Below, piece by piece: positions 1 through 64,000 of a stretch of 64,000 bases of DNA (position 1 is the stretch's first letter; the number at the start of each line of letters is the position of its first letter). The stretch comes from an uncultured Christensenella sp. (GTDB taxonomy: Bacteria > Bacillota > Clostridia > Christensenellales > Borkfalkiaceae). The notes beneath the pieces are model-generated. The model did not search any database and was not told where the DNA came from. It saw only the letters and a list, made by a program, of their open reading frames with translations. The position numbers were made by a program, and so were the translations under genes. The stretch lies in NCBI GenBank assembly GCA_910585785.1, contig CAJUEV010000008.1:682-64681 (forward strand), in the 5' to 3' direction.

Positions 1-49
1 GCTTGATAAGCGGGTGGTCGAAAATAAACACGTTTTTAAATTCTTTCAT

Positions 50-1531
50 TTACTTTTCCTCCTCCGTTACGCTTGCTTCAACAACGTCCGCTTCTGCGGG
101 CTGCTCGGCCAAAGCAACGCCGTCGGCAACTTCTTCCATAACAAGCTGCTCGTCGCCGCCCTTCTTTTTGCTTTTAATGTTTACAAGCAAGTTGGTCAAA
201 ATGCCGAGTATAAGCGCGGTTGCAATCGCCGTGACGGTTACTTTACCGAATTGCAACGCCATACCGCCCACGCCCGTTATAAGTATAACCGAAACGGTGA
301 AAAGATTTCTGTTGTCGCCAAGGTCGACTTTTTGCACCATTTTAAGTCCCGAAACGGCAATAAATCCGTAAAGCGCAACGCACACGCCGCCCATTACGCA
401 CTGAGGAATTGAAGAAAGGAAGGCAACGAAAGGTCCTATAAACGAACTTACAACCGCCATACAAGCCGTGACAAAAATTGTTATAACCGACGCGTTGCCC
501 GAAATTGCCACGCAGCCGACGGATTCGCCGTACGTTGTGTTGGGGCAGCCGCCGAAAACAGCGCCCACAACCGAACCTACTCCGTCGCCCAAAAGCGTTC
601 TGGTCAAACCGGGGTCTTTCAACAAGTCTGACTCTATAATAGAAGAAATATTTTTATGGTCCGCAAGATGTTCGGCAAAGGTAACAAACGCAACGGGTAT
701 GTACGCCACTGCGATTGTGCCGATATACGCGCCTATTGCAGACTTATCGCCGAAGTCGCCGCCAAAAAGTTTTATAAACGCGAAATCGGGATACCACTCT
801 ATATTTTTAATATTGAAATAATAACCGAAGTCGATAATTCTCATACTCTCGGCGCCGGGGATATAACTGAACGCGGTAAATATTGCCGCGACAACGTACC
901 CTGCGAGAATACCTATAACGAAGGGAATCATCTTCAACAATTTTTTGCCGTAAACCGAGCAAACAACCGTCGTTGCAAGGGTTACAATCCCGCAAACTAT
1001 GCAAAGTATGCCGTGCACGTCCATTACGTAAGCGCCGGTAACCGCGTCTTTTACGCCGCCGGCAAACTGCCCTATGGCGCTGCCCGCAAGCGAAAGCCCT
1101 ATAATTGCGACGGTAGGTCCTATAACCACGGCGGGCATAACTTTGTCAATCCACTTGACTCCCGCAAATTTTACGACAACCGCTATAATCACGTATATAA
1201 GTCCCGCAAACAACGCGCCGAGTATTATGCCCAGATAACCGAGAGTTGCAGTTGCCGCGCCCGCAAACGCCGCCGTCATACTGTTTAGAAAAGCGAACGA
1301 ACTGCCCAGAAACACGGGACTTCTGAACTTTGTAAACAACAGGTAGACAAGCGTGCCCACGCCCGCGCCGAACAACGCCGCCGAAATAGACATATTTGCT
1401 TCGGGGTTGTTAAGATTAACGACTATGGGTACCGTTATCGTCGCCGCAAGTATGGCAAGCAGCTGCTGCAATGCAAACAGAATAACCTGTCCCCATTTGG
1501 GTCTGTCTTTTACGCCGTAAATCAATTTCAT
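50..1531 (-). CDS. Uracil/xanthine permease (NCS2 nucleobase:cation symporter family)
   Basis: 493-aa ORF, hydrophobic throughout. N-terminus MKLIYGVKDRPKWGQVILFALQQLLAILAATITVP is typical of UraA/PyrP-type permeases. Acidic C-terminal tail. Confidence 0.85.
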   Translation of the reverse strand: MKLIYGVKDRPKWGQVILFALQQLLAILAATITVPIVVNLNNPEANMSISAALFGAGVGTLVYLLFTKFRSPVFLGSSFAFLNSMTAAFAGAATATLGYLGIILGALFAGLIYVIIAVVVKFAGVKWIDKVMPAVVIGPTVAIIGLSLAGSAIGQFAGGVKDAVTGAYVMDVHGILCIVCGIVTLATTVVCSVYGKKLLKMIPFVIGILAGYVVAAIFTAFSYIPGAESMRIIDFGYYFNIKNIEWYPDFAFIKLFGGDFGDKSAIGAYIGTIAVAYIPVAFVTFAEHLADHKNISSIIESDLLKDPGLTRTLLGDGVGSVVGAVFGGCPNTTYGESVGCVAISGNASVITIFVTACMAVVSSFIGPFVAFLSSIPQCVMGGVCVALYGFIAVSGLKMVQKVDLGDNRNLFTVSVILITGVGGMALQFGKVTVTAIATALILGILTNLLVNIKSKKKGGDEQLVMEEVADGVALAEQPAEADVVEASVTEEEK

Positions 1532-1757
1532 TGTAAAATTACCTCTTTCGTTTTATTTATAATACGGAATACTCCGCCTTAGCAAATTTAAAAAACCCAA
1601 ATTTTTTTTATTATATCACACAGTTTTCAAAAAAGCAATTAAGCCGAAATAATTTGCAAGAAAAAGATTTGCCCTGCCGCGCCTTTGCCGCAAATTTTGC
1701 ACTCCGTCCGCAAACCAACGTTTTACTGATATTTCAGCCCGTTTGTTTAAAAAATTT

Positions 1758-1774
1758 TGTCGAATTTTGTCGAA
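1758..1774 (+). promoter_or_regulatory. Two tandem Spo0A-box-like motifs (TGTCGAA x2, 10-bp register)
   Basis: TTTTGTCGAATTTTGTCGAATTTT, with TGTCGAA at 1758-1764 and 1768-1774. About 65 nt upstream of the Spo0A-like start codon, followed by TATAAC/TATACT -10-like hexamers. Confidence 0.55.
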
Positions 1775-1838
1775 TTTTATTGCTTTTTGTCATTATATAA
1801 CTTATACTTAACTAAATATCCGAGGGAGTTTTTTGATT

Positions 1839-2636
1839 ATGAACAAACGTATAGAATTAATCGTGCTTGAAGACGCGGCTGACGAAAGAAACGCGCTTAT
1901 CGAGCAAATAGACGCCAAAAACGAATATTTTCACCTTAATCTTGCAACGGGCAGTTCAACCGAAGCGTTTAACGAAGTTACAAGCCGCTGTCCCGACGCG
2001 GTTATAGTCGATTTGGAACTTCACGACGGCGAGGGCGACGGCTTCGAATTTTTACAGAACATCAAAAACGCGCACCTCCCTTGTCCGCCCTATTTGTTGG
2101 TTACAACCTGGAATATAAGCCAGCTGACATTCAATGCGGCGCGCGAACTCGGCGCGGATTACGTGCTTTCGAAAGCGCGCAGAGATTACACGCCGGAAGA
2201 ACCGTTGAAACTTCTTCTTTCAATCAAACACCTTTTCGCCAACAGAGTTCCCAAAGACACGTCGGCTTCCGCAGCCCGCGCAGAAGAAGAACATTAGGCG
2301 GAAAAAAGACTGATAAAGCGCATAACCAGCGAAATAACCAAAGTCGGCATAAATCCCAAATCAAAAGGCTATGCCTATCTCACCGACGCGATTGCGTACG
2401 TTGTGCTTGAAAACAAAAGCAAGGCGTGCGACTACGTTGCAAGAAAATGGGGCAAAGCGGAAAGCAGTGTTGAAAGAGCAATGCAAAACGCCATAAACCG
2501 CGCTTGGAATATGGCTGACACAAAAGAGTTGCTTGCAAACTATACTGCGATAATAAAATCGGACCGCGGCGTGCCCACTCTTACCGAATTTATATACTAT
2601 TACGCAATGAAAATAAGACCCGATTTCGACGCGTAA
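1839..2636 (+). pseudogene. Spo0A-like response regulator (receiver + Spo0A_C-type DNA-binding domain) interrupted by an in-frame TAG at 2295-2297
   Basis: RBS GAGGGAG lies 10 nt before ATG 1839. Receiver motifs: LIVLEDAADE, VIVDLELHDG, LLVTTW, VLSKA. After the TAG the same frame continues AEKRLIKRITSEITKVGINPKSKGYAYLTDAIAYV...SSVERAMQNAINRAW...PTLTEFIYY. This parallels the Spo0A C-terminal domain pattern (ITS.IHEIGVP.HIKGY.YLR.AI ... SRVERAIRHAIEVAW ... PTNSEFI). Confidence 0.65.
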
Positions 2637-2671
2637 TAAATTTAATCAAAATTTAAAAGTCCCCTTGCGGT

Positions 2672-2917
2672 TTAAACTTCCGCAGGGGGATTGTTTTGTT
2701 TTGAACGCCACAGCGAGCAGCCCTTTTCAAACGGAAACCCCACCGTTTTGCTTGTCACAACGCATCTTTTGCAATGCCCGCAGGCAATCGCCTTGTACCC
2801 GCCACCCTCGTTTACGTAGTATTGCAAAAAATACCCGCACGTTTTGCACGATTTTTCAATTTTTTCCATAACCCGACCCATATACGCGATTCGCGTTTTT
2901 GTTTTGAATTGTACCAC
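2672..2917 (-). CDS. Small Cys-rich (zinc-ribbon-like) hypothetical protein; start uncertain (2917, 2881 or 2869)
   Basis: ORF with CKTCGYF...CGHCKRC cysteine pairs. No clear RBS at any candidate start. The 5' end overlaps the operator-like repeats. Confidence 0.35.
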   Translation of the reverse strand: MVQFKTKTRIAYMGRVMEKIEKSCKTCGYFLQYYVNEGGGYKAIACGHCKRCVVTSKTVGFPFEKGCSLWRSKQNNPPAEV

Positions 2918-2947
2918 GCGTTTCGCGGACTGTCAACGCGTTTCGCG
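2884..2947. promoter_or_regulatory. Three copies of ACGCG(A/T)TTCGCG in the divergent control region upstream of the XRE array
   Basis: ACGCGATTCGCG at 2884-2895, ACGCGTTTCGCG at 2916-2927 and again at 2936-2947. The last two are exact copies 20 bp apart, with TGTCAAC between them. Confidence 0.5.
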
Positions 2948-2969
2948 TATTTGATGATAAAATCTTTTT

Positions 2970-3170
2970 ATGATTTTTAAAAGCAGATTAAAAGAAATAC
3001 GCATTGAAAAGGGGCTTACCCAAAAAGAAGTTGCCGCCGCGTTGGAAATTTCGGTAAGTTGTTACGGCGGATACGAGCAAGGTTACCGCGAACCCGATTT
3101 AAAAACCCTAATAAAAATATGTAAAATGTTTGAAATATCATCAGACTATATACTTGGGCTGGAAGATTGA
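2970..3170 (+). CDS. XRE-family HTH protein, tandem paralog 1 (66 aa)
   Basis: LKEIRIEKGLTQKEVAAALEISVSCYGGYEQG is a classic Cro/CI-type HTH. No obvious SD; a TAAAAT hexamer lies 6 nt upstream of the ATG. Confidence 0.8.
   Translation: MIFKSRLKEIRIEKGLTQKEVAAALEISVSCYGGYEQGYREPDLKTLIKICKMFEISSDYILGLED
2998..3106 (+). repeat. 109-bp exact direct repeat, copy A (inside XRE paralog 1)
   Basis: TACGCATTGAAAAGGGGCTTACCC...CCCGATTTAAAAAC is identical to 3435-3543 (offset 437 bp). Confidence 0.9.
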
Positions 3171-3200
3171 AAACAAAACTCTAATTTAAAAATATTAAAT

Positions 3201-3398
3201 ATGTACGGACAGAGATTAAAAGAAATACGTCAGGAAAAAGGGCTTACGCAAACAAAACTTGCACAAATGCTTTCCACCACCCAAAGCACCGTAGGAAAAT
3301 ACGAAAGAGAAGAAATTCAGCTTACCGTAGACGTTATTATAAAAATATGTAAAATGTTTGAAATATCCTCCGACTATTTGCTTGGTTTGGAAGACTGA
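3201..3398 (+). CDS. XRE-family HTH protein, tandem paralog 2 (65 aa)
   Basis: LKEIRQEKGLTQTKLAQMLSTTQSTVGKYERE HTH. The C-terminus KICKMFEISSDYLLGLED is identical to paralog 3. Confidence 0.8.
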   Translation: MYGQRLKEIRQEKGLTQTKLAQMLSTTQSTVGKYEREEIQLTVDVIIKICKMFEISSDYLLGLED

Positions 3399-3403
3399 AT
3401 TAT

Positions 3404-3607
3404 ATGAGCAAGTTTACAAGCAGATTGCGTGAATTACGCATTGAAAAGGGGCTTACCCAAAAAGAAGTTGCCGCCGCGTTGGAAATTTCGGTAAGTTGTT
3501 ACGGCGGATACGAGCAAGGTTACCGCGAACCCGATTTAAAAACACTAATAAAAATATGTAAGATGTTTGAAATATCCTCCGACTATTTACTTGGTTTGGA
3601 AGACTGA
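3404..3607 (+). CDS. XRE-family HTH protein, tandem paralog 3 (67 aa)
   Basis: Central region identical to paralog 1; C-terminus identical to paralog 2. Confidence 0.8.
   Translation: MSKFTSRLRELRIEKGLTQKEVAAALEISVSCYGGYEQGYREPDLKTLIKICKMFEISSDYLLGLED
3435..3543 (+). repeat. 109-bp exact direct repeat, copy B (inside XRE paralog 3)
   Basis: Identical to 2998-3106. First mismatch is at 3107/3544. Confidence 0.9.
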
Positions 3608-3645
3608 AAAGCGGAGAGCGATTGTTTTTGACAATCCTCTCCGCT
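3606..3645 (-). terminator. Intrinsic terminator downstream of mntP (also closes the XRE array)
   Basis: AGCGGAGAG (3610-3618) pairs with CTCTCCGCT (3637-3645), plus an inner stem GATTGT/ACAATC. On the minus strand it is followed by TTTTCAG. Confidence 0.6.
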
Positions 3646-3694
3646 ATATTAAAACGCAGCTTTCCGCAAAATTTACGGAAAGGCGAACGCCGGC

Positions 3695-4279
3695 TTAAAC
3701 CCCGCTTAAAAACATTTCCGCCGCCATTATTATAAAAATCACGCCGCCTGCAATTGACGCGCCTCCGACAAAAACATTGCCGAACTTGCGCCCGACAAAG
3801 TGCCCCGCGGCATACGCGGCAAAGGTTATCAGCGAAATAATAGCCGAGCCGATAAGCGCGGTCTGCCAACCGTAGCCCGCTATTGCCAACCCGACCGAAA
3901 GCGCGTCTACCGAAGTTGCCATTGCCTGAACAAGCAACGGCGCGCATTTGCTTTCTTTACTTACAATAAGCGGCTGGGGCTGTTTTTTAAGCCCTTCCGC
4001 AACCATCTTAATACCCAAAAACAGCAACACCGCCAGCGCGGCGACAGCCAGCAACTCCTCAATAACCGCAAACCTTTGCGCAACGGTTTTTACAAGCAGC
4101 CACCCAGCCAGCGGCGCAATAAACTGAAAAACGGCAAACAACGCCGCGTCCGCGCACAACTTACCGCGCTTTATCCGCGTGCCGCTCATTCCGTTTGAAA
4201 GTGAAATCAAAAACGCGTCAACCGCCAATCCCAGACCGAACAGGACGCTGCTCAACAAAAACGTTAAACCGCCAGCCAT
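3695..4279 (-). CDS. mntP: Manganese efflux pump MntP family
   Basis: Hydrophobic protein of about 194 aa. LGLAVDAFLISLSNGM and ATSVDALSVGLA are the duplicated MntP-type motifs. The start is set at MAGGLTF (ATG 4279), preceded by GGAGGAAGCG. Confidence 0.8.
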   Translation of the reverse strand: MAGGLTFLLSSVLFGLGLAVDAFLISLSNGMSGTRIKRGKLCADAALFAVFQFIAPLAGWLLVKTVAQRFAVIEELLAVAALAVLLFLGIKMVAEGLKKQPQPLIVSKESKCAPLLVQAMATSVDALSVGLAIAGYGWQTALIGSAIISLITFAAYAAGHFVGRKFGNVFVGGASIAGGVIFIIMAAEMFLSGV

Positions 4280-4656
4280 CGCTTCCTCCAAAGTAACTTT
4301 GACGGCGCAAGAAGGCGCGCCGCTTTTGCTTCGGCAAAAATAATTCAATCTGTGTATTATATGAAGTTTGCGGCAAAATAGGTTACACCAAATTTGCCCC
4401 TTTACGCTTAAAAATTGAAAAGTTTTATTTAAGTAATAAAAACTTCGGTTTTGAAAGGTACTATTTTCAACCAGCGAAAAACCTTTTATAAAAGCAATTT
4501 AAACGTTATCCCCCATAATATGCGCCGTTTTAGCGCATTTTTAAACAAATTTAATCACCCAACGCAAAACAAACGCGTAAAGACTTTTTCAATTACGCAA
4601 AAAACGCTTGTAATTTAATTGCCCGCGTGATATACTGCGATTAACGAGGTAAAACA

Positions 4657-5457
4657 ATGTCAAAAAAATTACTTACAATGCAGGATTTATCCTGCGTGGG
4701 ACAGTGCTCGCTTACGGTTGCCCTGCCCATATTATCCGCTTACGGGCTTGAAACCTGCGTTCTGCCGACGGCGGTGCTTTCCAACCACACTATGTTTGAA
4801 ACGTGGAGCTATCTTGATTTAACCAACGAACTGCCCAACATTTTCGACAAATGGAAGAAAAATAATTTTAAGTTTGACGCCTTCCTTCTGGGGTATCTCG
4901 GCAAAGCCGATTTAATGGAACTTGCCAAGCAGTGCTTCGCTCAATTTTCAAACGACGGCGCAAAAATAATTATCGACCCCGTCTTCGGCGACAACGGAAA
5001 ACTTTACGGCGGGTTCGACTTAAACTACGTTGCCGAAATGCGCAAATTGCTTAAATATGCCGATATAATTTTGCCCAACGTCACGGAAGCGTGCTTTTTG
5101 ACGGGAACGGAATACGTTGCCGATTATGACTTCAACCTTATTGTCACGCTTGAACGCGAACTTAAAAAAATTACCGACGCAAAAATTATTATTACGGGCG
5201 TTGAAATCGGCGGAAACATCGGCGAGGTTATCTCCGGCAACAAGAAAGGCGAAATTTTATGGCACGAACTGCTGCCCGTTAAAAAGCACGGCACGGGCGA
5301 CATTTTCGCTTCGGTATTCACGGCAAATTATTTGCGCGGGAAAAATTTGCGCGACTGCTGCAACGCGGCAGCGAAATTTGTTGCCGACTGCATTAAAAAA
5401 ACCGACGAGGCGCATTTTTACGGCGTCGATTTTGAAAAAGTGCTAAACTCAAAATAA
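4657..5457 (+). CDS. pdxK: Pyridoxamine/pyridoxal kinase (PdxK/PdxY ribokinase-like family)
   Basis: N-terminus LLTMQDLSCVGQCSLTVALPILSAYGLETCVLPTAVLSNHT and C-terminal GTGDIFASVF motif. RBS GAGG lies upstream. Confidence 0.8.
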   Translation: MSKKLLTMQDLSCVGQCSLTVALPILSAYGLETCVLPTAVLSNHTMFETWSYLDLTNELPNIFDKWKKNNFKFDAFLLGYLGKADLMELAKQCFAQFSNDGAKIIIDPVFGDNGKLYGGFDLNYVAEMRKLLKYADIILPNVTEACFLTGTEYVADYDFNLIVTLERELKKITDAKIIITGVEIGGNIGEVISGNKKGEILWHELLPVKKHGTGDIFASVFTANYLRGKNLRDCCNAAAKFVADCIKKTDEAHFYGVDFEKVLNSK

Positions 5458-5470
5458 ATTTATAAACTAA

Positions 5471-5506
5471 CCCCCTTGCCGCCTTTTCGGCAGGGGGATT
5501 TTTTTA
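5471..5506 (+). terminator. Intrinsic terminator after pdxK
   Basis: CCCCCTTGCCG...CGGCAGGGGG stem followed by ATTTTTTTATTTT. Confidence 0.75.
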
Positions 5507-5677
5507 TTTTTATATTGCATAAAGTATTTTTTTATGATAAAATATTGTTAAAGTATAAATTGAATTTATCAGTTAAACGCCTGAAAATTCAAGTCAACTA
5601 TTTGCAGGCGACGCTTCGGTTAAACGCGCGATAAAATTTTTGGACGTACTTTGTAAAAAAATTCAAGGAGAAACCAA

Positions 5678-6121
5678 ATGAAAATCAATATTTTTAACGG
5701 CACGGACGAAAACGGCGTCGATATGGAATGCGCAACTTTTGAAGAGGCAGAAAAACTTATAAAGGATTGCTCGAAAAAGCGTTATGCAAACATTTCGTTC
5801 AATCACAACAAATATCCCAACTTGCTGGTACAAATCAACGGCAAACTCGCTTGCTTGTGGTACGACGGAAAGGTGGGCGAATGCCTTGACGAGTTTGATT
5901 TGGGCGGCAAGGACCCCAAAGACGTGTTTTATTTCCCTTCGTGGGTTTCAAACGGCGATTACGACAAACCCGTCAGATTTTTGACAGGTTCGTTAAAGAA
6001 GACGGAGTCCACCGAAGCGGAACGCATTGTTACGTTAGAGCAGGCTATCGCGTGCATAGCCGAGTTTTATAAAACCCAAAGCCGCCCCGAAAACATAATA
6101 AACTGGGAACGCAGAAACTAA
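5678..6121 (+). CDS. Hypothetical 147-aa protein (possibly immunity-protein-like)
   Basis: RBS AAGGAG lies upstream. Sits in an AT-rich pocket and is bounded by terminators. No motif recognised with certainty. Confidence 0.6.
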   Translation: MKINIFNGTDENGVDMECATFEEAEKLIKDCSKKRYANISFNHNKYPNLLVQINGKLACLWYDGKVGECLDEFDLGGKDPKDVFYFPSWVSNGDYDKPVRFLTGSLKKTESTEAERIVTLEQAIACIAEFYKTQSRPENIINWERRN

Positions 6122-6132
6122 GTAAAAAAACA

Positions 6133-6168
6133 AAAACGCTCTTGAACAAATTGTTCAAGAGCGTTTTT
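6133..6168. terminator. Bidirectional terminator (perfect 18-bp palindrome)
   Basis: AAAAACGCTCTTGAACAA / TTGTTCAAGAGCGTTTTT, between convergent genes. Confidence 0.8.
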
Positions 6169-6205
6169 AGATGCTTTTCAAAATATAACATCGCCGCACA
6201 TAGCG

Positions 6206-7111
6206 TCAAAGCTCTTCCCCGCCGTGCTGCTTGTAGCCTTCGCCGTAAATTTCCTGCGCGGAGGTGACTATGGTAAACGCCTGCGGGTCGTTATCCTTGA
6301 TAATATCCCTGAGTTTTGGGAAAAGATAGTTTTTTACCGCGCATAAAATAATAGTCCGCTCATTGCCCGTGTAAGCGCCTTTACCGTCCATAATAGTCGC
6401 GCTTATGTCAAGTTCTTGCAAAATACCGCGGCAAATACTTTCGCTTTTGTCCGCAGTCGTCACTATGTAAACAAACTTTGCCGTGTTTCCGCCGTACAGC
6501 ACAAAATCGAAAGTCAACACAAAGACAATAAGCGAAACTATGGTGTAAAACGTGCGGTCTATATCTTTAAAAATTATAGCGGATACGCCGACTATGACAA
6601 CGTCGATTATAAGCGATATAACGCCCGTCTTTAAATATCTGAATTTTTTGCGCAAAATTTTTATTATTATGTCCGTTCCGCCTGTGGTGCTGCCCATTCT
6701 AAAAATAAGTCCAAGCCCAGCGCCGTACAAAACTCCGCCTACCGTTGCCGGAATCCACAAGTTTTGTATTTCGGGCATAAGCGGAAGCAAAAGCCAATTC
6801 CATAACTCAATAAGCCCCGAAGACAACACGGTGGAAAACAGCGTGGAAATTATAAATTTTTTGCCGAAAAATATTATGCCAAGTATAAACAACGGCACGT
6901 TTATTATCATAATTATCCAGCCGGAGCCTATTTTGCCCTTAGCAAGATAACTAATCATTATCGCGATGCCGGTTACTCCGCCGGCGGCAAACTCGTTGGC
7001 GTCCAAAAACAGCGCCACTCCAAGCGAGTAAATTATGCAACCGAAAGTTATAATCGAATAAATTTTAAGATATTTCAAAAAAGCCGCTTTTTTATTCATA
7101 ACACCATACAT
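6206..7111 (-). CDS. YitT family membrane protein (DUF2179 C-terminal domain)
   Basis: GGVTGIAIM and GSTTGGTDIIIKIL motifs, plus a soluble C-terminal DUF2179-like domain (FTIVTSAQEIYGEGY). Start could be 7111 or 7099. Confidence 0.8.
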   Translation of the reverse strand: MYGVMNKKAAFLKYLKIYSIITFGCIIYSLGVALFLDANEFAAGGVTGIAIMISYLAKGKIGSGWIIMIINVPLFILGIIFFGKKFIISTLFSTVLSSGLIELWNWLLLPLMPEIQNLWIPATVGGVLYGAGLGLIFRMGSTTGGTDIIIKILRKKFRYLKTGVISLIIDVVIVGVSAIIFKDIDRTFYTIVSLIVFVLTFDFVLYGGNTAKFVYIVTTADKSESICRGILQELDISATIMDGKGAYTGNERTIILCAVKNYLFPKLRDIIKDNDPQAFTIVTSAQEIYGEGYKQHGGEEL

Positions 7112-7449
7112 TATATATAAAAATATTCATTTGTCAACTTGCGCCGCGTGCGTTTTGGCTCAGCAAAATTATTTTTTTGCGAAAGGTTAATCGGCGCAAA
7201 ATAAGACAAAAAGCGCAAGCGCGACAGAGTGAAAAAACTTTATTTTTGAACCAAGGCAAAAGCGCGCGGAAAACTTTTAACGTTAAAAATAAAAAAAGCG
7301 TTTAAAAACGCTTGTAATTTTTTCGGCTGTTATATATAATAATTAAGCAAAAAACGTGTTTGCAAAAAAGTTGAGCGCAGGTTTCCGCCTTTTTCCGCGG
7401 ACTATGGCTTGACTTTGCAGGCGACAAATTTTGCAAATCAACTAAAAAT

Positions 7450-7524
7450 TGGGGTGTCGCCAAGCGGTAAGGCAACGGACTCTGACTCCGTCATTCGTTG
7501 GTTCAAATCCAGCTACCCCAGCCA
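7450..7524 (+). tRNA. tRNA-Gln (anticodon CTG)
   Basis: Cloverleaf folded by hand. Acceptor TGGGGTG/TACCCCA (U1-A72, as in bacterial tRNA-Gln). Anticodon stem ACGGA/TCCGT, loop CTCTGAC. T-arm GTTGG-TTCAAAT-CCAGC. Encoded CCA. Confidence 0.9.
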
Positions 7525-7528
7525 CAGA

Positions 7529-7584
7529 CACTATATATTGTAGGTTCTAAAAATAAGAACACAATATATAGTGTTTTGTTTTTT
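7529..7584 (+). terminator. Intrinsic terminator after tRNA-Gln (13-bp perfect stem)
   Basis: CACTATATATTGT (7529-7541) pairs with ACAATATATAGTG (7561-7573), followed by TTTTGTTTTTT. Confidence 0.8.
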
Positions 7585-7608
7585 AGCAAAAATGGCTGGA
7601 AACCCCGA

Positions 7609-7629
7609 TTTGGGAGTAAATTTGGGAGT
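7609..7629 (+). repeat. TTTGGGAGT x2 (candidate integrase arm-type sites, left end)
   Basis: TTTGGGAGT at 7609-7617 and 7621-7629. The same motif recurs at the right end of the island. Confidence 0.5.
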
Positions 7630-7658
7630 TTGCAGGGACTAATTGGGGACTAACCCCC

Positions 7659-8864
7659 TCATTCTTCCCCAAAATCCCATTTTAAGTAATTTACTTTCTC
7701 CGCCTCGCGCAACTGAAATTCTTCCGAATAATGCGTGTAAACGGTAGTCGTAATCGTTCCGCTTAACGAATGCCCCGCCCAAATACTGACGACTTCGCTT
7801 AAAACGCCGCTTTCTTTGCTCCTGCTGATGAACGTATGTCTTAACTCGTGGGAGTGGTGATTCGGGAACAACCTTTTCATTGTAGTCTGCAACGTACTTA
7901 AGTTTACGCGCTTCGCCTTTTCAAAGTCGATATACGGCAATACTTGTTTCATCATCGGCGTAATAGGTATTTTGCGTTTTACAACGTTTTTACCCATACG
8001 CTCTTTGCTTGTTTCGCATTCGAGCCAAACACCGTCTATTACGTTTATGCTTGCAAGTTCGCTACGTCTAAGCCCTGCGTACAACAACACGAGAAAGGCG
8101 TGAGCGGTATCTTTTTTGAGATTTGCAAGGCAATGATTGACAAGCTTCTTTTCTTCCTCGTAGGTAAAAGCCGTTCCAACCTTGCTTTGATAGTTTGGTA
8201 CGACAACCTTTTTCATCGGTGTGGGGATGTTGTAGTCCTCCGCAATCATATCGAAAATACAACGTAGCAAGAGAAATAGTTTGTGCGACGTATGTAAAAC
8301 ACCTTTTTGAACGTAGGTTAAAAGGAAGTTCTGCAACATACATCTGTCTATCTCTATTGCCTTCATTTCTCCGAATGTGGGCAGAATGTCGCGATTTAAT
8401 AATCGTAAGTATTCATTGCAAGTCGATTGCTTTGTCGTAACCTTCTTAATGTTCAACCACTCGTCGGCGTATTCCGCAAAGGTCTTGTCCTTTTTATCGG
8501 ATTTTTCGTCTTTGTGATTAAGTTTATCGATAAATTTCTGTTTGAGTTTAGTTAAATCTTTGGACGAAACCTCTATGTCAATTCCCTGTCTATGGAATCT
8601 GGCTTCGTACACCCCGTCCTTTCTTAGACGGTAGTGAACTATCATATTGTTCGTCGCAAAAACATTTTTGTAGTTAATCGGCATCTGTGAAATCTCCTTT
8701 TTTGTAAATTTCAGCACACCCCGACGATTTTCAACTTTACTCTTTTCTGCTATGGGACCTAAACCCGCCAACACCTGCTTGTAAAGCTCATTTTGCTTTT
8801 TCAAAGCTTCAAGCAACTGCTGTACAGAATCGTCCGTTTGAATTGTGTTAGTTTGTTGTTTCAA
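7659..8864 (-). CDS. int: Tyrosine-type site-specific integrase
   Basis: 401 aa. Catalytic signature: AGLRRSEL (Arg), HELRHTF (H-x-x-R), LSGTITTTVYTHY (Tyr). Adjacent to the tRNA. TTG start. Confidence 0.9.
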   Translation of the reverse strand: MKQQTNTIQTDDSVQQLLEALKKQNELYKQVLAGLGPIAEKSKVENRRGVLKFTKKEISQMPINYKNVFATNNMIVHYRLRKDGVYEARFHRQGIDIEVSSKDLTKLKQKFIDKLNHKDEKSDKKDKTFAEYADEWLNIKKVTTKQSTCNEYLRLLNRDILPTFGEMKAIEIDRCMLQNFLLTYVQKGVLHTSHKLFLLLRCIFDMIAEDYNIPTPMKKVVVPNYQSKVGTAFTYEEEKKLVNHCLANLKKDTAHAFLVLLYAGLRRSELASINVIDGVWLECETSKERMGKNVVKRKIPITPMMKQVLPYIDFEKAKRVNLSTLQTTMKRLFPNHHSHELRHTFISRSKESGVLSEVVSIWAGHSLSGTITTTVYTHYSEEFQLREAEKVNYLKWDFGEE

Positions 8865-9550
8865 GTATCCTTATTCGGACTTATATTTCGGATTTACACC
8901 GCGTCCTTATAGTTAAGAATACTATGTCCTCTTTTCAAAACTTTTTTCCTCCTTAAAAATTATTTTTTGCAAGCGGAGGGAGCTGTCCGTCACTTTCCGT
9001 CTGCGGAATGTTAATACGATTATAGCGGTCCTTTTGAGTTTGTCAAGTGGTTACCACAAATTTTTTGCCGTAGGCAAATCAAAAGTGGGTTTCCCACTTT
9101 TTGCTCCTCGTAGGTGGAAATATACCACCTTCTTTATCCTGCTTACCTTTTTTAGTAAAATCGTCCCACTTTTTTGGTGTAAAAAGTAATTGTCTTTGCT
9201 ATGGTTTATCTCTTGAATGATACATATAACGATTGTCCCTTACAATTATCTCGACAACCATTATACGTATTAAATATGACAGATTTGGGCTTGTTTAAAA
9301 ATTTTCCTGAAACAATTTTATACTGTAAACATTTGCGTCAAACTGCCACAATCCACTTAATTTTAGGAGGCAGGATAAGGGAAGTGCCACAACGGGCAAC
9401 TCCGAAACGTTCGCTTTGTTCTCTCGAAACAAGCGGGAAACCCGCTTTTCTTGAATAAATGTACATAAAATTTTAGCTACTGTTCATCTGATTGACCTCC
9501 TTTGTGATATTTGAGGATTCTCTCTCAATTTAGCATTATACAAAAGTATC

Positions 9551-9569
9551 TATGACGTATATTGTCATA
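9551..9569. promoter_or_regulatory. Palindromic operator TATGAC-N7-GTCATA (copy 1), overlapping a minus-strand promoter
   Basis: TATGACGTATATTGTCATA. An extended -10 (TGTATAAT on the minus strand, 9535-9542) lies 9 nt away and faces the integrase. An extra half-site GTCATA is at 9594-9599. Confidence 0.55.
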
Positions 9570-9609
9570 TTTAAAAAGTTTTTTTAATATTTTGTCATAA
9601 ATATTTCCA

Positions 9610-9646
9610 CTAAATAAGTAAACCGCCGACGGAGTTCCGTCGGCGG
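9610..9646 (-). terminator. Intrinsic terminator downstream of the fic gene
   Basis: CCGCCGACGG-AGTT-CCGTCGGCGG (9623-9646). On the minus strand it is followed by TTTACTTATTT. Confidence 0.7.
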
Positions 9647-9668
9647 CTGGCTGGCTATTTTAACCTTT

Positions 9669-10601
9669 TTAATCTTCTGTTTCGTAATAGTAGGAATAGT
9701 CTATACCTTTCATAAACATTTCACGGTTGTCAATTTCGTCTGTAAGCGCACTGCTGATAAGTGCAAGAATATCGGTATAATCCGCAGGACTTTTCTGCAT
9801 TGCTGTAAGATACGCCCGCTTGTCTATCTTGCTCCAATCTACGCATTTGCGCAAATTCTTTTTCAAAATTAAGTCAAGCCAGATTCTCGTACTTCTGCCG
9901 TTACCCTCCATAAAGGGATGAGCGACGTTCATTTCTACATACTTCTTAACAATGTTTTCAATCGTATCTTCCGGCATCTTGTCAATGATTGCAAGGTTTT
10001 CTTTTAAATACATTGACGGGGCAAACGCAAAGCCGCCTTTTGCAATGTTCAAGCTGCGAATTTTCCCTGCAAAATCGTAAAGCCCGCCAAAAATATATCC
10101 GTGAATTTGTTGTAAACCTTTCGTCGTTCCCACTTCGATTTCGTCTATCAAACCGTTTTCAAGGAGTTCGTAAGCCTTTTGTTTACTCTTTTCGTCTAAC
10201 GTACTGCCGATTCCTTTTACCCATCTGGAAAAGTTCTCTTTGTTTTTTGCAGGTATGAGCGCAGTAATAAGAGTAACGCCGTCTTCGTCCACGACGTCGG
10301 TAAGGTATGACTTCCCGTCGTTTGCCTTCAATTTCAGTTGTTTGCAAATTGCAATCAACTGAGTATTTCGGCGTTTCATTGTTGCCCAATAAACACGCGG
10401 ATTACTGCTTTTTGTCAACGCCTCGGCAATATCCATAGCGCAAAACCACCATTTGGAACTCTCATCATCCCAAACAGCTCTAACTGGAATATTCTCAAAA
10501 AATCTAATTGACGTTTTTATCATGGCAATTTGATCCGTGCGCTTTTTCTTTATTCTATCATAAAAATTAAATTCTTGCAATCTGTTCAAACGCATTTCCA
10601 A
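9669..10601 (-). CDS. Fic/DOC family protein with an N-terminal Bro-N/DinD-like domain
   Basis: Fic motif [13 protein letters not shown]-terminus [31 protein letters not shown] resembles Bro-N DNA-binding domains. Start uncertain (10601 TTG, 10595 ATG or 10523 ATG). Confidence 0.8.
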
Positions 10602-10623
10602 ATAAGATGTTTTTCTGGTTTTA

Positions 10624-10652
10624 TTGACAATAAACTCTAATTATGCTATAAT
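10624..10652 (+). promoter_or_regulatory. Consensus sigma-A-type promoter for the XRE/nuclease/R-M operon
   Basis: TTGACA (10624-10629), 17-bp spacer, TATAAT (10647-10652). ATG of the XRE gene is at 10677. Confidence 0.75.
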
Positions 10653-10676
10653 ATGTTATAATTTGATAGGTATATT

Positions 10677-10880
10677 ATGGAATTCTCAAAATTCTGCCTT
10701 GAAACAAGGCTAAAACTCAATTTAAGTCAGGAAATGTTGGCGCGAAAGCTCGACGTTTCTTTTGCTACAATCAACCGCTGGGAGAACGGCAAAGCCCTTC
10801 CCCAGAAACTGACCCTATACCGTTTTGAAAAGTTCTGCGAAGAAAACGGTATAGAATTTGTTGCAAATTTGACTCTTTGA
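10677..10880 (+). CDS. XRE-family HTH regulator (possible controller protein of the operon)
   Basis: LNLSQEMLARKLDVSFATINRWENGKALP is a typical HTH_3 motif. First gene after the consensus promoter. Confidence 0.8.
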   Translation: MEFSKFCLETRLKLNLSQEMLARKLDVSFATINRWENGKALPQKLTLYRFEKFCEENGIEFVANLTL

Positions 10881-10905
10881 AAATTTAACGTGCGAGGAAA
10901 TTATT

Positions 10906-11736
10906 ATGGCTACTAGTAAGAAACTTGAAATTATATATTACAACGGACAACCTGACGGTGTGCGTTCTGTCCGTCGTCATCTGTCTACAATTACTACTTA
11001 TGTTATACCGCGTCCTTTACTTTCGGAGGCAGAGAAAATTTCGGGTATTACAAGACCCGGCATTTATTATCTGATTAACGATAACGATGAAAATAAGATT
11101 GCACAAATCTATATCGGGCAGACGCGCAACGGTGTTACACGCCTTGATGACCATAACCGTTCCAAAGATTTCTGGAATAAAGCGATTATGTTTCTTGCTG
11201 ACAACAAGACTTTTTCGCTTGATATGATAAGCGGACTTGAAGAATACGCCATTATCAAAGCTCACGAAGCAAAGCGTTATAAGGTTGAAAATTCAGTTAA
11301 GCCAAAATATGAGATTGACGAATACGACCTTCCCTCTATTGAGGAAGTCTACGACGAAATTCAGTTCGTTATGGCAACGCTCGGCTACAAGATGAACGAT
11401 GCAAAACAGACCAGAAACGAATCTGAAATTTTTCACACAACACGCAACGGAATTACCGCTTACGGTATTTATAGCGGCGATAAGTTTCAGGTATTGGAAG
11501 ACTCAGAAATCAATATTACAAAACCTGTCAGTCTTCCTAAATACAATAGGCAGCGTGAAGAGCTGTTGCAAAAAGGAGATATAAGCGTTAATGGCAAGAA
11601 ATACGTTCTGAATGTAATTTTGGAATTCAATACCCCGAGCGGTGCAAGTGATTTTGTTCTTGGCGGTTCCACTAACGGCTGGATTGAATGGAAAAACAAA
11701 AATGGAAAGACATTAGACGAAATTTATAGAAAATAA
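10906..11736 (+). CDS. GIY-YIG nuclease-domain protein with C-terminal DUF4357-like domain
   Basis: GIYYLINDNDENKIAQIYIGQT...RLDDH (GIY...YIG...R). The C-terminus SGASDFVLGGSTNGWIEWKNKNGKTLDEIY matches the DUF4357 pattern often found beside R-M methyltransferases. Confidence 0.75.
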   Translation: MATSKKLEIIYYNGQPDGVRSVRRHLSTITTYVIPRPLLSEAEKISGITRPGIYYLINDNDENKIAQIYIGQTRNGVTRLDDHNRSKDFWNKAIMFLADNKTFSLDMISGLEEYAIIKAHEAKRYKVENSVKPKYEIDEYDLPSIEEVYDEIQFVMATLGYKMNDAKQTRNESEIFHTTRNGITAYGIYSGDKFQVLEDSEINITKPVSLPKYNRQREELLQKGDISVNGKKYVLNVILEFNTPSGASDFVLGGSTNGWIEWKNKNGKTLDEIYRK

Positions 11737-11744
11737 TTTTTATA

Positions 11745-11763
11745 TATGACTATATATGTCATA
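11745..11763. promoter_or_regulatory. Palindromic operator TATGAC-N7-GTCATA (copy 2), just upstream of mod
   Basis: (A)TATGACTATATATGTCATA(T). Located 37 nt before the mod ATG, next to a TATAAT hexamer at 11775-11780. Confidence 0.55.
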
Positions 11764-11799
11764 TTATTAGGTTTATAATAGATTAACAAGGATTTAAAA

Positions 11800-13404
11800 A
11801 TGAGTACAAATATCTCCAAAGAAAAAAGAGAAAATCTTATAGGTAAAATAAAAGCTATACGCGAGTATATTGCTGCCGCACCGCAAGATGAAAATACGGG
11901 AAATCTTTTAACGTATCTTTCTGAAATTGAAAAAGATATAAAAGGAAAGAAATACGGCTTAGTGTTTGAAGAACACCGTGAAAGCATAGATGATATTCTT
12001 GCTACTCACACTCCCGTTCTTTCAGAAGATACAGATTTATTAATTGATAATGGTGGTCAAATGAACTTCCTTATTGAAGGAGATAATTTGGCTTCTTTAC
12101 AGCTTCTCGAAAAAACCCATAAAGGTAAAATAGATTTAATTTACATAGATCCCCCTTACAATACAGGGAACAAAGATTTTATCTATAACGATAGCTTTGT
12201 TAATGGTGATGATGAATTCCGGCATAGCAAATGGGCATCTTTCATATACAAACGCTTATCAATCGCAAAACGACTTCTCTCACATAAAGGAATGATTTTT
12301 ATAAGCATTGACGACAACGAAGTCTATTCATTAAAATTTATTTGTGATAGTATTTTCGGAGAAAACAATTATATTTCATCTATTGTTTGGAAAAGAAAGA
12401 GAGGTCGAGATAATTCAGCAAAATGGGTTAGCAAAGCACATGAATATCTTCTTGTTTACGCAAATAGAAAAGAAAACTGTACATTGAACTATTTAGAATT
12501 AGATGAGGAAACCAAGAAAGCCTATAAAAACCCAGATAACGATCCTCGCGGTATTTACCGTATGTTGGGTTGTTGGGCCAGAGGAACTCAAGGTGGAGTT
12601 AAATATGATTTCACTACTAAAGATGGAAAATATTTTTCTGAACGGTTATGGCTTTTCAGTAAAGAAAATTTGAGAAAATTAGATGAAAATAATAAATTAA
12701 TTATACGCGGAGAAAACATTTATCGAAAAATGTTCATCTATGAAAATAAAGGCAAAATAGCTGATTCTGTTTGGGATGATGTATCTAACGCTGCAAATGC
12801 GTCTGATGAGATTAAGAGTATTTTTAATAATATAGCTTTTGATACAGCTAAGCCTATCCCCTACATAAAACGAATAATTCAGTTAGCATCATCAAAGAAC
12901 TCAATTATTCTTGATTTCTTTGCTGGCAGTGGGACAACAGGGCACGCCATTATGAAGCTTAATGCTGAAGATGAAGGAAATAGAAAATTTATCTTGTGTA
13001 CTAACAACGAAAACAATATTTGTCGCAATATAACTTATGAACGCATTAAACGTGTTATTGATAAGGAAATTTATAGTGCAAGTTTAAAGTATTACAAAGT
13101 TGACTATGTTCCCATCTCCGATAAACTCTACTATGAGTACGCAGACGAACTATTAAAGCATATTAGAGAACTTGTTGAACTTGAAAACGGAGTAAACTTT
13201 AAAGGCAACAATGAAATAGCTATATTACTTACAGAAGATGAAGTTAACGCCTTTGTATCCGACGAAGATAAACTTAAAGTTTGCAAAAAAGTATATATTG
13301 GACACGATGTGCTTTTGGACGGTAATCAAGAATATATACTTGAGCAAAACAAAATTGAATTGAACATTATTCCTGAATATTATTACAAGGAATTGGAGGC
13401 TTAA
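11800..13404 (+). CDS. mod: Type III R-M DNA methyltransferase (Mod, N6-adenine/N4-cytosine beta class)
   Basis: Motif IV IYIDPPYNTG precedes motif I DFFAGSGTTGHA (beta-class order), with a central variable region. RBS AAGGA. Confidence 0.9.
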   Translation: MSTNISKEKRENLIGKIKAIREYIAAAPQDENTGNLLTYLSEIEKDIKGKKYGLVFEEHRESIDDILATHTPVLSEDTDLLIDNGGQMNFLIEGDNLASLQLLEKTHKGKIDLIYIDPPYNTGNKDFIYNDSFVNGDDEFRHSKWASFIYKRLSIAKRLLSHKGMIFISIDDNEVYSLKFICDSIFGENNYISSIVWKRKRGRDNSAKWVSKAHEYLLVYANRKENCTLNYLELDEETKKAYKNPDNDPRGIYRMLGCWARGTQGGVKYDFTTKDGKYFSERLWLFSKENLRKLDENNKLIIRGENIYRKMFIYENKGKIADSVWDDVSNAANASDEIKSIFNNIAFDTAKPIPYIKRIIQLASSKNSIILDFFAGSGTTGHAIMKLNAEDEGNRKFILCTNNENNICRNITYERIKRVIDKEIYSASLKYYKVDYVPISDKLYYEYADELLKHIRELVELENGVNFKGNNEIAILLTEDEVNAFVSDEDKLKVCKKVYIGHDVLLDGNQEYILEQNKIELNIIPEYYYKELEA

Positions 13405-13406
13405 AT

Positions 13407-15599
13407 ATGGCAATACAATTGAAAAACTTCCAACTTAAAGCAGTTGATTCGCTAATGGATGCAATGCACAACGATAAAAGAGAAATCATATTAAAAAGCT
13501 GCACCGGTAGCGGTAAAACAATAATTTTAACACACTTTATCAATACATATATGCGGAGTTTTGGAAATACCGTATTTGTTTGGCTTACACCAGGTAAAGG
13601 CAATTTGGAAGAACAAAGCAAAGAGAAAATGGATCAATACATATACGGTGCCTCTACTAAATTGTTATGCGATGTTATGACAAGCGGATTTAATGCAGGC
13701 GATTCGTGTTTTATTAACTGGGAAAAACTAACAAAAAAAGGAAATACCGCCCTGCGCGATAGCGAAAGAACCAATTTCCTTGAACATATAGAAAAAGCTT
13801 TAGATTCTGGCATTACTTTCAAAGTAATCGTCGACGAATCCCACCAAAACGATACAATTAAAGCGGATGAAATTATCGAATATTTCAAGACAGATAAGAT
13901 CGTCCGTTGTTCTGCCACACCTAAACCTTACAGAAATGCGTTTACAGTAGAAGTTCCTGAAGAAGACGTAATCGCTGAAGGATTAATTAAAAAACTATTG
14001 ATTATCAATGAAAACTTTGAACAGAATATAACGGTTGATGACCAAATTACTTACCTAATTGATAAAGCACTTGATAAGCAACGAGAACTACATTCTGCCT
14101 TTTTAAGATTAAAAGCGAATATCAACCCTCTTATTGTTGTTCAACTTCCTAATAAGTCGGATGCATTGTTAGAAAGTGTTGAAAGATATTTCAACAGCAA
14201 AGGAATTTCATACGAAAATAATCAACTGGCAGTTTGGCTTTCTGATAAAAAACAAAACCTTGAAAATATTGTTCAACCTAATGCTACCCCCATTGCCGTT
14301 ATAATAAAACAAGCTGTTGCTACTGGTTGGGATTGCCCTCGCGCTCATATACTTGTCAAGCTACGCGATAATATGAGTGAAACGTTTGAAATTCAAACTA
14401 TTGGGCGAATTCGTAGAATGCCAGAAGCTAAGCACTATGAAAACGATTTGCTTGACAGTTGCTATCTCTATACACTTGACGGAGCTTTTACTGAGAGTGT
14501 TAAACAATCATTAGGAAAAGGCGCGCTTGATGCAAGAAAATTGTTATTAAAACCAGAACATCGAGCTTTTACAATTATTACTGAATACAAGACAGATGTT
14601 CCCTTCCCAAGAGATGCGGCTTTAACTTTACGAGTATTCAGCGAACACTTCAAAACAAAATATAGTCTAACAGGAAAACTTTTAGAGAACAAAACTAAGC
14701 TACAGGCATGCGGCTTTAACTTTAGTCAAGATATCGTTGACTATACAAAATCAGGATCAGTATCAAAATTAGAAAAAGAGCAGATTGACGACTTAAATGC
14801 TATTTCCATACATGAGGAACTTAACACAACTAAACACGGCAGAGATTATCATCACTGTGTGTCGGAAATCGGCTTAAAGGTTACTTTAGATTATTCTAGA
14901 ATAAACACTGTTGTAAGAAAACTTTTCCTTAAAGATTTGCGCAGTGATTATAAAGTGCTTGGATTAGAGATTCGAGAGCTGTATTCTTTCGTTATCAACA
15001 ATAAAGAACGTTTAATTGCCGAGATACGAGAAGCGATGTCGTCCACTATGCTTCAACAGTCGCTCAAGGTAAATAATATTACTGAGAAACCTCTTTCGTT
15101 CCCGTTAGAATATTTATTTACTTATGACGGAACGGCTAAAGTACAAACCGAGCTTACAAAAAACGTTTATAAAGGTTATTTGGTTTCTGCCGAAAAACGC
15201 TCGGCTTCGGAAAAATTATTTGAAAAGTTTTGCGAAAGTAGCAAGAACGTTGACTGGTTTTATAAAAACGGTGATAAGGGTGCAGAATATTTCTCGATCG
15301 TTTATGAAGATAATTTAGGAAAGCAAAAATCCTTTTATCCCGATTACATAATATCCATCAACGGAAAAATTTGGATTATCGAAACGAAAGGTGGCTTTAC
15401 CAAATCTGGCGAAAGTGAAGATATTGATAAATACACCGGTAAGAAATTTGAAGTGTTAAAACACTATTTGAACAAGTATGATTTAAAAGGCGGTATCGTA
15501 AGACAAGATAAACAAAGCTTTGAATTATGCATTTGTACTGACACATACTCCGACGACATCAAAAGTGATGCATGGAAGGTTTTAAGCGAGATTTTATAA
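13407..15599 (+). CDS. res: Type III restriction enzyme Res subunit (SF2 helicase + PD-(D/E)xK nuclease)
   Basis: Walker A CTGSGKT, DEAH-like VDESHQ, QTIGRIRR (motif VI), and C-terminal YPDYIISINGKIWIIETKG nuclease motif. Starts 2 nt after mod. Confidence 0.9.
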   Translation: MAIQLKNFQLKAVDSLMDAMHNDKREIILKSCTGSGKTIILTHFINTYMRSFGNTVFVWLTPGKGNLEEQSKEKMDQYIYGASTKLLCDVMTSGFNAGDSCFINWEKLTKKGNTALRDSERTNFLEHIEKALDSGITFKVIVDESHQNDTIKADEIIEYFKTDKIVRCSATPKPYRNAFTVEVPEEDVIAEGLIKKLLIINENFEQNITVDDQITYLIDKALDKQRELHSAFLRLKANINPLIVVQLPNKSDALLESVERYFNSKGISYENNQLAVWLSDKKQNLENIVQPNATPIAVIIKQAVATGWDCPRAHILVKLRDNMSETFEIQTIGRIRRMPEAKHYENDLLDSCYLYTLDGAFTESVKQSLGKGALDARKLLLKPEHRAFTIITEYKTDVPFPRDAALTLRVFSEHFKTKYSLTGKLLENKTKLQACGFNFSQDIVDYTKSGSVSKLEKEQIDDLNAISIHEELNTTKHGRDYHHCVSEIGLKVTLDYSRINTVVRKLFLKDLRSDYKVLGLEIRELYSFVINNKERLIAEIREAMSSTMLQQSLKVNNITEKPLSFPLEYLFTYDGTAKVQTELTKNVYKGYLVSAEKRSASEKLFEKFCESSKNVDWFYKNGDKGAEYFSIVYEDNLGKQKSFYPDYIISINGKIWIIETKGGFTKSGESEDIDKYTGKKFEVLKHYLNKYDLKGGIVRQDKQSFELCICTDTYSDDIKSDAWKVLSEIL

Positions 15600-15611
15600 G
15601 AGGTATAACAA

Positions 15612-16529
15612 ATGAAAGCTCCAAATAAGAATGTTCCTATTTACGTTTATTATGTAACAATTGAAAAACAGAAAAGTTCTACGGCAGCTTCTTCCAAATA
15701 TGATATGGGAGAAATAGTCAATGCCTTTACAAAGGTGTTACGATTTACTATTTCGCAAGAATTAACCGAACGTAAAATTGATAATACTGCAGCGGATAAA
15801 ATAATTTGGCTTGACGATTTTAAGGATTTAGAGAATGGAAATTATAATCTTATTTTCAAATCTGCTAAATATAATCATGTCCGAAATGAAATTGATACGG
15901 TAAATATGACTCCTTTAGGTCAGCGCAAACGTCCACAGGATGGCGATGAAGAAAAAACGCATCTGTGTATTCGCTTAGCGGATGGACAAATGAGATTTCT
16001 TGCTATTCATGAAAGCAATCATTATGGCATTTCTATTAAAGGAATCGTTGATTACTTAAATTCTCAATTTGAAAAGCTGAATGAACAAGACGAGCAAGAA
16101 GCATTTTATCGAGCTTCTTATGAAATTGTACCAAGTGAAGAGTTTTTGACACGGTTGAAAAAAGCTAAAACGATGCACGCAATGCGACTTGAGGTAGATA
16201 GAGAAGTATTTAAAGATGACTTTTGGTCATTATCTGGAAGAAACGATATTAGAGAAACTGTTGAAGTCGTTTTAAAACGCCCTAAGGGAACTAAAATTTT
16301 TCCGGAAAATTTAATTAAAGCGTATTATGATAATATGCAAAGCGACAGTCGAATAAAAAGTATAACCGTAAGTGGTCGTGGCTCAGCCAATGATACTATG
16401 GAAATTTCAACTGATTTGATTAAAATGAAGCATTGTATTTCAGTTGAGTGCGAGGATGTAACATTCGAAGTCCGTAGCTCTGACTTCTTTTTAAAAGCAC
16501 AAGGTTTTATAGATAATATGTCGAGGTAA
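15612..16529 (+). CDS. Hypothetical 305-aa soluble protein (no family recognised)
   Basis: RBS AGAGG. Starts 12 nt after the res stop. Charged and two-lobed, with acidic linker EKLNEQDEQEA. AT-rich composition like the rest of the island. Confidence 0.75.
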   Translation: MKAPNKNVPIYVYYVTIEKQKSSTAASSKYDMGEIVNAFTKVLRFTISQELTERKIDNTAADKIIWLDDFKDLENGNYNLIFKSAKYNHVRNEIDTVNMTPLGQRKRPQDGDEEKTHLCIRLADGQMRFLAIHESNHYGISIKGIVDYLNSQFEKLNEQDEQEAFYRASYEIVPSEEFLTRLKKAKTMHAMRLEVDREVFKDDFWSLSGRNDIRETVEVVLKRPKGTKIFPENLIKAYYDNMQSDSRIKSITVSGRGSANDTMEISTDLIKMKHCISVECEDVTFEVRSSDFFLKAQGFIDNMSR

Positions 16530-16533
16530 AGTT

Positions 16534-17064
16534 ATGAAAAGACTATTTTTACCGATTGTCGATTATTTTCGCACAAGACGGAAAGTCATATTGAAGTTTA
16601 TAGCTCCGATAATTTGTTCAGGAATTTTCATAGGATTATCTTTTTTGATTCCCCTACAAGAAGATGCTAACATTCCACAGATTTTTTCAGATTTCATTAA
16701 TGCTTTAATAAGTATCGTTGCAATTTTTATTTCATTTTCAATCGCCATTATTTCAATTTTGGTGTCTGCCGATAACCCTAATATACAGCGATTGAGAGAA
16801 ATGCAGTCAAAAGATGGTTCAATGAAAGAATTAAACGGAAAGCCGCTGACTCTATTTCAAGTCTTACTTTCCAATCTTGCTTACAATGTGTTTATTGAAG
16901 TTCTATTCTTAGTAGTACTTATTGTGTATTTACTTATCAAAGCTGTAATTCCCGAAGTAGCTATCCGATATTTAATTGCATTTGGGGTTTTTGGCATTGT
17001 TCATATTTTACTAATTCTTTTGGAAACAGTTGTGCAAATGTATCACACATTTTGGCAAAATTAA
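16534..17064 (+). CDS. Hypothetical 176-aa membrane protein (four hydrophobic helices, 2+2)
   Basis: Starts 4 nt after the upstream stop; GAGG lies upstream. Hydrophobic segments at about residues 19-41, 50-79, 105-135 and 143-167. Confidence 0.7.
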   Translation: MKRLFLPIVDYFRTRRKVILKFIAPIICSGIFIGLSFLIPLQEDANIPQIFSDFINALISIVAIFISFSIAIISILVSADNPNIQRLREMQSKDGSMKELNGKPLTLFQVLLSNLAYNVFIEVLFLVVLIVYLLIKAVIPEVAIRYLIAFGVFGIVHILLILLETVVQMYHTFWQN

Positions 17065-17246
17065 AGAATCATTTAACAACCGATAATAAGATTATATTTG
17101 GACGTTTAATCTATAATAAAAAAGTGTCTGAATACAAAGAGCACAAAAAATTTTTTAATGAACTCGCTCAACAAGTTATTGATTTTTGCATAGCTAACGT
17201 AAAAGACTATCATATTAAAACAGGAACAATCAAAGAAGAAAATTAG
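17052..17246 (+). CDS. Questionable 64-aa ORF (TTG start, overlaps upstream gene by 13 nt)
   Basis: Open frame only. No ATG and no SD. Lys-rich and soluble. Confidence 0.3.
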   Translation: MAKLKNHLTTDNKIIFGRLIYNKKVSEYKEHKKFFNELAQQVIDFCIANVKDYHIKTGTIKEEN

Positions 17247-17287
17247 AATCTTAAGTTAAATATATACCAAAGAGGCAATTTATAAAA

Positions 17288-17950
17288 ATGTATAATTCAA
17301 TAAGTAGTGAATTTAAAGATAAGTCAAAATATCTTACAAATCAGACACTTTATATTGGTCTTCCGATTTTTTATTTTGGTGTAGGTGTTTTACTGGTTTA
17401 TTTATTAAAATGGGATATATTCAATCCTTTCTATTTATTTTTTGTGTTTTTCGGTGTAATAACATTTCTTATTCTAATTTCTTATTATGGATTAATACTA
17501 AAAACCGTAAAAAGTGAAAAAGAGTTTTCTTGGAAAAAAAGTTGGAGAATTCTTAAAATGATTAACTTTTACACTGAAACAGTACATAATAAAGATATTG
17601 ACTTATTAAAGAATATATTAAAAGACTATGGAGTTAATACAAGACCAAAGGTTTTAGAAGTATTAAGACATTACCAATGTTTATTGCCACGCAAAATTAT
17701 TAGTGGTGGGCATTTGCTTTCTATACTTGCGCTAACGATTGCTACTCTTGCACTATTATTTCAGGATAGTATATATAACTCTGAAAGCAAATTATTTATG
17801 GTTTTTTTTGTTATTCTAATGGTAATAGCCATATATATGTTAATAGATATTTTAAACAAAAACTTTTTTCGCGTATTAGGTGTAGATGCCTTAAACGAGC
17901 GCATTGAAATGGCGGTTTCAGAAATTTGGATCCATTCATTGATTAAATAG
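17288..17950 (+). CDS. Hypothetical 220-aa membrane protein (four hydrophobic helices around a ~65-aa polar insert)
   Basis: RBS AAAGAGG. Hydrophobic segments at about residues 20-40, 45-71, 139-157 and 168-189. Last gene before the operon terminator. Confidence 0.7.
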   Translation: MYNSISSEFKDKSKYLTNQTLYIGLPIFYFGVGVLLVYLLKWDIFNPFYLFFVFFGVITFLILISYYGLILKTVKSEKEFSWKKSWRILKMINFYTETVHNKDIDLLKNILKDYGVNTRPKVLEVLRHYQCLLPRKIISGGHLLSILALTIATLALLFQDSIYNSESKLFMVFFVILMVIAIYMLIDILNKNFFRVLGVDALNERIEMAVSEIWIHSLIK

Positions 17951-17967
17951 GATAATAATTAGGAAAC

Positions 17968-17996
17968 AAAATCGGGGCAAATGCCCCGATTTTTTG
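17968..17996 (+). terminator. Intrinsic terminator closing the island operon
   Basis: AAAATCGGGGC-AAAT-GCCCCGATTTTTT. Confidence 0.85.
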
Positions 17997-18065
17997 TATG
18001 TTTTTTGCCTCTTAAATGGTCATTTTTTAGCAGAAAAGTTGAACGAAAAGGACAATTAGTCCGTC

Positions 18066-18120
18066 ACTCCCAAAAAATAGGGAGGTTTTTGGGAGTAAAG
18101 TTTTGAAAATCGTTTGGGAG
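18066..18120. repeat. TTTGGGAG motif cluster at the right island end
   Basis: ACTCCCAAA (inverted, 18066-18074), TTTGGGAGT (18088-18096) and TTTGGGAG (18113-18120). The first two form a hairpin. Confidence 0.5.
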
Positions 18121-18186
18121 CGCAATATATTGTGTTTTTTATTCTTTGCAACTACTATATATTGTTGTTGCTATTTTAATTAAGTC

Positions 18187-18215
18187 CTCTGACTCCGTTG
18201 TTTATTGTTTCAACC
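18187..18215 (+). other. Degenerate tRNA-Gln 3'-half remnant (attR-like)
   Basis: CTCTGACTCCGT is identical to tRNA positions 7480-7491. The following TGTTTATTGTTTCAACC aligns with CATTCGTTGGTTCAAATCC of the intact tRNA at roughly 70 percent identity (by eye). Confidence 0.55.
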
Positions 18216-18277
18216 TTATTCGCCGAGGTTATAAAACAAACTAAAAGACCGGCTTTAATGTTAGATTTCTGATTAAT

Positions 18278-20620
18278 TTATTCCCCTACAAGCAAGTTTT
18301 TGGGGGATATTTTTTTGATTTTAAGCGACATTAAGCACGCTATGCCAAACGACAGAATAATAAACCCGATTCCCGCAAACGTAACAAACACGATAGGAAT
18401 ATTAAACGTACACTTTACAATGCCGAGCGAACTGAAAAACAGCGACAAAAGCGGATTGATAATAAAACAGCCTATAATTATGCCGACAACCGTCGAAATT
18501 ATAATAGCAGGCATAAACGAAAGCGCAGTCTGCAAAATGAGTTGCTTCGTTGTAAATCCAAGCGATTTGAGTATTCCGTAGTCCCGCTTTTTGTTGTTCA
18601 GCATCGTGCGGACAAGCAGATACAATACAAATGCAATTATTACCGCCGAAAGAATAAGGATTGCGATTACTATTATCGTCATAAGCGAAACATAAACGCC
18701 GGCAGCAGCGTCAATCGTTGCATTGACATTTATAACGGTATTAACATTACCCTCAAAATTCCCTTTCATTTCTTCGTTGAAAGCGTCTATATCAGTACCT
18801 TCCGCAAGCTTGATATAATAAGTAACGCTCTGCAACGTTCCCAACCGCTCGAAACCCTTTCTTGTCAGAAGGCAATCCCTGCCGAGATTGTTTGAAATTT
18901 GCGTAAATCCGCAAATAAGATATTTCTGAGTGTTACCGTTTAAAGCTATTTCTATTTCGTTGCCGACTTCAAAGCCTTTCTCTTTTGCATATTTTGCGCC
19001 GATAGCAATTTCATTATCGTATTTAGGGAATCTGCCCTTAAAAATCGTGTTTTGATTATTAAGCACGGAAAAATCATCACACATATCCGCCAAAAGTTCC
19101 GCACCGCCGACGTGCGATATGGTTACGGAGTTATAAAGATACGCCTTTTCGACACGGCTGTCGGAATTTAACTTATCAATAAAATCGTCTTCGACTTCAA
19201 TTTGCACGTTAATAGCGCTGTCAGTTGTTTCACCCATAATAATATCTATGAAAGGCGTCATATCAACAATAATGTTTTCAAACATAAGCCCCGAAAACAC
19301 GACCACGAGCGAGAGAACGAACATTGTTATACAAATCGTTATATTATTCTTTACACTCGATAAAGTAGTTTTGAGCGCAAGCGCGACATTAAGCGGGGCT
19401 TTCATCTTTTCAAGCGGAACGTGATTACGCTTAAAGTTATGAGTCTGAACGCCCGAACGCAGCGCAACGATAGGCTCTATTTTTTTGATTCTACGAGCCG
19501 AAAGCCAAGTGGAAAGCGCGACTGCGCCGCCCAAAATCAAAAGCGAGATAAGCGCGGGTAACGGTAAAAAATGAATTGCATACGGTATTCCCGTCTGCGC
19601 TATCATCATCGTATTTACCGCGGGAAAAATTGCATAAGAAGCCGCTATACCAACGATTGCCGCAATGACAGTCAGCCCCAAAAACTGCAATAAAAGAGAG
19701 TAAACGAGTTGCCTCGAAGTATAACCCGTGGCTTTAAAAGCACCGAGATTTTTAATGTTGACTTGAATATAATTGATAATATTCGATATAATTACCACAA
19801 GCGCAATCAAGAGTACGATAAACGCCATTGCGCTTATAATGCTCGAACAAATCATTTGCGAAATGTATCTTGCTTGCAAAACCACGTCATAACAGCAACC
19901 TATCATACAAGTATTAGGAAAATGCCCAGAAACGGTTGATTTTAATATAGCTTCATAATTGAGGTTAGTTGATTTGTCGTTCAAACGTACCGAACACAGC
20001 GTTGTCTTGGATGCGTAATTCAATTCTTCAAGCTCGGCATACTTATCTGCCGTAAGTATGATTTGAGTTAAAGCGCAGTTATGAGAGCCTAACATTGTGT
20101 TGTTGAAGAAGCCGCATATTGTGTACACTACGGGGTGGCTTCCGATAGTTAATTCAATCGTTTTGCCTACGGAATTATCATTTGACTTATAAAGCATAGG
20201 CAAATATACACCGCTCGTAAACTCGCTATCCTCAACGATTTCGGATTTGCCGATTGTGCGCGAAATAGCCGTTTGCTTATCCATAAAAACAAACTCGCTG
20301 TTCATCATTCCGCCGTTATAAGGGAACGTGCCGACCATACGCATACATTTATCTAAACGGTATTCTTTAACGTCGGCGTCTTTTGCAAGTGTTTCGGTTA
20401 AAAACCCGTAAACCGTTCCGTCGGTATCGTCTACCGCAAGCGTAACGTGTTCGGCATTGAGTTTATCGTGGTATCTCAAAAAGTTGGCTTTATAGTCCAT
20501 AGACAACATAAGCCATAGGTTTAAGAGCATAGCCGCAAGCAAAATCAGCACGACGATAGCAGCCGCTTGTCCTTTTGCTTTCCGCATATTAGAGCGGGCT
20601 ATAAGAAATAGCTTTCTCAT
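18278..20620 (-). CDS. ABC transporter permease, FtsX/MacB-BceB type (780 aa, two FtsX modules)
   Basis: Clusters of N- and C-terminal TM helices with large extracytoplasmic segments. Begins 1 nt after the ATPase gene. Confidence 0.8.
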   Translation of the reverse strand: MRKLFLIARSNMRKAKGQAAAIVVLILLAAMLLNLWLMLSMDYKANFLRYHDKLNAEHVTLAVDDTDGTVYGFLTETLAKDADVKEYRLDKCMRMVGTFPYNGGMMNSEFVFMDKQTAISRTIGKSEIVEDSEFTSGVYLPMLYKSNDNSVGKTIELTIGSHPVVYTICGFFNNTMLGSHNCALTQIILTADKYAELEELNYASKTTLCSVRLNDKSTNLNYEAILKSTVSGHFPNTCMIGCCYDVVLQARYISQMICSSIISAMAFIVLLIALVVIISNIINYIQVNIKNLGAFKATGYTSRQLVYSLLLQFLGLTVIAAIVGIAASYAIFPAVNTMMIAQTGIPYAIHFLPLPALISLLILGGAVALSTWLSARRIKKIEPIVALRSGVQTHNFKRNHVPLEKMKAPLNVALALKTTLSSVKNNITICITMFVLSLVVVFSGLMFENIIVDMTPFIDIIMGETTDSAINVQIEVEDDFIDKLNSDSRVEKAYLYNSVTISHVGGAELLADMCDDFSVLNNQNTIFKGRFPKYDNEIAIGAKYAKEKGFEVGNEIEIALNGNTQKYLICGFTQISNNLGRDCLLTRKGFERLGTLQSVTYYIKLAEGTDIDAFNEEMKGNFEGNVNTVINVNATIDAAAGVYVSLMTIIVIAILILSAVIIAFVLYLLVRTMLNNKKRDYGILKSLGFTTKQLILQTALSFMPAIIISTVVGIIIGCFIINPLLSLFFSSLGIVKCTFNIPIVFVTFAGIGFIILSFGIACLMSLKIKKISPKNLLVGE

Positions 20621-20621
20621 T

Positions 20622-21383
20622 TTACCACCCCATATCTTTCAGAAAGGCAGTAAGTTTTTCGTGCCTTGCCGTATCGCCGTGCGCATATTTGCCTAAATTA
20701 CATTCGCCGAGAATTACGCCGTCTTTCAAATAGAGAATACGGTTGCCGCGACGTGCGGAACGCATATCGTGAGTAACCATTACAACGCTTTGCCCTTGTT
20801 CGTTAAACTTTGTAAGCGTGTCTAAAACGTCAAGCCCCGTTTTACTGTTAAGCGCGCCGGTAGGCTCGTCGGCAAACAGTATTTCGGGGCTATTGATAAG
20901 CGCACGGACTATGCCAACCCTTTGCGCTTCGCCGCCCGATATTTGCGTAGGAAATTTCTTTTGCGTTTCTTCGGATATATCAACCGCCGCAAACAGTTGC
21001 TTTGCTTTTTGTACAAGTGCCTTTTTGTCTTTGTTTACAAGCAACCCTGCGGAAAGTACGTTATCCATAACGCTCATTCCGTCGATAAGATAAATTTGCT
21101 GAAATACAAACCCGCAATGGTCGCGGCGGAATACCGCAAGTCCGTCCTGCGATAAATCCGAAATGACTTTATCCCCGAAAGTGATAGTACCGAGCGACGG
21201 CGTATCCATACCGGAAAGCGCGTATAAAAGCGTTGATTTTCCCGCGCCGCTTGCACCCATAATTACGGTAAAATCGCCCTGATAAAGTTCCAAATCAATG
21301 TTTTTCAGAACGTGTTGCTGTTGTCCCCCGTTAGAGAAAGTCTTGCATAGTTTTTCGGTTTTCAATAAAAGTTGCTGTTGCAT
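20622..21383 (-). CDS. ABC transporter ATP-binding protein (BceA/MacB-like)
   Basis: Walker A GASGAGKST, signature ISGGEAQRV, Walker B ILFADEPTGALN. Confidence 0.9.
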   Translation of the reverse strand: MQQQLLLKTEKLCKTFSNGGQQQHVLKNIDLELYQGDFTVIMGASGAGKSTLLYALSGMDTPSLGTITFGDKVISDLSQDGLAVFRRDHCGFVFQQIYLIDGMSVMDNVLSAGLLVNKDKKALVQKAKQLFAAVDISEETQKKFPTQISGGEAQRVGIVRALINSPEILFADEPTGALNSKTGLDVLDTLTKFNEQGQSVVMVTHDMRSARRGNRILYLKDGVILGECNLGKYAHGDTARHEKLTAFLKDMGW

Positions 21384-21424
21384 ATAGAAACCTCCTTTTT
21401 ACACGCTCATTGTACATTTTATAA

Positions 21425-21465
21425 TTCTTAAATGTCTTTAACGATTTCTTAAATATTTCTTAAAT
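21425..21465. promoter_or_regulatory. Three direct repeats TTCTTAAAT upstream of the ABC operon (candidate response-regulator boxes)
   Basis: TTCTTAAAT at 21425-21433, 21446-21454 and 21457-21465. The last two are part of an 11-bp tandem ATTTCTTAAAT ATTTCTTAAAT. They lie 42-82 nt upstream of the ABC start codon. Confidence 0.5.
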
Positions 21466-21525
21466 AAGTTCACAAATTTTTTGGCGTTCGGCAATGTCGA
21501 ACGTGCTTTTGCTTGCGCCGTTAAT

Positions 21526-22788
21526 TTATTTTCCGCTTAACGCAAGAGTAACCGTAACTTTCAACCCGCGTTCGCCGTTTTCCGCTTTCATCTCTCCTCC
21601 CATTTCTTTCACAAAGTAGTCTGAAATATACAACCCAAGACCCGCGCCTTCGGTATTTGCGGAGTTGCTTCCGCGCTTAAATTTTTCTTTTAGTACAGGC
21701 AATTCTTCGGGTAAAACACCGCCGCCGTAATCTTCTATAACAACGTCAACGGTGTTTTGGTTTTTTTGCGCCGTTACGATAATGTCAGTCTTTGCATACT
21801 TATATGAGTTAGCAAAGATATTATCGAATACCTGCTGCAACCTTAAACTATCGGCGTACACCAAACATTCGGGTATATCGGGAACAGCCGCACGGTGCAT
21901 ATAATCCGCATTTTCAATTAGTGTTTTTACTTGTTTACTGGCTATGTTCGTAGGGGTAACGGTAAGCTGTTGTAATTCTTCAAGCGTTGCCGTAAACAGA
22001 TTGGTGACAAGCGTGTTTATTTGGTCGGCTTTGCCAATTATTTGCGCATAGTTTGCTTTGTCCCTTTCATTATCCGAAACGGCAAGCCCGACTTCGGAAA
22101 CGGCTTTAATGCTTGCAACCGGCGTTTTGATATCGTGTGAAAGTTTTGCAACCAGTTCTTTTTTGCTTGCGTTTGCCTGCGCTTCGGCAATGCGGGCTTT
22201 TTTCAGTTCACTGCGCATTATGTCAAAGCTTTCGGTAAACGCGCCGAACAGATTATGCCTGTCCATTTCAAGCGGAATATCCAAATTGCCGCCCGCCACC
22301 CGCTCTGCAAAGCCTTTTAATTTTCGGAATGGTCTTATTATAGTAAAGTGCATATATACTGCATACCCGATAAAGATTCCGCCTTGAACGGCTATTGCAA
22401 CAGACAAAACGATAATTGCCGTTTGCTTTTGCGATTGAAGAGTTTGCGCACCGTCGTTAAAAACAATCACCTTGCCGACTGCGGTATCGTCAATTGTAAT
22501 ATCGAGTATCGTATCTCTATGCGTGATTGCCGCGTTTACGCTTTCGGAAAGTCCCGATTTTGTTTTGTATAGGAGATTGCCGTTTTCGTCTAAAATAACG
22601 TAGTCGAGAGCGGTAGTATTTTTATGTTGTTCCAAAGCATTAAAATCTTCCGTTACCGATTGCATAACTTCGTTTACGGCAACCGAATCTTGTGAGAAGT
22701 CGGGCGTTTGCATGGCAAAGACGATAAGCGTAATAATTTCGGCAATAAGTACGAGAAGAACACCGATTAAAAAGGCTTGCTTTTTCAT
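21526..22788 (-). CDS. Sensor histidine kinase (TM sensor, HAMP, HisKA, HATPase_c)
   Basis: H-box LSHDIKTPV, N-box QVFDNIFANSYKY, G-box GAGLGLYISDYF. Overlaps the RR gene by 4 nt. Confidence 0.9.
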   Translation of the reverse strand: MKKQAFLIGVLLVLIAEIITLIVFAMQTPDFSQDSVAVNEVMQSVTEDFNALEQHKNTTALDYVILDENGNLLYKTKSGLSESVNAAITHRDTILDITIDDTAVGKVIVFNDGAQTLQSQKQTAIIVLSVAIAVQGGIFIGYAVYMHFTIIRPFRKLKGFAERVAGGNLDIPLEMDRHNLFGAFTESFDIMRSELKKARIAEAQANASKKELVAKLSHDIKTPVASIKAVSEVGLAVSDNERDKANYAQIIGKADQINTLVTNLFTATLEELQQLTVTPTNIASKQVKTLIENADYMHRAAVPDIPECLVYADSLRLQQVFDNIFANSYKYAKTDIIVTAQKNQNTVDVVIEDYGGGVLPEELPVLKEKFKRGSNSANTEGAGLGLYISDYFVKEMGGEMKAENGERGLKVTVTLALSGK

Positions 22789-23465
22789 TCATTACCTCCC
22801 GTAAATTTGTAACCGTCACCCCAAACGGTTACAATGTATTTCGGCTCGTTGGGGTTGCTTTCAATGGCTTCGCGCAATCTGCGGATATGCACGTTAAGCG
22901 TGCCGTCGCCGGTAAACTTATCTTCCCATACCTTTTCAAATAACTCGTTTTTTGAAATTACCTTGTCCTTATTTTCTATAAGATACGCAAGCAATTTAAA
23001 CTCTAACGCGGTCAGTTTTACGCGATTGCCCCCCGCATATACCTGTTTCAACGCAAAATCTACCGTCAAATATCCGTCCGAATATTCGGCAGTAGCGGCT
23101 TGTCCGTACCGCTTTAACACGGCTTTCACTTTGGCAAGAAGAACGCCAAGCGAATACGGTTTTTGAACGTAATCGTCGCCGCCGATATTGAGAGCGATTA
23201 TCTTGTCGTCGTCGCTTGTCCGCGCGGAAATAAAAAGTATGGGAATATTCGTCTTTTCCCGAAGTTCCTTACATAAATCGAAACCGCTTCCGTCGCCCAA
23301 GTTTATGTCAAGCAAAATAAGTTCGGCTGTGTTATCTTTTAAAAATTCACGACAGCCGTCAACGCCGTATACGGCAACCGCAGTTACGCCGAAAAGATTA
23401 AAATATTCCGCCGTACTGTCCGCAAGTACTTTTTCGTCGTCAATGATAAGGCAATTATATTTCAT
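22785..23465 (-). CDS. OmpR/PhoB-family response regulator
   Basis: Receiver LIIDDE...ILLDINLGDGSG...KP, plus a winged-helix C-terminus (LTALEFKLLAYL...VWGDGYKF). Confidence 0.9.
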   Translation of the reverse strand: MKYNCLIIDDEKVLADSTAEYFNLFGVTAVAVYGVDGCREFLKDNTAELILLDINLGDGSGFDLCKELREKTNIPILFISARTSDDDKIIALNIGGDDYVQKPYSLGVLLAKVKAVLKRYGQAATAEYSDGYLTVDFALKQVYAGGNRVKLTALEFKLLAYLIENKDKVISKNELFEKVWEDKFTGDGTLNVHIRRLREAIESNPNEPKYIVTVWGDGYKFTGGNE

Positions 23466-23508
23466 ACCGCACCTCCGTATTGATTATACCACTTTTCAAG
23501 GCATAAAT

Positions 23509-23527
23509 CTTTAAGAATTTCTTAAAT
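23509..23527. promoter_or_regulatory. Inverted copy pair of the TTCTTAAAT motif upstream of the RR-HK operon
   Basis: CTTTAAGAA-T-TTCTTAAAT, 44 nt upstream of the RR start codon. Confidence 0.45.
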
Positions 23528-23589
23528 TATTGCTTTTAACAAAACTGTTTATTTTACTGCTAATGACAGTTTTATCTGCCGTATATGAT

Positions 23590-23717
23590 AGAAAAAATTG
23601 TCTTGCTTTACGCCCGATAGTTTCAACGCCGTTTTGCTTGGCAAGCCGTATTTCGTCCGCTTGGCGTTCGCGTATGTTTGCCCGCTCGTTTTCGGCAACG
23701 AAAGACAGCACTTGCAA
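23590..23717 (-). pseudogene. Serine recombinase (resolvase/invertase) fragment
   Basis: FVAENERANIRERQADEIRLAKQNGVETIGRK matches the conserved ..AE.ER..I.ER...G...A...G...GR segment at the end of the catalytic domain. The N-terminal catalytic part is missing. Confidence 0.55.
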
Positions 23718-23735
23718 GACAATGTCAGAAATGAA

Positions 23736-23912
23736 TTTACCGACAATTGTTTCGGCGAGAGCGCTTTCTCTTATTGCAGTAGACTTACAAGTATATCATT
23801 TAACGGCACAATGGCGCAATGGAACGCTATTGAAAAAAACGATTATTGGAACGTAGATACGGGCAACTACACCATTCACTGCACTGACGGCGATATAGCA
23901 AAAGATAATTAA
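23736..23912 (+). pseudogene. C-terminal fragment of a BspA-like leucine-rich-repeat surface protein
   Basis: FGESAFSYCSRLTSISFNGTMAQWNAIEKNDYWNVDTGNYTIHCTDGDI is the typical end of BspA-type LRR proteins. No upstream body. Confidence 0.5.
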
Positions 23913-23948
23913 CTTTCCGAACGGCATAAACGGAGAAAAGCATAAACC

Positions 23949-23980
23949 AAAAAACACCACGAAACTTCGTGGTGTTTTTT
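23949..23980. terminator. Bidirectional terminator abutting the tRNA-Ser 3' end
   Basis: AAAAAACACCACGAA-ACT-TCGTGGTGTTTTTT. Confidence 0.75.
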
Positions 23981-23982
23981 GG

Positions 23983-24073
23983 TGGCGCGGAAGGAGGGAT
24001 TTGAACCCTCGCTGCGGTTTCCCGCACTACTCCCTTAGCAGGGGAGCCCCTTGAGCCACTTGGGTACTTCCGC
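23983..24073 (-). tRNA. tRNA-Ser (anticodon GCT), long variable arm
   Basis: The reverse complement GCGGAAGTACCCAAGTGGCTCAAGGGGCTCCCCTGCTAAGGGAGTAGTGCGGGAAACCGCAGCGAGGGTTCAAATCCCTCCTTCCGCGCCA folds as a class II tRNA. Anticodon loop CTGCTAA. Confidence 0.9.
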
Positions 24074-24136
24074 AATCGGTGCAAAAACCGCGGCTCTGCT
24101 CGGTCATTGCGTTACCTAAATATTTAAAGCCTACAT

Positions 24137-24165
24137 ACTATATCATAATTTTACGGCTTTGTCAA
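24137..24165 (-). promoter_or_regulatory. Promoter for tRNA-Ser
   Basis: Minus strand reads TTGACA (24160-24165), 17-bp spacer, TATAGT (24137-24142). Confidence 0.65.
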
Positions 24166-24255
24166 AACTTTAATTCACGGTTTTTGCAAATTTACGGCAA
24201 CATTTTTAGGCTGTCGCGCGGTTAATTGCTTCCCGCGCACAAAAATTTTGCAACG

Positions 24256-25032
24256 TCAAAACCCCATTTCAGCAAGTTCGCAGCATAAATTGACGTAAAA
24301 CGCGTAAATCTTTTCCCTTTTCTTTTTCCCCGCCATAAAATCGACGATTTCGCTATGAGAAACCGAGCCTTCCGTACAATTGCCGCGGTAATTGCCGAAT
24401 TTGGCGGACTCTACCGAAACGACTCCGTCGGTAAAATCATTTTCAAACTTCTTCGAAAAAATATACGGCACGCCCATCACAAAATCGTCGCGGCTGCGCG
24501 CCATTGCGGAAGAATAGCTTTGGCAATAAACTTTGTCCGAAAAATTTAGCACGTCTTCCGCAAAAAAGCCAGACTGCAACTGCTCGCACACCTTTAACGA
24601 ATCGGGGTGTTTATCGCCGAACACGCGATAGCACGTATTCACCCAAAACGCAATAAACTTTTTTATCGGCTTGGGAAAACCGAGAATTTTTGTGGCGATT
24701 TGCGAGCCCTTATGCGGGGTGCAAAGGGTGGTAAGCGATGCGACTTTGTCCTGCATACCAAGCCGCTCAATCATATATTTTGCGTCCAACCCGCCCTTAG
24801 AGTGCGCGATAATATTCACTTTTTCGGCGTTTTCCGACGATAAAATATCCAACACGTCCGCTTTCAACTGCTCGGCATTGTTTTCTATCGTCCCGAATCC
24901 GTCCGTTTTGCTTGTATACACGCGGCAGCCTTCTGCCTTCAAAATTTTTTCTATTTTTCCGAAGGCCCTGAAAAATTTGAAATCCTTCAAAATTATGCCG
25001 TGCGCAAGTACGACAGGATATTTTGTTTTCAC
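24256..25032 (-). CDS. Alpha/beta hydrolase, lipase/esterase family
   Basis: Nucleophile elbow IIAHSKGG (A-H-S-x-G type, as in Bacillus LipA-like lipases). N-terminal YPVVLAHGI oxyanion region. Confidence 0.75.
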   Translation of the reverse strand: MKTKYPVVLAHGIILKDFKFFRAFGKIEKILKAEGCRVYTSKTDGFGTIENNAEQLKADVLDILSSENAEKVNIIAHSKGGLDAKYMIERLGMQDKVASLTTLCTPHKGSQIATKILGFPKPIKKFIAFWVNTCYRVFGDKHPDSLKVCEQLQSGFFAEDVLNFSDKVYCQSYSSAMARSRDDFVMGVPYIFSKKFENDFTDGVVSVESAKFGNYRGNCTEGSVSHSEIVDFMAGKKKREKIYAFYVNLCCELAEMGF

Positions 25033-26222
25033 TTTTTCTCCGTTTTCAAATATTCGCTTACGCCTTTTGCAAAGCGGTTTAGCCCGTCTTTAAGCGTTTG
25101 CATAGGGCACGCCGCGTTTATACGCACAAAAGTTTTGCCGTTGCCGCGATATTGGTTGCCCGCCGTAATATACAGCCCCGTCCTTTCGCGAATAAATCCG
25201 CACAAACTTTCCGCGTCCGCGGTAACCGCCGTGCAATCAATCCACAAAAGATAGGTTGCCTCCGCCTTGACAAGTTTTGTCTGCGGCAAATTCTCCTTTA
25301 AAAATTTTTCCGCAAAAGCGCGGTTTTTAAACAGGTATTCGCGCAAACCGTCCAGCCAGTCGCCGCCCTCGGTAAGCGCCGCCACCGTTGCGTCCACGGC
25401 AAAAGCGTTGGGCTCCGCCACCTCGTCGCTGTTTAGCCCGCGAAAAACTTTATTGCGCAAATTTTCGTCTGCAACGAAAACCGCAGCGGACTGCAATCCC
25501 GCAAGGTTAAACGCCTTGCTTGCGGCAACGCAGTTAATGCTTATTTGCCTGCATTCTTCCGAAGCGGCGGCAAACGGTGTATAGGCGCAATCCGGCGCTG
25601 TAAGGTCGCAATGAATTTCGTCCGAAAGCACGGTAACGCCGTATTTTTTGCACAGCGCGCCTATTCTTGCAAGTTCGTCGGCAGTAGGCACCTTGCCCGC
25701 GGGATTGAGCGGGTTGCACAAAATCATCATTGTGGTCAGCGGGTCGGCAAGCTTTTTTTCCAAATCTTCAAAGTCGAAAAAGTATTTTTCGCCGTCGTAT
25801 CCAAGCCTGTTTTCCAAAACGTGCCTGCCCGCGTTTTCAACCGAATGAAAAAAAATATCGTAAACGGGCGTCTGCAAAACTACGTTGTCTCCGTGGTTGG
25901 TAACGCGCTTAACCGCGCTTGAAATTGCGGGAATAACCCCCGTGCAAAAACTAAGCCACTCCCTTTTTATTTCGATGTTATGGCGGGACTTCCCCCAGCC
26001 TATAATTGCGTTGTACCACTCGTCGGGAACGATTTGGTAGCCGAATATGCCCTGTTTAAGCTTGTTTTCAAGCGCGCGAATAACGGCGGGCGCGGCTTTA
26101 AAGTCCATATCCGCAACCCACATAGGCAACTCGTTTTCAGCCACGTCCCATTTAAGCGAGTTTGTGTTGCGCCTTTGCGCAGGCTCGTCAAAACAATATT
26201 TCACGACGCTTTCTCCGTACAT
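25029..26222 (-). CDS. MalY/PatB-family PLP-dependent C-S lyase (cystathionine beta-lyase-like aminotransferase)
   Basis: RRNTNSLKWD N-terminal signature and PLP lysine context AASKAFNLAGL. Confidence 0.85.
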   Translation of the reverse strand: MYGESVVKYCFDEPAQRRNTNSLKWDVAENELPMWVADMDFKAAPAVIRALENKLKQGIFGYQIVPDEWYNAIIGWGKSRHNIEIKREWLSFCTGVIPAISSAVKRVTNHGDNVVLQTPVYDIFFHSVENAGRHVLENRLGYDGEKYFFDFEDLEKKLADPLTTMMILCNPLNPAGKVPTADELARIGALCKKYGVTVLSDEIHCDLTAPDCAYTPFAAASEECRQISINCVAASKAFNLAGLQSAAVFVADENLRNKVFRGLNSDEVAEPNAFAVDATVAALTEGGDWLDGLREYLFKNRAFAEKFLKENLPQTKLVKAEATYLLWIDCTAVTADAESLCGFIRERTGLYITAGNQYRGNGKTFVRINAACPMQTLKDGLNRFAKGVSEYLKTEKK

Positions 26223-27049
26223 ATTATTTGCGTTGCGTCGGGGTCAACCCTGTCCGCCTCTACTATAAGTTCGCCTATGCCGTCCGCGGTAATTTTTCCG
26301 CCCGCGGGATTTTTTATGCTGTCTACGGCGCCGCATATGTCCGCGTCAACGGTGGAATATTCGAACGCAAGCGTGGTGTTTAAAAGTTTGCAATTTATTA
26401 GTTTAAGATTTTTTATGTAGCAAAGCCCCTGCAAACTTTCAAGCGTGCAGTTTATAAAAGTCATATTCTCGGAATTCCAGCCTAAGTATTCGCCTGAAAT
26501 ATAAGAGTCGAACACTGTCACGTTTTTGCTGTTCCAAAAACTGTCTTTGGACATAAGACGAGAGTTGCGCACAACTACGTTTTCCGCTCCGTCAAAGCAA
26601 TAGTCGCCGGTTAATTCAAGATTTTCCGCGTCCACGTTTTTGCAATTCATAGCGAAGTATGCGCCGTTTGCGGTCACGTTTTTAAGTTTAACTTCGCTGC
26701 AATTCCACAAAGTTTCGGCGGCGTCGGGCATTGTAATATTTTCCAAAACCAAATATCTGCACCGGCGGAAAGTTTTGGGCGCCAGAATAACGCAGTCCGT
26801 AAAACGCGCGTTTTCGGTGTACCATACGCCCGCGCGCGCCGTTTCTGTCAGGCGGCAATTTTCAACGCAAACGTTTTTAGAGTACCACACGGGGTACTTC
26901 CATCTGAATTCGCTGTTTAAAAGTTTTATGTCGGCGCACTCCTTCAACGGAGATTCACCGTCCTTGAAAACGCAGTCCGTTATAAGCGTATCCCGCGCAA
27001 AAAACAGCGCGCGTTCGCCCGTCAGCGTCTTTTTTGAAATTTCTGTCAT
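26201..27049 (-). CDS. DUF3737-like protein (predicted beta-helix repeats)
   Basis: N-terminus LTGERALFFARDTLITDCVFKDGESPLKE...FRWKYPVWY, as in DUF3737 family members. Repetitive N-x-x-x-x-C/N turns. Confidence 0.55.
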   Translation of the reverse strand: MTEISKKTLTGERALFFARDTLITDCVFKDGESPLKECADIKLLNSEFRWKYPVWYSKNVCVENCRLTETARAGVWYTENARFTDCVILAPKTFRRCRYLVLENITMPDAAETLWNCSEVKLKNVTANGAYFAMNCKNVDAENLELTGDYCFDGAENVVVRNSRLMSKDSFWNSKNVTVFDSYISGEYLGWNSENMTFINCTLESLQGLCYIKNLKLINCKLLNTTLAFEYSTVDADICGAVDSIKNPAGGKITADGIGELIVEADRVDPDATQIICTEKAS

Positions 27050-27153
27050 TAAAAATTCTCCTTATCTTCGCGTAAATTCAAGTCGTTATGCAGTCGGCAA
27101 AATATCTATACCGACAATTATAATTATAACCCGCTGCGACAGGCGCAAAACAC

Positions 27154-27627
27154 TTATTGCTCGCGCGAGCATTTTTCCGCGTCTATCGCAAGCGTAAACA
27201 TAAGCGCGTAAAGCGCGTTCGCAGGGTCGGTAACGTCAATAACGTACGTGTCGGTAAAGTTGAAAATTTGTTTGCTTACGGTTGCAACCGTCTTGCCGTC
27301 GGCGCCGTAAATTGCGTAATCCCAGCCCAAAAAGTCGCCTTCAACCGTCCAGCCCTTAAAGTCCAGCTGGTAAGAATGCCGCCACAGGGCAAACCTCTTT
27401 TTTAGCGCGCCTATAAAATTTCCCTTTTCATACAGTTCAAAACGGGGCAAAAACGTAAAAACCGTTTCTTTCACCGTGCCAACGTTCACGCCGAACGCGT
27501 CGTAAATCTGCAATTTATGCCCCCAGGACAATTGCCCGTTGACGGTGAAAACCACCGCCCCGCTTTTATCGTAAATATCGTAACTGTCAAACCACGAAAA
27601 AAATCTCTGCTTAAATAAAAGTTCCAT
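27154..27627 (-). CDS. LURP-one-related / YxjI (tubby C-terminal-like, DUF567) protein
   Basis: MELLFKQRFFSWFDSYDIYDKSG...QLSWGHKLQIYD is the characteristic N-terminus. Start set at MELLF, after GAGGAGAG. Confidence 0.7.
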   Translation of the reverse strand: MELLFKQRFFSWFDSYDIYDKSGAVVFTVNGQLSWGHKLQIYDAFGVNVGTVKETVFTFLPRFELYEKGNFIGALKKRFALWRHSYQLDFKGWTVEGDFLGWDYAIYGADGKTVATVSKQIFNFTDTYVIDVTDPANALYALMFTLAIDAEKCSREQ

Positions 27628-27862
27628 CTTCTCTCCTCGGCGCAACTTGGCGCGCGGCGGCGTTGCAAACGCTTCTTCCTGTATCCGCGCGTTTAATTAC
27701 ACAAATATTTTATCACGTTTTCGGCTTGCCGTCAACAAGCGAAAAAATTGCGTATTTTAAGTTTTTATATTATCGAACGCGCTTTTTTGCAGCATATTAC
27801 GGGGGCAATTAAAAAACCGCGCATATAAGACGCGGCAAAACAAGTTTTGTTTTTATCAAAAT

Positions 27863-28315
27863 TTATTTTATCAGTTGCATTATGTACTTCTTTTCTTTAA
27901 GAGTAATTTTTCCGTCTACGGCGCATATAAGCAGGCAAACCGTAATTATATCGTTTTTCAACTCCTCTGAAAACAGCCCAAGCAAATCAATCAAATCGTT
28001 TGCCGTTCGTTTTAGTTCGTCGCCCTCCGCCCTGAATTTTTTCACCGCCGCTTTCGCCCTTTCATAGTCGAAGTCTTCCCCGAAAAACAGTTTAAGCATT
28101 GGCAGCATAAGCAGATATTCCGCCTCGTCAAGTTTTCCGTCGGCGTAAACGGAAGCAATCAAAAACGTGGCAAGCAGCGCAACCGAATCCGCGGGCTCGT
28201 CCGAAACGGCACGCAAAGCCGGCATTATTTTTGCGGTTTTTGCGGTAATAACCGTACCATATTCAATGGGGTCAAGCGCTTCAACCTGTTTACACAGTTT
28301 ATTGAAATCTTTCAT
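27863..28315 (-). CDS. TerB-like (tellurite-resistance TerB/DjlA_N fold) protein
   Basis: Two ADGKLDEAE / VDGKITLKEKKYI motifs typical of TerB-type helical bundles. Confidence 0.55.
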   Translation of the reverse strand: MKDFNKLCKQVEALDPIEYGTVITAKTAKIMPALRAVSDEPADSVALLATFLIASVYADGKLDEAEYLLMLPMLKLFFGEDFDYERAKAAVKKFRAEGDELKRTANDLIDLLGLFSEELKNDIITVCLLICAVDGKITLKEKKYIMQLIK

Positions 28316-28485
28316 AATTTTTTCTCCTCAGCGTTTGGTTTAACGGCAGGCGCCGCTTTAATTTACGCCATTGTAGCGCCCGCAATTTATAAACAAAAGT
28401 GTTTTCTATGAAATTACTATGAAAGTTTTGCCGTCTGCTCTCACGCAAATTTTACGCCTTTTTACAGGCTTGCCCGTAAAATCGC

Positions 28486-28514
28486 TTGCATTGTTACTCA
28501 ATTGCTGTTATAAT
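28486..28514 (+). promoter_or_regulatory. Promoter for the tRNA-Val/tRNA-Ala operon
   Basis: TTGCAT (28486-28491), 17-bp spacer, TATAAT (28509-28514). The tRNA starts at 28528. Confidence 0.7.
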
Positions 28515-28527
28515 ACCAGCGAAATTC

Positions 28528-28604
<77 letters not shown>

Positions 28605-28652
28605 CCGTTATTTTAATCGTTAGCAGCAATACGGCGGCTTAATTTAATATTC

Positions 28653-28728
28653 GGGGATATAGCACAGTTGGTAGCGCGATACGTTCGCAACGTATAGGTC
28701 AGGGGTTCGAATCCCCTTATCTCCACCA
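28653..28728 (+). tRNA. tRNA-Ala (anticodon CGC)
   Basis: G3:U70 identity pair (GGGGATA/TATCTCC). Anticodon stem ATACG/CGTAT, loop TTCGCAA. T-arm AGGGG-TTCGAAT-CCCCT, encoded CCA. Confidence 0.85.
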
Positions 28729-28730
28729 AT

Positions 28731-28775
28731 AGCGACCTAAATCGAACCACTTTCGGTTAGGTCGCTAAATTTATT
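28731..28775 (+). terminator. Hairpin after tRNA-Ala
   Basis: AGCGACCTAA (28731-28740) pairs with TTAGGTCGCT (28757-28766), followed by AAATTTATTT. Confidence 0.55.
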
Positions 28776-28787
28776 TCGGGAAAAATT

Positions 28788-29273
28788 ATGACTAAGTTAT
28801 TTAAAAATCCAAAAGAGAATGAAATTTTTCCTGTCCTTATAAAATGGAAAAATATTCTATTCTTTACAGGTTATTATTATGATGAAAATGATAATGACTG
28901 TTTGTTTCACACTTTGAATAATATAGAATGTTTCAAAACAATGGACGACCTAAAATCTTTTTGTGAACAAAACAATTTAATTTTAAATAATGAACTTGCT
29001 GAATTTGATTTTGACAAAACAATCACTAATCCGATATATTATAACGATGTCTTAAACAAATGGAATATTTTAAATACAATTTCCTTAAATTTACACATTA
29101 ATTTTGAAGGCAACAAATTGAAATATAACGATGTTTATAATTATCTTTTTGCGTACTGTTTTGCAAAAGAACCTTTACCTGCACTTTATGAAATACCGTA
29201 TGAATATTTCAATATAATTAAATACATTTTTGAAAAGCAATCAGAAATTTTAAAAAGCATTAAGTATTATTAA
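28788..29273 (+). CDS. Hypothetical 161-aa protein
   Basis: Open frame in the AT-rich island, rich in N/Y/K. No motif recognised. Confidence 0.55.
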   Translation: MTKLFKNPKENEIFPVLIKWKNILFFTGYYYDENDNDCLFHTLNNIECFKTMDDLKSFCEQNNLILNNELAEFDFDKTITNPIYYNDVLNKWNILNTISLNLHINFEGNKLKYNDVYNYLFAYCFAKEPLPALYEIPYEYFNIIKYIFEKQSEILKSIKYY

Positions 29274-29481
29274 AATTTCGGTTCTACGTAAGTCAATGTT
29301 TGTCCGTCAATAGAAAAAGAATTTGAACACCGTTTCAAACTCTTTTTTCACGTGCTTGTTTTATCAAGCACCCGCCACAGTGCCAATTTTCGTTTATATA
29401 AAATAATCACTTTATAGTGTCGTGAGGAATTGAAATTTTTGTTATTTTATGATATAATTTATCGAAAGTGAGGATACTAAT

Positions 29482-30171
29482 ATGAATACTTATTATGAAA
29501 AAATCAAGTTTGTAAAAACAAAAGTAGTGTCATATCTTAACGAGATTTACAAAGTTTATGGAAATGAACTTCTTTTGAGATTAGAAGAATACAACCTTTT
29601 ACAGAATAAAAACAACTGTATAGAATCTTCTACTGCAACCGGCTTTATTATTGAAGAGTTCGTTGTATCCAAACTGGAAACCTATTCGCTATCACATAAT
29701 AATATTGATGACATATGTATAAAAAGAATTGAATGCCACGGAACGCAAACTACTAGTTATGATTGTTGCATAAACTATCAAGATGTATTTTTTATGATTA
29801 ATGTTAAGGTTGATAAAGGAAACAATAATGCTATTTCCGCTATCAATATTTTGCATAATGATTATGTTTTAACTAGACCTAACCAAGAAAAATCTTTTCT
29901 CGTCCTAAAAACCAAATATACATTTGGAGCATCTAAAAGATCAAATGAACGTAAAATTCTTGTTAAAGGAATTAGCATATATGCTTTGGAGGAAATTGAT
30001 TTTTCAATAGGTCATAAACAAGACCATAGAAATTGGTCTGAACAGTTTAATCCCGCATCAGGGCGTTTACAAGTTACAAAACGATTTATGGAAAATAACA
30101 AACTTAATGAAGATGAAATATCGTATAATAAAACAAAACAGTTTATAGAAAAAATGTATAATGCACGATAA
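29482..30171 (+). CDS. Putative Type II restriction endonuclease (229 aa)
   Basis: RBS GAGGA. Convergent partner of the C5 methyltransferase. Possible PD-(D/E)xK-like core (IIEEF ... SYDCC ... INVKVDK). The family is not identified from memory. Confidence 0.55.
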   Translation: MNTYYEKIKFVKTKVVSYLNEIYKVYGNELLLRLEEYNLLQNKNNCIESSTATGFIIEEFVVSKLETYSLSHNNIDDICIKRIECHGTQTTSYDCCINYQDVFFMINVKVDKGNNNAISAINILHNDYVLTRPNQEKSFLVLKTKYTFGASKRSNERKILVKGISIYALEEIDFSIGHKQDHRNWSEQFNPASGRLQVTKRFMENNKLNEDEISYNKTKQFIEKMYNAR

Positions 30172-30175
30172 GACA

Positions 30176-30210
30176 GACGAAGGGTTAATTAAACAGCCCT
30201 TCGTCTTTTT
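30176..30210. terminator. Bidirectional terminator between the convergent R and M genes
   Basis: GACGAAGGG (30176-30184) pairs with CCCTTCGTC (30197-30205), followed by TTTTT. Confidence 0.7.
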
Positions 30211-30211
30211 A

Positions 30212-31477
30212 CTACTTGTTTTTATTCAAATTTTTCATTATAGCAATTCCTATTGCTTTTCCGAGCAACGGTGGAACGGCATTCCCTATTTGAACAAGTT
30301 GGTCTTTTTTAACACCCTTAAAAACAAATATATCAGGGAACGATTGTAGTGCTGCTAATTCTCTTGGCGTTAAAACTCTCGGTAATAACGGGTGTAGATT
30401 TACTCCGCCATGATTTTCTTTTATCGTGCAAGACGGTTTATCCCAAGGCGATTTCTTCCAAGCATCTGAATAATTCCCGAATAAACTATTACCTTCTGGT
30501 ACTTCCATTATTCTTTGTTGCATTTCTTGGCTATGCTTTGTGAAAATATGATTAAAGTATTTATTTTCTGGTAAATTAATAAATCGTTTAATTCCTTCTC
30601 CCAGTGTAATATATTTATCGCTCGTTAATAATGGCTTGGGGTAAAAGTTTTTTGCGCCTATACGATTTCCTATAAAAATAACACGTCTTCTTATTTGTGG
30701 AACATAATAATCAGCACTGTTAAGAACTGTAACATTCATCTCGTAGCCGGCTTCTTTGTAGTCTTGAATAATCTTTGCTTCGACTTTTCCGCCAAGCATA
30801 GAGCGTAAGCCTTCCACATTTTCGCAAACTACAAAATCGGGTTTTAGGTGTTTTACTATTTCGAGCATTTCCAAGTATAAACTATTTCTCGGGTCGTCAA
30901 CGACTCGATTTCCTGCCATACTAAACCCTTGACACGGAAAACCGCCGACAATTAAGTGTATGTGCTTATTTTTAACCGATTCATAAAGCGCCTCTTTTGT
31001 TTCCGGCAATCTAATATCCCTCGTTTCCACATTATTATCAAACCCTTTTTTGTCTGAAAAATTATACTTGTACGTTTGAACCGCACAATTTAATATTTCA
31101 ACCGAACCAACAGGTGTAAACCCCGCCATAGTTAAACCACAACTTAATCCGCCAGCACCTGAAAACAGGTCAATAAAATTATATCCATTTCTATATGTTA
31201 CATCATTCCAGCCATCATAGAGCCACTTATCAGAAATATCAATCCAATTTACATCATCTGCCTGTCCATAATTGTCGGCTTCGGCATCATCAAAAATAGA
31301 ATGAAACTCCAAGCATTTCCCTGTAGCCAACCACATTTGTAGTTTGCCATCAGCGATAAAATATCTATTTTGTCTTTTTATTGATGGAAGATTGCCACAC
31401 GCTATATGTCTGCGCACAGTTTTAACGCTTACATTAGCGATTTTTGCAACATCTTCGATAGTATAATATTTTTCCAT
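30212..31477 (-). CDS. DNA (cytosine-5)-methyltransferase with N-terminal HTH (MerR/excisionase-type) domain
   Basis: Motif I FSGAGGLSCGL, motif IV GGFPCQGFS, motif VI CENVEGL, motif VIII QIRRRVIFIG, motif X GNAVPPLLG. N-terminus YYTIEDVAKIANVSVKTVRRHI is an HTH. Start is set at MEKYY (31477) because the upstream ATG lies inside the promoter. Confidence 0.9.
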   Translation of the reverse strand: MEKYYTIEDVAKIANVSVKTVRRHIACGNLPSIKRQNRYFIADGKLQMWLATGKCLEFHSIFDDAEADNYGQADDVNWIDISDKWLYDGWNDVTYRNGYNFIDLFSGAGGLSCGLTMAGFTPVGSVEILNCAVQTYKYNFSDKKGFDNNVETRDIRLPETKEALYESVKNKHIHLIVGGFPCQGFSMAGNRVVDDPRNSLYLEMLEIVKHLKPDFVVCENVEGLRSMLGGKVEAKIIQDYKEAGYEMNVTVLNSADYYVPQIRRRVIFIGNRIGAKNFYPKPLLTSDKYITLGEGIKRFINLPENKYFNHIFTKHSQEMQQRIMEVPEGNSLFGNYSDAWKKSPWDKPSCTIKENHGGVNLHPLLPRVLTPRELAALQSFPDIFVFKGVKKDQLVQIGNAVPPLLGKAIGIAIMKNLNKNK

Positions 31478-31501
31478 AATGAGTGGTGCCTTTTTATGTC
31501 C

Positions 31502-31530
31502 ATTATGCATGAAAAATGTCCACTTGTCAA
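31502..31530 (-). promoter_or_regulatory. Promoter of the methyltransferase gene
   Basis: Minus strand reads TTGACA (31525-31530), 17-bp spacer, CATAAT (31502-31507). Confidence 0.65.
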
Positions 31531-31599
31531 GTTAATTGAAATATTTATTTTTAATGAATAAAATATTCGTTTTAGGTTACTTGCACTCCACCACACTAT

Positions 31600-31636
31600 G
31601 ACCGATAAGAACACCCATCTTGTCGGTCTCTTTTTT
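31600..31636 (+). terminator. Plus-strand intrinsic terminator (probably the displaced native terminator of the tRNA-Val/Ala operon)
   Basis: GACCGATAAGA (31600-31610) pairs with TCTTGTCGGTC (31618-31628), 11 bp with one G-U. Followed by TCTTTTTTGCGCTGTTTTTT. Confidence 0.65.
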
Positions 31637-31771
31637 GCGCTGTTTTTTATAAATACTCGCTGCTTTACGAAATTTGTTTTAATTTACAATTGTATTGAAA
31701 ATGCGTTTTGTTTATGTTATAATATTTCCGCAAATAAACTGCGAAGGAAAAAGCAAATGTAAGAAAAAGCG

Positions 31772-32236
31772 TTGGTCGTAATCGACTTACAAAACGACAT
31801 CACAAAAAACTATAAAGAACTAATAGGCAACGTAAACGCCGCAATTGATTGGGCTGCCGAAAACAATATTCATATAGTCTACATAAAACACAACAACCTA
31901 TCGGAGTTAACCCGCACCTTTAAGCCCGACACGCGCGGGGCGGAATTGGTTACAGATATGAAAATCGCTTCAAACAATATATTTGTAAAGAGCAAAGGCA
32001 ACGCACTCACAAGCGAAGGTTTTTCCGCTTTTATAAATGAAAACGGCATAAAGGAATTTTACATTGCCGGCGCCGACGCCATAGCCTGTGTAAAATCAAC
32101 CTGCTATAATATGACAAAAAGCGGCTATATCGTTCACGTGCTGTCCGACTGTATTACAAGTTACGACAAAACTAAAATCCCCGAAATGCTGAAATATTAT
32201 GAAAGCAAAGGCTGCCGCATAGAAACGCTTGGTTAA
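31772..32236 (+). CDS. Isochorismatase-family cysteine hydrolase (nicotinamidase-like); N-terminus disturbed by TAA at codon 2 of the SD-linked ATG
   Basis: VVIDLQNDI and AGADAIACVKST motifs. AAGGA-N8-ATG (31757) is followed directly by TAA (31760-31762), in frame with the rest of the ORF. The next possible start is TTG 31772. Confidence 0.7.
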   Translation: MVVIDLQNDITKNYKELIGNVNAAIDWAAENNIHIVYIKHNNLSELTRTFKPDTRGAELVTDMKIASNNIFVKSKGNALTSEGFSAFINENGIKEFYIAGADAIACVKSTCYNMTKSGYIVHVLSDCITSYDKTKIPEMLKYYESKGCRIETLG

Positions 32237-32465
32237 TTAAATAATTGAAATAAATTAACCTCATTGTCCCTTACGACACATATACGCAATCTTCGAGTGT
32301 GCGTATTTATTTTGCAACGAGCACACGTCATAACAAATGGGATATGAAAAGAATTATCACGAAAAACAGACCAACAAAATAAAGAGAACAAATTTCTTTG
32401 CTTTCTTGTGAGTTGGTTATTAAATATTTAAGGGCGGAAGATTACCTAACCTCATAGGAGTTGTT

Positions 32466-32906
32466 ATGCGAAATTTTGAAGTTGAAAAAGAAATGTACGA
32501 AATTGCCAAAGAGTTTTTACAAAAGCGCTATCCCGTAGGTTGGGGCGGCGTTGCCGTAGTCCGCACGGAAAAAGGCAATTATTTTACAAGCGTAAGTATA
32601 GAAACCGCAAACGCTTCCGCCGTTTTATGCATAGAAACGGGCGCGATTTTGGAAGCGCATAAATACAATGAAAAAGTTACCCACTGTTTATGTTTGGTAA
32701 GGGACGACGAAAAATCGCCTTTTAAAGTTTTGACTCCTTGCGGAATTTGTCAGGAACGTTTGAGATATTGGGGCGAATCGGTTTTTGCCGCTGTTACTAC
32801 GGACGACGGCTCTTTACTGTTTGTGACGTTAGGCGAACTGCAACCCCACCACTGGTCAAAGGCTTACCCAAGCAGTACTTTGGAACACTTTGAAAAAAAC
32901 AATTGA
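32466..32906 (+). CDS. Cytidine/blasticidin-S deaminase-family zinc deaminase
   Basis: C-x-E motif (VLCIETGAI) and PCGICQE zinc-ligand motif. RBS GGAG. Confidence 0.75.
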   Translation: MRNFEVEKEMYEIAKEFLQKRYPVGWGGVAVVRTEKGNYFTSVSIETANASAVLCIETGAILEAHKYNEKVTHCLCLVRDDEKSPFKVLTPCGICQERLRYWGESVFAAVTTDDGSLLFVTLGELQPHHWSKAYPSSTLEHFEKNN

Positions 32907-32949
32907 AACAGATTTATCGAAATTAAAAAATAAGGGAGAAAAAAAATTT

Positions 32950-33141
32950 ATGGAAAGAAAACTTATTTTAAAAAAGGAAAACTGTCCCCAAAACCACAAG
33001 TGCCCTGCGGTGCGTATCTGCCCTATGGGGGCGCTGTCGCAACAAAACTTTGAAGCGCCCGCGATAGACGCGGAAAAATGTATAAGGTGCGGAAAATGCT
33101 CCGCTTTTTGTCCTAAAAAAGCGCTTGTTTTAGAGGGCTGA
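32950..33141 (+). CDS. Small 4Fe-4S ferredoxin-type protein
   Basis: CPQNHKCPAVRICP and CIRCGKCSAFCP cluster motifs. Start set at MERKL, after AAGGGAG. Confidence 0.7.
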   Translation: MERKLILKKENCPQNHKCPAVRICPMGALSQQNFEAPAIDAEKCIRCGKCSAFCPKKALVLEG

Positions 33142-33185
33142 CTTTAAAAATTTATTGAAGTACGTCGCGTAAACCTTGTGACAAA

Positions 33186-33235
33186 ACGCCGCAGGGCGGA
33201 GAAATAATTTCTCCGCCCTGCGGCGTTTGTTTTTG
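33186..33235 (+). terminator. Intrinsic terminator
   Basis: ACGCCGCAGGGCGGAGAAA-TAA-TTTCTCCGCCCTGCGGCGT followed by TTGTTTTT. Confidence 0.85.
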
Positions 33236-33341
33236 CGTTTACTATGCTTTCAGGCATAATTTAAAAACGTAATTTGATATACTCAAAAATCCCCTTGCAT
33301 ATTTTTTGCAAGCGGTAGTTTAAAAATTTGCCTGAAATTTT

Positions 33342-33560
33342 TCAAGGCAAATTATACTTTTTTTCGAGATTGCCGTCAATTCCGAATTTTTTAGCGTTCT
33401 GCCACAGTTGTATCAACTCCAAACATTCGATATAAGCATACATCTGACCGCATACAAAATCATCCTGCCTATCGCTGTCCGAAGTCAGTTCCGCCAAACT
33501 GTATTGAATCGAACCAATTAGCGTCACCAATACCTGCTCCGCCGTTTCCGTTCGCCGCAT
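33342..33560 (-). CDS. Hypothetical small protein (72 aa)
   Basis: AAAGGGG lies 10 nt before ATG 33560, with a TATAAT hexamer just upstream. No motif recognised. Confidence 0.45.
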   Translation of the reverse strand: MRRTETAEQVLVTLIGSIQYSLAELTSDSDRQDDFVCGQMYAYIECLELIQLWQNAKKFGIDGNLEKKYNLP

Positions 33561-33867
33561 ATTATCCAAACCCCTTTGTGATTATATGTCTTTTATGAAT
33601 AAATTTAGGCGGTATTATTCAGTATGAATACATTAATACATTTTTTTGAAAAATACTGTTGCTTTTTGTTGTCGATTTTTTGTTGTATTTTGTTGGTTTT
33701 TGTTGAAATTTGGCGTATTTTGACGTATTTTGTCGACGGCATAAATATTTTTGTCCGCAATTTGCGATTAATTTAACCGCACGTTTTATCCGTTTTATAA
33801 AATAAACTCCCGCAGCGCAAAGCCGCGGGAGCAACGATTATCAACAAATAACGTCGATTTATTATAT

Positions 33868-35541
33868 TTACGAATAAGATTTTATTGTTTTTGCAACGTT
33901 TATATAGTGGTCGGCTACACGCTCGGCATTTGAAGAAAGGGACAAATACTGCGTGCCCACCTCCGGCGTGCATAAACCGCCGCTTACGCGCTGAATGTGG
34001 TTTTCCGTCATCAGGTTTGTAAGTTCGTCCACCTTTTCCTCTATCGCGTACGCCTCTTTAAGCGCCTTCTTGTCCGTATCGGTATATGCTTTTACCGTTT
34101 TTTCAAACAGCGCAGCAATCAGGTTTTTAAGTTGAGTAATTTCCTCCACGGCTTCGGCGGAAAATTTTTCGTTGGCGTCCCTAAGTTTATCGGCGTACTC
34201 CACTATGTTTTCGGCATAGTCGCCCACGCGCTCCAAATCGGTAATGGTGCGAAACGCCGTCGAAAGGTAAAGTCTGTCCTTTTCGTCCAAATCCGCCTTC
34301 ATAAGAGCGGCTATAAACTTTGCCAATTCTTTATTTAAATAGTCAAGTTTTGTTTCGTTTGCGCGGAACTCCGCCTCCTTAGCGTAGTCCAGAGTGCACG
34401 CAATGCCACAGGCAATTTCAAAATTTTGCATAGCCGTGTGCGCCATACCCAAAATTTCTCTTTTGGTTTGCTGCACAGCCACGGGCGGAGTTTTAAGCAT
34501 ATGTTCTTCCACAAAGTCGAAGTGCGGTCCGGCGCCCTCCTTTGCGGAAGTCTTTTTGTCGGGAACGATTTTAGTAACAAATTTAACAAGCAGCCCCGTA
34601 AGCGGCAACACTATGATAACTGTTATAAGGTTGAACACCGTATGGAACATAGAAAGCTGCAACTGCGGCGCGTGTGGAAACATTTTTGAAAAGATAAATC
34701 CGTAATCCACCCCGCCTAACTGCATAAACAGCCCTATAAGCATAAACACCGCCACGCCGCTTACGTTGAAAATAAGATGGATAAGCGCAGTGCGTTTTGC
34801 GTTTTTGGTGCTTGTAAGCCCTGCAATCATCGCCGTTATGCACGTGCCTATGTTGGAACCCATAGTTATATAAATTCCCTGATTTAACGAGATTAGCCCC
34901 GTAACTACCATAGTTATAGCCATTGACGTCATTACCGACGAACTTTGCACAACCGCCGTAAAAATTGCGCCAATTAAAACAAGCAAAAACGGATTTGAAA
35001 ACTTTGCTAAAAAATTTTCAACCGAATCAAGTTCGGAAAAGTATTTCATAGCGCCGCTCATCATCGAAAGCCCTGCAAACAGCATTCCGAAGCCCGCCAA
35101 AATTCCGCCGACCTTGCGCACCTTGTCCTTTTTGGCAAACGCCAGAATAAACGCGCCGATACCCGCGAACGACGCGAATATTACCGACGAGGATACCGAA
35201 TTTTCGCCGAACATACCCAAGGCGACAAGCTGACCCGTTATGGTCGTGCCTATGTTCGCGCCGAAAATTACCGTTGACGCCTGCGCCAAAGTCATAATTC
35301 CCGCGTTTACAAAGCCGATAACCATAACCGTAGTTGCGCTTGAACTTTGTATGGCGGCAGTCGCCGCCGCGCCCACGCCCACGCCAACAAGTTTGCTTTT
35401 TGACGTCTTTGCAAAAAGCGCCTTCAACTTTCCGCTGCCCAACGCTTCAAGGTTGGCGCTCATCATACTGCAAGCAATTAAAAATATTCCCACGCCCGCA
35501 ACCAGCGAAAGTACCGAAGTAGCAATTTGTACTCCGTCCAT
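33868..35541 (-). CDS. Na/Pi-cotransporter family protein with C-terminal PhoU-like domains
   Basis: AIQSSSATTVMVIGFVNAG...FGANIGTTITG, repeated as VVQSSSVMTSM...GSNIGTCITA. C-terminal LERVGDYAENI / AERVADHYINV PhoU repeats. Confidence 0.85.
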   Translation of the reverse strand: MDGVQIATSVLSLVAGVGIFLIACSMMSANLEALGSGKLKALFAKTSKSKLVGVGVGAAATAAIQSSSATTVMVIGFVNAGIMTLAQASTVIFGANIGTTITGQLVALGMFGENSVSSSVIFASFAGIGAFILAFAKKDKVRKVGGILAGFGMLFAGLSMMSGAMKYFSELDSVENFLAKFSNPFLLVLIGAIFTAVVQSSSVMTSMAITMVVTGLISLNQGIYITMGSNIGTCITAMIAGLTSTKNAKRTALIHLIFNVSGVAVFMLIGLFMQLGGVDYGFIFSKMFPHAPQLQLSMFHTVFNLITVIIVLPLTGLLVKFVTKIVPDKKTSAKEGAGPHFDFVEEHMLKTPPVAVQQTKREILGMAHTAMQNFEIACGIACTLDYAKEAEFRANETKLDYLNKELAKFIAALMKADLDEKDRLYLSTAFRTITDLERVGDYAENIVEYADKLRDANEKFSAEAVEEITQLKNLIAALFEKTVKAYTDTDKKALKEAYAIEEKVDELTNLMTENHIQRVSGGLCTPEVGTQYLSLSSNAERVADHYINVAKTIKSYS

Positions 35542-35629
35542 AATATTGTTTTCTCCTTTAAGTTTTAACTTATATTAAAAACGCAAACAAAGTTTTACGG
35601 CTTATTTATTGACGTAAACGCCCCGTTAT

Positions 35630-35770
35630 AAAATAAAAAGACTCCCACCGAACAAAAAATAAAAAATTCGGTAAAAGTCTCGAAATTTAAGCGTTACCGG
35701 ACGCCTTTCGGCGACGTACTGACGGTTAGCGCACGTTTATTTAAACGCTTTCTACTCCCCTTTAACAAGG
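35630..35770 (-). promoter_or_regulatory. yybP-ykoY-type (Mn2+) riboswitch with terminator expression platform
   Basis: Minus strand reads UUAAAGGGGAGUAG (GGGGAGTAG = 35752-35760), then CGUCAGUACGU-CGCC-GAAA-GGCG-UCCGG, then UUCGAGACUUUUACC. The terminator is GACUUUUACCGAA (35667-35679) paired with UUCGGUGGGAGUC (35640-35652), plus a U-run. Its 5' arm overlaps the P1 3' strand. Confidence 0.7.
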
Positions 35771-35790
35771 CGTATTCACTTTGTAATTAA

Positions 35791-35820
35791 AGTATACAGT
35801 ACGCAAAGTCCGCTTGTCAA
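35791..35820 (-). promoter_or_regulatory. Promoter driving the riboswitch/Na-Pi transporter transcript
   Basis: Minus strand reads TTGACA (35815-35820), 18-bp spacer ending in TG, TATACT (35791-35796). Confidence 0.65.
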
Positions 35821-35979
35821 CGAAACGTAATAAAAAAATTTTTAAAATTTCTTACTAATTTACGCGGCTGCCGGATATGCGTCAAGGCAAATTTTTACAG
35901 TAATATTCGCAGCAAGCGCAGCCCATACTATTATCAGACGGTAAGAGTTTACACCCTTGCCCTTTTACAAGGAGAAAAA

Positions 35980-36171
35980 GTGGAAAAATTTATTTTCGGC
36001 CTTGCCGTAGGTATGGCGGGCGGCGCGCTTATCGTTGCCAACAACTGCAAACTTTTGAAGCTGGTAAGAAAAAATCAGGAAGAATTTATGAAGAAAGCGG
36101 AGCAGTATGTTGACGAAAAGCTTGACGCGCTTGAAAAAGCGGGCGAAAAAGCCCTATCCAAATCCGAGTAA
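35980..36171 (+). CDS. Small YtxH-like membrane-anchored protein (63 aa)
   Basis: GTG start after AAGGAG. N-terminal hydrophobic helix followed by a charged coiled region. Terminator hairpin AATATTGCCGCGG/CCGCGGCAATATT follows. Confidence 0.6.
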   Translation: MEKFIFGLAVGMAGGALIVANNCKLLKLVRKNQEEFMKKAEQYVDEKLDALEKAGEKALSKSE

Positions 36172-36260
36172 TTTCGGGGAAATATTGCCGCGGTTTTCCG
36201 CGGCAATATTACTTTTGAAAAACGCTTGTAATAGACTGCGGTTTATGATATAATCCGCTT

Positions 36261-36686
36261 ATGGAAAGATACGTCGCTTTTGACATAGGCGATAAAAGAA
36301 TAGGCGTCGCCATATCCGACCCTTTCAACACGTACGCGCTGCCCTCGCAGACGTACTTCCGCAAGGGATTTGAAGCGGACGTTGCCGCGCTTGCCGAAAT
36401 TGCCAAGCAAAAGGGCGCGACAGCCATCATCTGCGGTTTGCCCGTAAATTTTGACGGTTCCGCCGCTATTCAGACGGAAAAGACGCAACGGTTTATAGAG
36501 GCGCTTAAAACGCATACGAATATACCCGTAATTTGCGAGGACGAAAGATTTACGACAAAGATGGCGCACGAAACGCTTATAAGCGAAGGTATGCGGCGGG
36601 AAAAGCGCAAAAATTATGTGGACGCCCTTGCCGCGGCAAACATTCTTGACGGATATCTTGCAAAAATCAACAAAAAAGGAGTTTGA
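36261..36686 (+). CDS. ruvX: Holliday-junction resolvase-like RuvX (YqgF)
   Basis: MERYVAFDIGDKRIGVAISDP N-terminus and DERFTT motif. Confidence 0.9.
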   Translation: MERYVAFDIGDKRIGVAISDPFNTYALPSQTYFRKGFEADVAALAEIAKQKGATAIICGLPVNFDGSAAIQTEKTQRFIEALKTHTNIPVICEDERFTTKMAHETLISEGMRREKRKNYVDALAAANILDGYLAKINKKGV

Positions 36687-36687
36687 A

Positions 36688-37008
36688 ATGAGCGATAAAG
36701 AGAGGTTGGAAGAAATATACGACGAGGACGAAAATGAAATAATAGAACTTATCGACGACGACGGCAACCAGCTTAAATTTAAGATTTTGGACGTTTTAAA
36801 ATACAAGGGCGAAAAATACGCGTTTTTGATTGCGGCGGAGCCCGACGGCGAATTCACCGAAAACGACGTTGTAATATTCCGTCTTAACGAAACGGAAGAA
36901 ATTTTGGAGCCTATCGAGGACGAAAAACTTTTGGACGAAGTTTTTGAATATTTTGTGAACGAGCCCGACGACGAAGAAGACGAAGAAATTTCGGACCAAT
37001 TGAACTGA
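36688..37008 (+). CDS. DUF1292 family protein (YrzB-like)
   Basis: Acidic protein with ...IELIDDDGNQLKFKILDVLKYKGEKYAFLI... Conserved position immediately after ruvX. Confidence 0.8.
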   Translation: MSDKERLEEIYDEDENEIIELIDDDGNQLKFKILDVLKYKGEKYAFLIAAEPDGEFTENDVVIFRLNETEEILEPIEDEKLLDEVFEYFVNEPDDEEDEEISDQLN

Positions 37009-37088
37009 AATTAACCCCGACAGCTTTAACGCTGTCGGGGTTTTAAACCAACTTAGATTTTTACAGGCTGTTTTTTTGCAGTATCGCA

Positions 37089-37862
37089 CTATTTACAGTA
37101 AATTTTCGAAATTATAAAATTTAAAAAACGAACGGACAAAAATCTGGAAAGAAAAACTTCCGCCTTGGACAAAAATCCTACGCTTACCCTCAGCGGAGGA
37201 TTTTTTCTTTTTGCAACCTTAAAAATTACCTTTGCAACCGCTTCGGGACTCTTGCCCCTGCGCTCGTCCCGCGCCATTTTTTCAACAGATTTTTTTGCGC
37301 GTTCGTTTTGCCCTTCGCATACGCGCGCCTGCGTAAAGCCCGTTTGCGTATCGCCAGGCAAAACCGCGCACACCTTTATTTTGTAAGGCTTCAACTCGTT
37401 TGCAATCGCCCTTGAAAAAACCTCCATCCCCGCCTTGGTAGCGGAATACGCCGCCTGATAAGGCAAGGGCATAATTCCGCCCACGGACGAAACGTTTATA
37501 ATTTTTCCGCCGTTGCCCCGCATATATGGCGCGACTTCGGAACAAAGTACGCAAGCCGCGGTAAGATTAACGTCTATAATTTCCTTCAACTTTTCGGCGG
37601 AGGCTTCCTCGATTGCGCCCGCAATACCCATACCCGCGTTGTTTACAAGCACGTCTATGCCGCCTTCGCGGTTGTAAATTTCTTTAAGCACGTCCCTAAT
37701 TGCGGCAAAATCTTTTACGTCGGCGGAAAAACATTCAAAATCGCCGCCCGCATATTGCCTTCTTGCAACGCCGTAAACTTTATACCCGTTTGCGACAAAC
37801 AGTTTTGCCGTCGCCAAGCCTATTCCGCTTGTGGCGCCGGTTATAATCGCAACTTTACTCAT
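37089..37862 (-). CDS. SDR-family short-chain oxidoreductase
   Basis: TGATSGIG cofactor motif, NNAG, and YSATKAG catalytic motif. Confidence 0.9.
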   Translation of the reverse strand: MSKVAIITGATSGIGLATAKLFVANGYKVYGVARRQYAGGDFECFSADVKDFAAIRDVLKEIYNREGGIDVLVNNAGMGIAGAIEEASAEKLKEIIDVNLTAACVLCSEVAPYMRGNGGKIINVSSVGGIMPLPYQAAYSATKAGMEVFSRAIANELKPYKIKVCAVLPGDTQTGFTQARVCEGQNERAKKSVEKMARDERRGKSPEAVAKVIFKVAKRKNPPLRVSVGFLSKAEVFLSRFLSVRFLNFIISKIYCK

Positions 37863-38042
37863 TTTTTTAAATTACCCCCGCAATATAGCGCGTTTAAACG
37901 CGTTTTTATTAGGTTTAACGCAAATTATTATATATTTTAAGGGCATTGTTGTCAACAAACAAAGCGGCGCAAACTTCAAAATAAAGAAGTTTGCGCCGCT
38001 TTTCAAACGCTTTTATATTTTGCCAAAATTTTACCTGCGCGG

Positions 38043-38645
38043 TCAATTTTGCATATTTTTTATTTGCAATCGCAACAGCGCGTTTTCGTCCGTAAGCCGC
38101 TTCAACAACGTTGTAAGCCGCTTGTTTTCTTCCTTCAAGGAGGAAGCAAGCCTGTCGTAAAGCCCGTTTATTTCCGCCTCTATGCGGGCGCGCGCCTCGT
38201 CCGAGCCGCACTTCAAACCGCATTCGCGCATAAGCCTTTCTATTCTTTCGGGCTGCTTTGTAACAACGTTGCGGTATTTGTTCTGGTAACGAAGCATAAG
38301 CCTGTCGTCGCCCTTTGCAAGCGTTAAAACCGCCTTGCGCACCGATATCCCCTTGCTTTTTTGTATAAGGATTTCCTTCAAAATTTTGTCCGTTTCCAAT
38401 TCGGAAAAAGGTATTATTTTTTCGGCTTTAAGTTCGGTGCCCTGCAACATTGCGCGGACGCGTTCGTCGCCCGTACTGCGCAGCAGCGCGTAATAATAGT
38501 TTCTTACACTGCCCTTCGCCCTGCCCGTTTTTTTTGCGTAAGAGGCAAACAGCCCCGAAAGAGTTTTACCTTCCTTTTTTCCGTCGCATACGTATTGTAC
38601 AAGTTTTTTTGCTTCTTCTTCCGTGTAGCCGTTTATTTTGTTCAT
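38043..38645 (-). CDS. Hypothetical 200-aa protein (possible Myb/SANT-like N-terminal repeats, coiled-coil C-terminus)
   Basis: Open frame with RBS GGAGG. YTEEEAKKLVQYV...SVRNYYYALL is loosely SANT/RsfA-like. Confidence 0.55.
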   Translation of the reverse strand: MNKINGYTEEEAKKLVQYVCDGKKEGKTLSGLFASYAKKTGRAKGSVRNYYYALLRSTGDERVRAMLQGTELKAEKIIPFSELETDKILKEILIQKSKGISVRKAVLTLAKGDDRLMLRYQNKYRNVVTKQPERIERLMRECGLKCGSDEARARIEAEINGLYDRLASSLKEENKRLTTLLKRLTDENALLRLQIKNMQN

Positions 38646-38784
38646 TTTACGTCCTCCGGCTTATTTTTTGACATAATTTTGAAAGTTAATACATTATTTA
38701 ATAAAAAGAAATATAAAACCGTTTTTTACAAACGCGCAAGCCTTATTTTTAATTTGCGAAAACGGGTTGAACAGGAGTTTTTTT

Positions 38785-39711
38785 ATGAGAGTTTATTTTT
38801 TGTCGTACAAGCCCGCCATTTTAAAACTTAACGGGCTGTACGTGGGCGGCATAGACCTATTTGAAAGGCACATTGAAATTGACCTTGCCGACAGCGTGCT
38901 TGCTGAAATTGTCCCCGGCGAAAATTTGCAGCCCGTCAATTTTTTTATAAACGAAAAACTGCTTTTTTCCCCTCCCGAGTTTATGGACGTTTACCTTATG
39001 GAAAACGAAACGCTTATTTACATACGCGAGTACGGCTGCAAGGACGCGCGCCTTTCCGTAATAATGCAGCAGCGCTTTTGCGGAAATTTGGTAACTGTAT
39101 TTTCGCAAAACGGCTGCTACCTGTCCGTAGACGGTTCCGACTGCTCGCTTATACCTTTGCCCGCAAAATTTTGCAATCCGAAAGCGGAAGAAAAAATGCT
39201 GTGCGGCTATCCCGTTTTGGCTATTTGGGGCGGGAATATGCTTTGTTTGCTTTCAAATTCTGGCAAGCGCGTATTTATGAACGAGGTCGAAAGTGCGGAC
39301 TTTGGCGACAGGCTGAAAATTACCGCCGCTTTTGAAACCTGCACCGCGGCAAAAGCCGAGTGCGAGTACGATTACGACGGCGAAAAACTTATACTTGTTT
39401 CAAGCAGGACTATTGAAACAAGTACGCCGCAGAAAAACATTTTGCACTTCGCCTTTTTTGAAAGCGTGCTGACGTACGGAAATTACGCAAATTATCTTGA
39501 CGAGGAATTGAAGGCGAAAGCGCACGTTTTGAAAGATTATTTGGGCGAGTTTATAGGCGTAACCGTGCCCACGGAAAAGTTTTTTGCCGAGCACGGCGAC
39601 GTGCGCGCGGCGGGGCTTGTATATCCCAAAGCGCAAAACCTGTTTGAAGTAAAATATTATGCGGTTGAATTGACGGGCGATAAAATAAGCAACGTTTTCC
39701 CCGTGGAATAA
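38785..39711 (+). CDS. Hypothetical 308-aa protein
   Basis: GGAG lies 7 nt before ATG 38785. No motif recognised. Confidence 0.6.
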   Translation: MRVYFLSYKPAILKLNGLYVGGIDLFERHIEIDLADSVLAEIVPGENLQPVNFFINEKLLFSPPEFMDVYLMENETLIYIREYGCKDARLSVIMQQRFCGNLVTVFSQNGCYLSVDGSDCSLIPLPAKFCNPKAEEKMLCGYPVLAIWGGNMLCLLSNSGKRVFMNEVESADFGDRLKITAAFETCTAAKAECEYDYDGEKLILVSSRTIETSTPQKNILHFAFFESVLTYGNYANYLDEELKAKAHVLKDYLGEFIGVTVPTEKFFAEHGDVRAAGLVYPKAQNLFEVKYYAVELTGDKISNVFPVE

Positions 39712-39825
39712 CTTTGCAAAATACGCAAACGTACAACGCGCAAAAACAGCCGAAGGCTTTGTCGCCTTCGGCTGTTTATATTTTAAAAAGTTTTAAATTT
39801 CCATATTTTTATGGGCGCGGTTTTA

Positions 39826-41820
39826 TCAGCGCGAGCGCGAACCGCCGCCTCCGCCGCCTCCGCCGAACGAGCCGCCGTGACCTCCGCCTCCGCCGCCTCC
39901 GCCCGAAGAACGGGGCGCGCCTAAAACACTGCTGTACACGATGCACCTTGTTACAAAGCGAACGTCAATATCGTCCTGCAAAACTTTGGGCATATTTATT
40001 GACTTTAACGCAGCGAAACGTTTTTGTACTTTATCGCTTATACCCATAATAAGGCACCAGGGCAAAATCTCGGAAAAGTAGTCGGGATTTTCGTCAAACA
40101 TAAGCTGTATTCTGGGCAGTTCCGCTTTAAGCAAAAAGTCTTTAAATCCCTCCATTTTGCCGTAAAGCGCGTTCGCTTCTTCCGTTCTTCTGCCCATAAA
40201 AAACGGCAGTAAAAACTCGCAAACAGCCCATATTACGGGGGCAAAATACATTATGTAACCGTAATCATATGCTTCCATTGCCATCAAAAGGACAAACATT
40301 CCGTACGGCATCGCAAAAAACATTATCGGGAAAATTAGTATAATCGCGCTTGAAAGCGAGGGGCTGGTATTGAAAAAAGTTGTGCCTGCCAGCGTTCCCG
40401 CAATTATAAAAATCAGGAAAAACAACGGTAAAAACGCCCCGCTTATTATGCAGTTGTACACTATAAGCCCCGCGACGGGCACCGTACCGAGCACCGCTAC
40501 GATTTTGCGCGCTTTGCTTACCGGCTGCAACACCTTCTTTTTATTGGCGGAATTTACAAGCGCTTCGTTTGCCTTATACAACGCGCGCTTCCGCGAATCG
40601 CTCGCCTTTTTGAAGGATTTTGTAGAGAATGCTTTACCGTTTGAAAACAATACGTCGAAATACCTTTTCTCATCAGCGCTGTCAAAATACTTTTTATCGC
40701 GTTTTTCAACGGGCTGCTCGTTCAATTCCTCAAAGACTTCTTGCGAATTTTCATCCTCTTTCGGATTGTTCAACCGCAAAATCAGGTTTGACTTGCCGTC
40801 TTTTTCAATTGTAATAAGACCGGCGTCCGCCCACTTCAACACAAGCGCAGCCACGTCCTTCGAGCGCGCAACCTTGTGCCATATGGCGGAAAAGCGCATA
40901 ACCGAAACCCCTTCGGGCGGGTAAAACTCCACCGTTTTGACGGGCTTTACGGGCAAATGCTTTACCGTCAAAATTATTGCGCCGCCAAGCGCGACAAACC
41001 CCAGCACGAAAAATACCCAATAATACCAATAAATCGTTACGGAGCCCTGAAAAAAGCCCTTCGGCAAAATTACCTGTAAGGTAAGTCCCGTGTTAAGTCC
41101 TGTTATTGCAATTTGTATAACGTTGCCTTCCACCGAAAATTCTCCGCCGTCTTCTGACGGATGCACAACCGAGGACAATTTAAGCGACGTGCGGGCGCTG
41201 ACGTTATCTTTGTTTAAATTTGTACCTTCCGGAAAGGTTACCTTTGCGGAAAACTGCTTTGCGGCGTGCATTTCGTAACCGAAAATATCAAACGTCAAAT
41301 CGTCGAACGCGGAAACGCGGTCGTCACCCATATCATACTTATATGACAATTCGAAGGTGTACGGCTTTTGAACGTTTAAAAGCGAACCGTCCTTATGCTT
41401 CATTTCTATCGAGTAGAAGTCGGAAAGGTACATTTCATCGGTTTTGCCGATAATGTGCCAGTCGCATTCTTTGCCGTCAATCGTGGCGGAAATATCCGAA
41501 ATTTTTGCAAAATAGTTTTTGCCAGCTATTTTCTTTCCGTCGACTAAGCGCGTTGTTTTGCTTTGGCGCTGAACGTCGCGGATAAGGCTTGACTTCCCCC
41601 ACGTGCTCCAAACGGCGGTAAGCGTTTCGGTTATGCTAAGCGTTTTGTCCTCGTGCACGCGCATATCAATATGCACGTTTTCAAAAAAGAAATCCGCTGT
41701 TGAAGCGGCGGAAGCGACTTTGTTTTGACCGCCAAACCCGCCGAACGCCGCCGCAATCGCGGCAAACAAGCAGACGATAACGCCTACAACCGCCGCGCAA
41801 ACGCTTGTTTTTTTCTTCAT
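39826..41820 (-). CDS. DUF2207-family membrane protein with Gly-rich C-terminal tail
   Basis: Signal/TM N-terminus, large extracellular domain, central and C-terminal TM segments, ending GGGGGGGHGGSFGGGGGGGGS. Start at MKKKTS, after GGAG. Confidence 0.75.
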   Translation of the reverse strand: MKKKTSVCAAVVGVIVCLFAAIAAAFGGFGGQNKVASAASTADFFFENVHIDMRVHEDKTLSITETLTAVWSTWGKSSLIRDVQRQSKTTRLVDGKKIAGKNYFAKISDISATIDGKECDWHIIGKTDEMYLSDFYSIEMKHKDGSLLNVQKPYTFELSYKYDMGDDRVSAFDDLTFDIFGYEMHAAKQFSAKVTFPEGTNLNKDNVSARTSLKLSSVVHPSEDGGEFSVEGNVIQIAITGLNTGLTLQVILPKGFFQGSVTIYWYYWVFFVLGFVALGGAIILTVKHLPVKPVKTVEFYPPEGVSVMRFSAIWHKVARSKDVAALVLKWADAGLITIEKDGKSNLILRLNNPKEDENSQEVFEELNEQPVEKRDKKYFDSADEKRYFDVLFSNGKAFSTKSFKKASDSRKRALYKANEALVNSANKKKVLQPVSKARKIVAVLGTVPVAGLIVYNCIISGAFLPLFFLIFIIAGTLAGTTFFNTSPSLSSAIILIFPIMFFAMPYGMFVLLMAMEAYDYGYIMYFAPVIWAVCEFLLPFFMGRRTEEANALYGKMEGFKDFLLKAELPRIQLMFDENPDYFSEILPWCLIMGISDKVQKRFAALKSINMPKVLQDDIDVRFVTRCIVYSSVLGAPRSSGGGGGGGGHGGSFGGGGGGGGSRSR

Positions 41821-41909
41821 ATCCACAACTCCGTTAAAAATTTTTGCGTTCAAATATTAAAATTTCCGCAAAAAGCGGCGATAACCCCTTGCGGGGTTAC
41901 TTAAAAAAT

Positions 41910-42278
41910 TTATCCTTTGTAGTTTATAACGTAATTTTTCATCATTCCAAAAGTCGTTTCCGAAATAACGTGCTCCATTTCGCACGCGTCCGCGTCCGCG
42001 TCCGCCGCGTTCACCCCGTGCAAAGTAAGAAAACTGCGTATTATACAATGGCGCTCGTAAATTTTTTCGGCATACTCCGCGCCTTGCCCCGTCAAAAACA
42101 GGTGCATACCGTCGCACTCGATATACCCTTGTTCGGCAAGAATTTTAACAGCTTTCTGCACGGCGGGTTGCGAAACGCCTATTCTGCGCGCCACTTCCAC
42201 CCTGTGCACAAACTCGTTTTCCTTTGACAGAAGCAAAATACATTCAAGATAATCTTCCGCGGACTGACTTCGTTTCAT
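41910..42278 (-). CDS. DtxR/MntR-family metal-dependent transcriptional repressor (123 aa)
   Basis: MKRSQSAEDYLECILLL...VARRIGVSQPAVQKAVKIL HTH plus a metal-binding helix region. ATG lies 7 nt downstream of a perfect -10. Confidence 0.75.
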   Translation of the reverse strand: MKRSQSAEDYLECILLLSKENEFVHRVEVARRIGVSQPAVQKAVKILAEQGYIECDGMHLFLTGQGAEYAEKIYERHCIIRSFLTLHGVNAADADADACEMEHVISETTFGMMKNYVINYKG

Positions 42279-42285
42279 ATATGTA

Positions 42286-42314
42286 ATTATATAACAATAA
42301 ATATATACTGTCAA
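42286..42314 (-). promoter_or_regulatory. Perfect consensus promoter for the DtxR/MntR-like gene (implies leaderless mRNA)
   Basis: Minus strand reads TTGACA (42309-42314), 17-bp spacer, TATAAT (42286-42291), then TACATAT, then ATG (42278). Confidence 0.7.
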
Positions 42315-42336
42315 CACAATTTTTTTTGACAATTTC

Positions 42337-42365
42337 TTGACAACAAAAGGTTGCGGCAATATAAT
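42337..42365 (+). promoter_or_regulatory. Perfect consensus promoter for the DUF975 gene
   Basis: TTGACA (42337-42342), 17-bp spacer, TATAAT (42360-42365). A second TTGACA is at 42326-42331. Confidence 0.7.
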
Positions 42366-42426
42366 AATTTCAAATAATTGCGTTGCGTCGCCGTAAAAGC
42401 GCGCTTTCGCGGGAGGATTGAAAAAA

Positions 42427-43059
42427 ATGTTGGCAAAAGATTTCAGAAGGCAGGCCTGGGACAGTTTAAGCAATCAATGGGGCTCGGTAATACTTATTTA
42501 CTTTGTTTATATACTTATAACGTCCGCAGCCGGTTTAGTATCCGTTGTAGGGCTTATTATTTCCGGACCGCTTACACTTGGCTTTACGCAGATTTATATG
42601 AGCATTATTCGCAAAAACAGAAAACCGGAAGTAGGGCACTTGTTTGAAGGATTTGACAATTTTTCAAATTCGTTGATTCTTCACCTTGTAAACAACATTT
42701 TCATAGCTTTATGGTCGTTGCTGTTTATTGTCCCCGGCATAATTAAATCTTACTCTTACAGTATGAGTTATTACATACTTGCCGATAACCCCAAGATGGG
42801 CGGCAACGAAGCAAGAATAAAATCTATGCAAATGATGAAGGGCAACAAATGGCGCCTTTTCTGCCTTGATTTCAGTTTTATCGGTTGGGATTTGCTTTGC
42901 ATTCTTACCTTAGGTATACTCAGCTTCTGGGTTACGCCTTACAGGCAGGCAGCGTACGCCGCTTTCTATCAAAACCTTTTGGTTGAACAGGGTTTAATAG
43001 ACGTTAACGAGCCGGTTATGCCCGAAGACTTTGTTGAATCCGCTCCCACCGACGTTTAA
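42427..43059 (+). CDS. DUF975-family integral membrane protein
   Basis: MLAKDFRRQAWDSLSNQWGSVILIYFVYILI is a typical DUF975 N-terminus. GGGAGGA lies 9 nt before the ATG. Confidence 0.75.
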   Translation: MLAKDFRRQAWDSLSNQWGSVILIYFVYILITSAAGLVSVVGLIISGPLTLGFTQIYMSIIRKNRKPEVGHLFEGFDNFSNSLILHLVNNIFIALWSLLFIVPGIIKSYSYSMSYYILADNPKMGGNEARIKSMQMMKGNKWRLFCLDFSFIGWDLLCILTLGILSFWVTPYRQAAYAAFYQNLLVEQGLIDVNEPVMPEDFVESAPTDV

Positions 43060-43238
43060 TAAACGGTTTTATAAATTAATATTGCAACCGCGCGGCAAAC
43101 TTGCCGCGCGGTAAAATTTTGTCCGCTTTGCCCGCAAAATATTTTTATAAAGTTAAAAGACTTTTACGCGGACAAATAAACGCGCCCCGCATATAAATTG
43201 CGGGGCGCGTGCTTAACGTCGTTATTTAAACTGTTTAA

Positions 43239-44147
43239 TTAGTTTTTCTTCATCGATTCGATTTGCTTTGCAACTTCGTCTTGAAGGTTTTCGTTTTTCT
43301 TTTCAAGTCCTTCGCCCATTTCAAAACGAACGAAACGGGTTACTTTAAACTTGTTACCTATAACCTGAGAAACTTTCATAGAATCGTCTTTAACGAAAGG
43401 CTGCTCCATAAGGCAGTTTTCCGAGTAGAACTTGCCCATTTTGCCGGCAACGATTTTTTCAAGAATTTCCTTGGGTTTGTTTGCGTTTTTCGGGTCGCCC
43501 TGCATCTGAACAAGCATAATTTCCTTTTCCTTGTCCAAAACTTCCGCGGGAACGTCCGCAGAAACAAGATAAGCGGGTTTGGACGCGGCAATTTGCAGCG
43601 CAACGTCGTGCAACGTTTCTTCGCCGCCTGCCTTGAAGTCAACCGCTTCAACCATAACGCCTACTTTGCCGCCCATATGGATATACGTTTCAAGTTTGCC
43701 CTTCGTTTCAAAAATTTCAAAACGACGGATAGAAATTTTTTCGCCTATAACAGCGGTCTGGTTTGTAACAAAGTCCTTTACGGTTTCATTGCCAAGTTTG
43801 CACGCGCCAAGCGCCTCTACGTCGGCGGGCTTGTTTTCGGCAACAACTTTCGCAACGGAATCAACTATTCCGTGGAATTTTTCACCGCGGGAAACAAAGT
43901 CGCTTTCGCAGTTGATTTCTATAAGCACGCCTACGCCGCACTTGTCGCACACATACGCACCGACAACGCCCTCCGCAGCGATTCTGCCTTCCTTTTTAAC
44001 CGCTTTCGCTATGCCGCGCTCTCTCAACAATTCAACTGCTTTTTCCATATCGCCGTTGGCGTCGGTAAGCGCCTTTTTGCAATCCAGCATACCCGCGCCG
44101 CTTTTGTCGCGCAGCGCCATTACGTCCTTTGCGGTAAATTCTGCCAT
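43239..44147 (-). CDS. tsf: Translation elongation factor Ts
   Basis: MAEFTAKDVMALRDKSGAGMLDCKKAL (UBA-like N-terminus) and full-length EF-Ts architecture. Confidence 0.95.
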   Translation of the reverse strand: MAEFTAKDVMALRDKSGAGMLDCKKALTDANGDMEKAVELLRERGIAKAVKKEGRIAAEGVVGAYVCDKCGVGVLIEINCESDFVSRGEKFHGIVDSVAKVVAENKPADVEALGACKLGNETVKDFVTNQTAVIGEKISIRRFEIFETKGKLETYIHMGGKVGVMVEAVDFKAGGEETLHDVALQIAASKPAYLVSADVPAEVLDKEKEIMLVQMQGDPKNANKPKEILEKIVAGKMGKFYSENCLMEQPFVKDDSMKVSQVIGNKFKVTRFVRFEMGEGLEKKNENLQDEVAKQIESMKKN

Positions 44148-44162
44148 AATTCTACTTCCTCC

Positions 44163-45026
44163 TTACTCCGCGTCCTCTGCGGTTTCGGTCTTTTTCTTTC
44201 TGGTCGTCTTTTTGGGCGCTTCTTCCTTGGCTTCTGCGGGAGCGTCTTCCTGAACGCCTGCGGAAACAGCCGCTTCAACCGCCGCCACAACTTCCTCTAT
44301 GGAAGCGGGAATTTTTTCTTCTTCTATGGGAAGAACGGGCGTTTCACCCTGATTTGCTTCAATAACCGCGTTTGCGATTACGGAAGATATAAGTTTTACC
44401 GCACGGATAGCGTCGTCGTTACCGGGGATAACGTAGTCGATAACGTCGGGGTCGCAGTTTGTATCGGTAATTGCCACGATGGGTATATTAAGTTTGCGCG
44501 CTTCCGCTACGGCAATATCTTCGTTATGAGGGTCGACGATAAACATAACTCCGGGAAGTTTGGTCATCTCTCTTATGCCGCCGAGGTTTGCTTCAAGCTT
44601 TGCAAATTCTTCTTTAAGTTTTGCAACTTCCTTTTTGGGAAGCAAGTCAAACTCGCCGCTCTGTTCCATCTTTTCGATTTTAACCATTCTGTCGATACGC
44701 GAACGAATGGTTTTGAAGTTGGTCAGCGTGCCGCCCAACCAGCGCGAGTTTACATAATACATTCCGCAGCGCTCCGCTTCTTCCTTGATAGCGTCCTGAG
44801 CCTGCTTTTTGGTGCCGACGAAAAGTACGGTTTTGTTGTCCTTTACGCTTTCGCATACAAACTTGTACGCTTCTTCAATACATTCAACGGTAATCTGCAA
44901 GTCGATAATATGAATATCGTTGCGCGCCGCATAGATGTATTTGGACATCTTGGGGTTCCATTTTCTCGTCTGGTGCCCGAAGTGTACGCCCGCTTCGAGC
45001 AGTTGCTTCATTGATATAACTGCCAT
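44163..45026 (-). CDS. rpsB: 30S ribosomal protein S2 (with acidic/basic C-terminal extension)
   Basis: [22 protein letters not shown] signature. Conserved rpsB-tsf order. Confidence 0.95.
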
Positions 45027-45210
45027 TTTAATTCCTCCGTTTTGCCTCCCCGCGGAAAGCGGCTTTTACGGCGTTTGATACGCGGCAATTAAACAGATTT
45101 TGCCGCCACGGAACGCCCGCCCCGCGAGTGTGAATTTTTACAGCGCTGATATTTTAACAGAATAGCCGCCGTTTGTAAAGCGGTTTTTTGCGTTGTTTTG
45201 CAAATTATCG

Positions 45211-45444
45211 TCACTCTATTATTAATTTTTTGCGGTAAATCAATTGCGCAAGAGGCATATTTAACGCGTCGGCAATTTTTACCGGCAACTTTATTGTAAG
45301 CCTGCTTTGGTCGGCTCCGCCAAGGTATTTTTTTATTGTTCTTTCGCTATACCCCGTACACTCCGCCAAATCGCGCGCGTTTAGCCCCCTTTCGTCCATT
45401 ATACCTTTTATTAGTTCTATATTTAAAAAATGTGTTTTAGGCAT
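45211..45444 (-). CDS. Small XRE/Cro-like HTH protein (77 aa)
   Basis: LNARDLAECTGYSERTIKKYLGG HTH. Divergent from a second HTH gene. Confidence 0.65.
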   Translation of the reverse strand: MPKTHFLNIELIKGIMDERGLNARDLAECTGYSERTIKKYLGGADQSRLTIKLPVKIADALNMPLAQLIYRKKLIIE

Positions 45445-45483
45445 AACTTTTCACCTTGTTTTGCTGTTTTTTAATTATTTTAT

Positions 45484-45527
45484 GCCAAAATTTTTGGCAA
45501 GTCAAGTATTTTGCCAAAATTTTTGGA
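45484..45527. promoter_or_regulatory. Two copies of a 15-bp palindrome GCCAAAATTTTTGGC between divergent HTH genes
   Basis: GCCAAAATTTTTGGC at 45484-45498 (perfect palindrome) and GCCAAAATTTTTGGA at 45513-45527. Centre-to-centre spacing is 29 bp. Confidence 0.6.
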
Positions 45528-45543
45528 CAATAGGTTTTAACTT

Positions 45544-45744
45544 ATGATAACAATAAAATTTGCTGAAAATTTAAAAAATTTGAGATTAGAAAAAGGCTTT
45601 TCCCAAAGCGACCTCGCAAAAATTTTGGGCGTAGACCGCCGAACCGTGAGCGCGTGGGAAAACAAAATATGCGAACCGAGTTTTGAAATGCTGGGAAAGC
45701 TTTGCGACGTCTTCGACGAAAGCTTGGAAAATATTTTAACCTGA
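45544..45744 (+). CDS. XRE-family HTH protein (66 aa)
   Basis: LKNLRLEKGFSQSDLAKILGVDRRTVSAWENK. Confidence 0.75.
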   Translation: MITIKFAENLKNLRLEKGFSQSDLAKILGVDRRTVSAWENKICEPSFEMLGKLCDVFDESLENILT

Positions 45745-45882
45745 AAAGCAAATTCGGGAAGGGAACGAAATTTTATTAAACGCAAATATTCGCTTTGTAA
45801 ATTTAATTATGTAAATACTTGTGGCGGCGTTCAAAAGAACGCCGCCACAAGTTTATTTTTTATTTTTTATAGACTTTAAAAC

Positions 45883-48549
45883 TTATGCCTTTGCTTTCAA
45901 CTTGCGGTCGGCGGTTTTTGCAGGCTTTTCCGCAAGCAATTTTTTGCCTTTGCCCCGCGAATATGCGCGAAGCAACAGTTTATAAAGTTCGCCTACGGGT
46001 ATTATTGAAAGCGAAGTGCCGAAAACCGTAAGCCACTGCTTCCAATCCATTGCCGTAAGTCCGAACGCGGACGACAGCGGGCTTACGCACAAAATCACGT
46101 TCACGCCCACCCCCGCAAGCACGGTAAACAACAACATTTTGTTTGCGAACATTCCTTTGCCGAAGCCTGACTGCCTTTCCGAACGGATATTGAAAGCCTG
46201 AAACAACTCCAAAAACGAAATCGTCATAAACGTCATAGTAGTGGCGACCTCGTTGCCCCAGACGGACAGCGCGCCGACAAAAACTCCAATCGTAGCCGCC
46301 GTCATAAACAGCCCGTAAAAGGCAATTGAAAGCAGCGATGACTTTGAAAAAATACTCTTTTCTGCGCGTTCCGGCGGGCGCGACATACAGTCCGCGTCCT
46401 GTTTTTCCATACCCAACGCAAGCACGGGAAAACTGTCCGTAATCAAATTAAGCCACAACAACTGCGTTGAAAGCAGAAAGTCGAATTTGAAAAGGAAGAC
46501 CGAAGCGATGAAAATTGCAAGCACTTCCGCAACGTTTGTAGAAAGAAAAAACTGAATTGTTTTTTTGACGTTGGCGGAAATTCTTCTGCCTTCGCGCACA
46601 GCGGAAACTATGGTTGTGAAATTGTCGTCCGTGATAACCATATCGGAAGCGCTTTTGGTGACGTCGGTGCCCGATATGCCCATAGCTATGCCTATATCCG
46701 CGCTTTTTATGCTGGGCGCGTCGTTTATTCCGTCCCCCGTCATCGCGGCGACTTTGCCGCGCCGCTGCAACGCCTTGACAATCATATTTTTGTGTTTGGG
46801 CGAAACCCTTGCAAATACTTTACAATTTTCTATCGCGCCGTCACGCTGTTTGGGAGTAAGCGCGTCAAGCTGCTCGCCCGTCATTACTTCGGACATATCC
46901 TGCGCTATACCAAGTTTTTTTGCTATTGCAAACGCGGTGCGCACGTGGTCGCCCGTAATCATTACGGTTGAAATACCGGCGCGGCGGCACTCCTCAACCG
47001 CCTCGGCAACGCCCGCTTTAAGCCCGTCGCTCATACCGCATAAGCCTATAAAAATAAGATTTTCTTCCGAAATTTTTCCGCCGACGTAGGGGGCGTAAGC
47101 AAACCCCAAAACGCGCAAAGCCTCGTCGCTCATTGCGTTGTTTTCACCCGTTACTGCTTTTTTATCGCTTTCGGAAAGCGGCTTTACTCCGTTTTCCGTC
47201 AATATCTGCGTGCACTTTTCTATCAATATGTCGGGCGCGCCCTTGGTGAAAATTATTTTTTCACCGTCCGTTTCCGCCGCGACGGACATCATTTTACGCT
47301 CGGAAGTGAAAGGCAGTTCGGCAAGCCTTATAAACTGACGGTCAAAACCGCAGTCGTCGGCGCATATCCTAAGGGCAACTTCGGTAGGGTCGCCCAGATA
47401 GCCGCCCTTTGCGCCCTTCACGCCCGTACATACCGCCATACACTGCAAAAGACGCGTTGCCCCCGACATATCCGCTGTTGAAACGCGTTTACCGTTGAAA
47501 TACGCCGTTTCCACCTTCAACTTGTTTTCAGTCAGCGTACCCGTTTTGTCAGAGCAAATAACCGAGCATCCACCCAGCGTTTCCACCGATTTCAACTTTC
47601 TTATTACAACGCCCTTTTTGCTCATTCTCTGTACGCCCATTGCCATTATTATGGTTACTACCGCGGGAAGCCCTTCGGGAATAGCCGCAACCGCTATCGC
47701 GACGGACGTCATAAAGTTTTTAAGCAATCCGTCCGAACGCACGAATATGCCCATAACAAAAATTATGGCAGTTACCGCAAGCACAAACGCAGAAATTATT
47801 TTGCCTAGTTTGTCAAGACTTTTTTCAAGCGGGGTTTTAACCGCCTTGCCGCCCTGCAACATCGCCGCGATTTTGCCCATTTCCGTCTGCATACCCACCG
47901 CTGTTACCACCGCTACGCCGTTGCCGCGCACCACGAAGGTTGAGCCGAAAAGGGTGTTTGTCATATTGCCAAGCGCAACTTTATTGCCGTGTATGCGCGC
48001 GGAATTTTTTTCCACTGCGGCGCTTTCGCCCGTCAAAGCCGCCTCGTCGCAGTAAAGCGAGTTGCTTTCCAAGACGCGGCAGTCGGCGGGGATTACGTCC
48101 CCTTCCTCAAACAGCACTATGTCGCCCACCGTCAAATCTTCGCAGGGGATTACAAGGTCCTTGCCCTCGCGCCTGACTTTGCAAAATGACGCGGACAGTT
48201 TTTTTAAATTTTCTATCGCCTTATCCGCGCGGAATTGCTGAATTGCACCCACAAGCGCGTTTACGAAAATTATAACCAAAATTATAACCGTATCGGTTAA
48301 ATCGTTTTTGTCCTTCGATAAAAACGCAATCAAACCGGAAACGGCTGCCGCCGCAATAAGCAGGATTGTCATAAAATCCTTAAATTGCGAAAAAAACAGT
48401 TTTATAAATCCCGTGCTTTTACCCTTTTCAAGCTGGTTTTTGCCGTATTTTTCAAGTCTGGCGGCGGCTTCCGCCTGCGGCAGCCCGCTTGTAGAACTTT
48501 TCAGTTTTTTAAGCGTCTGTTCCGCTTCTTCAAAACAATAATTGCCCAT
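45883..48549 (-). CDS. P-type cation-transporting ATPase (P2-type, Ca2+-ATPase-like)
   Basis: CSDKTGTLT phosphorylation motif, PEGLPAV in TM4, TGDGINDAP hinge, TGES actuator motif. Confidence 0.9.
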   Translation of the reverse strand: MGNYCFEEAEQTLKKLKSSTSGLPQAEAAARLEKYGKNQLEKGKSTGFIKLFFSQFKDFMTILLIAAAAVSGLIAFLSKDKNDLTDTVIILVIIFVNALVGAIQQFRADKAIENLKKLSASFCKVRREGKDLVIPCEDLTVGDIVLFEEGDVIPADCRVLESNSLYCDEAALTGESAAVEKNSARIHGNKVALGNMTNTLFGSTFVVRGNGVAVVTAVGMQTEMGKIAAMLQGGKAVKTPLEKSLDKLGKIISAFVLAVTAIIFVMGIFVRSDGLLKNFMTSVAIAVAAIPEGLPAVVTIIMAMGVQRMSKKGVVIRKLKSVETLGGCSVICSDKTGTLTENKLKVETAYFNGKRVSTADMSGATRLLQCMAVCTGVKGAKGGYLGDPTEVALRICADDCGFDRQFIRLAELPFTSERKMMSVAAETDGEKIIFTKGAPDILIEKCTQILTENGVKPLSESDKKAVTGENNAMSDEALRVLGFAYAPYVGGKISEENLIFIGLCGMSDGLKAGVAEAVEECRRAGISTVMITGDHVRTAFAIAKKLGIAQDMSEVMTGEQLDALTPKQRDGAIENCKVFARVSPKHKNMIVKALQRRGKVAAMTGDGINDAPSIKSADIGIAMGISGTDVTKSASDMVITDDNFTTIVSAVREGRRISANVKKTIQFFLSTNVAEVLAIFIASVFLFKFDFLLSTQLLWLNLITDSFPVLALGMEKQDADCMSRPPERAEKSIFSKSSLLSIAFYGLFMTAATIGVFVGALSVWGNEVATTMTFMTISFLELFQAFNIRSERQSGFGKGMFANKMLLFTVLAGVGVNVILCVSPLSSAFGLTAMDWKQWLTVFGTSLSIIPVGELYKLLLRAYSRGKGKKLLAEKPAKTADRKLKAKA

Positions 48550-48661
48550 ACGATACCTCTTTATTAAGGTATTCGCGGCTTGTACGCGATATGATAAAAG
48601 CCCCGTCCTCTGTCGGAACGGGGCAAGTTGTTTTAAGTTTTAAACAAATTTTAATCAACGA

Positions 48662-49879
48662 TTACGCAGGCAAAATTTCTTTTTTTGTTTCCTCATTTCC
48701 CTGCTTAACTTCTTGTTTATCCAACTCGGGAAAACGCGTAAGCAAAAGTTTATAAATTTCTTTCGCCGCCTCCGTCGCACCGTAATTTGCGTGCTGCGCA
48801 GCCGCGGCTTCTTTAAACGGCTTTAACCGCTCGGGATGTTGCAAAAATTCTTCTATTTTGTCCACAACCTTTCTGGATTTGAATATCCTCATAGCGCTTT
48901 TTACGGTCTTTACGTAATACTCGCCGTTATGCTGCTCTATACTCGTCGCGTACTCCGTTATTATCTGCGGAATACCGAAAAAGCAAGTTTCGGCAATCAT
49001 ACTCGCGCCGCTTTTGCCGCAAAACAAGTCGGCGGTTGCCAACACTTCAAAAATGTTTGCAACCAAGCCCATAGGGCGGCAATCGGTTTGCCCTTCAACC
49101 TTCAAATTAAGCAGTTCTTTATAAAGTTCGGTGTTTTTACCGCATACTGGCACTATGGTGACGGGCAAATCTCGTTCTATAATCAGTTTGCATATCGTCG
49201 CCATTTTTCCGACGCCGTAGCCGCCTTCCGCAAGCACTACCGTAAACTTATCGGGGTCCAAACCCAATTTTTTGCGCATAGCCCGCTTGTCCGTAGGCGC
49301 GGAAAACACTTCGCTTCTTATAAGAAAGGGTACAAGTTTTAAATTTTGCGTGTTATAACGCAAAGGGTGATGTTTAAGCGCGCTTTTATAGCCCGTTTCC
49401 GCCGAAATCAAAGTCAAATCGCAAGGATACCTGAAAACGTCGTACAAATGCGCGTCCGGACAGTACATAGCCGTAAGCGGTTTGCTTTTGCACTTTTTTG
49501 CAAAGTAGTTTGTCGCCCAATGAGTGCTTACAACCAAATCGGGAGCGAGCTCGTCCATATGCTTTATTCCGCCGTTTTTTGCGCCCGGTTTCCAAAGCGA
49601 CATTGCGGCGTTTACCGCTCCGCGCGGCCCGACAAGATTCATTCCCAGCATACACAAATAGCCGTAAAACGAACTTTTATTGTACTTTATGACTTCTTTT
49701 TTGAATCCGTCCTGCAACTTTATAAGTTTTTCGTCCCCGCCTTCGGTAAAAAAGTCCGAGCGCACGCACTCGACTTTATCTCCGTAAAGGCGTTCAAATT
49801 CGTCCGCAACGCTTCTCATAGGCATAATATGCCCGAAACCCGCTTCGGTATATGGAAATATAACTCTCGGTTTATTCAC
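48662..49879 (-). CDS. MGDG-synthase-family glycosyltransferase (GT28; diacylglycerol glycosyltransferase-like)
   Basis: N-terminus IFPYTEAGFGHIMPMRSVADEF and C-terminal GKSGASMIAE pattern, as in UgtP/MGDG synthase-type enzymes. Confidence 0.7.
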   Translation of the reverse strand: MNKPRVIFPYTEAGFGHIMPMRSVADEFERLYGDKVECVRSDFFTEGGDEKLIKLQDGFKKEVIKYNKSSFYGYLCMLGMNLVGPRGAVNAAMSLWKPGAKNGGIKHMDELAPDLVVSTHWATNYFAKKCKSKPLTAMYCPDAHLYDVFRYPCDLTLISAETGYKSALKHHPLRYNTQNLKLVPFLIRSEVFSAPTDKRAMRKKLGLDPDKFTVVLAEGGYGVGKMATICKLIIERDLPVTIVPVCGKNTELYKELLNLKVEGQTDCRPMGLVANIFEVLATADLFCGKSGASMIAETCFFGIPQIITEYATSIEQHNGEYYVKTVKSAMRIFKSRKVVDKIEEFLQHPERLKPFKEAAAAQHANYGATEAAKEIYKLLLTRFPELDKQEVKQGNEETKKEILPA

Positions 49880-50354
49880 GCGCGCACGTTCCTTAAAAAA
49901 GCTTTTTTTTATTTTACCACATTAAAACAGTCTAATCAACTCTTTTAAAAACAAAAAATTGCTTACCGTACTTCTGATACGGATTATAGCCAATCATTCG
50001 GCAAAAAATAAATTAAAACACACAATAAAATGTTTCCGTTGAGCGACTATCCCAATTACGTTAAAACGTCAACAACAATCCGCAGCCTTCGTCGGTAGCG
50101 CTTTCATACAAAGCAACCCCTTTAAAAAATTTTTTGTACTTACGTACGTTAAAATTATATATTATCGCGCCGACAAAATCAAGCATATAATTATCGGTGA
50201 TAATCGGCGCAAAAAAAGCGGCTAAACCGCACTTCCCATAGGGAATAAATAAACTAAATTTTTAAAAGTTGCACTTTCAAGCGAGAAAAAAACTCTCGAA
50301 CGATATGTTCGGGAGCTTCTTAAATACGCACTATTTAGAAAAATAAATTGAAAT

Positions 50355-50825
50355 TTAACGTTCAAATCTAAAATATTTGAAACCGTATTCTTCTCTAATA
50401 AACTTAAATCCGACTCGTTCAAGCACGTGTTGACTACGAGTATTTTTTATAATCGTATCAGCATTTACAGCAACCATATTCAACACTTCAAAGGCATATT
50501 GTATTGCCAACTGCTCTGCACGTGTGCCATATCCTTTACCTTTCACACTATCATTTTGCAAATGTATGCTCAATGTACATTCCCGACTTGTTCGATTTAT
50601 GTCTTTTAATTGCAACTCTCCAATCGGTTTCCCATTTTTCATTATTGCAAACAGAATGCGAGATGGATTTTGTTTTGTTTCAAAATATTTATTTACGGCG
50701 TTTTCCTCATATTCGTATGCTGTAAACAAACGCATATCCATATAAATCGAAGGGTCATTTTCCCAATCTCTGTATAACTGATGACAAAGTTCTCTTGTCA
50801 TTATACGAAGAGAAATTTCGTCCAT
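50355..50825 (-). CDS. GNAT-family N-acetyltransferase (RimJ/RimL-like)
   Basis: KGKGYGTRAEQLAIQYAFEVL acetyl-CoA-binding motif. Lies in an AT-rich pocket flanked by about 0.3-0.4 kb of noncoding DNA. Confidence 0.8.
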   Translation of the reverse strand: MDEISLRIMTRELCHQLYRDWENDPSIYMDMRLFTAYEYEENAVNKYFETKQNPSRILFAIMKNGKPIGELQLKDINRTSRECTLSIHLQNDSVKGKGYGTRAEQLAIQYAFEVLNMVAVNADTIIKNTRSQHVLERVGFKFIREEYGFKYFRFER

Positions 50826-51071
50826 ACATACCTCTAAATTACTGTTTATCGTACAATCATTATATCACGAAAAATGAAAGAGCGCAACCGATTGAATTTT
50901 GCGGGAAATATAAAACATATCTATATCTTACTAGGCTACGAGTAGCCTAGTTCGTCCACGAAAAAGAGTACAGAAAAGGCACAGCCTAACGCTATGCCTA
51001 AATCTTTTATTTGCGTTTTATTTCCCTATGGGAACTGCGATAAACCGCCGTTTTTTTATTTTATTAAAAAC

Positions 51072-51512
51072 TCAGTCTTCTTCAAAATGCTCGTGTTCGT
51101 CGCCGTGCGGCTCGGGAAACTGCGCCTTGTCGTAAGCGATACCGTTTTTATCGTAATAATCCTTAATAGCCGAACGTATTGCCTCCTCCGCAAGCACCGA
51201 ACAGTGCATTTTGTGCGCGGGAAGCCCGTCAAGCGCCTCGGCAACGGCTTTATTGGTAAGTTCAAGCGCCTGCGACAAAGGCTTGCCCTTTATGAGTTCG
51301 GTAGCCATTGAAGAAGAAGCGATGGCGCTGCCGCATCCGAAAGTTTTAAACTTTACGTCCGCTATTATGCCGTTTTCTATTTTAAGATATATTTTCATTA
51401 TGTCGCCGCATCTGGCGTTGCCCACTTCGCCCACACCGTCCGCGTCCTCTATTATGCCCACGTTGCGTGGATTGTTGAAATGGTCCATAACCTTTTCGCT
51501 GTAAAGTGCCAT
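51072..51512 (-). CDS. nifU: Fe-S cluster assembly scaffold NifU/IscU
   Basis: YSEKVMDHFNNPRNVG, NARCGDIM, FGCGSAIASSS and HCSVLAEEA motifs. Confidence 0.95.
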   Translation of the reverse strand: MALYSEKVMDHFNNPRNVGIIEDADGVGEVGNARCGDIMKIYLKIENGIIADVKFKTFGCGSAIASSSMATELIKGKPLSQALELTNKAVAEALDGLPAHKMHCSVLAEEAIRSAIKDYYDKNGIAYDKAQFPEPHGDEHEHFEED

Positions 51513-51536
51513 ATATTTACTCCTTATTGTAAATTC

Positions 51537-52733
51537 TTAAATAAAATGTCTTATTTTTCCGCTTGTTAAATCGTCCCAGAAAGACGATACTTTTCTTACT
51601 TTATCAACCGCGTCGGGCACGGTTTTAATTATATAGTCAATTTCTTCTTCCGTGTTTTCGGGCGAAAGGGTAAGCCTTAACGAACCGTGCGCAATTTCGT
51701 GCGGAAGCCCCAGCGCCAGCAAAACGTGCGAGGGCTCTAACGAAGCGGTTGTGCAAGCCGAACCGCTTGAAGCGCATATACCGGCGGCGTCAAGGTGCAA
51801 AAGCAAACTTTCACCCTCCGTCCCCTCAAAGCAGATATTTACGTTATTGGGCAATCTGCGCGCCCTGTCGCCGTTAAGTTTAGAGTGCGGTATTTTCAAA
51901 AGCCCGTCTATAAGCCTTTCGCGCAAGGCAAGCAACTTGCTTGAATTTTTTTGCATATTTTCGCAAGCGTTTTCCAAAGCCGCAGCCATTGCAACGGCGC
52001 CCGCTATATTTTCGGTGCCGGCGCGTTTGCCGCGCTCCTGCGCGCCGCCTTCCACCAACACGGCAAGTGGCACTCCGCGCCTGCAATACAGCGCGCCCAC
52101 GCCCTTTGGTCCGTGAAATTTATGCGCAGAAAGCGAAAGCATATCGATATTTTCCGCCTTTACGTCGACGGGAACGTGCCCCACCGCCTGAACCGCGTCC
52201 GTATGGAAAACCACCCCTCTTTCTCTGCACGCAGCGCCTATTTCCTTTACGGGCTGAATTGTGCCCACCTCGTTATTGGCGTACATAACCGTAACCAAAG
52301 CGGTGTCGGGACGGATTGCCGCGGCAACTTCCTCCGCGGTTACTATCCCGTTTTCGTGTACGTCAAGATAAGTTACCTCAAACCCCTCTTTTTCAAGTTT
52401 TTTCAAGGTGTGTAACACCGCGTGGTGCTCGAAAGCGGTTGTCACTATGTGCTTTTTGCCCTTTTTTGCGCCGTTTATCGCCGCGGAACGAATAGCCTGA
52501 TTGTCCGATTCGCTTCCGCCGGAAGTAAAATAAATTTCCTTCGCGTCGCAGTTTAGGCATTTCGCTATGATTGCGCGCGCATTATCAAGCGCTTCTTTGG
52601 CGGCTTGTCCCACGGAGTGCAGCGACGAAGGATTGCCGTAAACCTGTTTCAGATATGGCATCATTGCGGCAACGGCAACTTCGCTCATCGCGGTAGTGGC
52701 GGCGTTGTCCGCGTAAATTATTTTATTTTTCAA
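51537..52733 (-). CDS. nifS: Cysteine desulfurase NifS/IscS
   Basis: PLP-lysine SAHKFHGPKGVG and active-site SSGSACTT. Confidence 0.95.
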   Translation of the reverse strand: MKNKIIYADNAATTAMSEVAVAAMMPYLKQVYGNPSSLHSVGQAAKEALDNARAIIAKCLNCDAKEIYFTSGGSESDNQAIRSAAINGAKKGKKHIVTTAFEHHAVLHTLKKLEKEGFEVTYLDVHENGIVTAEEVAAAIRPDTALVTVMYANNEVGTIQPVKEIGAACRERGVVFHTDAVQAVGHVPVDVKAENIDMLSLSAHKFHGPKGVGALYCRRGVPLAVLVEGGAQERGKRAGTENIAGAVAMAAALENACENMQKNSSKLLALRERLIDGLLKIPHSKLNGDRARRLPNNVNICFEGTEGESLLLHLDAAGICASSGSACTTASLEPSHVLLALGLPHEIAHGSLRLTLSPENTEEEIDYIIKTVPDAVDKVRKVSSFWDDLTSGKIRHFI

Positions 52734-52838
52734 GATTTTATTTCCTATTCGATTAGTATGATTTGATTATAAAAAATAATTCCTACTTTGTCAATAGGAA
52801 TTAAGCCGTATTATAAATAAATTTAAATCGCAAAGGCG

Positions 52839-53390
52839 TTAATCTTCGCCGCCGCAAGCGCCGCCGCTTTCGTTTTTAAGTCTTCTGTATACCAACGAAA
52901 GTTCGGTTGCATAACCTTTTCCCCCGCCCTGCATACGGTACGCGCAGTCCGCGCATTTTTTTGCGGAAGCGTAATCCCCCAAATCGCAGAACGCCGCCGC
53001 AAGAGAGGTATAAAAGGGCACGGAAGCGGCTTTTCCGCCCAGAAGTTTCAAATATTTTTTGCCCGCTTCAACAGCCTCGCGCGGGCTGCCCGTCTGCCTT
53101 AACACGCTTGTAAGCATAGGCAGCGCTGCGCCGACAAATCCACGGTCGTATGCAAACTTTTCCAGCCCGTAAACACACGCGTTTTTTGCGGGAAGCACCT
53201 GCCCCGCGTCCTTTACCGACTTTATATACTCGATAAGTTTTTCGGAAGAAAGCGACGTGTAATCGGTTGCGGAAAAATAATTTTGCGCAAGTTTATCCGC
53301 AAGAGTTTTTTCCACCGACATAAAGGTTTCGTCATAAAACTGCCCCTTATGGAAGTAGTAATTTTCTCCTTCGTACTCAAACTTATCCAT
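52839..53390 (-). CDS. Hypothetical 183-aa helical (TPR-like) protein inside the Rrf2-nifS-nifU operon
   Basis: Same-strand ORF between the regulator and nifS. All-helical look with LGDYASAKKCADCAY-type repeats. Confidence 0.6.
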   Translation of the reverse strand: MDKFEYEGENYYFHKGQFYDETFMSVEKTLADKLAQNYFSATDYTSLSSEKLIEYIKSVKDAGQVLPAKNACVYGLEKFAYDRGFVGAALPMLTSVLRQTGSPREAVEAGKKYLKLLGGKAASVPFYTSLAAAFCDLGDYASAKKCADCAYRMQGGGKGYATELSLVYRRLKNESGGACGGED

Positions 53391-53413
53391 AGTTAAACCC
53401 TTTTTCGGCGCGG

Positions 53414-53815
53414 CTATTTGACAAGGTCTTTAAGCGTTTTCGAATTTAAAAAGCCCATTATAACTTCGTCAAGTTCTTTAAAGAGCGGCAACGTCATACA
53501 ACGTCCCGCGTTTTCGCACGGGGCGGCGCCGCTTTCAAGACAGGAAACGGGCGCAAGCGAACCCTCGCCGGAAAGCAAAATTTCCGCCACGGTATAGTCC
53601 TGCGCGCCGCGCGCAAGTTTATAGCCGCCGCTTTTGCCGCGGGCGCTTAAAACCAGCCCCGCCGCCGAAAGCTGCTTTGCCGAACTTTCAAGATATTTCA
53701 AAGACTCGTGCTGGCGCTCGGCAATATCCGCAAGCGAAATAAAACCTTCGCCCTCGTGCCTTGCCAAATCTATCATAACTTTAAGGGCGTTTCTGCCCTT
53801 GGTTGTAATCATCAT
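53414..53815 (-). CDS. Rrf2-family transcriptional regulator (IscR/CymR-like, Cys-ligand motif present)
   Basis: TKGRNALKVMIDLA HTH N-terminus, and CLESGAAPCENAGRC three-Cys cluster-binding motif. Confidence 0.9.
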   Translation of the reverse strand: MMITTKGRNALKVMIDLARHEGEGFISLADIAERQHESLKYLESSAKQLSAAGLVLSARGKSGGYKLARGAQDYTVAEILLSGEGSLAPVSCLESGAAPCENAGRCMTLPLFKELDEVIMGFLNSKTLKDLVK

Positions 53816-53892
53816 AACTTAAACCTTTAAACTTCCTTCTTTTACCGCAAAAAAGCGTTAAACGCGACATATCCGCAGGGCAACCGCTATTT

Positions 53893-54807
53893 TCAGCCGC
53901 CGTACTCTATCATTTTTTCAATACATTTCACCGCTTTTAGGCGCGTTTCCTCGTCAAGAGTAATCTCCTCGCCGCCCGCGCCGGTAAGGCAATTATATAC
54001 GTCGGGCAGGGTTGTAATTTTCATATTATGGCAGACAAGGTCCTTTGAAAGCGGATAAAACTTTTTATCCGGGCATTTATACTGCAAGTGCTCGGCAATG
54101 GCGTTTTCGGTGCCTATTATAAACTCGCCCGCGGAAGATTTTTCCGCAAAGTCCATAATACCCGAGGTCGAACCGACGTAATCGGCGTATTCCACCACTT
54201 CGGGACGGCATTCGGGATGCGCCAAAAACAGCGCTTGCGGGTGCGCCGCCTTAGCCGCAATTATATCAGCCTTTTCCATTCTTGCGTGGGTGGGACATCC
54301 GCCCGACAGAAGTTTAAACTTTTTTTCGGGCACTTGCGAACGCACGTACGAACCTAAATTTATATCCGGTATAAATAAAATATTTTGTTGGGGAATCGCC
54401 CGACAGATTTTTACCGCGCTGGACGACGTAACGCAAACGTCCGCAACCGTTTTAAGTTTTGCCGTGGTGTTTATATACGCGACGACGGCGTAATCGGGGT
54501 AAGATTTTTTAACTTCCGCAATAATTTCTCTGTCCATCTGTTCCGCCATAGGGCAACCCGCGTCCGGATGAGAAAGTATAACTTTTTTTTGCGGGGAAAG
54601 CATTTTTACCGTTTCCGCCATAAAGCGCACGCCGCACATAAGCACCGTGCTTTGGGGCGCCGTTTTGGCTTTTAGCGAAAGCGCGTAACTGTCGCCCGTA
54701 AAATCGGCTATTTCGCAAATTTCTTCCGACATATAACTGTGGGCGAGTATGCACACGTCTTTTTCTTTTTTTAGTTTTAAAATTTTATCTTGTAAATCTT
54801 TAATCAT
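53893..54807 (-). CDS. nadA: Quinolinate synthase
   Basis: LKKEKDVCILAHSYM, GVRFMAET, CPTHARM and PECRPEV motifs. Confidence 0.9.
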   Translation of the reverse strand: MIKDLQDKILKLKKEKDVCILAHSYMSEEICEIADFTGDSYALSLKAKTAPQSTVLMCGVRFMAETVKMLSPQKKVILSHPDAGCPMAEQMDREIIAEVKKSYPDYAVVAYINTTAKLKTVADVCVTSSSAVKICRAIPQQNILFIPDINLGSYVRSQVPEKKFKLLSGGCPTHARMEKADIIAAKAAHPQALFLAHPECRPEVVEYADYVGSTSGIMDFAEKSSAGEFIIGTENAIAEHLQYKCPDKKFYPLSKDLVCHNMKITTLPDVYNCLTGAGGEEITLDEETRLKAVKCIEKMIEYGG

Positions 54808-54941
54808 AGTAATAACCCGTAATTTCGATATAAATTATACTATAATCGCGCCGCGCGGTCAATAATATTCCGCACAAAAATATCGCGCGCCGCGCAGGCA
54901 AAAAATTCCGCCTCCTGCAAAACGGAAGCGGAATTTAATTT

Positions 54942-57047
54942 TTATTTATTTTTGGGTTTTGAAGAAGATTTTGCCGCCGTTTTGGCAGTCGTTTTAGCTG
55001 TCGTCTTCGCCGAAGTTTTTGCAGTCGGCTTCACCGCGGGTTTTGCGGATTTGCCTTCCTGCATAGGCGGAACTTGCGGTATATGCGACAAGTCGTTTTT
55101 TGCCGCTTTATGCTCGCGCGAGATACGTGAACGCACGCTTTTTTCCTCTTTCTTTTCTTCCTCCGTCGCCTCTATATACGGCACCTCGAAAATAGCCGAC
55201 TCAAAGGGGCGCAAATCGAAAGTTAGTTTATAAGGTCTGCCGTCGCACAACTCCTCTTTTGCGGTAATTTCAAGCGGACTGCCGTCGGGATAAGTTGAAA
55301 AAATGCGCTTATACACCCCTTTTACGGGCGCGCCCACGCCCATTTCGTTTCTGTACACGGGCGCAAAATTGCAAACGAAAATCAACGCGTTGTTATAATT
55401 CCACGGGTTGCGCCTTATAAAGGTGAAGATATTGCGGTTATAGTCGCCGCTGTTAATCCACTCGAAGGTTTTGGTGCCGCCGCAATCGTTGAAAAGTACG
55501 GGGCGCTCGCGGTAAATATGAAGCAGCGTGCGCCAGCATTCGAGCACGTCGCGGTGCCCGGCGTCGTCGCAAAGGTGCCAGTCTAAACTTGTTTTAAAGT
55601 TCCACTCCCGCTCCTGCGCAAAATCCTGCCCCATAAACAGCAGTTTTTTGCCGGGGTGCCCAATCATCATAGTGTAGCACGTCTTTAAACTGCCGAATTT
55701 GTCCATTTTGTTGCCGGGGAATTTGTTTATCATACTTCCCTTGCCGTACACAACCTCGTCGTGGGACAAAACAAGCATATAATTTTCGTCGAAAATATAT
55801 TCAAGCGTATGCGTCATCAGTCCGTGATGATAGGGACGGAAAATAGGGTCGGTATTATAATATTTTATGCTGTCGTTCATCCAGCCCATATTCCATTTTA
55901 AGCCGAAACCGAAGCCGCCGTCTTTTGCGGGCTTGGTTATTCCCGCTATAATCGAACTGTCTTCCGCTATCAAAAACGCGTCCGTACGCTGACGGAGAAC
56001 GCTGTTTAAATGGCGGAAAAACTCAAAACTTTCTAAATTTTCGTTTCCGCCGTACATATTTGGACGGTACTCGCCCCTGCCGAAACTGTTGTAAAGCATA
56101 GCCGCGACGGCGTCTACGCGAAGCGCGTCAACGTGGTATTTTTCAACCCAGAAAAACGCGGAAGCAATCAAAAAATTTGAAACTTCCTTTTTGCCCAGGT
56201 CAAACGCCTTTGTGCCCCATTCGGGATATTCCGCACGCAAAGGGTCGCCGTATTCGTAAAGGGGCGTTCCGTCAAAGTTGGCAAGTCCCCAGTCGTCCTT
56301 GGGAAAATGCGCGGGCACCCAGTCCAAAATTACGCCTATGCCGTGCCTGTGCATATAGTCGACAAAATACATAAAATCCTGCGGAGAGCCGTAGCGCGCC
56401 GTGGGGGCGAAATAGCCCGTAACCTGATAGCCCCACGAAGGGTCGAAGGGATACTCGCAAATGCCCATAAGTTCAATATGGGTATAGCCCATCCACTGCA
56501 CGTATTCGCAAAGTTCGTGCGCAAGACGGCGATAATCCAGATATTGGTCCTCGTCCTGCTTCCACGTATCCTTTTTCCAGCTGCCCAAATGCACTTCGTA
56601 AACGCTCATCGGCTTTTCAAGAAAGTTTGCGTCCTTGTTTGCCTTTTTCCACTCGCCGTCTTCCCACTTGTAATCTTCAAGATTAGTCACAACGGAAGCG
56701 TTGCCGGGGCGAAGTTCGGTGCGGTATGCGTAAGGGTCGGTTTTTTGCACTTCCGAGCCGTCCTCGCGGACTACCAGATATTTGTACTTTACGCCTTCGC
56801 ACATTCCCGGTACAAATAACTCCCAAATGCAGTCGTCAACTTTTTCCATAACGTCCCGCCAGGGAGTCCAGCCGTTGCCGTCCGAAATTACGCATATTGC
56901 GCGCGCGTTAGGCGCCCAAACCACAAAGTGCACGCCGCGCACCCCGTTTATCTCGCGTATATGCGCGCCCATTTTGTTATAAAGTTCGTAATGCGTTCCG
57001 TGGTGGAACAGATACCTGTCCAACTCGCCGAAAAATCTGTTTTCCAT
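54942..57047 (-). CDS. glgB: 1,4-alpha-glucan branching enzyme with Lys/Ala/Thr-rich C-terminal tail
   Basis: GH13_9 motifs: GVILDWVPAHF, DALRVDAVAAMLY, LIAEDSS, LSHDEVV. Start is set at MENRF, after GGGGG. Tail: AKPAVKPTAKTSAKTTAKTTAKTAAKSSSKPKNK. Confidence 0.9.
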   Translation of the reverse strand: MENRFFGELDRYLFHHGTHYELYNKMGAHIREINGVRGVHFVVWAPNARAICVISDGNGWTPWRDVMEKVDDCIWELFVPGMCEGVKYKYLVVREDGSEVQKTDPYAYRTELRPGNASVVTNLEDYKWEDGEWKKANKDANFLEKPMSVYEVHLGSWKKDTWKQDEDQYLDYRRLAHELCEYVQWMGYTHIELMGICEYPFDPSWGYQVTGYFAPTARYGSPQDFMYFVDYMHRHGIGVILDWVPAHFPKDDWGLANFDGTPLYEYGDPLRAEYPEWGTKAFDLGKKEVSNFLIASAFFWVEKYHVDALRVDAVAAMLYNSFGRGEYRPNMYGGNENLESFEFFRHLNSVLRQRTDAFLIAEDSSIIAGITKPAKDGGFGFGLKWNMGWMNDSIKYYNTDPIFRPYHHGLMTHTLEYIFDENYMLVLSHDEVVYGKGSMINKFPGNKMDKFGSLKTCYTMMIGHPGKKLLFMGQDFAQEREWNFKTSLDWHLCDDAGHRDVLECWRTLLHIYRERPVLFNDCGGTKTFEWINSGDYNRNIFTFIRRNPWNYNNALIFVCNFAPVYRNEMGVGAPVKGVYKRIFSTYPDGSPLEITAKEELCDGRPYKLTFDLRPFESAIFEVPYIEATEEEKKEEKSVRSRISREHKAAKNDLSHIPQVPPMQEGKSAKPAVKPTAKTSAKTTAKTTAKTAAKSSSKPKNK

Positions 57048-57082
57048 TTTTGCCCCCGTCATATATTTAAATTAAGCGTTTT

Positions 57083-57631
57083 TCAACGCTTTAAATTAAC
57101 TGCCGTAACTTTGCTGAATCCGTTATAACCGCCCACCGAAAAGTCGCTTGTTTCGTCCGCGGCGCGCAAATCGAACGCAATGTCCGCCGCATCCAAATCT
57201 TCCTTGTCTTCCGAAGCGACTATTATAACGCAGCGCAAGTCTTCCTCCGTTTCGCCGAAAAAATCCCCCGCAACGTAATATTTACGCTTTTGCATACCCG
57301 AAATAGGCATAGCCGCAATATGCTCGCCTATAAGCCTTAACATAGAGCGCCTGTCAAGTCGGCATAAAGCAAAATCTTCATAGCAGGATATGTTTTTTAT
57401 AAGGCGGTTTGCCGTCTTTGCGTCGTCGCAAACTTTATAAAAATCTTTCGTCGCCTCAATTGTCGGCGCGTATGCGCTTGCGCCGAAGGCATAAATACCG
57501 GAGTTTCCGCCATCCAAAGATATGCGGTAAAATATCGCCCTGTCCGTTTCGGGCATCAAATTCATTCCAAAAGATTCGCGGATAATTTCGTCAATCAGTT
57601 CGTAATTTATTTTTACTATCGCCGCTTTCAT
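57083..57631 (-). CDS. Hypothetical 182-aa protein between glgB and the GH13 gene
   Basis: Same-strand ORF. No motif recognised. Confidence 0.55.
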   Translation of the reverse strand: MKAAIVKINYELIDEIIRESFGMNLMPETDRAIFYRISLDGGNSGIYAFGASAYAPTIEATKDFYKVCDDAKTANRLIKNISCYEDFALCRLDRRSMLRLIGEHIAAMPISGMQKRKYYVAGDFFGETEEDLRCVIIVASEDKEDLDAADIAFDLRAADETSDFSVGGYNGFSKVTAVNLKR

Positions 57632-57672
57632 AAATTACCCCCGTAATATGCGCCGTTTAAAAGCGTTTTAAA

Positions 57673-59718
57673 TTAAAATTCGTCCTTGAAGTTATAGTAA
57701 TACACGCAAGCGGATTGTTCCGGCAAAGTTACAAACAGCCTGCCGAACCTTACGTTGCCTTCTTCCTCGTCGCAGTTGAAGCCGCCTCCGCCGCAAAAAA
57801 ATTTCCTTTGCATAACCGCGCCGTCGCGGGGAACGCCCAACTCCCATACGGGCACGCTGAGCGAGATGGCGTTATCCGAACAGTTTACTACAACGGCGCA
57901 ACAGCAGTCTTCGTCAAACCTTCCGTACGCGATAAATCCGTTGCCCGCGTCAAGTTTTTTTATGCTGCCACTTTTAAGGCAGGAAATGCGCTTTCTCAAT
58001 TCGATAGCCGCGCGGTGAAACTCAATAAGGTTAAAATCTTCGTTTCCCCACGGATAGGTGCGGCGGTTGTCGGGGTCGGTCCAGCCGACTTGCCCCGCCT
58101 CGTCGCCGTAATATATTCCGGGCGAACCCGGCCACGTCATCTGAATAAGCACGCCAAGTTCAAGCGTGCGCTTGTCTACGTTATATCCCGCGGCGTGCGG
58201 TCCCTTCGTCTTCAAAGTGCCCGCGGTACGGTTTGTTCTTGTAAGAAATCTCGAATGGTCGTGGTTTGAAAGCTGGTTAAGCGCGGAGTCAAGCGCGGGG
58301 CGGGTAAACTTGCTCATATTTTTGAACATACTTTCAAAAAACTGCTTTCCGTCGCACAGTCTGCCCGCGTCAAAACTTTCGCTGTGCTTTTCCATACCCG
58401 TCAAAAACCACGTTACGGGCTCCATAAAGGCGTCGTAGTTCATTACCGAATCCCACTCGCCGCCCAAAATCCAGCTTTCGGGCGAGCCGTAATGCTCGGC
58501 AAATATCAGCGCTTCGGGATTGCTTTGCCTGACCCTGTCGTGAAATTTGCGCCAGAATTTATGGTTGTATTTTTCGCCGTGTCCCAAGTCCGCGGCGACG
58601 TCAAGCCTCCATCCGTCCACGTTGAACGGCGCGGAAACCCACTTTCCGCCCGTAGAGAGTATGTACTCCTCCAAATCGGGACTTTGTTCGTAGTTTAGTT
58701 TGGGCAAAGTCTGATAGCCCCACCACCCCTCGTAATCGCTTTTTGCTTCGGCGGGCTTTTTAAACTTGAAATAGCTTCTGTAAGGGCTTTTAGCCGACTG
58801 ATAAGCGCCGTCCTCGTACCCGTCTTTGTTGAGATAAATCCCCTCTCTGTCCATCCATTTGTTAAACGAGCCGCAATGGTTGAAAACTCCGTCTATAATC
58901 ACGCGCATACCCAACGAATGTATTTCCTTGACAAGGTCGGCGAAATAGGCGTTGCTTTTTTCAAGATTTACGCGTGAAGTAACGCGTTTTATATATTTGG
59001 GAGCATATCCGTTGTGCTTTTCCCAATGCTGCATACGGCGGTCGTCGTCTTCCTCTATAACGGCAAGATGCGGGTCGATATAGTCGTAGTCCTGCGTATC
59101 GTACTTGTGGTTGGAAGGCGAAACGAAAAGGGGATTGAAATAAATTGCCTCCACGCCCAAATGTTTTAAGTAACCCAATTTTTCACGCACGCCCTGCAAG
59201 TCGCCGCCGTAAAAGTTGTTTACGTCAAGCAAGTCGGGATATTTATACCACTCGCGCACGCGGCGGGAATGACCTCCCGTATAATAATATTCGTTGTCCT
59301 CAACGTCGTTAGCCAAATTGCCGTTGCAAAACCTGTCGGGAAAAATCTGATAATACACTATTCCCTTAGCCCAATCGGGCACTTTTTGGTTGGGAACAAA
59401 ACCGAAGTCGTATTCGGGCTGGCTGTTTTCCACCCCGCCCAGACGGTTATAGCAAACCGTATCGTCCTCGTCAACCAGTCTGAAATAATATTTTACGGGT
59501 TTTGACGGGCACTTGAAACAAACTTCGTACCAGTCGAAACTTTCTTCCGTTTTGTACTTTTGCATCAAACGGGTTGCGCCGTTTATTACCGCATAGCACT
59601 TTAAAACGTCGTTGCTTAAAGTGCGCATTCTCAATGTTACCGTATCGCCCGCGCACGGTTCGTACGGGGTTTTGAAAGTCAAAGTTTCGTCGCTGAAAAG
59701 AGCCCTTATGTTTATCAT
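57673..59718 (-). CDS. Glycoside hydrolase family 13 (neopullulanase/cyclomaltodextrinase/amylopullulanase-like)
   Basis: Regions I DGVFNHCG, II DGWRLDVAADL, III IFAEHYG, IV LSNHDHSRF. Confidence 0.85.
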   Translation of the reverse strand: MINIRALFSDETLTFKTPYEPCAGDTVTLRMRTLSNDVLKCYAVINGATRLMQKYKTEESFDWYEVCFKCPSKPVKYYFRLVDEDDTVCYNRLGGVENSQPEYDFGFVPNQKVPDWAKGIVYYQIFPDRFCNGNLANDVEDNEYYYTGGHSRRVREWYKYPDLLDVNNFYGGDLQGVREKLGYLKHLGVEAIYFNPLFVSPSNHKYDTQDYDYIDPHLAVIEEDDDRRMQHWEKHNGYAPKYIKRVTSRVNLEKSNAYFADLVKEIHSLGMRVIIDGVFNHCGSFNKWMDREGIYLNKDGYEDGAYQSAKSPYRSYFKFKKPAEAKSDYEGWWGYQTLPKLNYEQSPDLEEYILSTGGKWVSAPFNVDGWRLDVAADLGHGEKYNHKFWRKFHDRVRQSNPEALIFAEHYGSPESWILGGEWDSVMNYDAFMEPVTWFLTGMEKHSESFDAGRLCDGKQFFESMFKNMSKFTRPALDSALNQLSNHDHSRFLTRTNRTAGTLKTKGPHAAGYNVDKRTLELGVLIQMTWPGSPGIYYGDEAGQVGWTDPDNRRTYPWGNEDFNLIEFHRAAIELRKRISCLKSGSIKKLDAGNGFIAYGRFDEDCCCAVVVNCSDNAISLSVPVWELGVPRDGAVMQRKFFCGGGGFNCDEEEGNVRFGRLFVTLPEQSACVYYYNFKDEF

Positions 59719-59981
59719 TTAACAGTCCTTTGATACGTTTGCCTGATTTCGGCTTAATCCGCGCGTATTTCGCGCGCCGCCTTAGAAATTATAACACGGA
59801 ACGGCGGCTAAGTCAATAAGCATTTGTTTTAAAAACGCGCTTGATTTTTTGCGGCTTATTTAACTCTTTTTCATAAAAATTCCAACCCTTAAAAATGGTA
59901 TTTCTATTGACTTTAATTTATACGTATGATATGATTTATTCGTTTTATAAATTATTGGGGCAAACCCCGAAAGAGTATGGA

Positions 59982-61136
59982 ATGAAACGCAAGAAAAACA
60001 CCCAAAATCCCGATGCGGCTTTGGCGGAACCGCCTGTTGAAGCCGAAAATTTAAACCCGTCAAACGACAATTTATCACCCGCGCAATCACTTGAAGGCGC
60101 GGGTGAAACCGCGATTGCGGCGGAAAACGCTTTAATTGCCGAAAACTTATGCGCACCCGATACGCAAAGCGAAAATAAAGACGAAGCAACGGCGGACAAA
60201 GGCGTGATAGTAAACGGAAAATCGCTTACTAAAAGCCAGCAAAACAAGCGCACTGCGTTAAGGTGGATTTTGATAACCTTAGGCTCGGTGCTTATGTCTG
60301 CAAGCGTGTACTTTTTTCAGGTTCCAAACAACTTTACTTTGGGCGGGATAGGCGGCGTTTCTATTATTTTAAGCAAATTTATAACGCCGTTAAACGAGTT
60401 TACCCAAAAATTTATGACGCAAGCGGTTATTATGGCGATTATAAACGTGTTTTTGCTTGTGGTCGGCTTTATAGTTTTGGGCAAGGGCTGCACGCTGCGC
60501 ACCGTCTATTGCTCGCTTTTGTATACCGCGCTTATTTGGGTGTTTGAGCATTTTAATCTTGTTTCGCTTGTTTCGGGCGGAAAACCCACGCTTACCGACC
60601 AGCCTTTTTTAGAGTTATGTTACGCCATACTGCTTTTCGGCGTGGGCGGCGCGGTAATTTTCAACTGCGGCGCGTCGTCGGGCGGAACGGACATTATAGC
60701 GCTTATTTTAAAAAAGTTTACCCGTCTTAACGTCGGCGTGGCGCTGATGATTGTGGATTTGATTGTAGTTATAGTTTCTATTTTCACTTTCGACAGCGCA
60801 ACCATAGTTTTATTCTCCTTCCTGGGACTGTTTGCAAGAACCTTCCTTCTTGACGGAGTTATAGAAAGTTTGGGCAAAACAAAATATCTTACTATTATAA
60901 CGCAAAATCACGAGCAAATCGGCGAATACATATTAAAATCGGTCAACCACAGTTATACTATGTACGACGCGGAAGGCGGATACACCCGCGAAAGAAAAAA
61001 AGTGCTTGTAACCGTTTGCAAACGCAGCGAAGCGCTTAAAATAAAACTTAAAGTCAGGCAAGTGGACCCGCAGGCGTTCGTAATAATTACCGACGCTAAC
61101 GAAATTTTGGGCAAGGGCTTTGGCGAAACGTTTTAA
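59982..61136 (+). CDS. YitT-family membrane protein with ~100-aa low-complexity N-terminal extension
   Basis: GGIGGVSIILSKF, GASSGGTDIIALILKKF and a C-terminal DUF2179-like domain. Start uncertain (59895 vs 59982). Confidence 0.75.
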   Translation: MKRKKNTQNPDAALAEPPVEAENLNPSNDNLSPAQSLEGAGETAIAAENALIAENLCAPDTQSENKDEATADKGVIVNGKSLTKSQQNKRTALRWILITLGSVLMSASVYFFQVPNNFTLGGIGGVSIILSKFITPLNEFTQKFMTQAVIMAIINVFLLVVGFIVLGKGCTLRTVYCSLLYTALIWVFEHFNLVSLVSGGKPTLTDQPFLELCYAILLFGVGGAVIFNCGASSGGTDIIALILKKFTRLNVGVALMIVDLIVVIVSIFTFDSATIVLFSFLGLFARTFLLDGVIESLGKTKYLTIITQNHEQIGEYILKSVNHSYTMYDAEGGYTRERKKVLVTVCKRSEALKIKLKVRQVDPQAFVIITDANEILGKGFGETF

Positions 61137-61160
61137 ACGTTGTTTTTTTCGGTGAGGGAG

Positions 61161-62096
61161 ATGGACGAAAAAGTAGAAAAACGCAAAAAAGTTTTGCAAC
61201 AAGTATGCTATTGGGCATTAATCAATTTCGGCGCGCTGTTGCTTGCGCTGGGGGTTACGCTTTTTAAAGCGCCAAACAACTTTGCCACGGGCGGAGTAAG
61301 CGGTATTTCTATAATACTCAGCAAGTTTATAACGCCCATAAACTCGTTTACGCAAAAGTTTTTAACACAATCCGTAATAATGTGGATATTGAACGTTATA
61401 TTGCTTGTTTTCGGGTTTATTTTTCTGGGTAAGGGCTGCACCTTCAAAACTGCGTACTGCACGCTTGCTTACACGCTTGAATCTATGCTTTTGCAATACG
61501 TTTTGGAAGCGCTTAAAGTAAATTTGCCGCTTACCGCAACCGAAGCGCTGCCGCAGGGACAGGTTTTTCTTGAATTTGTGCTGGCAATGCTTTTAACGGG
61601 CGCCGGTGCGGCAATACTATTCAACTGCAAGGCGTCGTCGGGCGGAACGGACATTATAGCGCTTATCATAAAAAAATACACAAAAATAAAAAACATAGGC
61701 ATAGCGCTGTTTATAACCGACATAATAATAGCCGCCTCCACCTTCTACATTTTCGGGGTGCAGACGGGTTTGTATTCTATTTTGGGATTGTTTGCAAAGT
61801 CCTTCCTTGTGGACAGCGTAATAGAAAATATAGGCAAAAACAAGTACGTTACAATAATTACGGCAAAGCCCGAACTTATAGCCCCGTTTATTCTTGAAGA
61901 AATGCATCGCGGCTATACCTCGTTTAAGGCGACGGGCGGATTTACGGGGGAAGAAAGAACCGTAATGCTGTGCATATTAAAGCGCGGCGAAGCGCTTAAA
62001 CTTAAACTGAAAATAAAACAAGCCGACCCTCAGGCGTTTGTTATTCTTACCGACACAAACGAAATTTTGGGCAAAGGTTTTCACGCGCACGACTGA
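61161..62096 (+). CDS. YitT-family membrane protein (tandem paralog)
   Basis: GGVSGISIILSKF, KASSGGTDIIALIIKKY and a DUF2179-like C-terminus. Start 61161 (ATG) or 61140 (TTG). Confidence 0.8.
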   Translation: MDEKVEKRKKVLQQVCYWALINFGALLLALGVTLFKAPNNFATGGVSGISIILSKFITPINSFTQKFLTQSVIMWILNVILLVFGFIFLGKGCTFKTAYCTLAYTLESMLLQYVLEALKVNLPLTATEALPQGQVFLEFVLAMLLTGAGAAILFNCKASSGGTDIIALIIKKYTKIKNIGIALFITDIIIAASTFYIFGVQTGLYSILGLFAKSFLVDSVIENIGKNKYVTIITAKPELIAPFILEEMHRGYTSFKATGGFTGEERTVMLCILKRGEALKLKLKIKQADPQAFVILTDTNEILGKGFHAHD

Positions 62097-62166
62097 TTTA
62101 AACGACAATTAAACCGCGGACTGCTATATAAGCAGTCCGCGGTTTTTATTTGACAAATATTTTTTG

Positions 62167-63999
62167 TTAAGCCGATTTAAGTTTTTCTTCCTTAAACTGC
62201 TTTATGTAAAGATTGAAGTAAACGCCGCGCTTTTTCAGAAGTTGTTCGTGAGTGCCGCGCTCCACCACCTTTCCGCCGTCGACGACAAGTATAACGTCCG
62301 CCGAACGCACCGTTGAAAGCCTGTGCGCTATGACAAAACTTGTTCTGCCCTGCATAAGCGTGTCTATCGCTTCCTGTATAAGTTTTTCCGTTATGGTGTC
62401 TATTGAAGACGTTGCCTCGTCAAGCACGAAAATAGCGGGGTTTACAAGTATTGCCCTTGCAAACGACAACAGCTGTTTTTCACCCGTGGAAAGGGAATTT
62501 CCGCCCTCGCCCACAACCGTATCATAGCCGTTTTCAAGCCGCGCTATAATTTTATCCGCGTTTACGCTTTTTACCGCGGCGTCAAGCTCTTCATCGGTTG
62601 CGTCGGGCTTTCCGTAAAGCAAGTTTTCGCGCACCGTGCCCGAAAACAGGTGCGGCGTCTGCAAAACGTAGCCGATATTGGAGTGAAGCCACTGCACCGA
62701 ACGCTCGCGCGCGTCCTTTCCGTCGATTAAAATTTGTCCTTCCGTCGGCTCGAAAAACCTGCAAACCAAATTTACAAGAGTTGATTTGCCCGCGCCGGTT
62801 TCACCGACAATAGCCACGTTTGTGCCCTGCGGCACGTTTAAATTGAAGTGTTCAAGCACGTATTCTTCGCCGTCGGGGTATTTGAAGGTAACGTCGCGGA
62901 ACTCGATATCGCCGTGCAAAGGCTCCCAGTTTTCCTTCTTCATATTGAAGTTGTCGCCGTACTTTTCAATTACTTCGGGCGTGTCCGCAACGTCGCTTAC
63001 CGCTTCCGTAAGCGCGGTAAACCTTTCCATATTTACTTTAATCGAAATCATATCCGCAAACGCTTCAACGGACCATAACACGGGCTCCATAAGTTGCTGC
63101 GCATAAGTCATAAACACCGAAAGGGTGGCTATAAACATTACGTCCTTTGCCGCGATAAATCCGCCGTACCACAAAACCGCGGCAAGCGCCACGGACGAGG
63201 CGAAGGAAATTATTGAAAACAGCAACGCGCGGTGATGCCCCAAGCGCTGGGAAGTTTTGCGCATATCCCTTGTTTTTCCGAAAAAGTCCTTGTCAAGTTT
63301 TTCTTCAATGGCAAGCGTTTTGGTAGTTTCGACCCCCGTAATGCCTTCGTTGAAGCCGCCCGTAATTTCCGAGTTTATTTCGCGCACCCTGCGGTTGAGT
63401 TTTGTAAGTTTTCTGTTGAAGTATACCGAAATAACCGCGATAAACGGCACTATTACTATTACGCACAGCGCCAATAACGGGTTGTAAGCAAGCATAACGG
63501 CAACCGTGCCTATAACGTACGTCAAATTCCATACGCCCTGATTCACGTCCCAGCTTACTATCGAAGAAACGCTTGAAGTGTCGCTCATAATTCTTGCGTG
63601 AAGTTTGCCCACGCTTGTCTGATTGAAGTAGGCAACCGACAGCGTTTGCAGGTGGTTGAAAGCCGACCTGCGCATATCTCTGAGCAAAAACATTTCAAGA
63701 CGGCAACAGCTGTACGAGCCGAAAAAGTCAAGCACAACAGTCACCAACGTTACGGCGACGTAGGCTATTACAAACCAAACCAAGCCGTCAAGAGTTTCCT
63801 TTAAAATAAAGTTTTTTATGGCGTATTCCTGAAACAGCGGCGCAACTATATTAAGCACGCCCGTAAGCATACAGGTTATAACAAGCGTTGCAAACAGCCC
63901 CTTGTATTTTGCAATGTAGGGAACAAGTTTTGGAATACCGAAAAATTTAAGTTTTTTTGTCTGCGCGGTATTTTGCGCTTTATTGTTTTCAGCCTGCAT
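62167..63999 (-). CDS. ABC exporter, fused permease/ATPase (MsbA/type I exporter-like)
   Basis: Six-TM N-terminal domain, Walker A GETGAGKST, signature LSTGEKQLL, Walker B FVLDEATSSID. Confidence 0.9.
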   Translation of the reverse strand: MQAENNKAQNTAQTKKLKFFGIPKLVPYIAKYKGLFATLVITCMLTGVLNIVAPLFQEYAIKNFILKETLDGLVWFVIAYVAVTLVTVVLDFFGSYSCCRLEMFLLRDMRRSAFNHLQTLSVAYFNQTSVGKLHARIMSDTSSVSSIVSWDVNQGVWNLTYVIGTVAVMLAYNPLLALCVIVIVPFIAVISVYFNRKLTKLNRRVREINSEITGGFNEGITGVETTKTLAIEEKLDKDFFGKTRDMRKTSQRLGHHRALLFSIISFASSVALAAVLWYGGFIAAKDVMFIATLSVFMTYAQQLMEPVLWSVEAFADMISIKVNMERFTALTEAVSDVADTPEVIEKYGDNFNMKKENWEPLHGDIEFRDVTFKYPDGEEYVLEHFNLNVPQGTNVAIVGETGAGKSTLVNLVCRFFEPTEGQILIDGKDARERSVQWLHSNIGYVLQTPHLFSGTVRENLLYGKPDATDEELDAAVKSVNADKIIARLENGYDTVVGEGGNSLSTGEKQLLSFARAILVNPAIFVLDEATSSIDTITEKLIQEAIDTLMQGRTSFVIAHRLSTVRSADVILVVDGGKVVERGTHEQLLKKRGVYFNLYIKQFKEEKLKSA

Positions 64000-64000
64000 T

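Follow-up and report, generated by a model that had tools for sequence, protein, structure and literature searches.

The locus raises two questions: what kind of element lies between an intact tRNA-Gln gene and a distant copy of its anticodon loop, and why the tRNA sequence next to that distant copy is so worn. The window, by which we mean the whole 64-kb stretch of DNA that was analysed, belongs to an uncultured gut Christensenellales bacterium. We put at about 85% the probability that window positions 7480-18198 are a 10,707-bp tyrosine-integrase genomic island, with the anticodon loop of tRNA-Gln(CTG) as its insertion site. The kind of element is ordinary and well known, namely a tRNA-borne mobile island with anti-phage genes.

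Boundaries at the anticodon loop

The left end lies within an intact tRNA-Gln(CTG) gene (7450..7524, plus strand; ARAGORN; Rfam tRNA, 57.7 bits), the sole gene of its kind in the assembly. From it comes the 12-nt sequence CTCTGACTCCGT, composed of the 7-nt anticodon loop, CTCTGAC, and the 3' strand of the anticodon stem, TCCGT. The preliminary description held that this core recurs at the far end, and it does so exactly: the attL core (7480..7491) and the attR core (18187..18198), both on the plus strand, are identical at 12/12 positions, and they are the two exact matches in the window as well as the only two occurrences across the whole 1.6-Mb assembly. With up to one mismatch allowed, 0.05 matches are expected in the window, and two were reached in 0 of 100 shuffles. 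The repeat stretches to 27 nt at 81% identity. At 0.351, the G+C content of the island lies below that of its flanks (0.436 and 0.441), which bears out the sharp AT-rich shift described earlier.

The island family is common in one uncultured Christensenellales genus, known mostly from mouse-gut MAGs, where many contigs carry two to four same-strand copies of the repeat, 7-40 kb apart; the reversed-pattern control gave 0. Where elements lie in tandem, the adjacent one reaches with its arm precisely to the attL core. In arrays and sibling islands together, the counterpart of base 7480 is the first base of the repeat, and foreign arms meet exactly at CTCTGAC, as in the anticodon-centred subclass of attachment sites, and the loop is the probable 7-nt overlap region of the crossover. 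At the other end, homology to sibling islands stops exactly at 18198. The intact tRNA at one end is matched by a same-orientation fragment at the other, and siblings possess the full 45 nt, in the G059 sibling island as a perfect repeat.

An empty site is present in a related genome, G005, where tRNA-Gln stands about 133 nt from an FtsX-type permease gene, directly beside it and with nothing inserted. The corresponding neighbour in the window is the host flank, an FtsX/MacB-type (BceB-like) permease (18278..20620, minus strand; Pfam), with synteny to G005, G017 and G020. The two ends had been read as attL and attR of an element that brings its own tRNA 3' half, a reading made to depend on an empty site and on boundaries shared with related genomes; both were found.

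The tRNA gene is host DNA up to 7479, and from 7480 it consists of the crossover region and the island-supplied 3' half. It is followed by an island-supplied hairpin (7527..7586, plus strand), in which ACTATATATTGT ... ACAATATATAGT enclose an inner stem ahead of a T-run, with a fold of -23.2 kcal/mol (z = -6.5). This hairpin, brought by the island, serves the rebuilt tRNA as intrinsic terminator; across 20 distinct elements its outer 12-bp stem is invariant in sequence and its loop variable, and the empty-site tRNA of G005 ends in a different terminator. The ACTATATATTGT sequence occurs at 7530, 7561 (inverted) and 18154. A hairpin had been claimed for both ends, and the claim stands for the left; around the related arms at the right end a comparable hairpin was not found, the region folding into two small stems (-12.8 kcal/mol, z = -2.75).

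Integrase and attachment arms

An intact tyrosine integrase of 401 aa is encoded at 7659..8864 on the minus strand (Pfam Phage_int_SAM_3, Phage_integrase and Phage_int_M; accessions PF00589, PF14659 and PF22022; phrog_1 integrase, 1.5e-36). The catalytic motifs of a tyrosine recombinase, LRRSE, HELRH, GHS and VYTHY, are invariant among 15 relatives. The gene ends 135 nt from the tRNA, in agreement with the adjacency noted earlier, and the same spacing of about 135 nt, to the core and a tRNA-Gln 3' half, is found in 21 of 23 integrase relatives (80-94% amino acid identity). The ACTATATATTGT hairpin is also present in 19 of those 21, and the tRNA is intact at 15 of the 23. A consensus sigma-70-type promoter, TTGACA-16-TATAAT (9019..9046, minus strand), directed at the integrase gene, is predicted from a pattern match only. 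The N-terminal region of the integrase, about 125 aa, has no match to a Pfam arm-binding family, residues 1-136 gave no Pfam match of any kind, the structure model (pLDDT 48) was too poor for use, and no excisionase candidate was recognised. Searches of viral and JGI metagenome collections, which contain a few family members, returned 0 matches to attP-type patterns, and neither an excised circle nor an attP junction was seen.

The TTTGGGAG motif occurs eight times in the window against 1.7 expected, and five of the eight lie at the two island ends where they had been reported (7609, 7621, 18088 and 18113 on the plus strand; 18067-18074 inverted). Beside the integrase, the P' arm of attP (7609..7653, plus strand) contains candidate arm-type integrase sites, TTTGGGAGT twice (7609, 7621) and GGGACTAA twice (7635, 7646), and a TTGGGAG pair in tandem, spaced by 11-12 nt, is retained at 19 of the 22 integrase-relative loci examined. 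The P arm at the cargo end (17955..18186, plus strand) shares 86.8% identity with its counterpart in the G059 sibling. It comprises a terminator (17968-17993), CTCCCAAA in inverted orientation (18067-18074), TTTGGGAGT (18088), TTTGGGAG (18113), the palindrome CAATATATTG (18123-18135) and ACTATATATTGTTGTTG (18154-18170), an architecture repeated in G048, G011 and G017. The TTTGGGAG repeats are also kept in the other arm of the siblings. Such conservation, in the tandem pair and in the siblings alike, fits arm-type sites, to which we infer binding; judged by sequence, the TTTGGGAG(T) repeats on both arms are likely arm-type integrase sites, and the invariant AT-palindromes adjoining the core are likely sites of accessory proteins.

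Gene content

A backbone common to the sibling islands includes a Fic/Bro-N protein (9669..10601, minus strand; PADLOC candidate PDC-S04), with 90-91% DNA identity to the G059 and G017 islands, and an XRE-type helix-turn-helix regulator (10677..10880, plus strand; Pfam). The remaining genes also lie on the plus strand, beginning with a GIY-YIG/DUF4357 protein (10906..11736; Pfam; PADLOC candidate PDC-S14) and a type III restriction-modification pair (11800..15599; PADLOC, Pfam). In this pair a Mod methyltransferase (11800-13404; PADLOC MTase_III, 1e-118; Pfam N6_N4_Mtase) adjoins a Res helicase-nuclease (13407-15599; PADLOC REase_III, 3e-14; Pfam ResIII), and the two together are a predicted type III restriction-modification system. 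Three cargo genes without annotated function, encoding 305, 176 and 220 aa (15612..17950), accompany the island in other hosts; the 305- and 176-aa proteins match only PHROG families of unknown function, and the 220-aa protein had zero matches in the PHROG search. The anti-phage genes of the window island are thus of three sorts, the type III pair, the Fic/Bro-N gene and the GIY-YIG/DUF4357 gene. As cargo, the sibling island of G059 carries Wadjet, methyltransferases and Mrr, and that of G017 a type I restriction-modification system.

The worn far end and the history of the site

Past the right core, positions 18199..18217 (plus strand) hold what decay has left of the native tRNA 3' half after its displacement, covering the variable loop and T arm. 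In a fixed-register comparison with the tRNA, 10 of the 15 nt after the core are identical; such a score was reached at 5 of 10,550 island positions and, among 5,000 local shuffles, in 8 (p ~5e-4 to 2e-3). The formal alignment of the ends upholds the degenerate look-alike of the preliminary description up to about 19 nt; farther from the core nothing rises above background, and the acceptor strand is unrecognisable. The first 15 nt resemble tRNA more closely than expected from background, which makes the suggested original flank that was never tRNA unlikely. Nor is the fragment unusually diverged, as had been thought, since decay is common in the island family: far ends are decayed at 9 of 14 sampled attR sites, all located via the arm motif independently of the core. 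In the nine decayed ends the loop shows 0/63 mismatches, the stem 5/45 and the 12 nt that follow 36/108, a loop-versus-flank contrast drawn from an ungapped comparison of related, partly non-independent sites.

These features are best explained as follows. The tyrosine integrase would recombine attP with tRNA-Gln(CTG), the crossover falling in the 7-nt anticodon loop, as in the "anticodon-centred" class. The island would carry in a second version of the tRNA segment that runs from the loop to the 3' end, along with the terminator hairpin, so that the tRNA gene would remain functional at attL, and the native 3' half would be displaced to the far end (attR). Under no selection there, the fragment at 18199-18217 would be what is left of that native half. 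Turnover would occur when a newer island enters the rebuilt tRNA and recombination at the loop common to both removes the older one, so that a young island would come to lie next to a much older, worn fragment with the loop sequence kept intact.

Relatives in another host bear upon the age of the present island. Three contigs (L127, L132 and L133) contain, at the same site, the window segment 12898/16798-18198 at 97.4-98.4% identity, and past the island they show an intact tRNA half (44/45), then a G005-type spacer and the FtsX gene; their flank is only 75-77% identical to that of the window. Given a 97-98% identical island with an intact fragment in another host, an old insertion of this island, as proposed earlier, is unnecessary. 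What is old is the first occupation of the site, not necessarily the present island, and the worn fragment probably dates from an earlier occupation.

Replacement at such a relic is suggested by another pair of hosts, G017 and L136, which carry type I and type III restriction-modification cargo, respectively. One decayed fragment, with its flank, is common to both at 97.6% identity, yet left of the core identity falls at once to about 90%, and beyond about 290 nt the two are unrelated; the drop falls at the core itself, and two different islands abut this decayed fragment. By analogy with this pair, turnover may also have taken place in the window genome, and on that analogy we somewhat favour it over long residence. 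We propose, with a little less than even confidence, that tRNA-Gln in this genus is a long-lived docking site, where the native half decays and successive defence islands are swapped by integrase-mediated exchange. The 7-nt crossover loop would then be perfect because successive islands replace one another there. With its relic decayed, the host would rely on the resident island for a working tRNA-Gln(CTG), and this dependence would favour replacement over simple loss. Excision from this chromosome would now be expected to rebuild a broken tRNA-Gln(CTG) gene.

The best-surviving alternative, which we nevertheless regard as rather unlikely, is that the same island was inserted long ago in the window lineage and that the tRNA half has decayed in place. 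The near-identical islands with intact fragments elsewhere would then be copies recently exported to other hosts, and the loop would have been preserved because an island leaves descendants only if its attR works. Excision needs the arms and core only, both of which are intact here, and no other locus state was found for this species: every contig with its FtsX protein has the island, and a same-species empty site was not seen. However, compared with the L132 copy, the window island is 91-94% identical in its left part and 98.4% in its right part, which marks it as a recent mosaic. Moreover, the closest host found, G012 (matched by a single FtsX piece, 95%), holds a distinct island version at the same site, its integrase gene being 89% identical against 95% for the FtsX flank, and in G017 and L136 the island has changed beside a fixed decayed fragment.

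It is improbable that the island used a secondary site, or that an inter-island rearrangement joined the core to a flank that was never tRNA, the T-arm likeness being chance. The tRNA resemblance is indeed limited to some 15-19 nt, the other 60 nt before the FtsX stop codon lack similarity to the G005/L127 spacer, and gene order near tRNA-Gln varies, the G017 tRNA facing the other way with respect to FtsX and the left flank of tRNA-Gln being different in G005 and G018. The in-register match is nonetheless rare, four of its five changes are G/C to A/T, as expected from decay in AT-rich DNA, and nine other far ends form a graded decay series; tRNA-Gln and FtsX are also neighbours in the empty site and at the occupied L127/L132 sites.

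Still less credible is a prophage, phage satellite or mobilisable plasmid-like element in place of a plain integrative island. The integrase does belong to phrog_1, several cargo proteins match PHROG families, and the siblings G059, G017 and G012 have a Mob_Pre-like fragment and a DUF6291 gene beside the integrase gene. Pfam and PHROG scans of the window, however, showed capsid, terminase, packaging, replication and complete relaxase genes to be absent; the Mob_Pre/DUF6291 module is likewise missing from the window, which does not fit an integrative mobilisable element, expected to have a relaxase and oriT, the G059 Mob_Pre match spans only the last 70 (C-terminal) profile positions, and the viral contig collection gave zero matches. 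Finally, a chance 12-nt match with the low-GC block bounded elsewhere, for which one could cite the shortness of the repeat and the other AT-rich short repeats of the window, is effectively refuted by the sibling and empty-site comparisons, as numerous genomes show the same junction, with homology ending precisely at the core.

Relation to known systems

That integrative elements may bear defence islands whose cargo is interchangeable is a general concept. The present family resembles such islands in its conserved backbone (integrase, Fic/Bro-N, helix-turn-helix regulator and att arms) and variable slot, and differs in being small (10-24 kb), the window copy being without transfer or replication genes. 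In a lambda-type attP, the core is flanked by arm-type integrase sites and accessory-protein sites. The island is similar in that TTTGGGAGT motifs occur on both arms, direct and inverted, 80-140 nt from the core, that palindromic sites lie nearer the core than the arm motifs, and that about 125 additional residues are present at the N terminus of the integrase. It differs in that this region matches no known arm-binding family and the arm sites are candidates, and in that one "accessory" palindrome pair is at the same time the tRNA terminator hairpin.

Islander-type genomic islands, which use an anticodon-centred attachment site within a tRNA gene, were reportedly described by Williams in 2002. 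In the Islander collection, 2,083 of 3,919 islands are anticodon-centred and 125 tandem arrays are recorded (Hudson et al. 2015, PMC4383910). The island shares with this type a tyrosine integrase adjoining the regenerated tRNA, an island-borne tRNA 3' part, a displaced 3' fragment at the far end, an anticodon-loop crossover and tandem arrays. It departs from it in its host clade (uncultured Christensenellales) and integrase lineage, for which no literature description was found, and in the advanced decay of its displaced fragment, which would probably escape a search for tRNA fragments.

Delimitation of the Island

The island is delimited by an exact repeat of the core carried within its target tRNA gene. 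The tRNA-Gln(CTG) found by ARAGORN at 7450-7524 (+) contains the 12-mer CTCTGACTCCGT at 7480-7491, which in a cloverleaf reading represents the 7-nt anticodon loop CTCTGAC and the 3' strand of the anticodon stem, TCCGT. An exact second copy lies at 18187-18198, with no other in the window even at one mismatch, and the count in the entire 1.6-Mb assembly is two. Two matches compare with 0.05 expected, and 0 of 100 shuffles gave two, so the 12-bp core repeat proposed at both ends is confirmed by the window, the shuffles and the whole assembly. The repeat finder extends the end repeat to 27 nt at 81% identity. Beyond the right core the sequence, starting at 18199, is TGTTTATTG; the 15 nt after the core include 10 in-register tRNA matches, a score met at 5 of 10,550 island positions and in 8 of 5,000 local shuffles, and downstream of those 15 nt tRNA similarity is not above background. 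Rfam gave tRNA as the sole match in window 7000-19000. The change to AT-rich composition between the two end points was borne out, with a G+C of 0.351 within the island vs 0.436 and 0.441 in the flanks. Given the core, motif and composition results, the preliminary description holds in its observations, except for a hairpin claimed at the right end.

At window 29000-33000 a second AT-rich block (G+C 0.27-0.39) begins shortly after tRNA-Val and tRNA-Ala (28528-28728); a search of it for tRNA-fragment repeats was negative.

Gene Content and Flanks

The gene adjoining the intact tRNA is, as had been described, that of a tyrosine integrase: an intact 401-aa gene at 7659-8864 (-), towards which a consensus promoter is directed, and whose catalytic motifs are invariant in 15 relatives. 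The N-terminal 125 residues matched no Pfam family, and an AlphaFold model built on a 15-sequence alignment reached a pLDDT of 48, too poor to use. The other genes encode a Fic/Bro-N protein (PADLOC candidate PDC-S04), an XRE-type regulator, a GIY-YIG/DUF4357 protein (PADLOC candidate PDC-S14), a type III methyltransferase and Res pair, and three proteins of unknown function. Phage structural genes, replication genes and relaxase genes are all absent. The element is not a prophage, and a mobilisable nature is not demonstrable. On the left, the flank holds a YitT-family membrane protein gene, and on the right an FtsX/MacB-type permease gene in a Bce-like module. The window's assembly has one tRNA-Gln(CTG) and one tRNA-Gln(TTG). 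With this set, excision of the island would be predicted to leave a broken tRNA-Gln(CTG) gene.

Organization of the Attachment-Site Arms

The motif TTTGGGAG occurs 8 times in the window vs 1.7 expected, and 5 copies fall within 150 nt of the two ends (7609-7617, 7621-7629, 18066-18074 in inverted orientation, 18088-18096 and 18113-18120), in agreement with the arm-type motifs reported there. The sequence ACTATATATTGT lies at 7530, inverted at 7561, and again at 18154. An AT-palindromic hairpin had been proposed at both ends. At the left end the pair folds into a strong one (-23.2 kcal/mol, z = -6.5) with a T-run behind it, while the right copies form no comparable hairpin.

The attP was deduced by conceptual joining of the two island ends. 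Its P arm, at the cargo end, presents in order a terminator, CTCCCAAA, TTTGGGAGT, TTTGGGAG, the palindrome CAATATATTG, ACTATATATTGT(T/G)GTTG, 16 nt and the core. The P' arm, at the integrase end, presents the tRNA 3' half, the hairpin ACTATATATTGT...ACAATATATAGT, two copies of TTTGGGAGT, two of GGGACTAA and the end of the integrase gene. Of the 22 relatives examined, 19 retain a tandem TTGGGAG pair with 11-12 nt spacing, also where the sequence alongside it differs, and the P-arm motifs are conserved in four genomes (G059, G048, G011 and G017). Judging from sequence, these motifs would be arm-type and accessory sites. In 20 distinct elements the hairpin keeps its outer 12-bp stem unchanged while the loop is free to vary, which suggests a constraint on the sequence itself. 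The outer stem is most likely a protein site, besides a putative role as terminator for the rebuilt tRNA. An attP-type junction pattern had 0 matches in the viral contig and metagenome contig collections; a looser pattern of P arm plus core matched 6 loci in the same collections, placing the family there, though rarely.

The Island Family in Related Genomes

Relatives of the integrase, mostly at 80-94% protein identity, are encoded at 23 loci in MAGs labelled uncultured Christensenella, Christensenellaceae or Clostridia, many of them in a mouse gut catalogue. An intact tRNA-Gln(CTG) stands at matching distance and orientation at 15 of the 23, and the core plus tRNA 3' half at 21, of which 19 also have the ACTATATATTGT hairpin. 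Where no whole tRNA is present, an arm belonging to a different element lies in front of the core, and therefore such loci sit in tandem arrays. Among 61 genus genomes, many contigs carry 2-4 same-strand core copies, 7-40 kb apart (reversed-pattern control, 0); the repeats are 45 nt, from the first loop base to the tRNA 3' end. One integrase relative, L096 (JAIDFD010000105.1), has an in-frame stop codon and is probably a pseudogene.

Two tandem arrays were found at tRNA-Gln: G048:C7:58989-86190, with three islands and four att copies, and G069:C7:33358-68045, with two islands and three att copies. In both, the outermost fragment is the most decayed. Two tRNA-Gln 3'-half alleles circulate, one with T arm GTTGG/CCAGC and acceptor strand TACCCCA, the other with GGGTG/CACTT and CGCCCCA (L086, L091, L095, L099, L102, L107; G059). 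Some rebuilt tRNA genes are chimeric: the partner of a type-1 5' half is a type-2 3' half in L099 and a third variant in L095. Part of the host tRNA sequence is set by the island.

The proposed boundaries agree with homology to a sibling and to other hosts. Genome G059 carries a sibling island of 22.6 kb, bounded by a perfect 45-nt repeat; this island is 78% identical to the window in the integrase region and 90.5% in the Fic/Bro-N and regulator block, and its right-arm homology (245 nt, 86.8%) ends exactly at 18198. An empty site, the expected counterpart in a relative, was found in genome G005, where tRNA-Gln, with a terminator of its own, lies convergent to the same permease gene at about 133 nt. 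The metagenome contig L127 carries window 16798-18211, and the Logan contigs L132 and L133 carry 12898-18198, at 97.4-98.4% identity. Beyond the island, all three continue into an intact displaced tRNA half (44/45), then a G005-type terminator, spacer and permease gene. This permease flank is only 75-77% identical to that of the window, whereas the island is nearly identical; therefore, the same island recently entered the same site in a different species. Window 18199-18277 has no similarity to the tRNA-FtsX spacer of G005 or L127.

Other copies of the same island (L131, L135 and L137-L139), at 92-98% identity, are located upstream of a further element whose integrase is 407 aa long, and one of these contexts includes a plasmid-partition-like gene. 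Such contexts place the island within arrays as well, or perhaps on other replicons. As for variants of the locus within the species, all contigs encoding its exact FtsX protein bear the island. A 20-kb candidate island between tRNA-Gln and FtsX in genome G020 was dropped, as FtsX there abuts an ordinary ABC ATPase gene and the search for an att site was negative.

Decayed Far Ends and Proposed Island Turnover

The displaced tRNA fragment had been called unusually diverged. Far ends were sampled without requiring the core, by a P-arm 17-mer search of 156 genus genomes followed by reading of the downstream sequence. This yielded 14 family far ends, 5 with an intact or nearly intact tRNA half and 9 clearly decayed; decay is thus common and the window is not unusual. 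Over the nine decayed sites, mismatches number 0/63 in the 7-nt loop, 5/45 in the 5-nt stem strand and 36/108 in the next 12 nt (core vs next 12 nt, Fisher test p = 5e-8, in an ungapped comparison of related sites). In one genome, G112 (L078), the displaced fragment reads CTCTAAC instead of CTCTGAC, the rest of the 3' half being perfect.

Two loci share one relic: genome G017 and contig L136 have a decayed fragment in common (core CTCTGACTAAGT), and their flanks agree at 97.6% over 800 nt. Identity drops to about 90% immediately to the left of the core and is lost beyond about 290 nt, with type I restriction-modification cargo in G017 and a window-type type III system in L136. The islands therefore change beside a fixed relic, with the break in similarity at the core. 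The orientation of the tRNA relative to FtsX is opposite in G017; an in-place inversion of tRNA and island was rejected, since the flank past its attR has its match on a different contig of the window's genome, which indicates general rearrangement. The closest host found, G012 (a single matched FtsX piece, 95% identical), has a distinct island version at the same site. At the DNA level the integrase gene of G012 shares 89% identity with that of the window, and its island has a Mob_Pre-fragment/DUF6291 module which the window's lacks, without remnants in window 8800-9700. At G012:C26:1-3055 (L045), a deletion fuses the DUF6291 region to the permease gene midway along its length (window equivalent 19874), taking out the cargo, attR and about 530 permease codons.

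The contrast between loop and flank, the G017/L136 pair and the G012 version lead us to favour island turnover at a relic site. A newcomer island would integrate into the rebuilt tRNA, and the older island would be lost via recombination between the middle and right att sites. The outcome would be a young island beside an old fragment, with the loop renewed or selected at each round. We consider it doubtful, though not negligible, that this island instead resided in place until its fragment decayed and was then recently exported, an account that would also cover the near-identical copies in other species. The suggested non-tRNA origin of the right flank is unlikely, given the in-register tRNA match and the graded series of decay.

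Other Occurrences of the Arm Motifs

The 17-mer AC(T/A)ATATATTGTGGTTG (window 18154-18170) is found in 70 of 156 genus genomes, with at most 9 copies per genome, often less than 200 nt from contig ends (L056-L085, L109-L121). It also occurs outside att arms, 50-70 nt upstream of stable-RNA-type promoters, and within a hairpin TTGTGGTTG...CAACCACAA that has a promoter-like site after it. Throughout the genus the 17-mer may serve as a binding site for a protein, or may be a repeat element. L080 (G114:C7) and L081 (G020:C18) show ACAATATATTGTGGTTG, a hairpin and TTTGGGGAGTAATTTGGGGAGT behind a tRNA other than tRNA-Gln, whose 3' end is ...GGTTCAAATCCGGGTGGCGCCTCCA. Other tRNA genes are therefore also used by related elements whose arms have this design. 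At L059 and L082 it is the T arm of a further tRNA that adjoins the arm motif. The palindrome family ACWATATATWGT has five more intergenic copies in the window's own genome, at C2:141053 and 141196 (143 nt apart), C4:82605, C7:71075 and C18:19952 (reversed-pattern control, 0).

Significance and Comparison with Known Systems

The window holds a real, well-delimited integrative defence island, which fixes the annotation of an 11-kb block of an uncultured gut Christensenellales genome. A family of small defence islands with swapped cargo and a precisely mapped attachment site is thereby defined, aiding the reading of MAGs of this clade, and its attachment system is a possible tool for site-specific integration there. 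Island finders based on tRNA fragments will miss islands with a decayed far end, which the conserved arm motif recovered. The perfect 7-nt loop against a decayed flank, together with two islands beside one relic, makes a modest natural data set for the study of turnover at a tRNA hot spot. Mildly new are the occurrence of this family in Christensenellales, a terminator whose invariant palindromic stem recurs in the opposite arm, and the evidence pointing to turnover beside a relic far end.

Current understanding of tRNA-targeted integration is unchanged. Williams (2002) reportedly linked integrase subfamilies to the site used within the tRNA. In Islander, 2,083 of 3,919 islands are anticodon-centred, and 125 tandem arrays are recorded (PMC4383910). 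The element in the window conforms to this standard picture of islands in tRNA genes, and shows those of its defining features that were examined.

Follow-up and report, generated by a model that had tools for sequence, protein, structure and literature searches.

Leader RNA in front of a Na/Pi-cotransporter gene

In the stretch of DNA analyzed here (the window, 64,000 nt of a contig from an uncultured Christensenella sp.), a gene for a Na/Pi-cotransporter fused to PhoU domains follows a leader that a preliminary description, made from the sequence alone, had attributed to the yybP-ykoY class of manganese riboswitches. The locus raises the question of whether the leader belongs to this class, what signal it would respond to and how exceptional a phosphate transporter is as its target. 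We read the leader as a yybP-ykoY riboswitch that turns transcription ON, in a three-way-junction form and with Mn2+ as the most likely ligand; we give this reading a probability of about 60%.

The identity of the gene is clear: Pfam families Na_Pi_cotrans (E 8e-55) and PhoU (E 1e-18), as well as NCBIfam families Na_Pi_symport and PhoU, matched the product of 33868-35541(-). Given the terminator at its end (Table 1), the gene makes a single-gene unit. The genome has two Na/Pi paralogs, only one of which is predicted to be controlled by the leader.

All sequence hallmarks of the yybP-ykoY aptamer, which include a conserved 5′ side of loop L1 and an invariant AGA on its 3′ side (PMC6649816), are present on the minus strand at 35631-35770. 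The promoter, the hallmark motifs, the stem-GAAA-stem element and the distal motif of the preliminary description all proved to be in place. TATAAT-like boxes upstream of L1 were seen in homologous leaders as well.

Table 1. Features of the leader and of the downstream gene (window coordinates, minus strand)
Feature	Position	Details
Promoter, sigma-70-type	35791-35820 (-)	TTGACA 35820-35815, 18-nt spacer, TATACT 35796-35791; 11/12 consensus matches
P1 (P1.1 switch helix) 5′ strand UAAAGG	35759-35764 (-)	partner CUUUUA 35677-35672
L1 5′ side GGAGUAG, predicted metal-pocket loop	35752-35758 (-)	invariant in all homologs
P1.2 5′ strand GAAA	35752-35749 (-)	precedes P2; partner UUUC
P2 hairpin GCGUUU-AAAU-AAACGU	35733-35748 (-)	
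P3 arm	35691-35732 (-)	P3.1, L3 and P3.2
P3.1	(-)	GCG 35732-35730 with CGC 35693-35691; CCG 35725-35723 with CGG 35699-35697
L3 UCAGUAC	35722-35716 (-)	predicted metal-contacting C35721 and A35720
P3.2 hairpin	35715-35700 (-)	
UUAAA junction strand in place of helix P4 (UNAAA motif)	35686-35690 (-)	
3′ portion	35672-35685 (-)	P1.2 3′ strand UUUC 35685-35682; L1 3′ side GAGA 35681-35678; P1 3′ strand CUUUUA 35677-35672
Intrinsic terminator	35631-35680 (-)	5′ arm 35680-35667, 3′ arm 35652-35639, U-tract 35638-35631
Na/Pi-cotransporter fused to PhoU domains, 557 aa	33868-35541 (-)	RBS GGAG 35556-35553, ATG 35541
Terminator after transporter gene	33806-33832 (-)	11-bp stem, 8 G-C pairs, then T-run

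Along the minus strand, AAAGGGGAGUAG is located at 35763-35752, with the L1 5′ motif GGGGAGUAG at 35760-35752; CCGUCAGUAC, GUCGCC-GAAA-GGCGUC and CGG follow in succession at 35725-35697, and CGAGACUUUUACC is at 35682-35670. The last of these regions carries GAGAC (35681-35677), in which AGA is on the 3′ side of L1 and adjoins the 3′ strand of P1. Both the L1 5′ motif and AGA were invariant in the five leaders found by blastn, for the L1 motif before any pattern had been imposed; GAGAC was also present in matches of our own model (R1) that the pattern scan had not picked. The window has a single match to the composite GGGAGTAG-N20-50-CGTCA-N20-50-RAGAC, and 100 shuffled sequences had none. Folded in isolation, the aptamer did not stand out thermodynamically (z = +0.31), and its minimum free energy fold misses the junction.

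The textbook aptamer has a helix P4, which is absent here; the UUAAA strand substitutes for it, a point overlooked in the preliminary description. The assignment to the class was upheld by motifs, by covariation and by an mgtA-like architecture (see below), while the textbook form was not.

Scores of Rfam models

The Rfam 15 model of the class, RF00080 (Manganese), scored the leader at 12.4 bits, with a gathering cut-off of 45. The preliminary description had regarded a score under the cut-off as a reason to abandon the assignment. Calibration with 151 Clostridia genomes invalidated this test: RF00080 exceeded the cut-off in none of them, leaders of MntP, UPF0016 and P-type ATPase genes reached only 18–31 bits, and the Lactococcus lactis control genome was detected only at E ≤ 10. 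A low score carries little weight when the same model fails on these leaders; the gathering cut-off is a database criterion rather than a biological one, and we rejected it as evidence against membership. As RF00080, used in this pipeline, put no leader of the 151 Clostridia genomes above its cut-off, annotation pipelines may miss such leaders.

The best Rfam match was to SSRC10 (RF02617), with 21.3 bits for the window and 30.3 bits for a related leader, L043 (cut-off 56). The leader is therefore a relative of SSRC10 outside that narrow sequence family. In streptococci SSRC10 is a leader that ends in a terminator and precedes the gene of a ‘putative calcium transporter’ (PMC3675131); it corresponds to the mgtA-type three-way-junction Mn riboswitch (PMC6649816).

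Homologous leaders and covariation

Leader homologs were found by blastn in four relatives. With R1 we found the leader in 24 of 151 genomes of the genus and in 26 of 151 of the order, in a scan that scored only 26 candidates per genome and in which calls of no match are unreliable; by this model about 50 Christensenellales genomes carry the leader in total. Scanning 185,579 species with a sequence pattern turned up 47 loci, almost all of them in Christensenellales. The C-A of L3 was retained in every homolog, though the scan pattern required L1, L3 and RAGAC, and the invariance of these elements is partly built in.

The fold was assessed on 50 sequences, in an alignment that was fitted to the model and somewhat favours the proposed structure. 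Paired bases were observed in 97.9% of cells, versus 26–46% when the partners were slid; double changes occurred in 14 of 26 pairs, and none of 500 shuffles reached the observed values. In the P3 arm all eight pairs of helices 4 and 6 showed double changes, and in P2 (helix 3) double changes were present at four of five pairs, with 97.5% of cells paired. The back-pairing of UAAAGG that had been proposed as P1 (helix 1) was borne out, with 96.9% of cells paired and compensatory changes at two of six pairs. In the yybP-ykoY class, a C-G pair of P3.1 directly above L3 takes up an A-minor contact that L1 makes across the helices; here the candidate CCG/CGG pairing of P3.1 (helix 5) is 100% paired and never varies, hence it shows no covariation; in this alignment double changes were absent from P1.2 and from the inner pairs of P3.1. 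Earlier, RNAalifold applied to the first five leaders had drawn a different outer pairing, the outer helices being invariant in so small a set; that pairing was superseded by the explicit structure tested on 50 sequences. The fold is supported by covariation.

Genes associated with the leader

The cargo of the leader is conserved in Christensenellales. The most common cargo is a CaCA (Na_Ca_ex) exchanger (28 of 47 loci), followed by Na/Pi (16 loci) and P-type ATPase (2 loci). At least nine loci are operons in which the riboswitch is followed by CaCA and Na/Pi genes with gaps of 9–51 nt. Directly or via an operon with the CaCA exchanger, the Na/Pi-PhoU transporter is under the leader at 26 of 48 loci. 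Two cultured species are among the carriers: in Pumilibacter muris CLA-AA-M08 the leader is followed by Na/Pi, and in Anaerocaecibacter muris CLA-AA-M11 by CaCA and then Na/Pi. The Na/Pi-PhoU gene had been described as an unusual regulon member: unusual it is, but it is no lone oddity, as it belongs to a conserved regulon shared with the CaCA exchanger.

Whether orthologous Na/Pi genes show the same leader had been proposed as a check. Within the genus, roughly one in two of these orthologs is without it; for 16 of the leaderless ones, the sequence upstream was fetched and searched with filters off. Leaderless orthologs of the leader-controlled paralog are often located after a Pho-like two-component system.

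Terminator and proposed mechanism

The 3′ strand of P1 had been said to overlap the 5′ arm of an intrinsic terminator, as in an ON switch, and this architecture holds. The arm AGACUUUUACCGAA (35680-35667) pairs with UUCGGUGGGAGUCU (35652-35639), followed by UUUUUAUUU; the stem has 16 bp and -19.7 kcal/mol, with 7 U in the next 8 nt. The 5′ arm contains AGA of the L1 3′ side (35680-35678) along with the P1 3′ strand, and a terminator starting inside RAGAC was present in 48 of 48 homologous leaders. As one strand is common to a weak P1 and a strong terminator, the two folds are mutually exclusive; the terminator conformation has -32.1 kcal/mol versus -17.6 for the P1-closed aptamer.

These data bear on the idea that the leader does not sense a ligand at all, being either an attenuator controlled by a protein or a small RNA, or else, as a terminated product of ∼145 nt, an independent small RNA, with yybP-like motifs left as relics. 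The original account of SSRC10 was indeed of a stable small RNA visible on Northern blots (PMC3675131). Relics, however, would decay, while here pocket nucleotides and helices are maintained, with covariation, and P1 overlaps the terminator in all 48 leaders, the signature of a working riboswitch. We consider a non-sensing leader highly improbable.

A metal-dependent ON riboswitch could operate as follows. One leg would consist of P1, L1, P1.2 and P2, the other of P3.1, L3 and P3.2, with UUAAA in the position of P4. During transcription the weak, A-U-rich P1 would be the first to form. A divalent cation, most likely Mn2+, bound in the phosphate-rich L1/L3 pocket would make the legs dock and would hold P1; GAGACUUUUA would then be kept out of the terminator stem, and polymerase would continue into the Na/Pi-PhoU gene. 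With no metal bound, the far more stable terminator would form and transcription would stop ∼95 nt before the start codon. In Christensenellales the regulon would comprise the CaCA (Na/Ca-type) exchanger, the Na/Pi-PhoU paralog or an operon of the two, and these sodium-coupled proteins may jointly serve to remove or buffer a divalent cation present in excess, along with phosphate.

The signal

The choice of ligand, like the transport direction and the physiological role, is inferred; Mn2+ is the most likely ligand, with Ca2+ a serious rival. A leader of the same RNA class and with the same terminator mechanism, triggered by Ca2+ (or by Ca2+ and Mn2+ alike), would control a calcium/phosphate homeostasis module, in which CaCA would use the sodium gradient to expel Ca2+ while Na/Pi-PhoU would adjust phosphate so that calcium phosphate does not form. 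The predominance of CaCA among the cargo genes speaks for such a role, as does the ‘putative calcium transporter’ downstream of the streptococcal relative. Also, the mntP gene of this genome (3695-4279, minus strand) has no such leader, as previously stated: neither an L1 nor an L3 motif was present in its upstream sequence, where our model gave at most 12 bits. This observation counts against Mn2+ specifically, and so does a side observation on L3 types: across the class, MntP (11 of 11) and UPF0016 (4 of 4) leaders carry an A-first L3, while the genes downstream of U-first leaders are those of CaCA, OAD_beta and SPFH, in a table of L3 type against cargo that is biased by the collection of sequences and in which the regular expression for L3 type mis-binned two leaders (L080 and L069).

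Data on known riboswitches point both ways. In vitro, the S. pneumoniae mgtA aptamer has a greater affinity for Ca2+ than for Mn2+ (PMC6649816), and reviews from the Breaker laboratory expect yybP variants of other divalent specificity (PMC7266159). On the other hand, Mn2+ is far superior to Ca2+ in promoting read-through in S. pneumoniae and also induces more strongly in vivo (PMC6649816; PMC11672702); the pocket residues of the present leader are the same as in Mn-responsive members, and Escherichia coli alx, with the same type of L3, responds to Mn2+. CaCA-family proteins, too, can transport Mn2+ as well as Ca2+. On balance, calcium as the trigger is a real possibility, though one that we hold to be clearly less probable than manganese.

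The characteristic U-first cargoes are all sodium-coupled, and one could propose that the aptamer has drifted to a ligand of the sodium cycle (Na+ or another cation). The three cargoes are a Na/Pi cotransporter, a Na/Ca exchanger and the beta subunit of a Na+-pumping decarboxylase; the latter (OAD_beta, confirmed by Pfam) is the most common cargo in the class sample (9 of 29), and oxaloacetate decarboxylase is also a target of the known Na+-I riboswitch (PMC9337991). Yet the L1/L3 pocket, unaltered here, forms a cage dense in phosphates that suits divalent ions, a divalent signal would explain the cargo equally well since the exchanger uses the sodium gradient built by the decarboxylase, and experimental precedent is absent. 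A Na+ ligand is, in our estimate, unlikely.

It may be, and we offer this as a tentative suggestion only, that three-way-junction leaders with U-first L3 (UCAWUAC) from Christensenellales and other Clostridia make a separate subclass responding to Ca2+ or another non-Mn cation and serving a sodium-coupled module (CaCA, Na/Pi-PhoU, decarboxylase beta subunit, SPFH). If so, a Ca2+ subclass would provide the first riboswitch that responds to calcium, and no riboswitch subtype before it would have had a phosphate transporter as a regular target. With Mn2+ as the preferred ligand, cross-talk between phosphate and manganese may be envisaged. The locus suggests a connection, accessible to experiment, between divalent-cation stress and the handling of phosphate in poorly studied gut Clostridia, as well as a functional handle on the Na/Pi-PhoU paralog; its set of cargo genes bears on the question, current in the field, of yybP variants sensing metals other than Mn2+ (PMC7266159, PMC5473149).

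Comparison with known systems

The RegPrecise yybP-ykoY regulon (PMC3766115, supplementary file 5) includes COG0530 (Ca2+/Na+ antiporter), COG1971 (MntP), COG2119 (UPF0016) and atcL (P-type ATPase); unlike in the regulon described here, a Na/Pi symporter is not named among its entries, of which all but four Clostridium locus tags were resolved. The literature searched yielded no paper linking yybP-ykoY to PhoU or to a phosphate cotransporter; for a phosphate transporter it yielded only a review stating that no such association is known.

In a full-length alignment RF00080 puts L1 and L3 of the leader correctly, whereas the model consensus has an A-first L3 (ACAUACU) and a long P4. The Mn2+ riboswitches with crystal structures, L. 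lactis yoaB and that of Xanthomonas oryzae, have a four-way junction with P4 stacked under P3, where the present leader has a 5-nt strand; the C-A of L3 is equivalent to C40/A41 in L. lactis and to C49/A50 in S. pneumoniae.

The L3 sequence UCAGUAC matches the U-first ‘alx-like’ UCAUUAC group (PMC12153347). The alx riboswitch itself shares the three-way junction and the U-first L3; however, it lacks P2 rather than P4, acts on translation, integrates pH as well and controls a TerC-family exporter.

The closest parallel is the validated mgtA Mn2+/Ca2+ riboswitch of S. pneumoniae, a three-way junction in which an invariant UNAAA replaces P4 (PMC6649816). Judged by sequence, the architecture of the leader matches it: UUAAA stands for UNAAA, L1 has GGGAGUAG, L3 is UCAAUAC or UCAGUAC with invariant C-A, AGA on the 3′ side of L1 is invariant, and the P1 3′ strand is common to an intrinsic terminator, with ON logic predicted here. 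The differences are in the host (Streptococcus there, Christensenellales here) and in the cargo, a PII-type ATPase there and Na/Pi-PhoU or CaCA here. The leader thus represents a known class in a known three-helix form, with a Na/Pi transporter as an unusual and conserved cargo.

Leader elements and regulated gene

Judged from sequence, the leader of the Na/Pi-cotransporter/PhoU gene is a new member of the yybP-ykoY class with unusual but conserved cargo. Inspection of the minus strand confirmed the element of the preliminary description, including a promoter that matches the consensus at 11 of 12 positions, and the ORF 3′ of the leader does encode a Na_Pi_cotrans + PhoU protein. The window has a single occurrence of the composite motif GGGAGTAG...CGTCA...RAGAC, which turned up in 0 of 100 shuffles.

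Features of the leader and of related loci (window positions unless a genome, G, is named; G000 is the window's genome)
Feature	Location	Strand	Remark
Whole element	35820-35631	minus	sequence inspection
Promoter TTGACA-18-TATACT	35820-35791	minus	
AAAGGGGAGUAG	35763-35752	minus	
CCGUCAGUAC, then GUCGCC-GAAA-GGCGUC, then CGG	35725-35697	minus	
CGAGACUUUUACC	35682-35670	minus	
Terminator, 14-16 bp, then UUUUUAUUU	35680-35639	minus	hairpin prediction
Leader order: P1 (UAAAGG/CUUUUA) - L1 (GGAGUAG) - P1.2 (GAAA/UUUC) - P2 hairpin - P3.1 - L3 (UCAGUAC) - P3.2 hairpin - UUAAA - GAGA - P1 3′ strand		minus	read against literature
Na_Pi_cotrans + PhoU ORF	33868-35541	minus	
mntP	3695-4279	minus	upstream examined to 4656: ordinary leader, L1 and L3 motifs absent; protein MAGGLTFLL...DAFLISLSNG
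Second Na_Pi_cotrans + PhoU paralog (L142)	G000 C17:13214-14969		leader absent
Single CaCA (Na/Ca-type exchanger) gene of this genome (L146)	G000 C4:92620-93675		leader absent (upstream look and R1)
Leaderless orthologs after kinase pair: L149, L151, L152, L153, L154, L159, L160	G146, G078, G121, G139, G131, G017, G155		

Conservation and covariation

Leader homologues were found by blastn in four relatives, one of them from another family. Among 151 genomes sampled at each rank, the covariance model R1, built from five leaders, matched in 24 for the genus and 26 for the order. A pattern scan of 185,579 species (one genome per species) gave 47 loci, nearly all in Christensenellales-type MAGs or isolates (Christensenellaceae, Borkfalkiaceae, Pumilibacter muris, Anaerocaecibacter muris), the outliers being one Erysipelotrichaceae and one Anaeroplasmataceae MAG.

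In a 50-sequence alignment, fitted to the model and with the letters of L1, L3 and RAGAC fixed by the scan pattern, 97.9% of cells were paired versus 26-46% with slid partners, and 14 of 26 pairs had changes on both sides; the observed values were reached by 0 of 500 shuffles. Covariation was strong in P2, outer P3.1 and P3.2 and confined to the outer two pairs in P1, while P1.2 showed one-sided variation only and the inner CCG/CGG none.

Calibration of Rfam models

A cmsearch score below the cut-off of RF00080, the Rfam Manganese family, had been named beforehand as a ground for abandoning the class assignment. In an alignment over the full length of the model, the leader did fall short, with 12.4 bits where 45 are required. 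Calibration made this score uninformative, because matches above the cut-off were absent from all 151 genomes sampled from the class (Clostridia), leaders of the textbook yybP-ykoY cargo (MntP, UPF0016 and P-type ATPase genes) appeared in the Clostridia sample as sub-threshold matches of 18-31 bits, and Lactococcus lactis, from which the crystallised aptamer comes, was detected among the named controls only at E ≤ 10. The current Rfam 15 model has 177 positions, the 3′ strand of P1 being absent from it. Automatic annotation with this model will overlook the MntP, UPF0016 and ATPase leaders that are plainly there.

The best weak match was SSRC10 (RF02617), which scored 21.3 bits on the window leader and 30.3 bits on that of a relative. 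In S. pyogenes, SSRC10 has been mapped immediately 5′ of a ‘putative calcium transporter’ gene, as a terminated transcript running in the gene's own direction (PMC3675131); given this position, SSRC10 is the streptococcal mgtA-type leader.

Expression platform

The proposed overlap of P1 and terminator was upheld: the terminator takes in the RAGAC region, and each of the 48 leaders has a hairpin (10-19 bp, -13 to -26 kcal/mol) that begins among the first RAGAC nucleotides, with at least six U in the 8 nt after it. For the window leader, we calculated -17.6 kcal/mol for the P1-closed aptamer versus -32.1 kcal/mol for the terminator conformation, which was also the outcome of unconstrained folding of the whole leader. 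Being the more stable and the one chosen by this fold, the terminator would form by default, and read-through would require that P1 be held. Energies and overlap predict the same ON logic as in the yybP-ykoY family, as had been suggested. The isolated window aptamer gave no thermodynamic signal (z = +0.31), which is usual in folds held by metal-mediated tertiary contacts.

Cargo genes and other wiring of the transporter

The first gene was a CaCA (Na_Ca_ex) exchanger at 28 of the 47 scanned loci, the Na/Pi-PhoU transporter at 16 and a P-type ATPase at two, with one locus left without assignment. At least nine CaCA-first loci have the Na/Pi gene after a gap of 9-51 nt; this operon likewise occurs in four genomes of the genus, and in two genomes CaCA and Na/Pi genes have a separate leader each. 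At one locus (L095, CAMUAL010000007.1) a 25-codon ORF, MALNIFLLIVGMSLLVKGAD-IIIRN*, lies ~50-130 nt past the aptamer, directly 5′ of the Na/Pi gene; in it, the initial 20 codons of the CaCA gene are joined to its final 5. This is evidently an in-frame CaCA deletion, which would have turned the operon into the leader-Na/Pi arrangement seen in the window.

The transporter had been described as unusual cargo. The RegPrecise yybP-ykoY regulon contains COG0530 (Ca2+/Na+ antiporter), MntP, UPF0016 and atcL and does not name a Na/Pi symporter (PMC3766115, supplementary file 5). A literature search found no paper pairing yybP-ykoY with PhoU or ‘phosphate cotransporter’, though an earlier mention in the original gene-context tables (Dambach 2015) is possible; paired with ‘phosphate transporter’, yybP-ykoY was found only in a review, which says that phosphate transporters are not commonly associated with any riboswitch class (PMC9971707).

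In the window's genome, Na/Pi-PhoU is encoded by two paralogs (39% identity), with the leader only at the window copy. Of the 151 genomes of the genus, 146 carry the other paralog and ~28 an ortholog of the riboswitch-linked one (65-77% identity). The leader directly precedes eight of these orthologs and is linked to four via the CaCA operon, and ~15 have none within 1.6 kb. Seven leaderless orthologs lie directly 3′ of a gene pair for a response regulator and a histidine kinase. The catalytic core of the kinase most closely resembles PnpS and PhoR, below curated cut-offs, and its sensor domain is sCache-like, a weak match below the Pfam cut-off. The PhoU-fused transporter and the adjoining Pho-like kinase may constitute a phosphate-signalling unit. 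As some orthologs have the leader and others the kinase pair, the transporter looks like a true phosphate-system component, placed by species under a Pho-like two-component system or a metal riboswitch.

As noted previously, mntP has no comparable leader. So far as upstream regions tell, in this genome the classic Mn exporter gene is without riboswitch control and the Na/Pi transporter gene is under it.

L3 type and sister leaders

The type of L3 tracks cargo in samples biased by search models and patterns. In these ascertainment-biased samples, A-first (ACAUACU-like) L3 was seen in MntP (11/11) and UPF0016 (4/4) leaders, U-first (UCAWUAC-like) L3 in OAD_beta (13/13), SPFH (8/8) and most CaCA and Na/Pi leaders, and both types in P-type ATPase leaders. 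One genome (G315) has a leader of each type (L090, L191).

OAD_beta (PF03977), the Na+-pumping decarboxylase beta subunit, is encoded 3′ of U-first three-way-junction yybP-like leaders (L063, L065, L077, L078, L166-L168, L170, L177, L179, L182, L184, L188) and was the commonest cargo of the class sample (9/29). No paper describing this link came up in our literature search; the Na+-I riboswitch likewise controls oxaloacetate decarboxylase (PMC9337991). A sister subtype, GGGAGUAAUUU ... AAAAAAUGAGAC, is P4-less and lies 5′ of genes for SPFH/Band 7 (flotillin-like) membrane proteins in genus g1 (L047-L054 and L057); L057 has a P4-like hairpin, its cargo being a Band_7 + Flot protein.

Ligand

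By analogy, the ligand of the window leader is probably Mn2+ (probability of about 0.6): it shares its pocket nucleotides with Mn-responsive members, and Mn2+ is the effective inducer in S. pneumoniae (PMC6649816; PMC11672702). Both points count against Ca2+, or a Ca2+/Mn2+ dual ligand, which we regard as unlikely but worth serious consideration, given that the S. pneumoniae mgtA aptamer binds Ca2+ more tightly than Mn2+ in vitro (PMC6649816), that a Na/Ca-type exchanger is among the cargo, and that mntP of this genome is outside switch control. The split between A-first MntP/UPF0016 and U-first OAD_beta, SPFH and most CaCA leaders, in ascertainment-biased samples, also favors Ca2+ or another ion, and such yybP variants are expected in Breaker-lab reviews (PMC7266159, PMC5473149). 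Some other ligand is very improbable, and an absence of ligand sensing even more so.

Comparison with known aptamers

The window leader lacks P4, a helix that four-way-junction aptamers have. In the three-way junction of the validated mgtA riboswitch from S. pneumoniae, an invariant UNAAA stands where P4 would be, and a terminator comes after it; L3 contains an invariant C-A, with a C-G receptor pair above it, and on its 3′ side L1 has an AGA that does not vary (Martin et al. 2019, PMC6649816). The window leader has exactly this P4-less form, with UUAAA in place of P4. With E. coli alx as another three-way-junction member (PMC12153347), the absence of P4 is not new, and the leader appears to be, as first proposed, a genuine yybP-ykoY member, of this known type. 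Its L3 belongs to the ‘alx-like’ UCAUUAC group, in contrast to the family-wide ACAUACU group, both being Mn-responsive in E. coli (PMC12153347).
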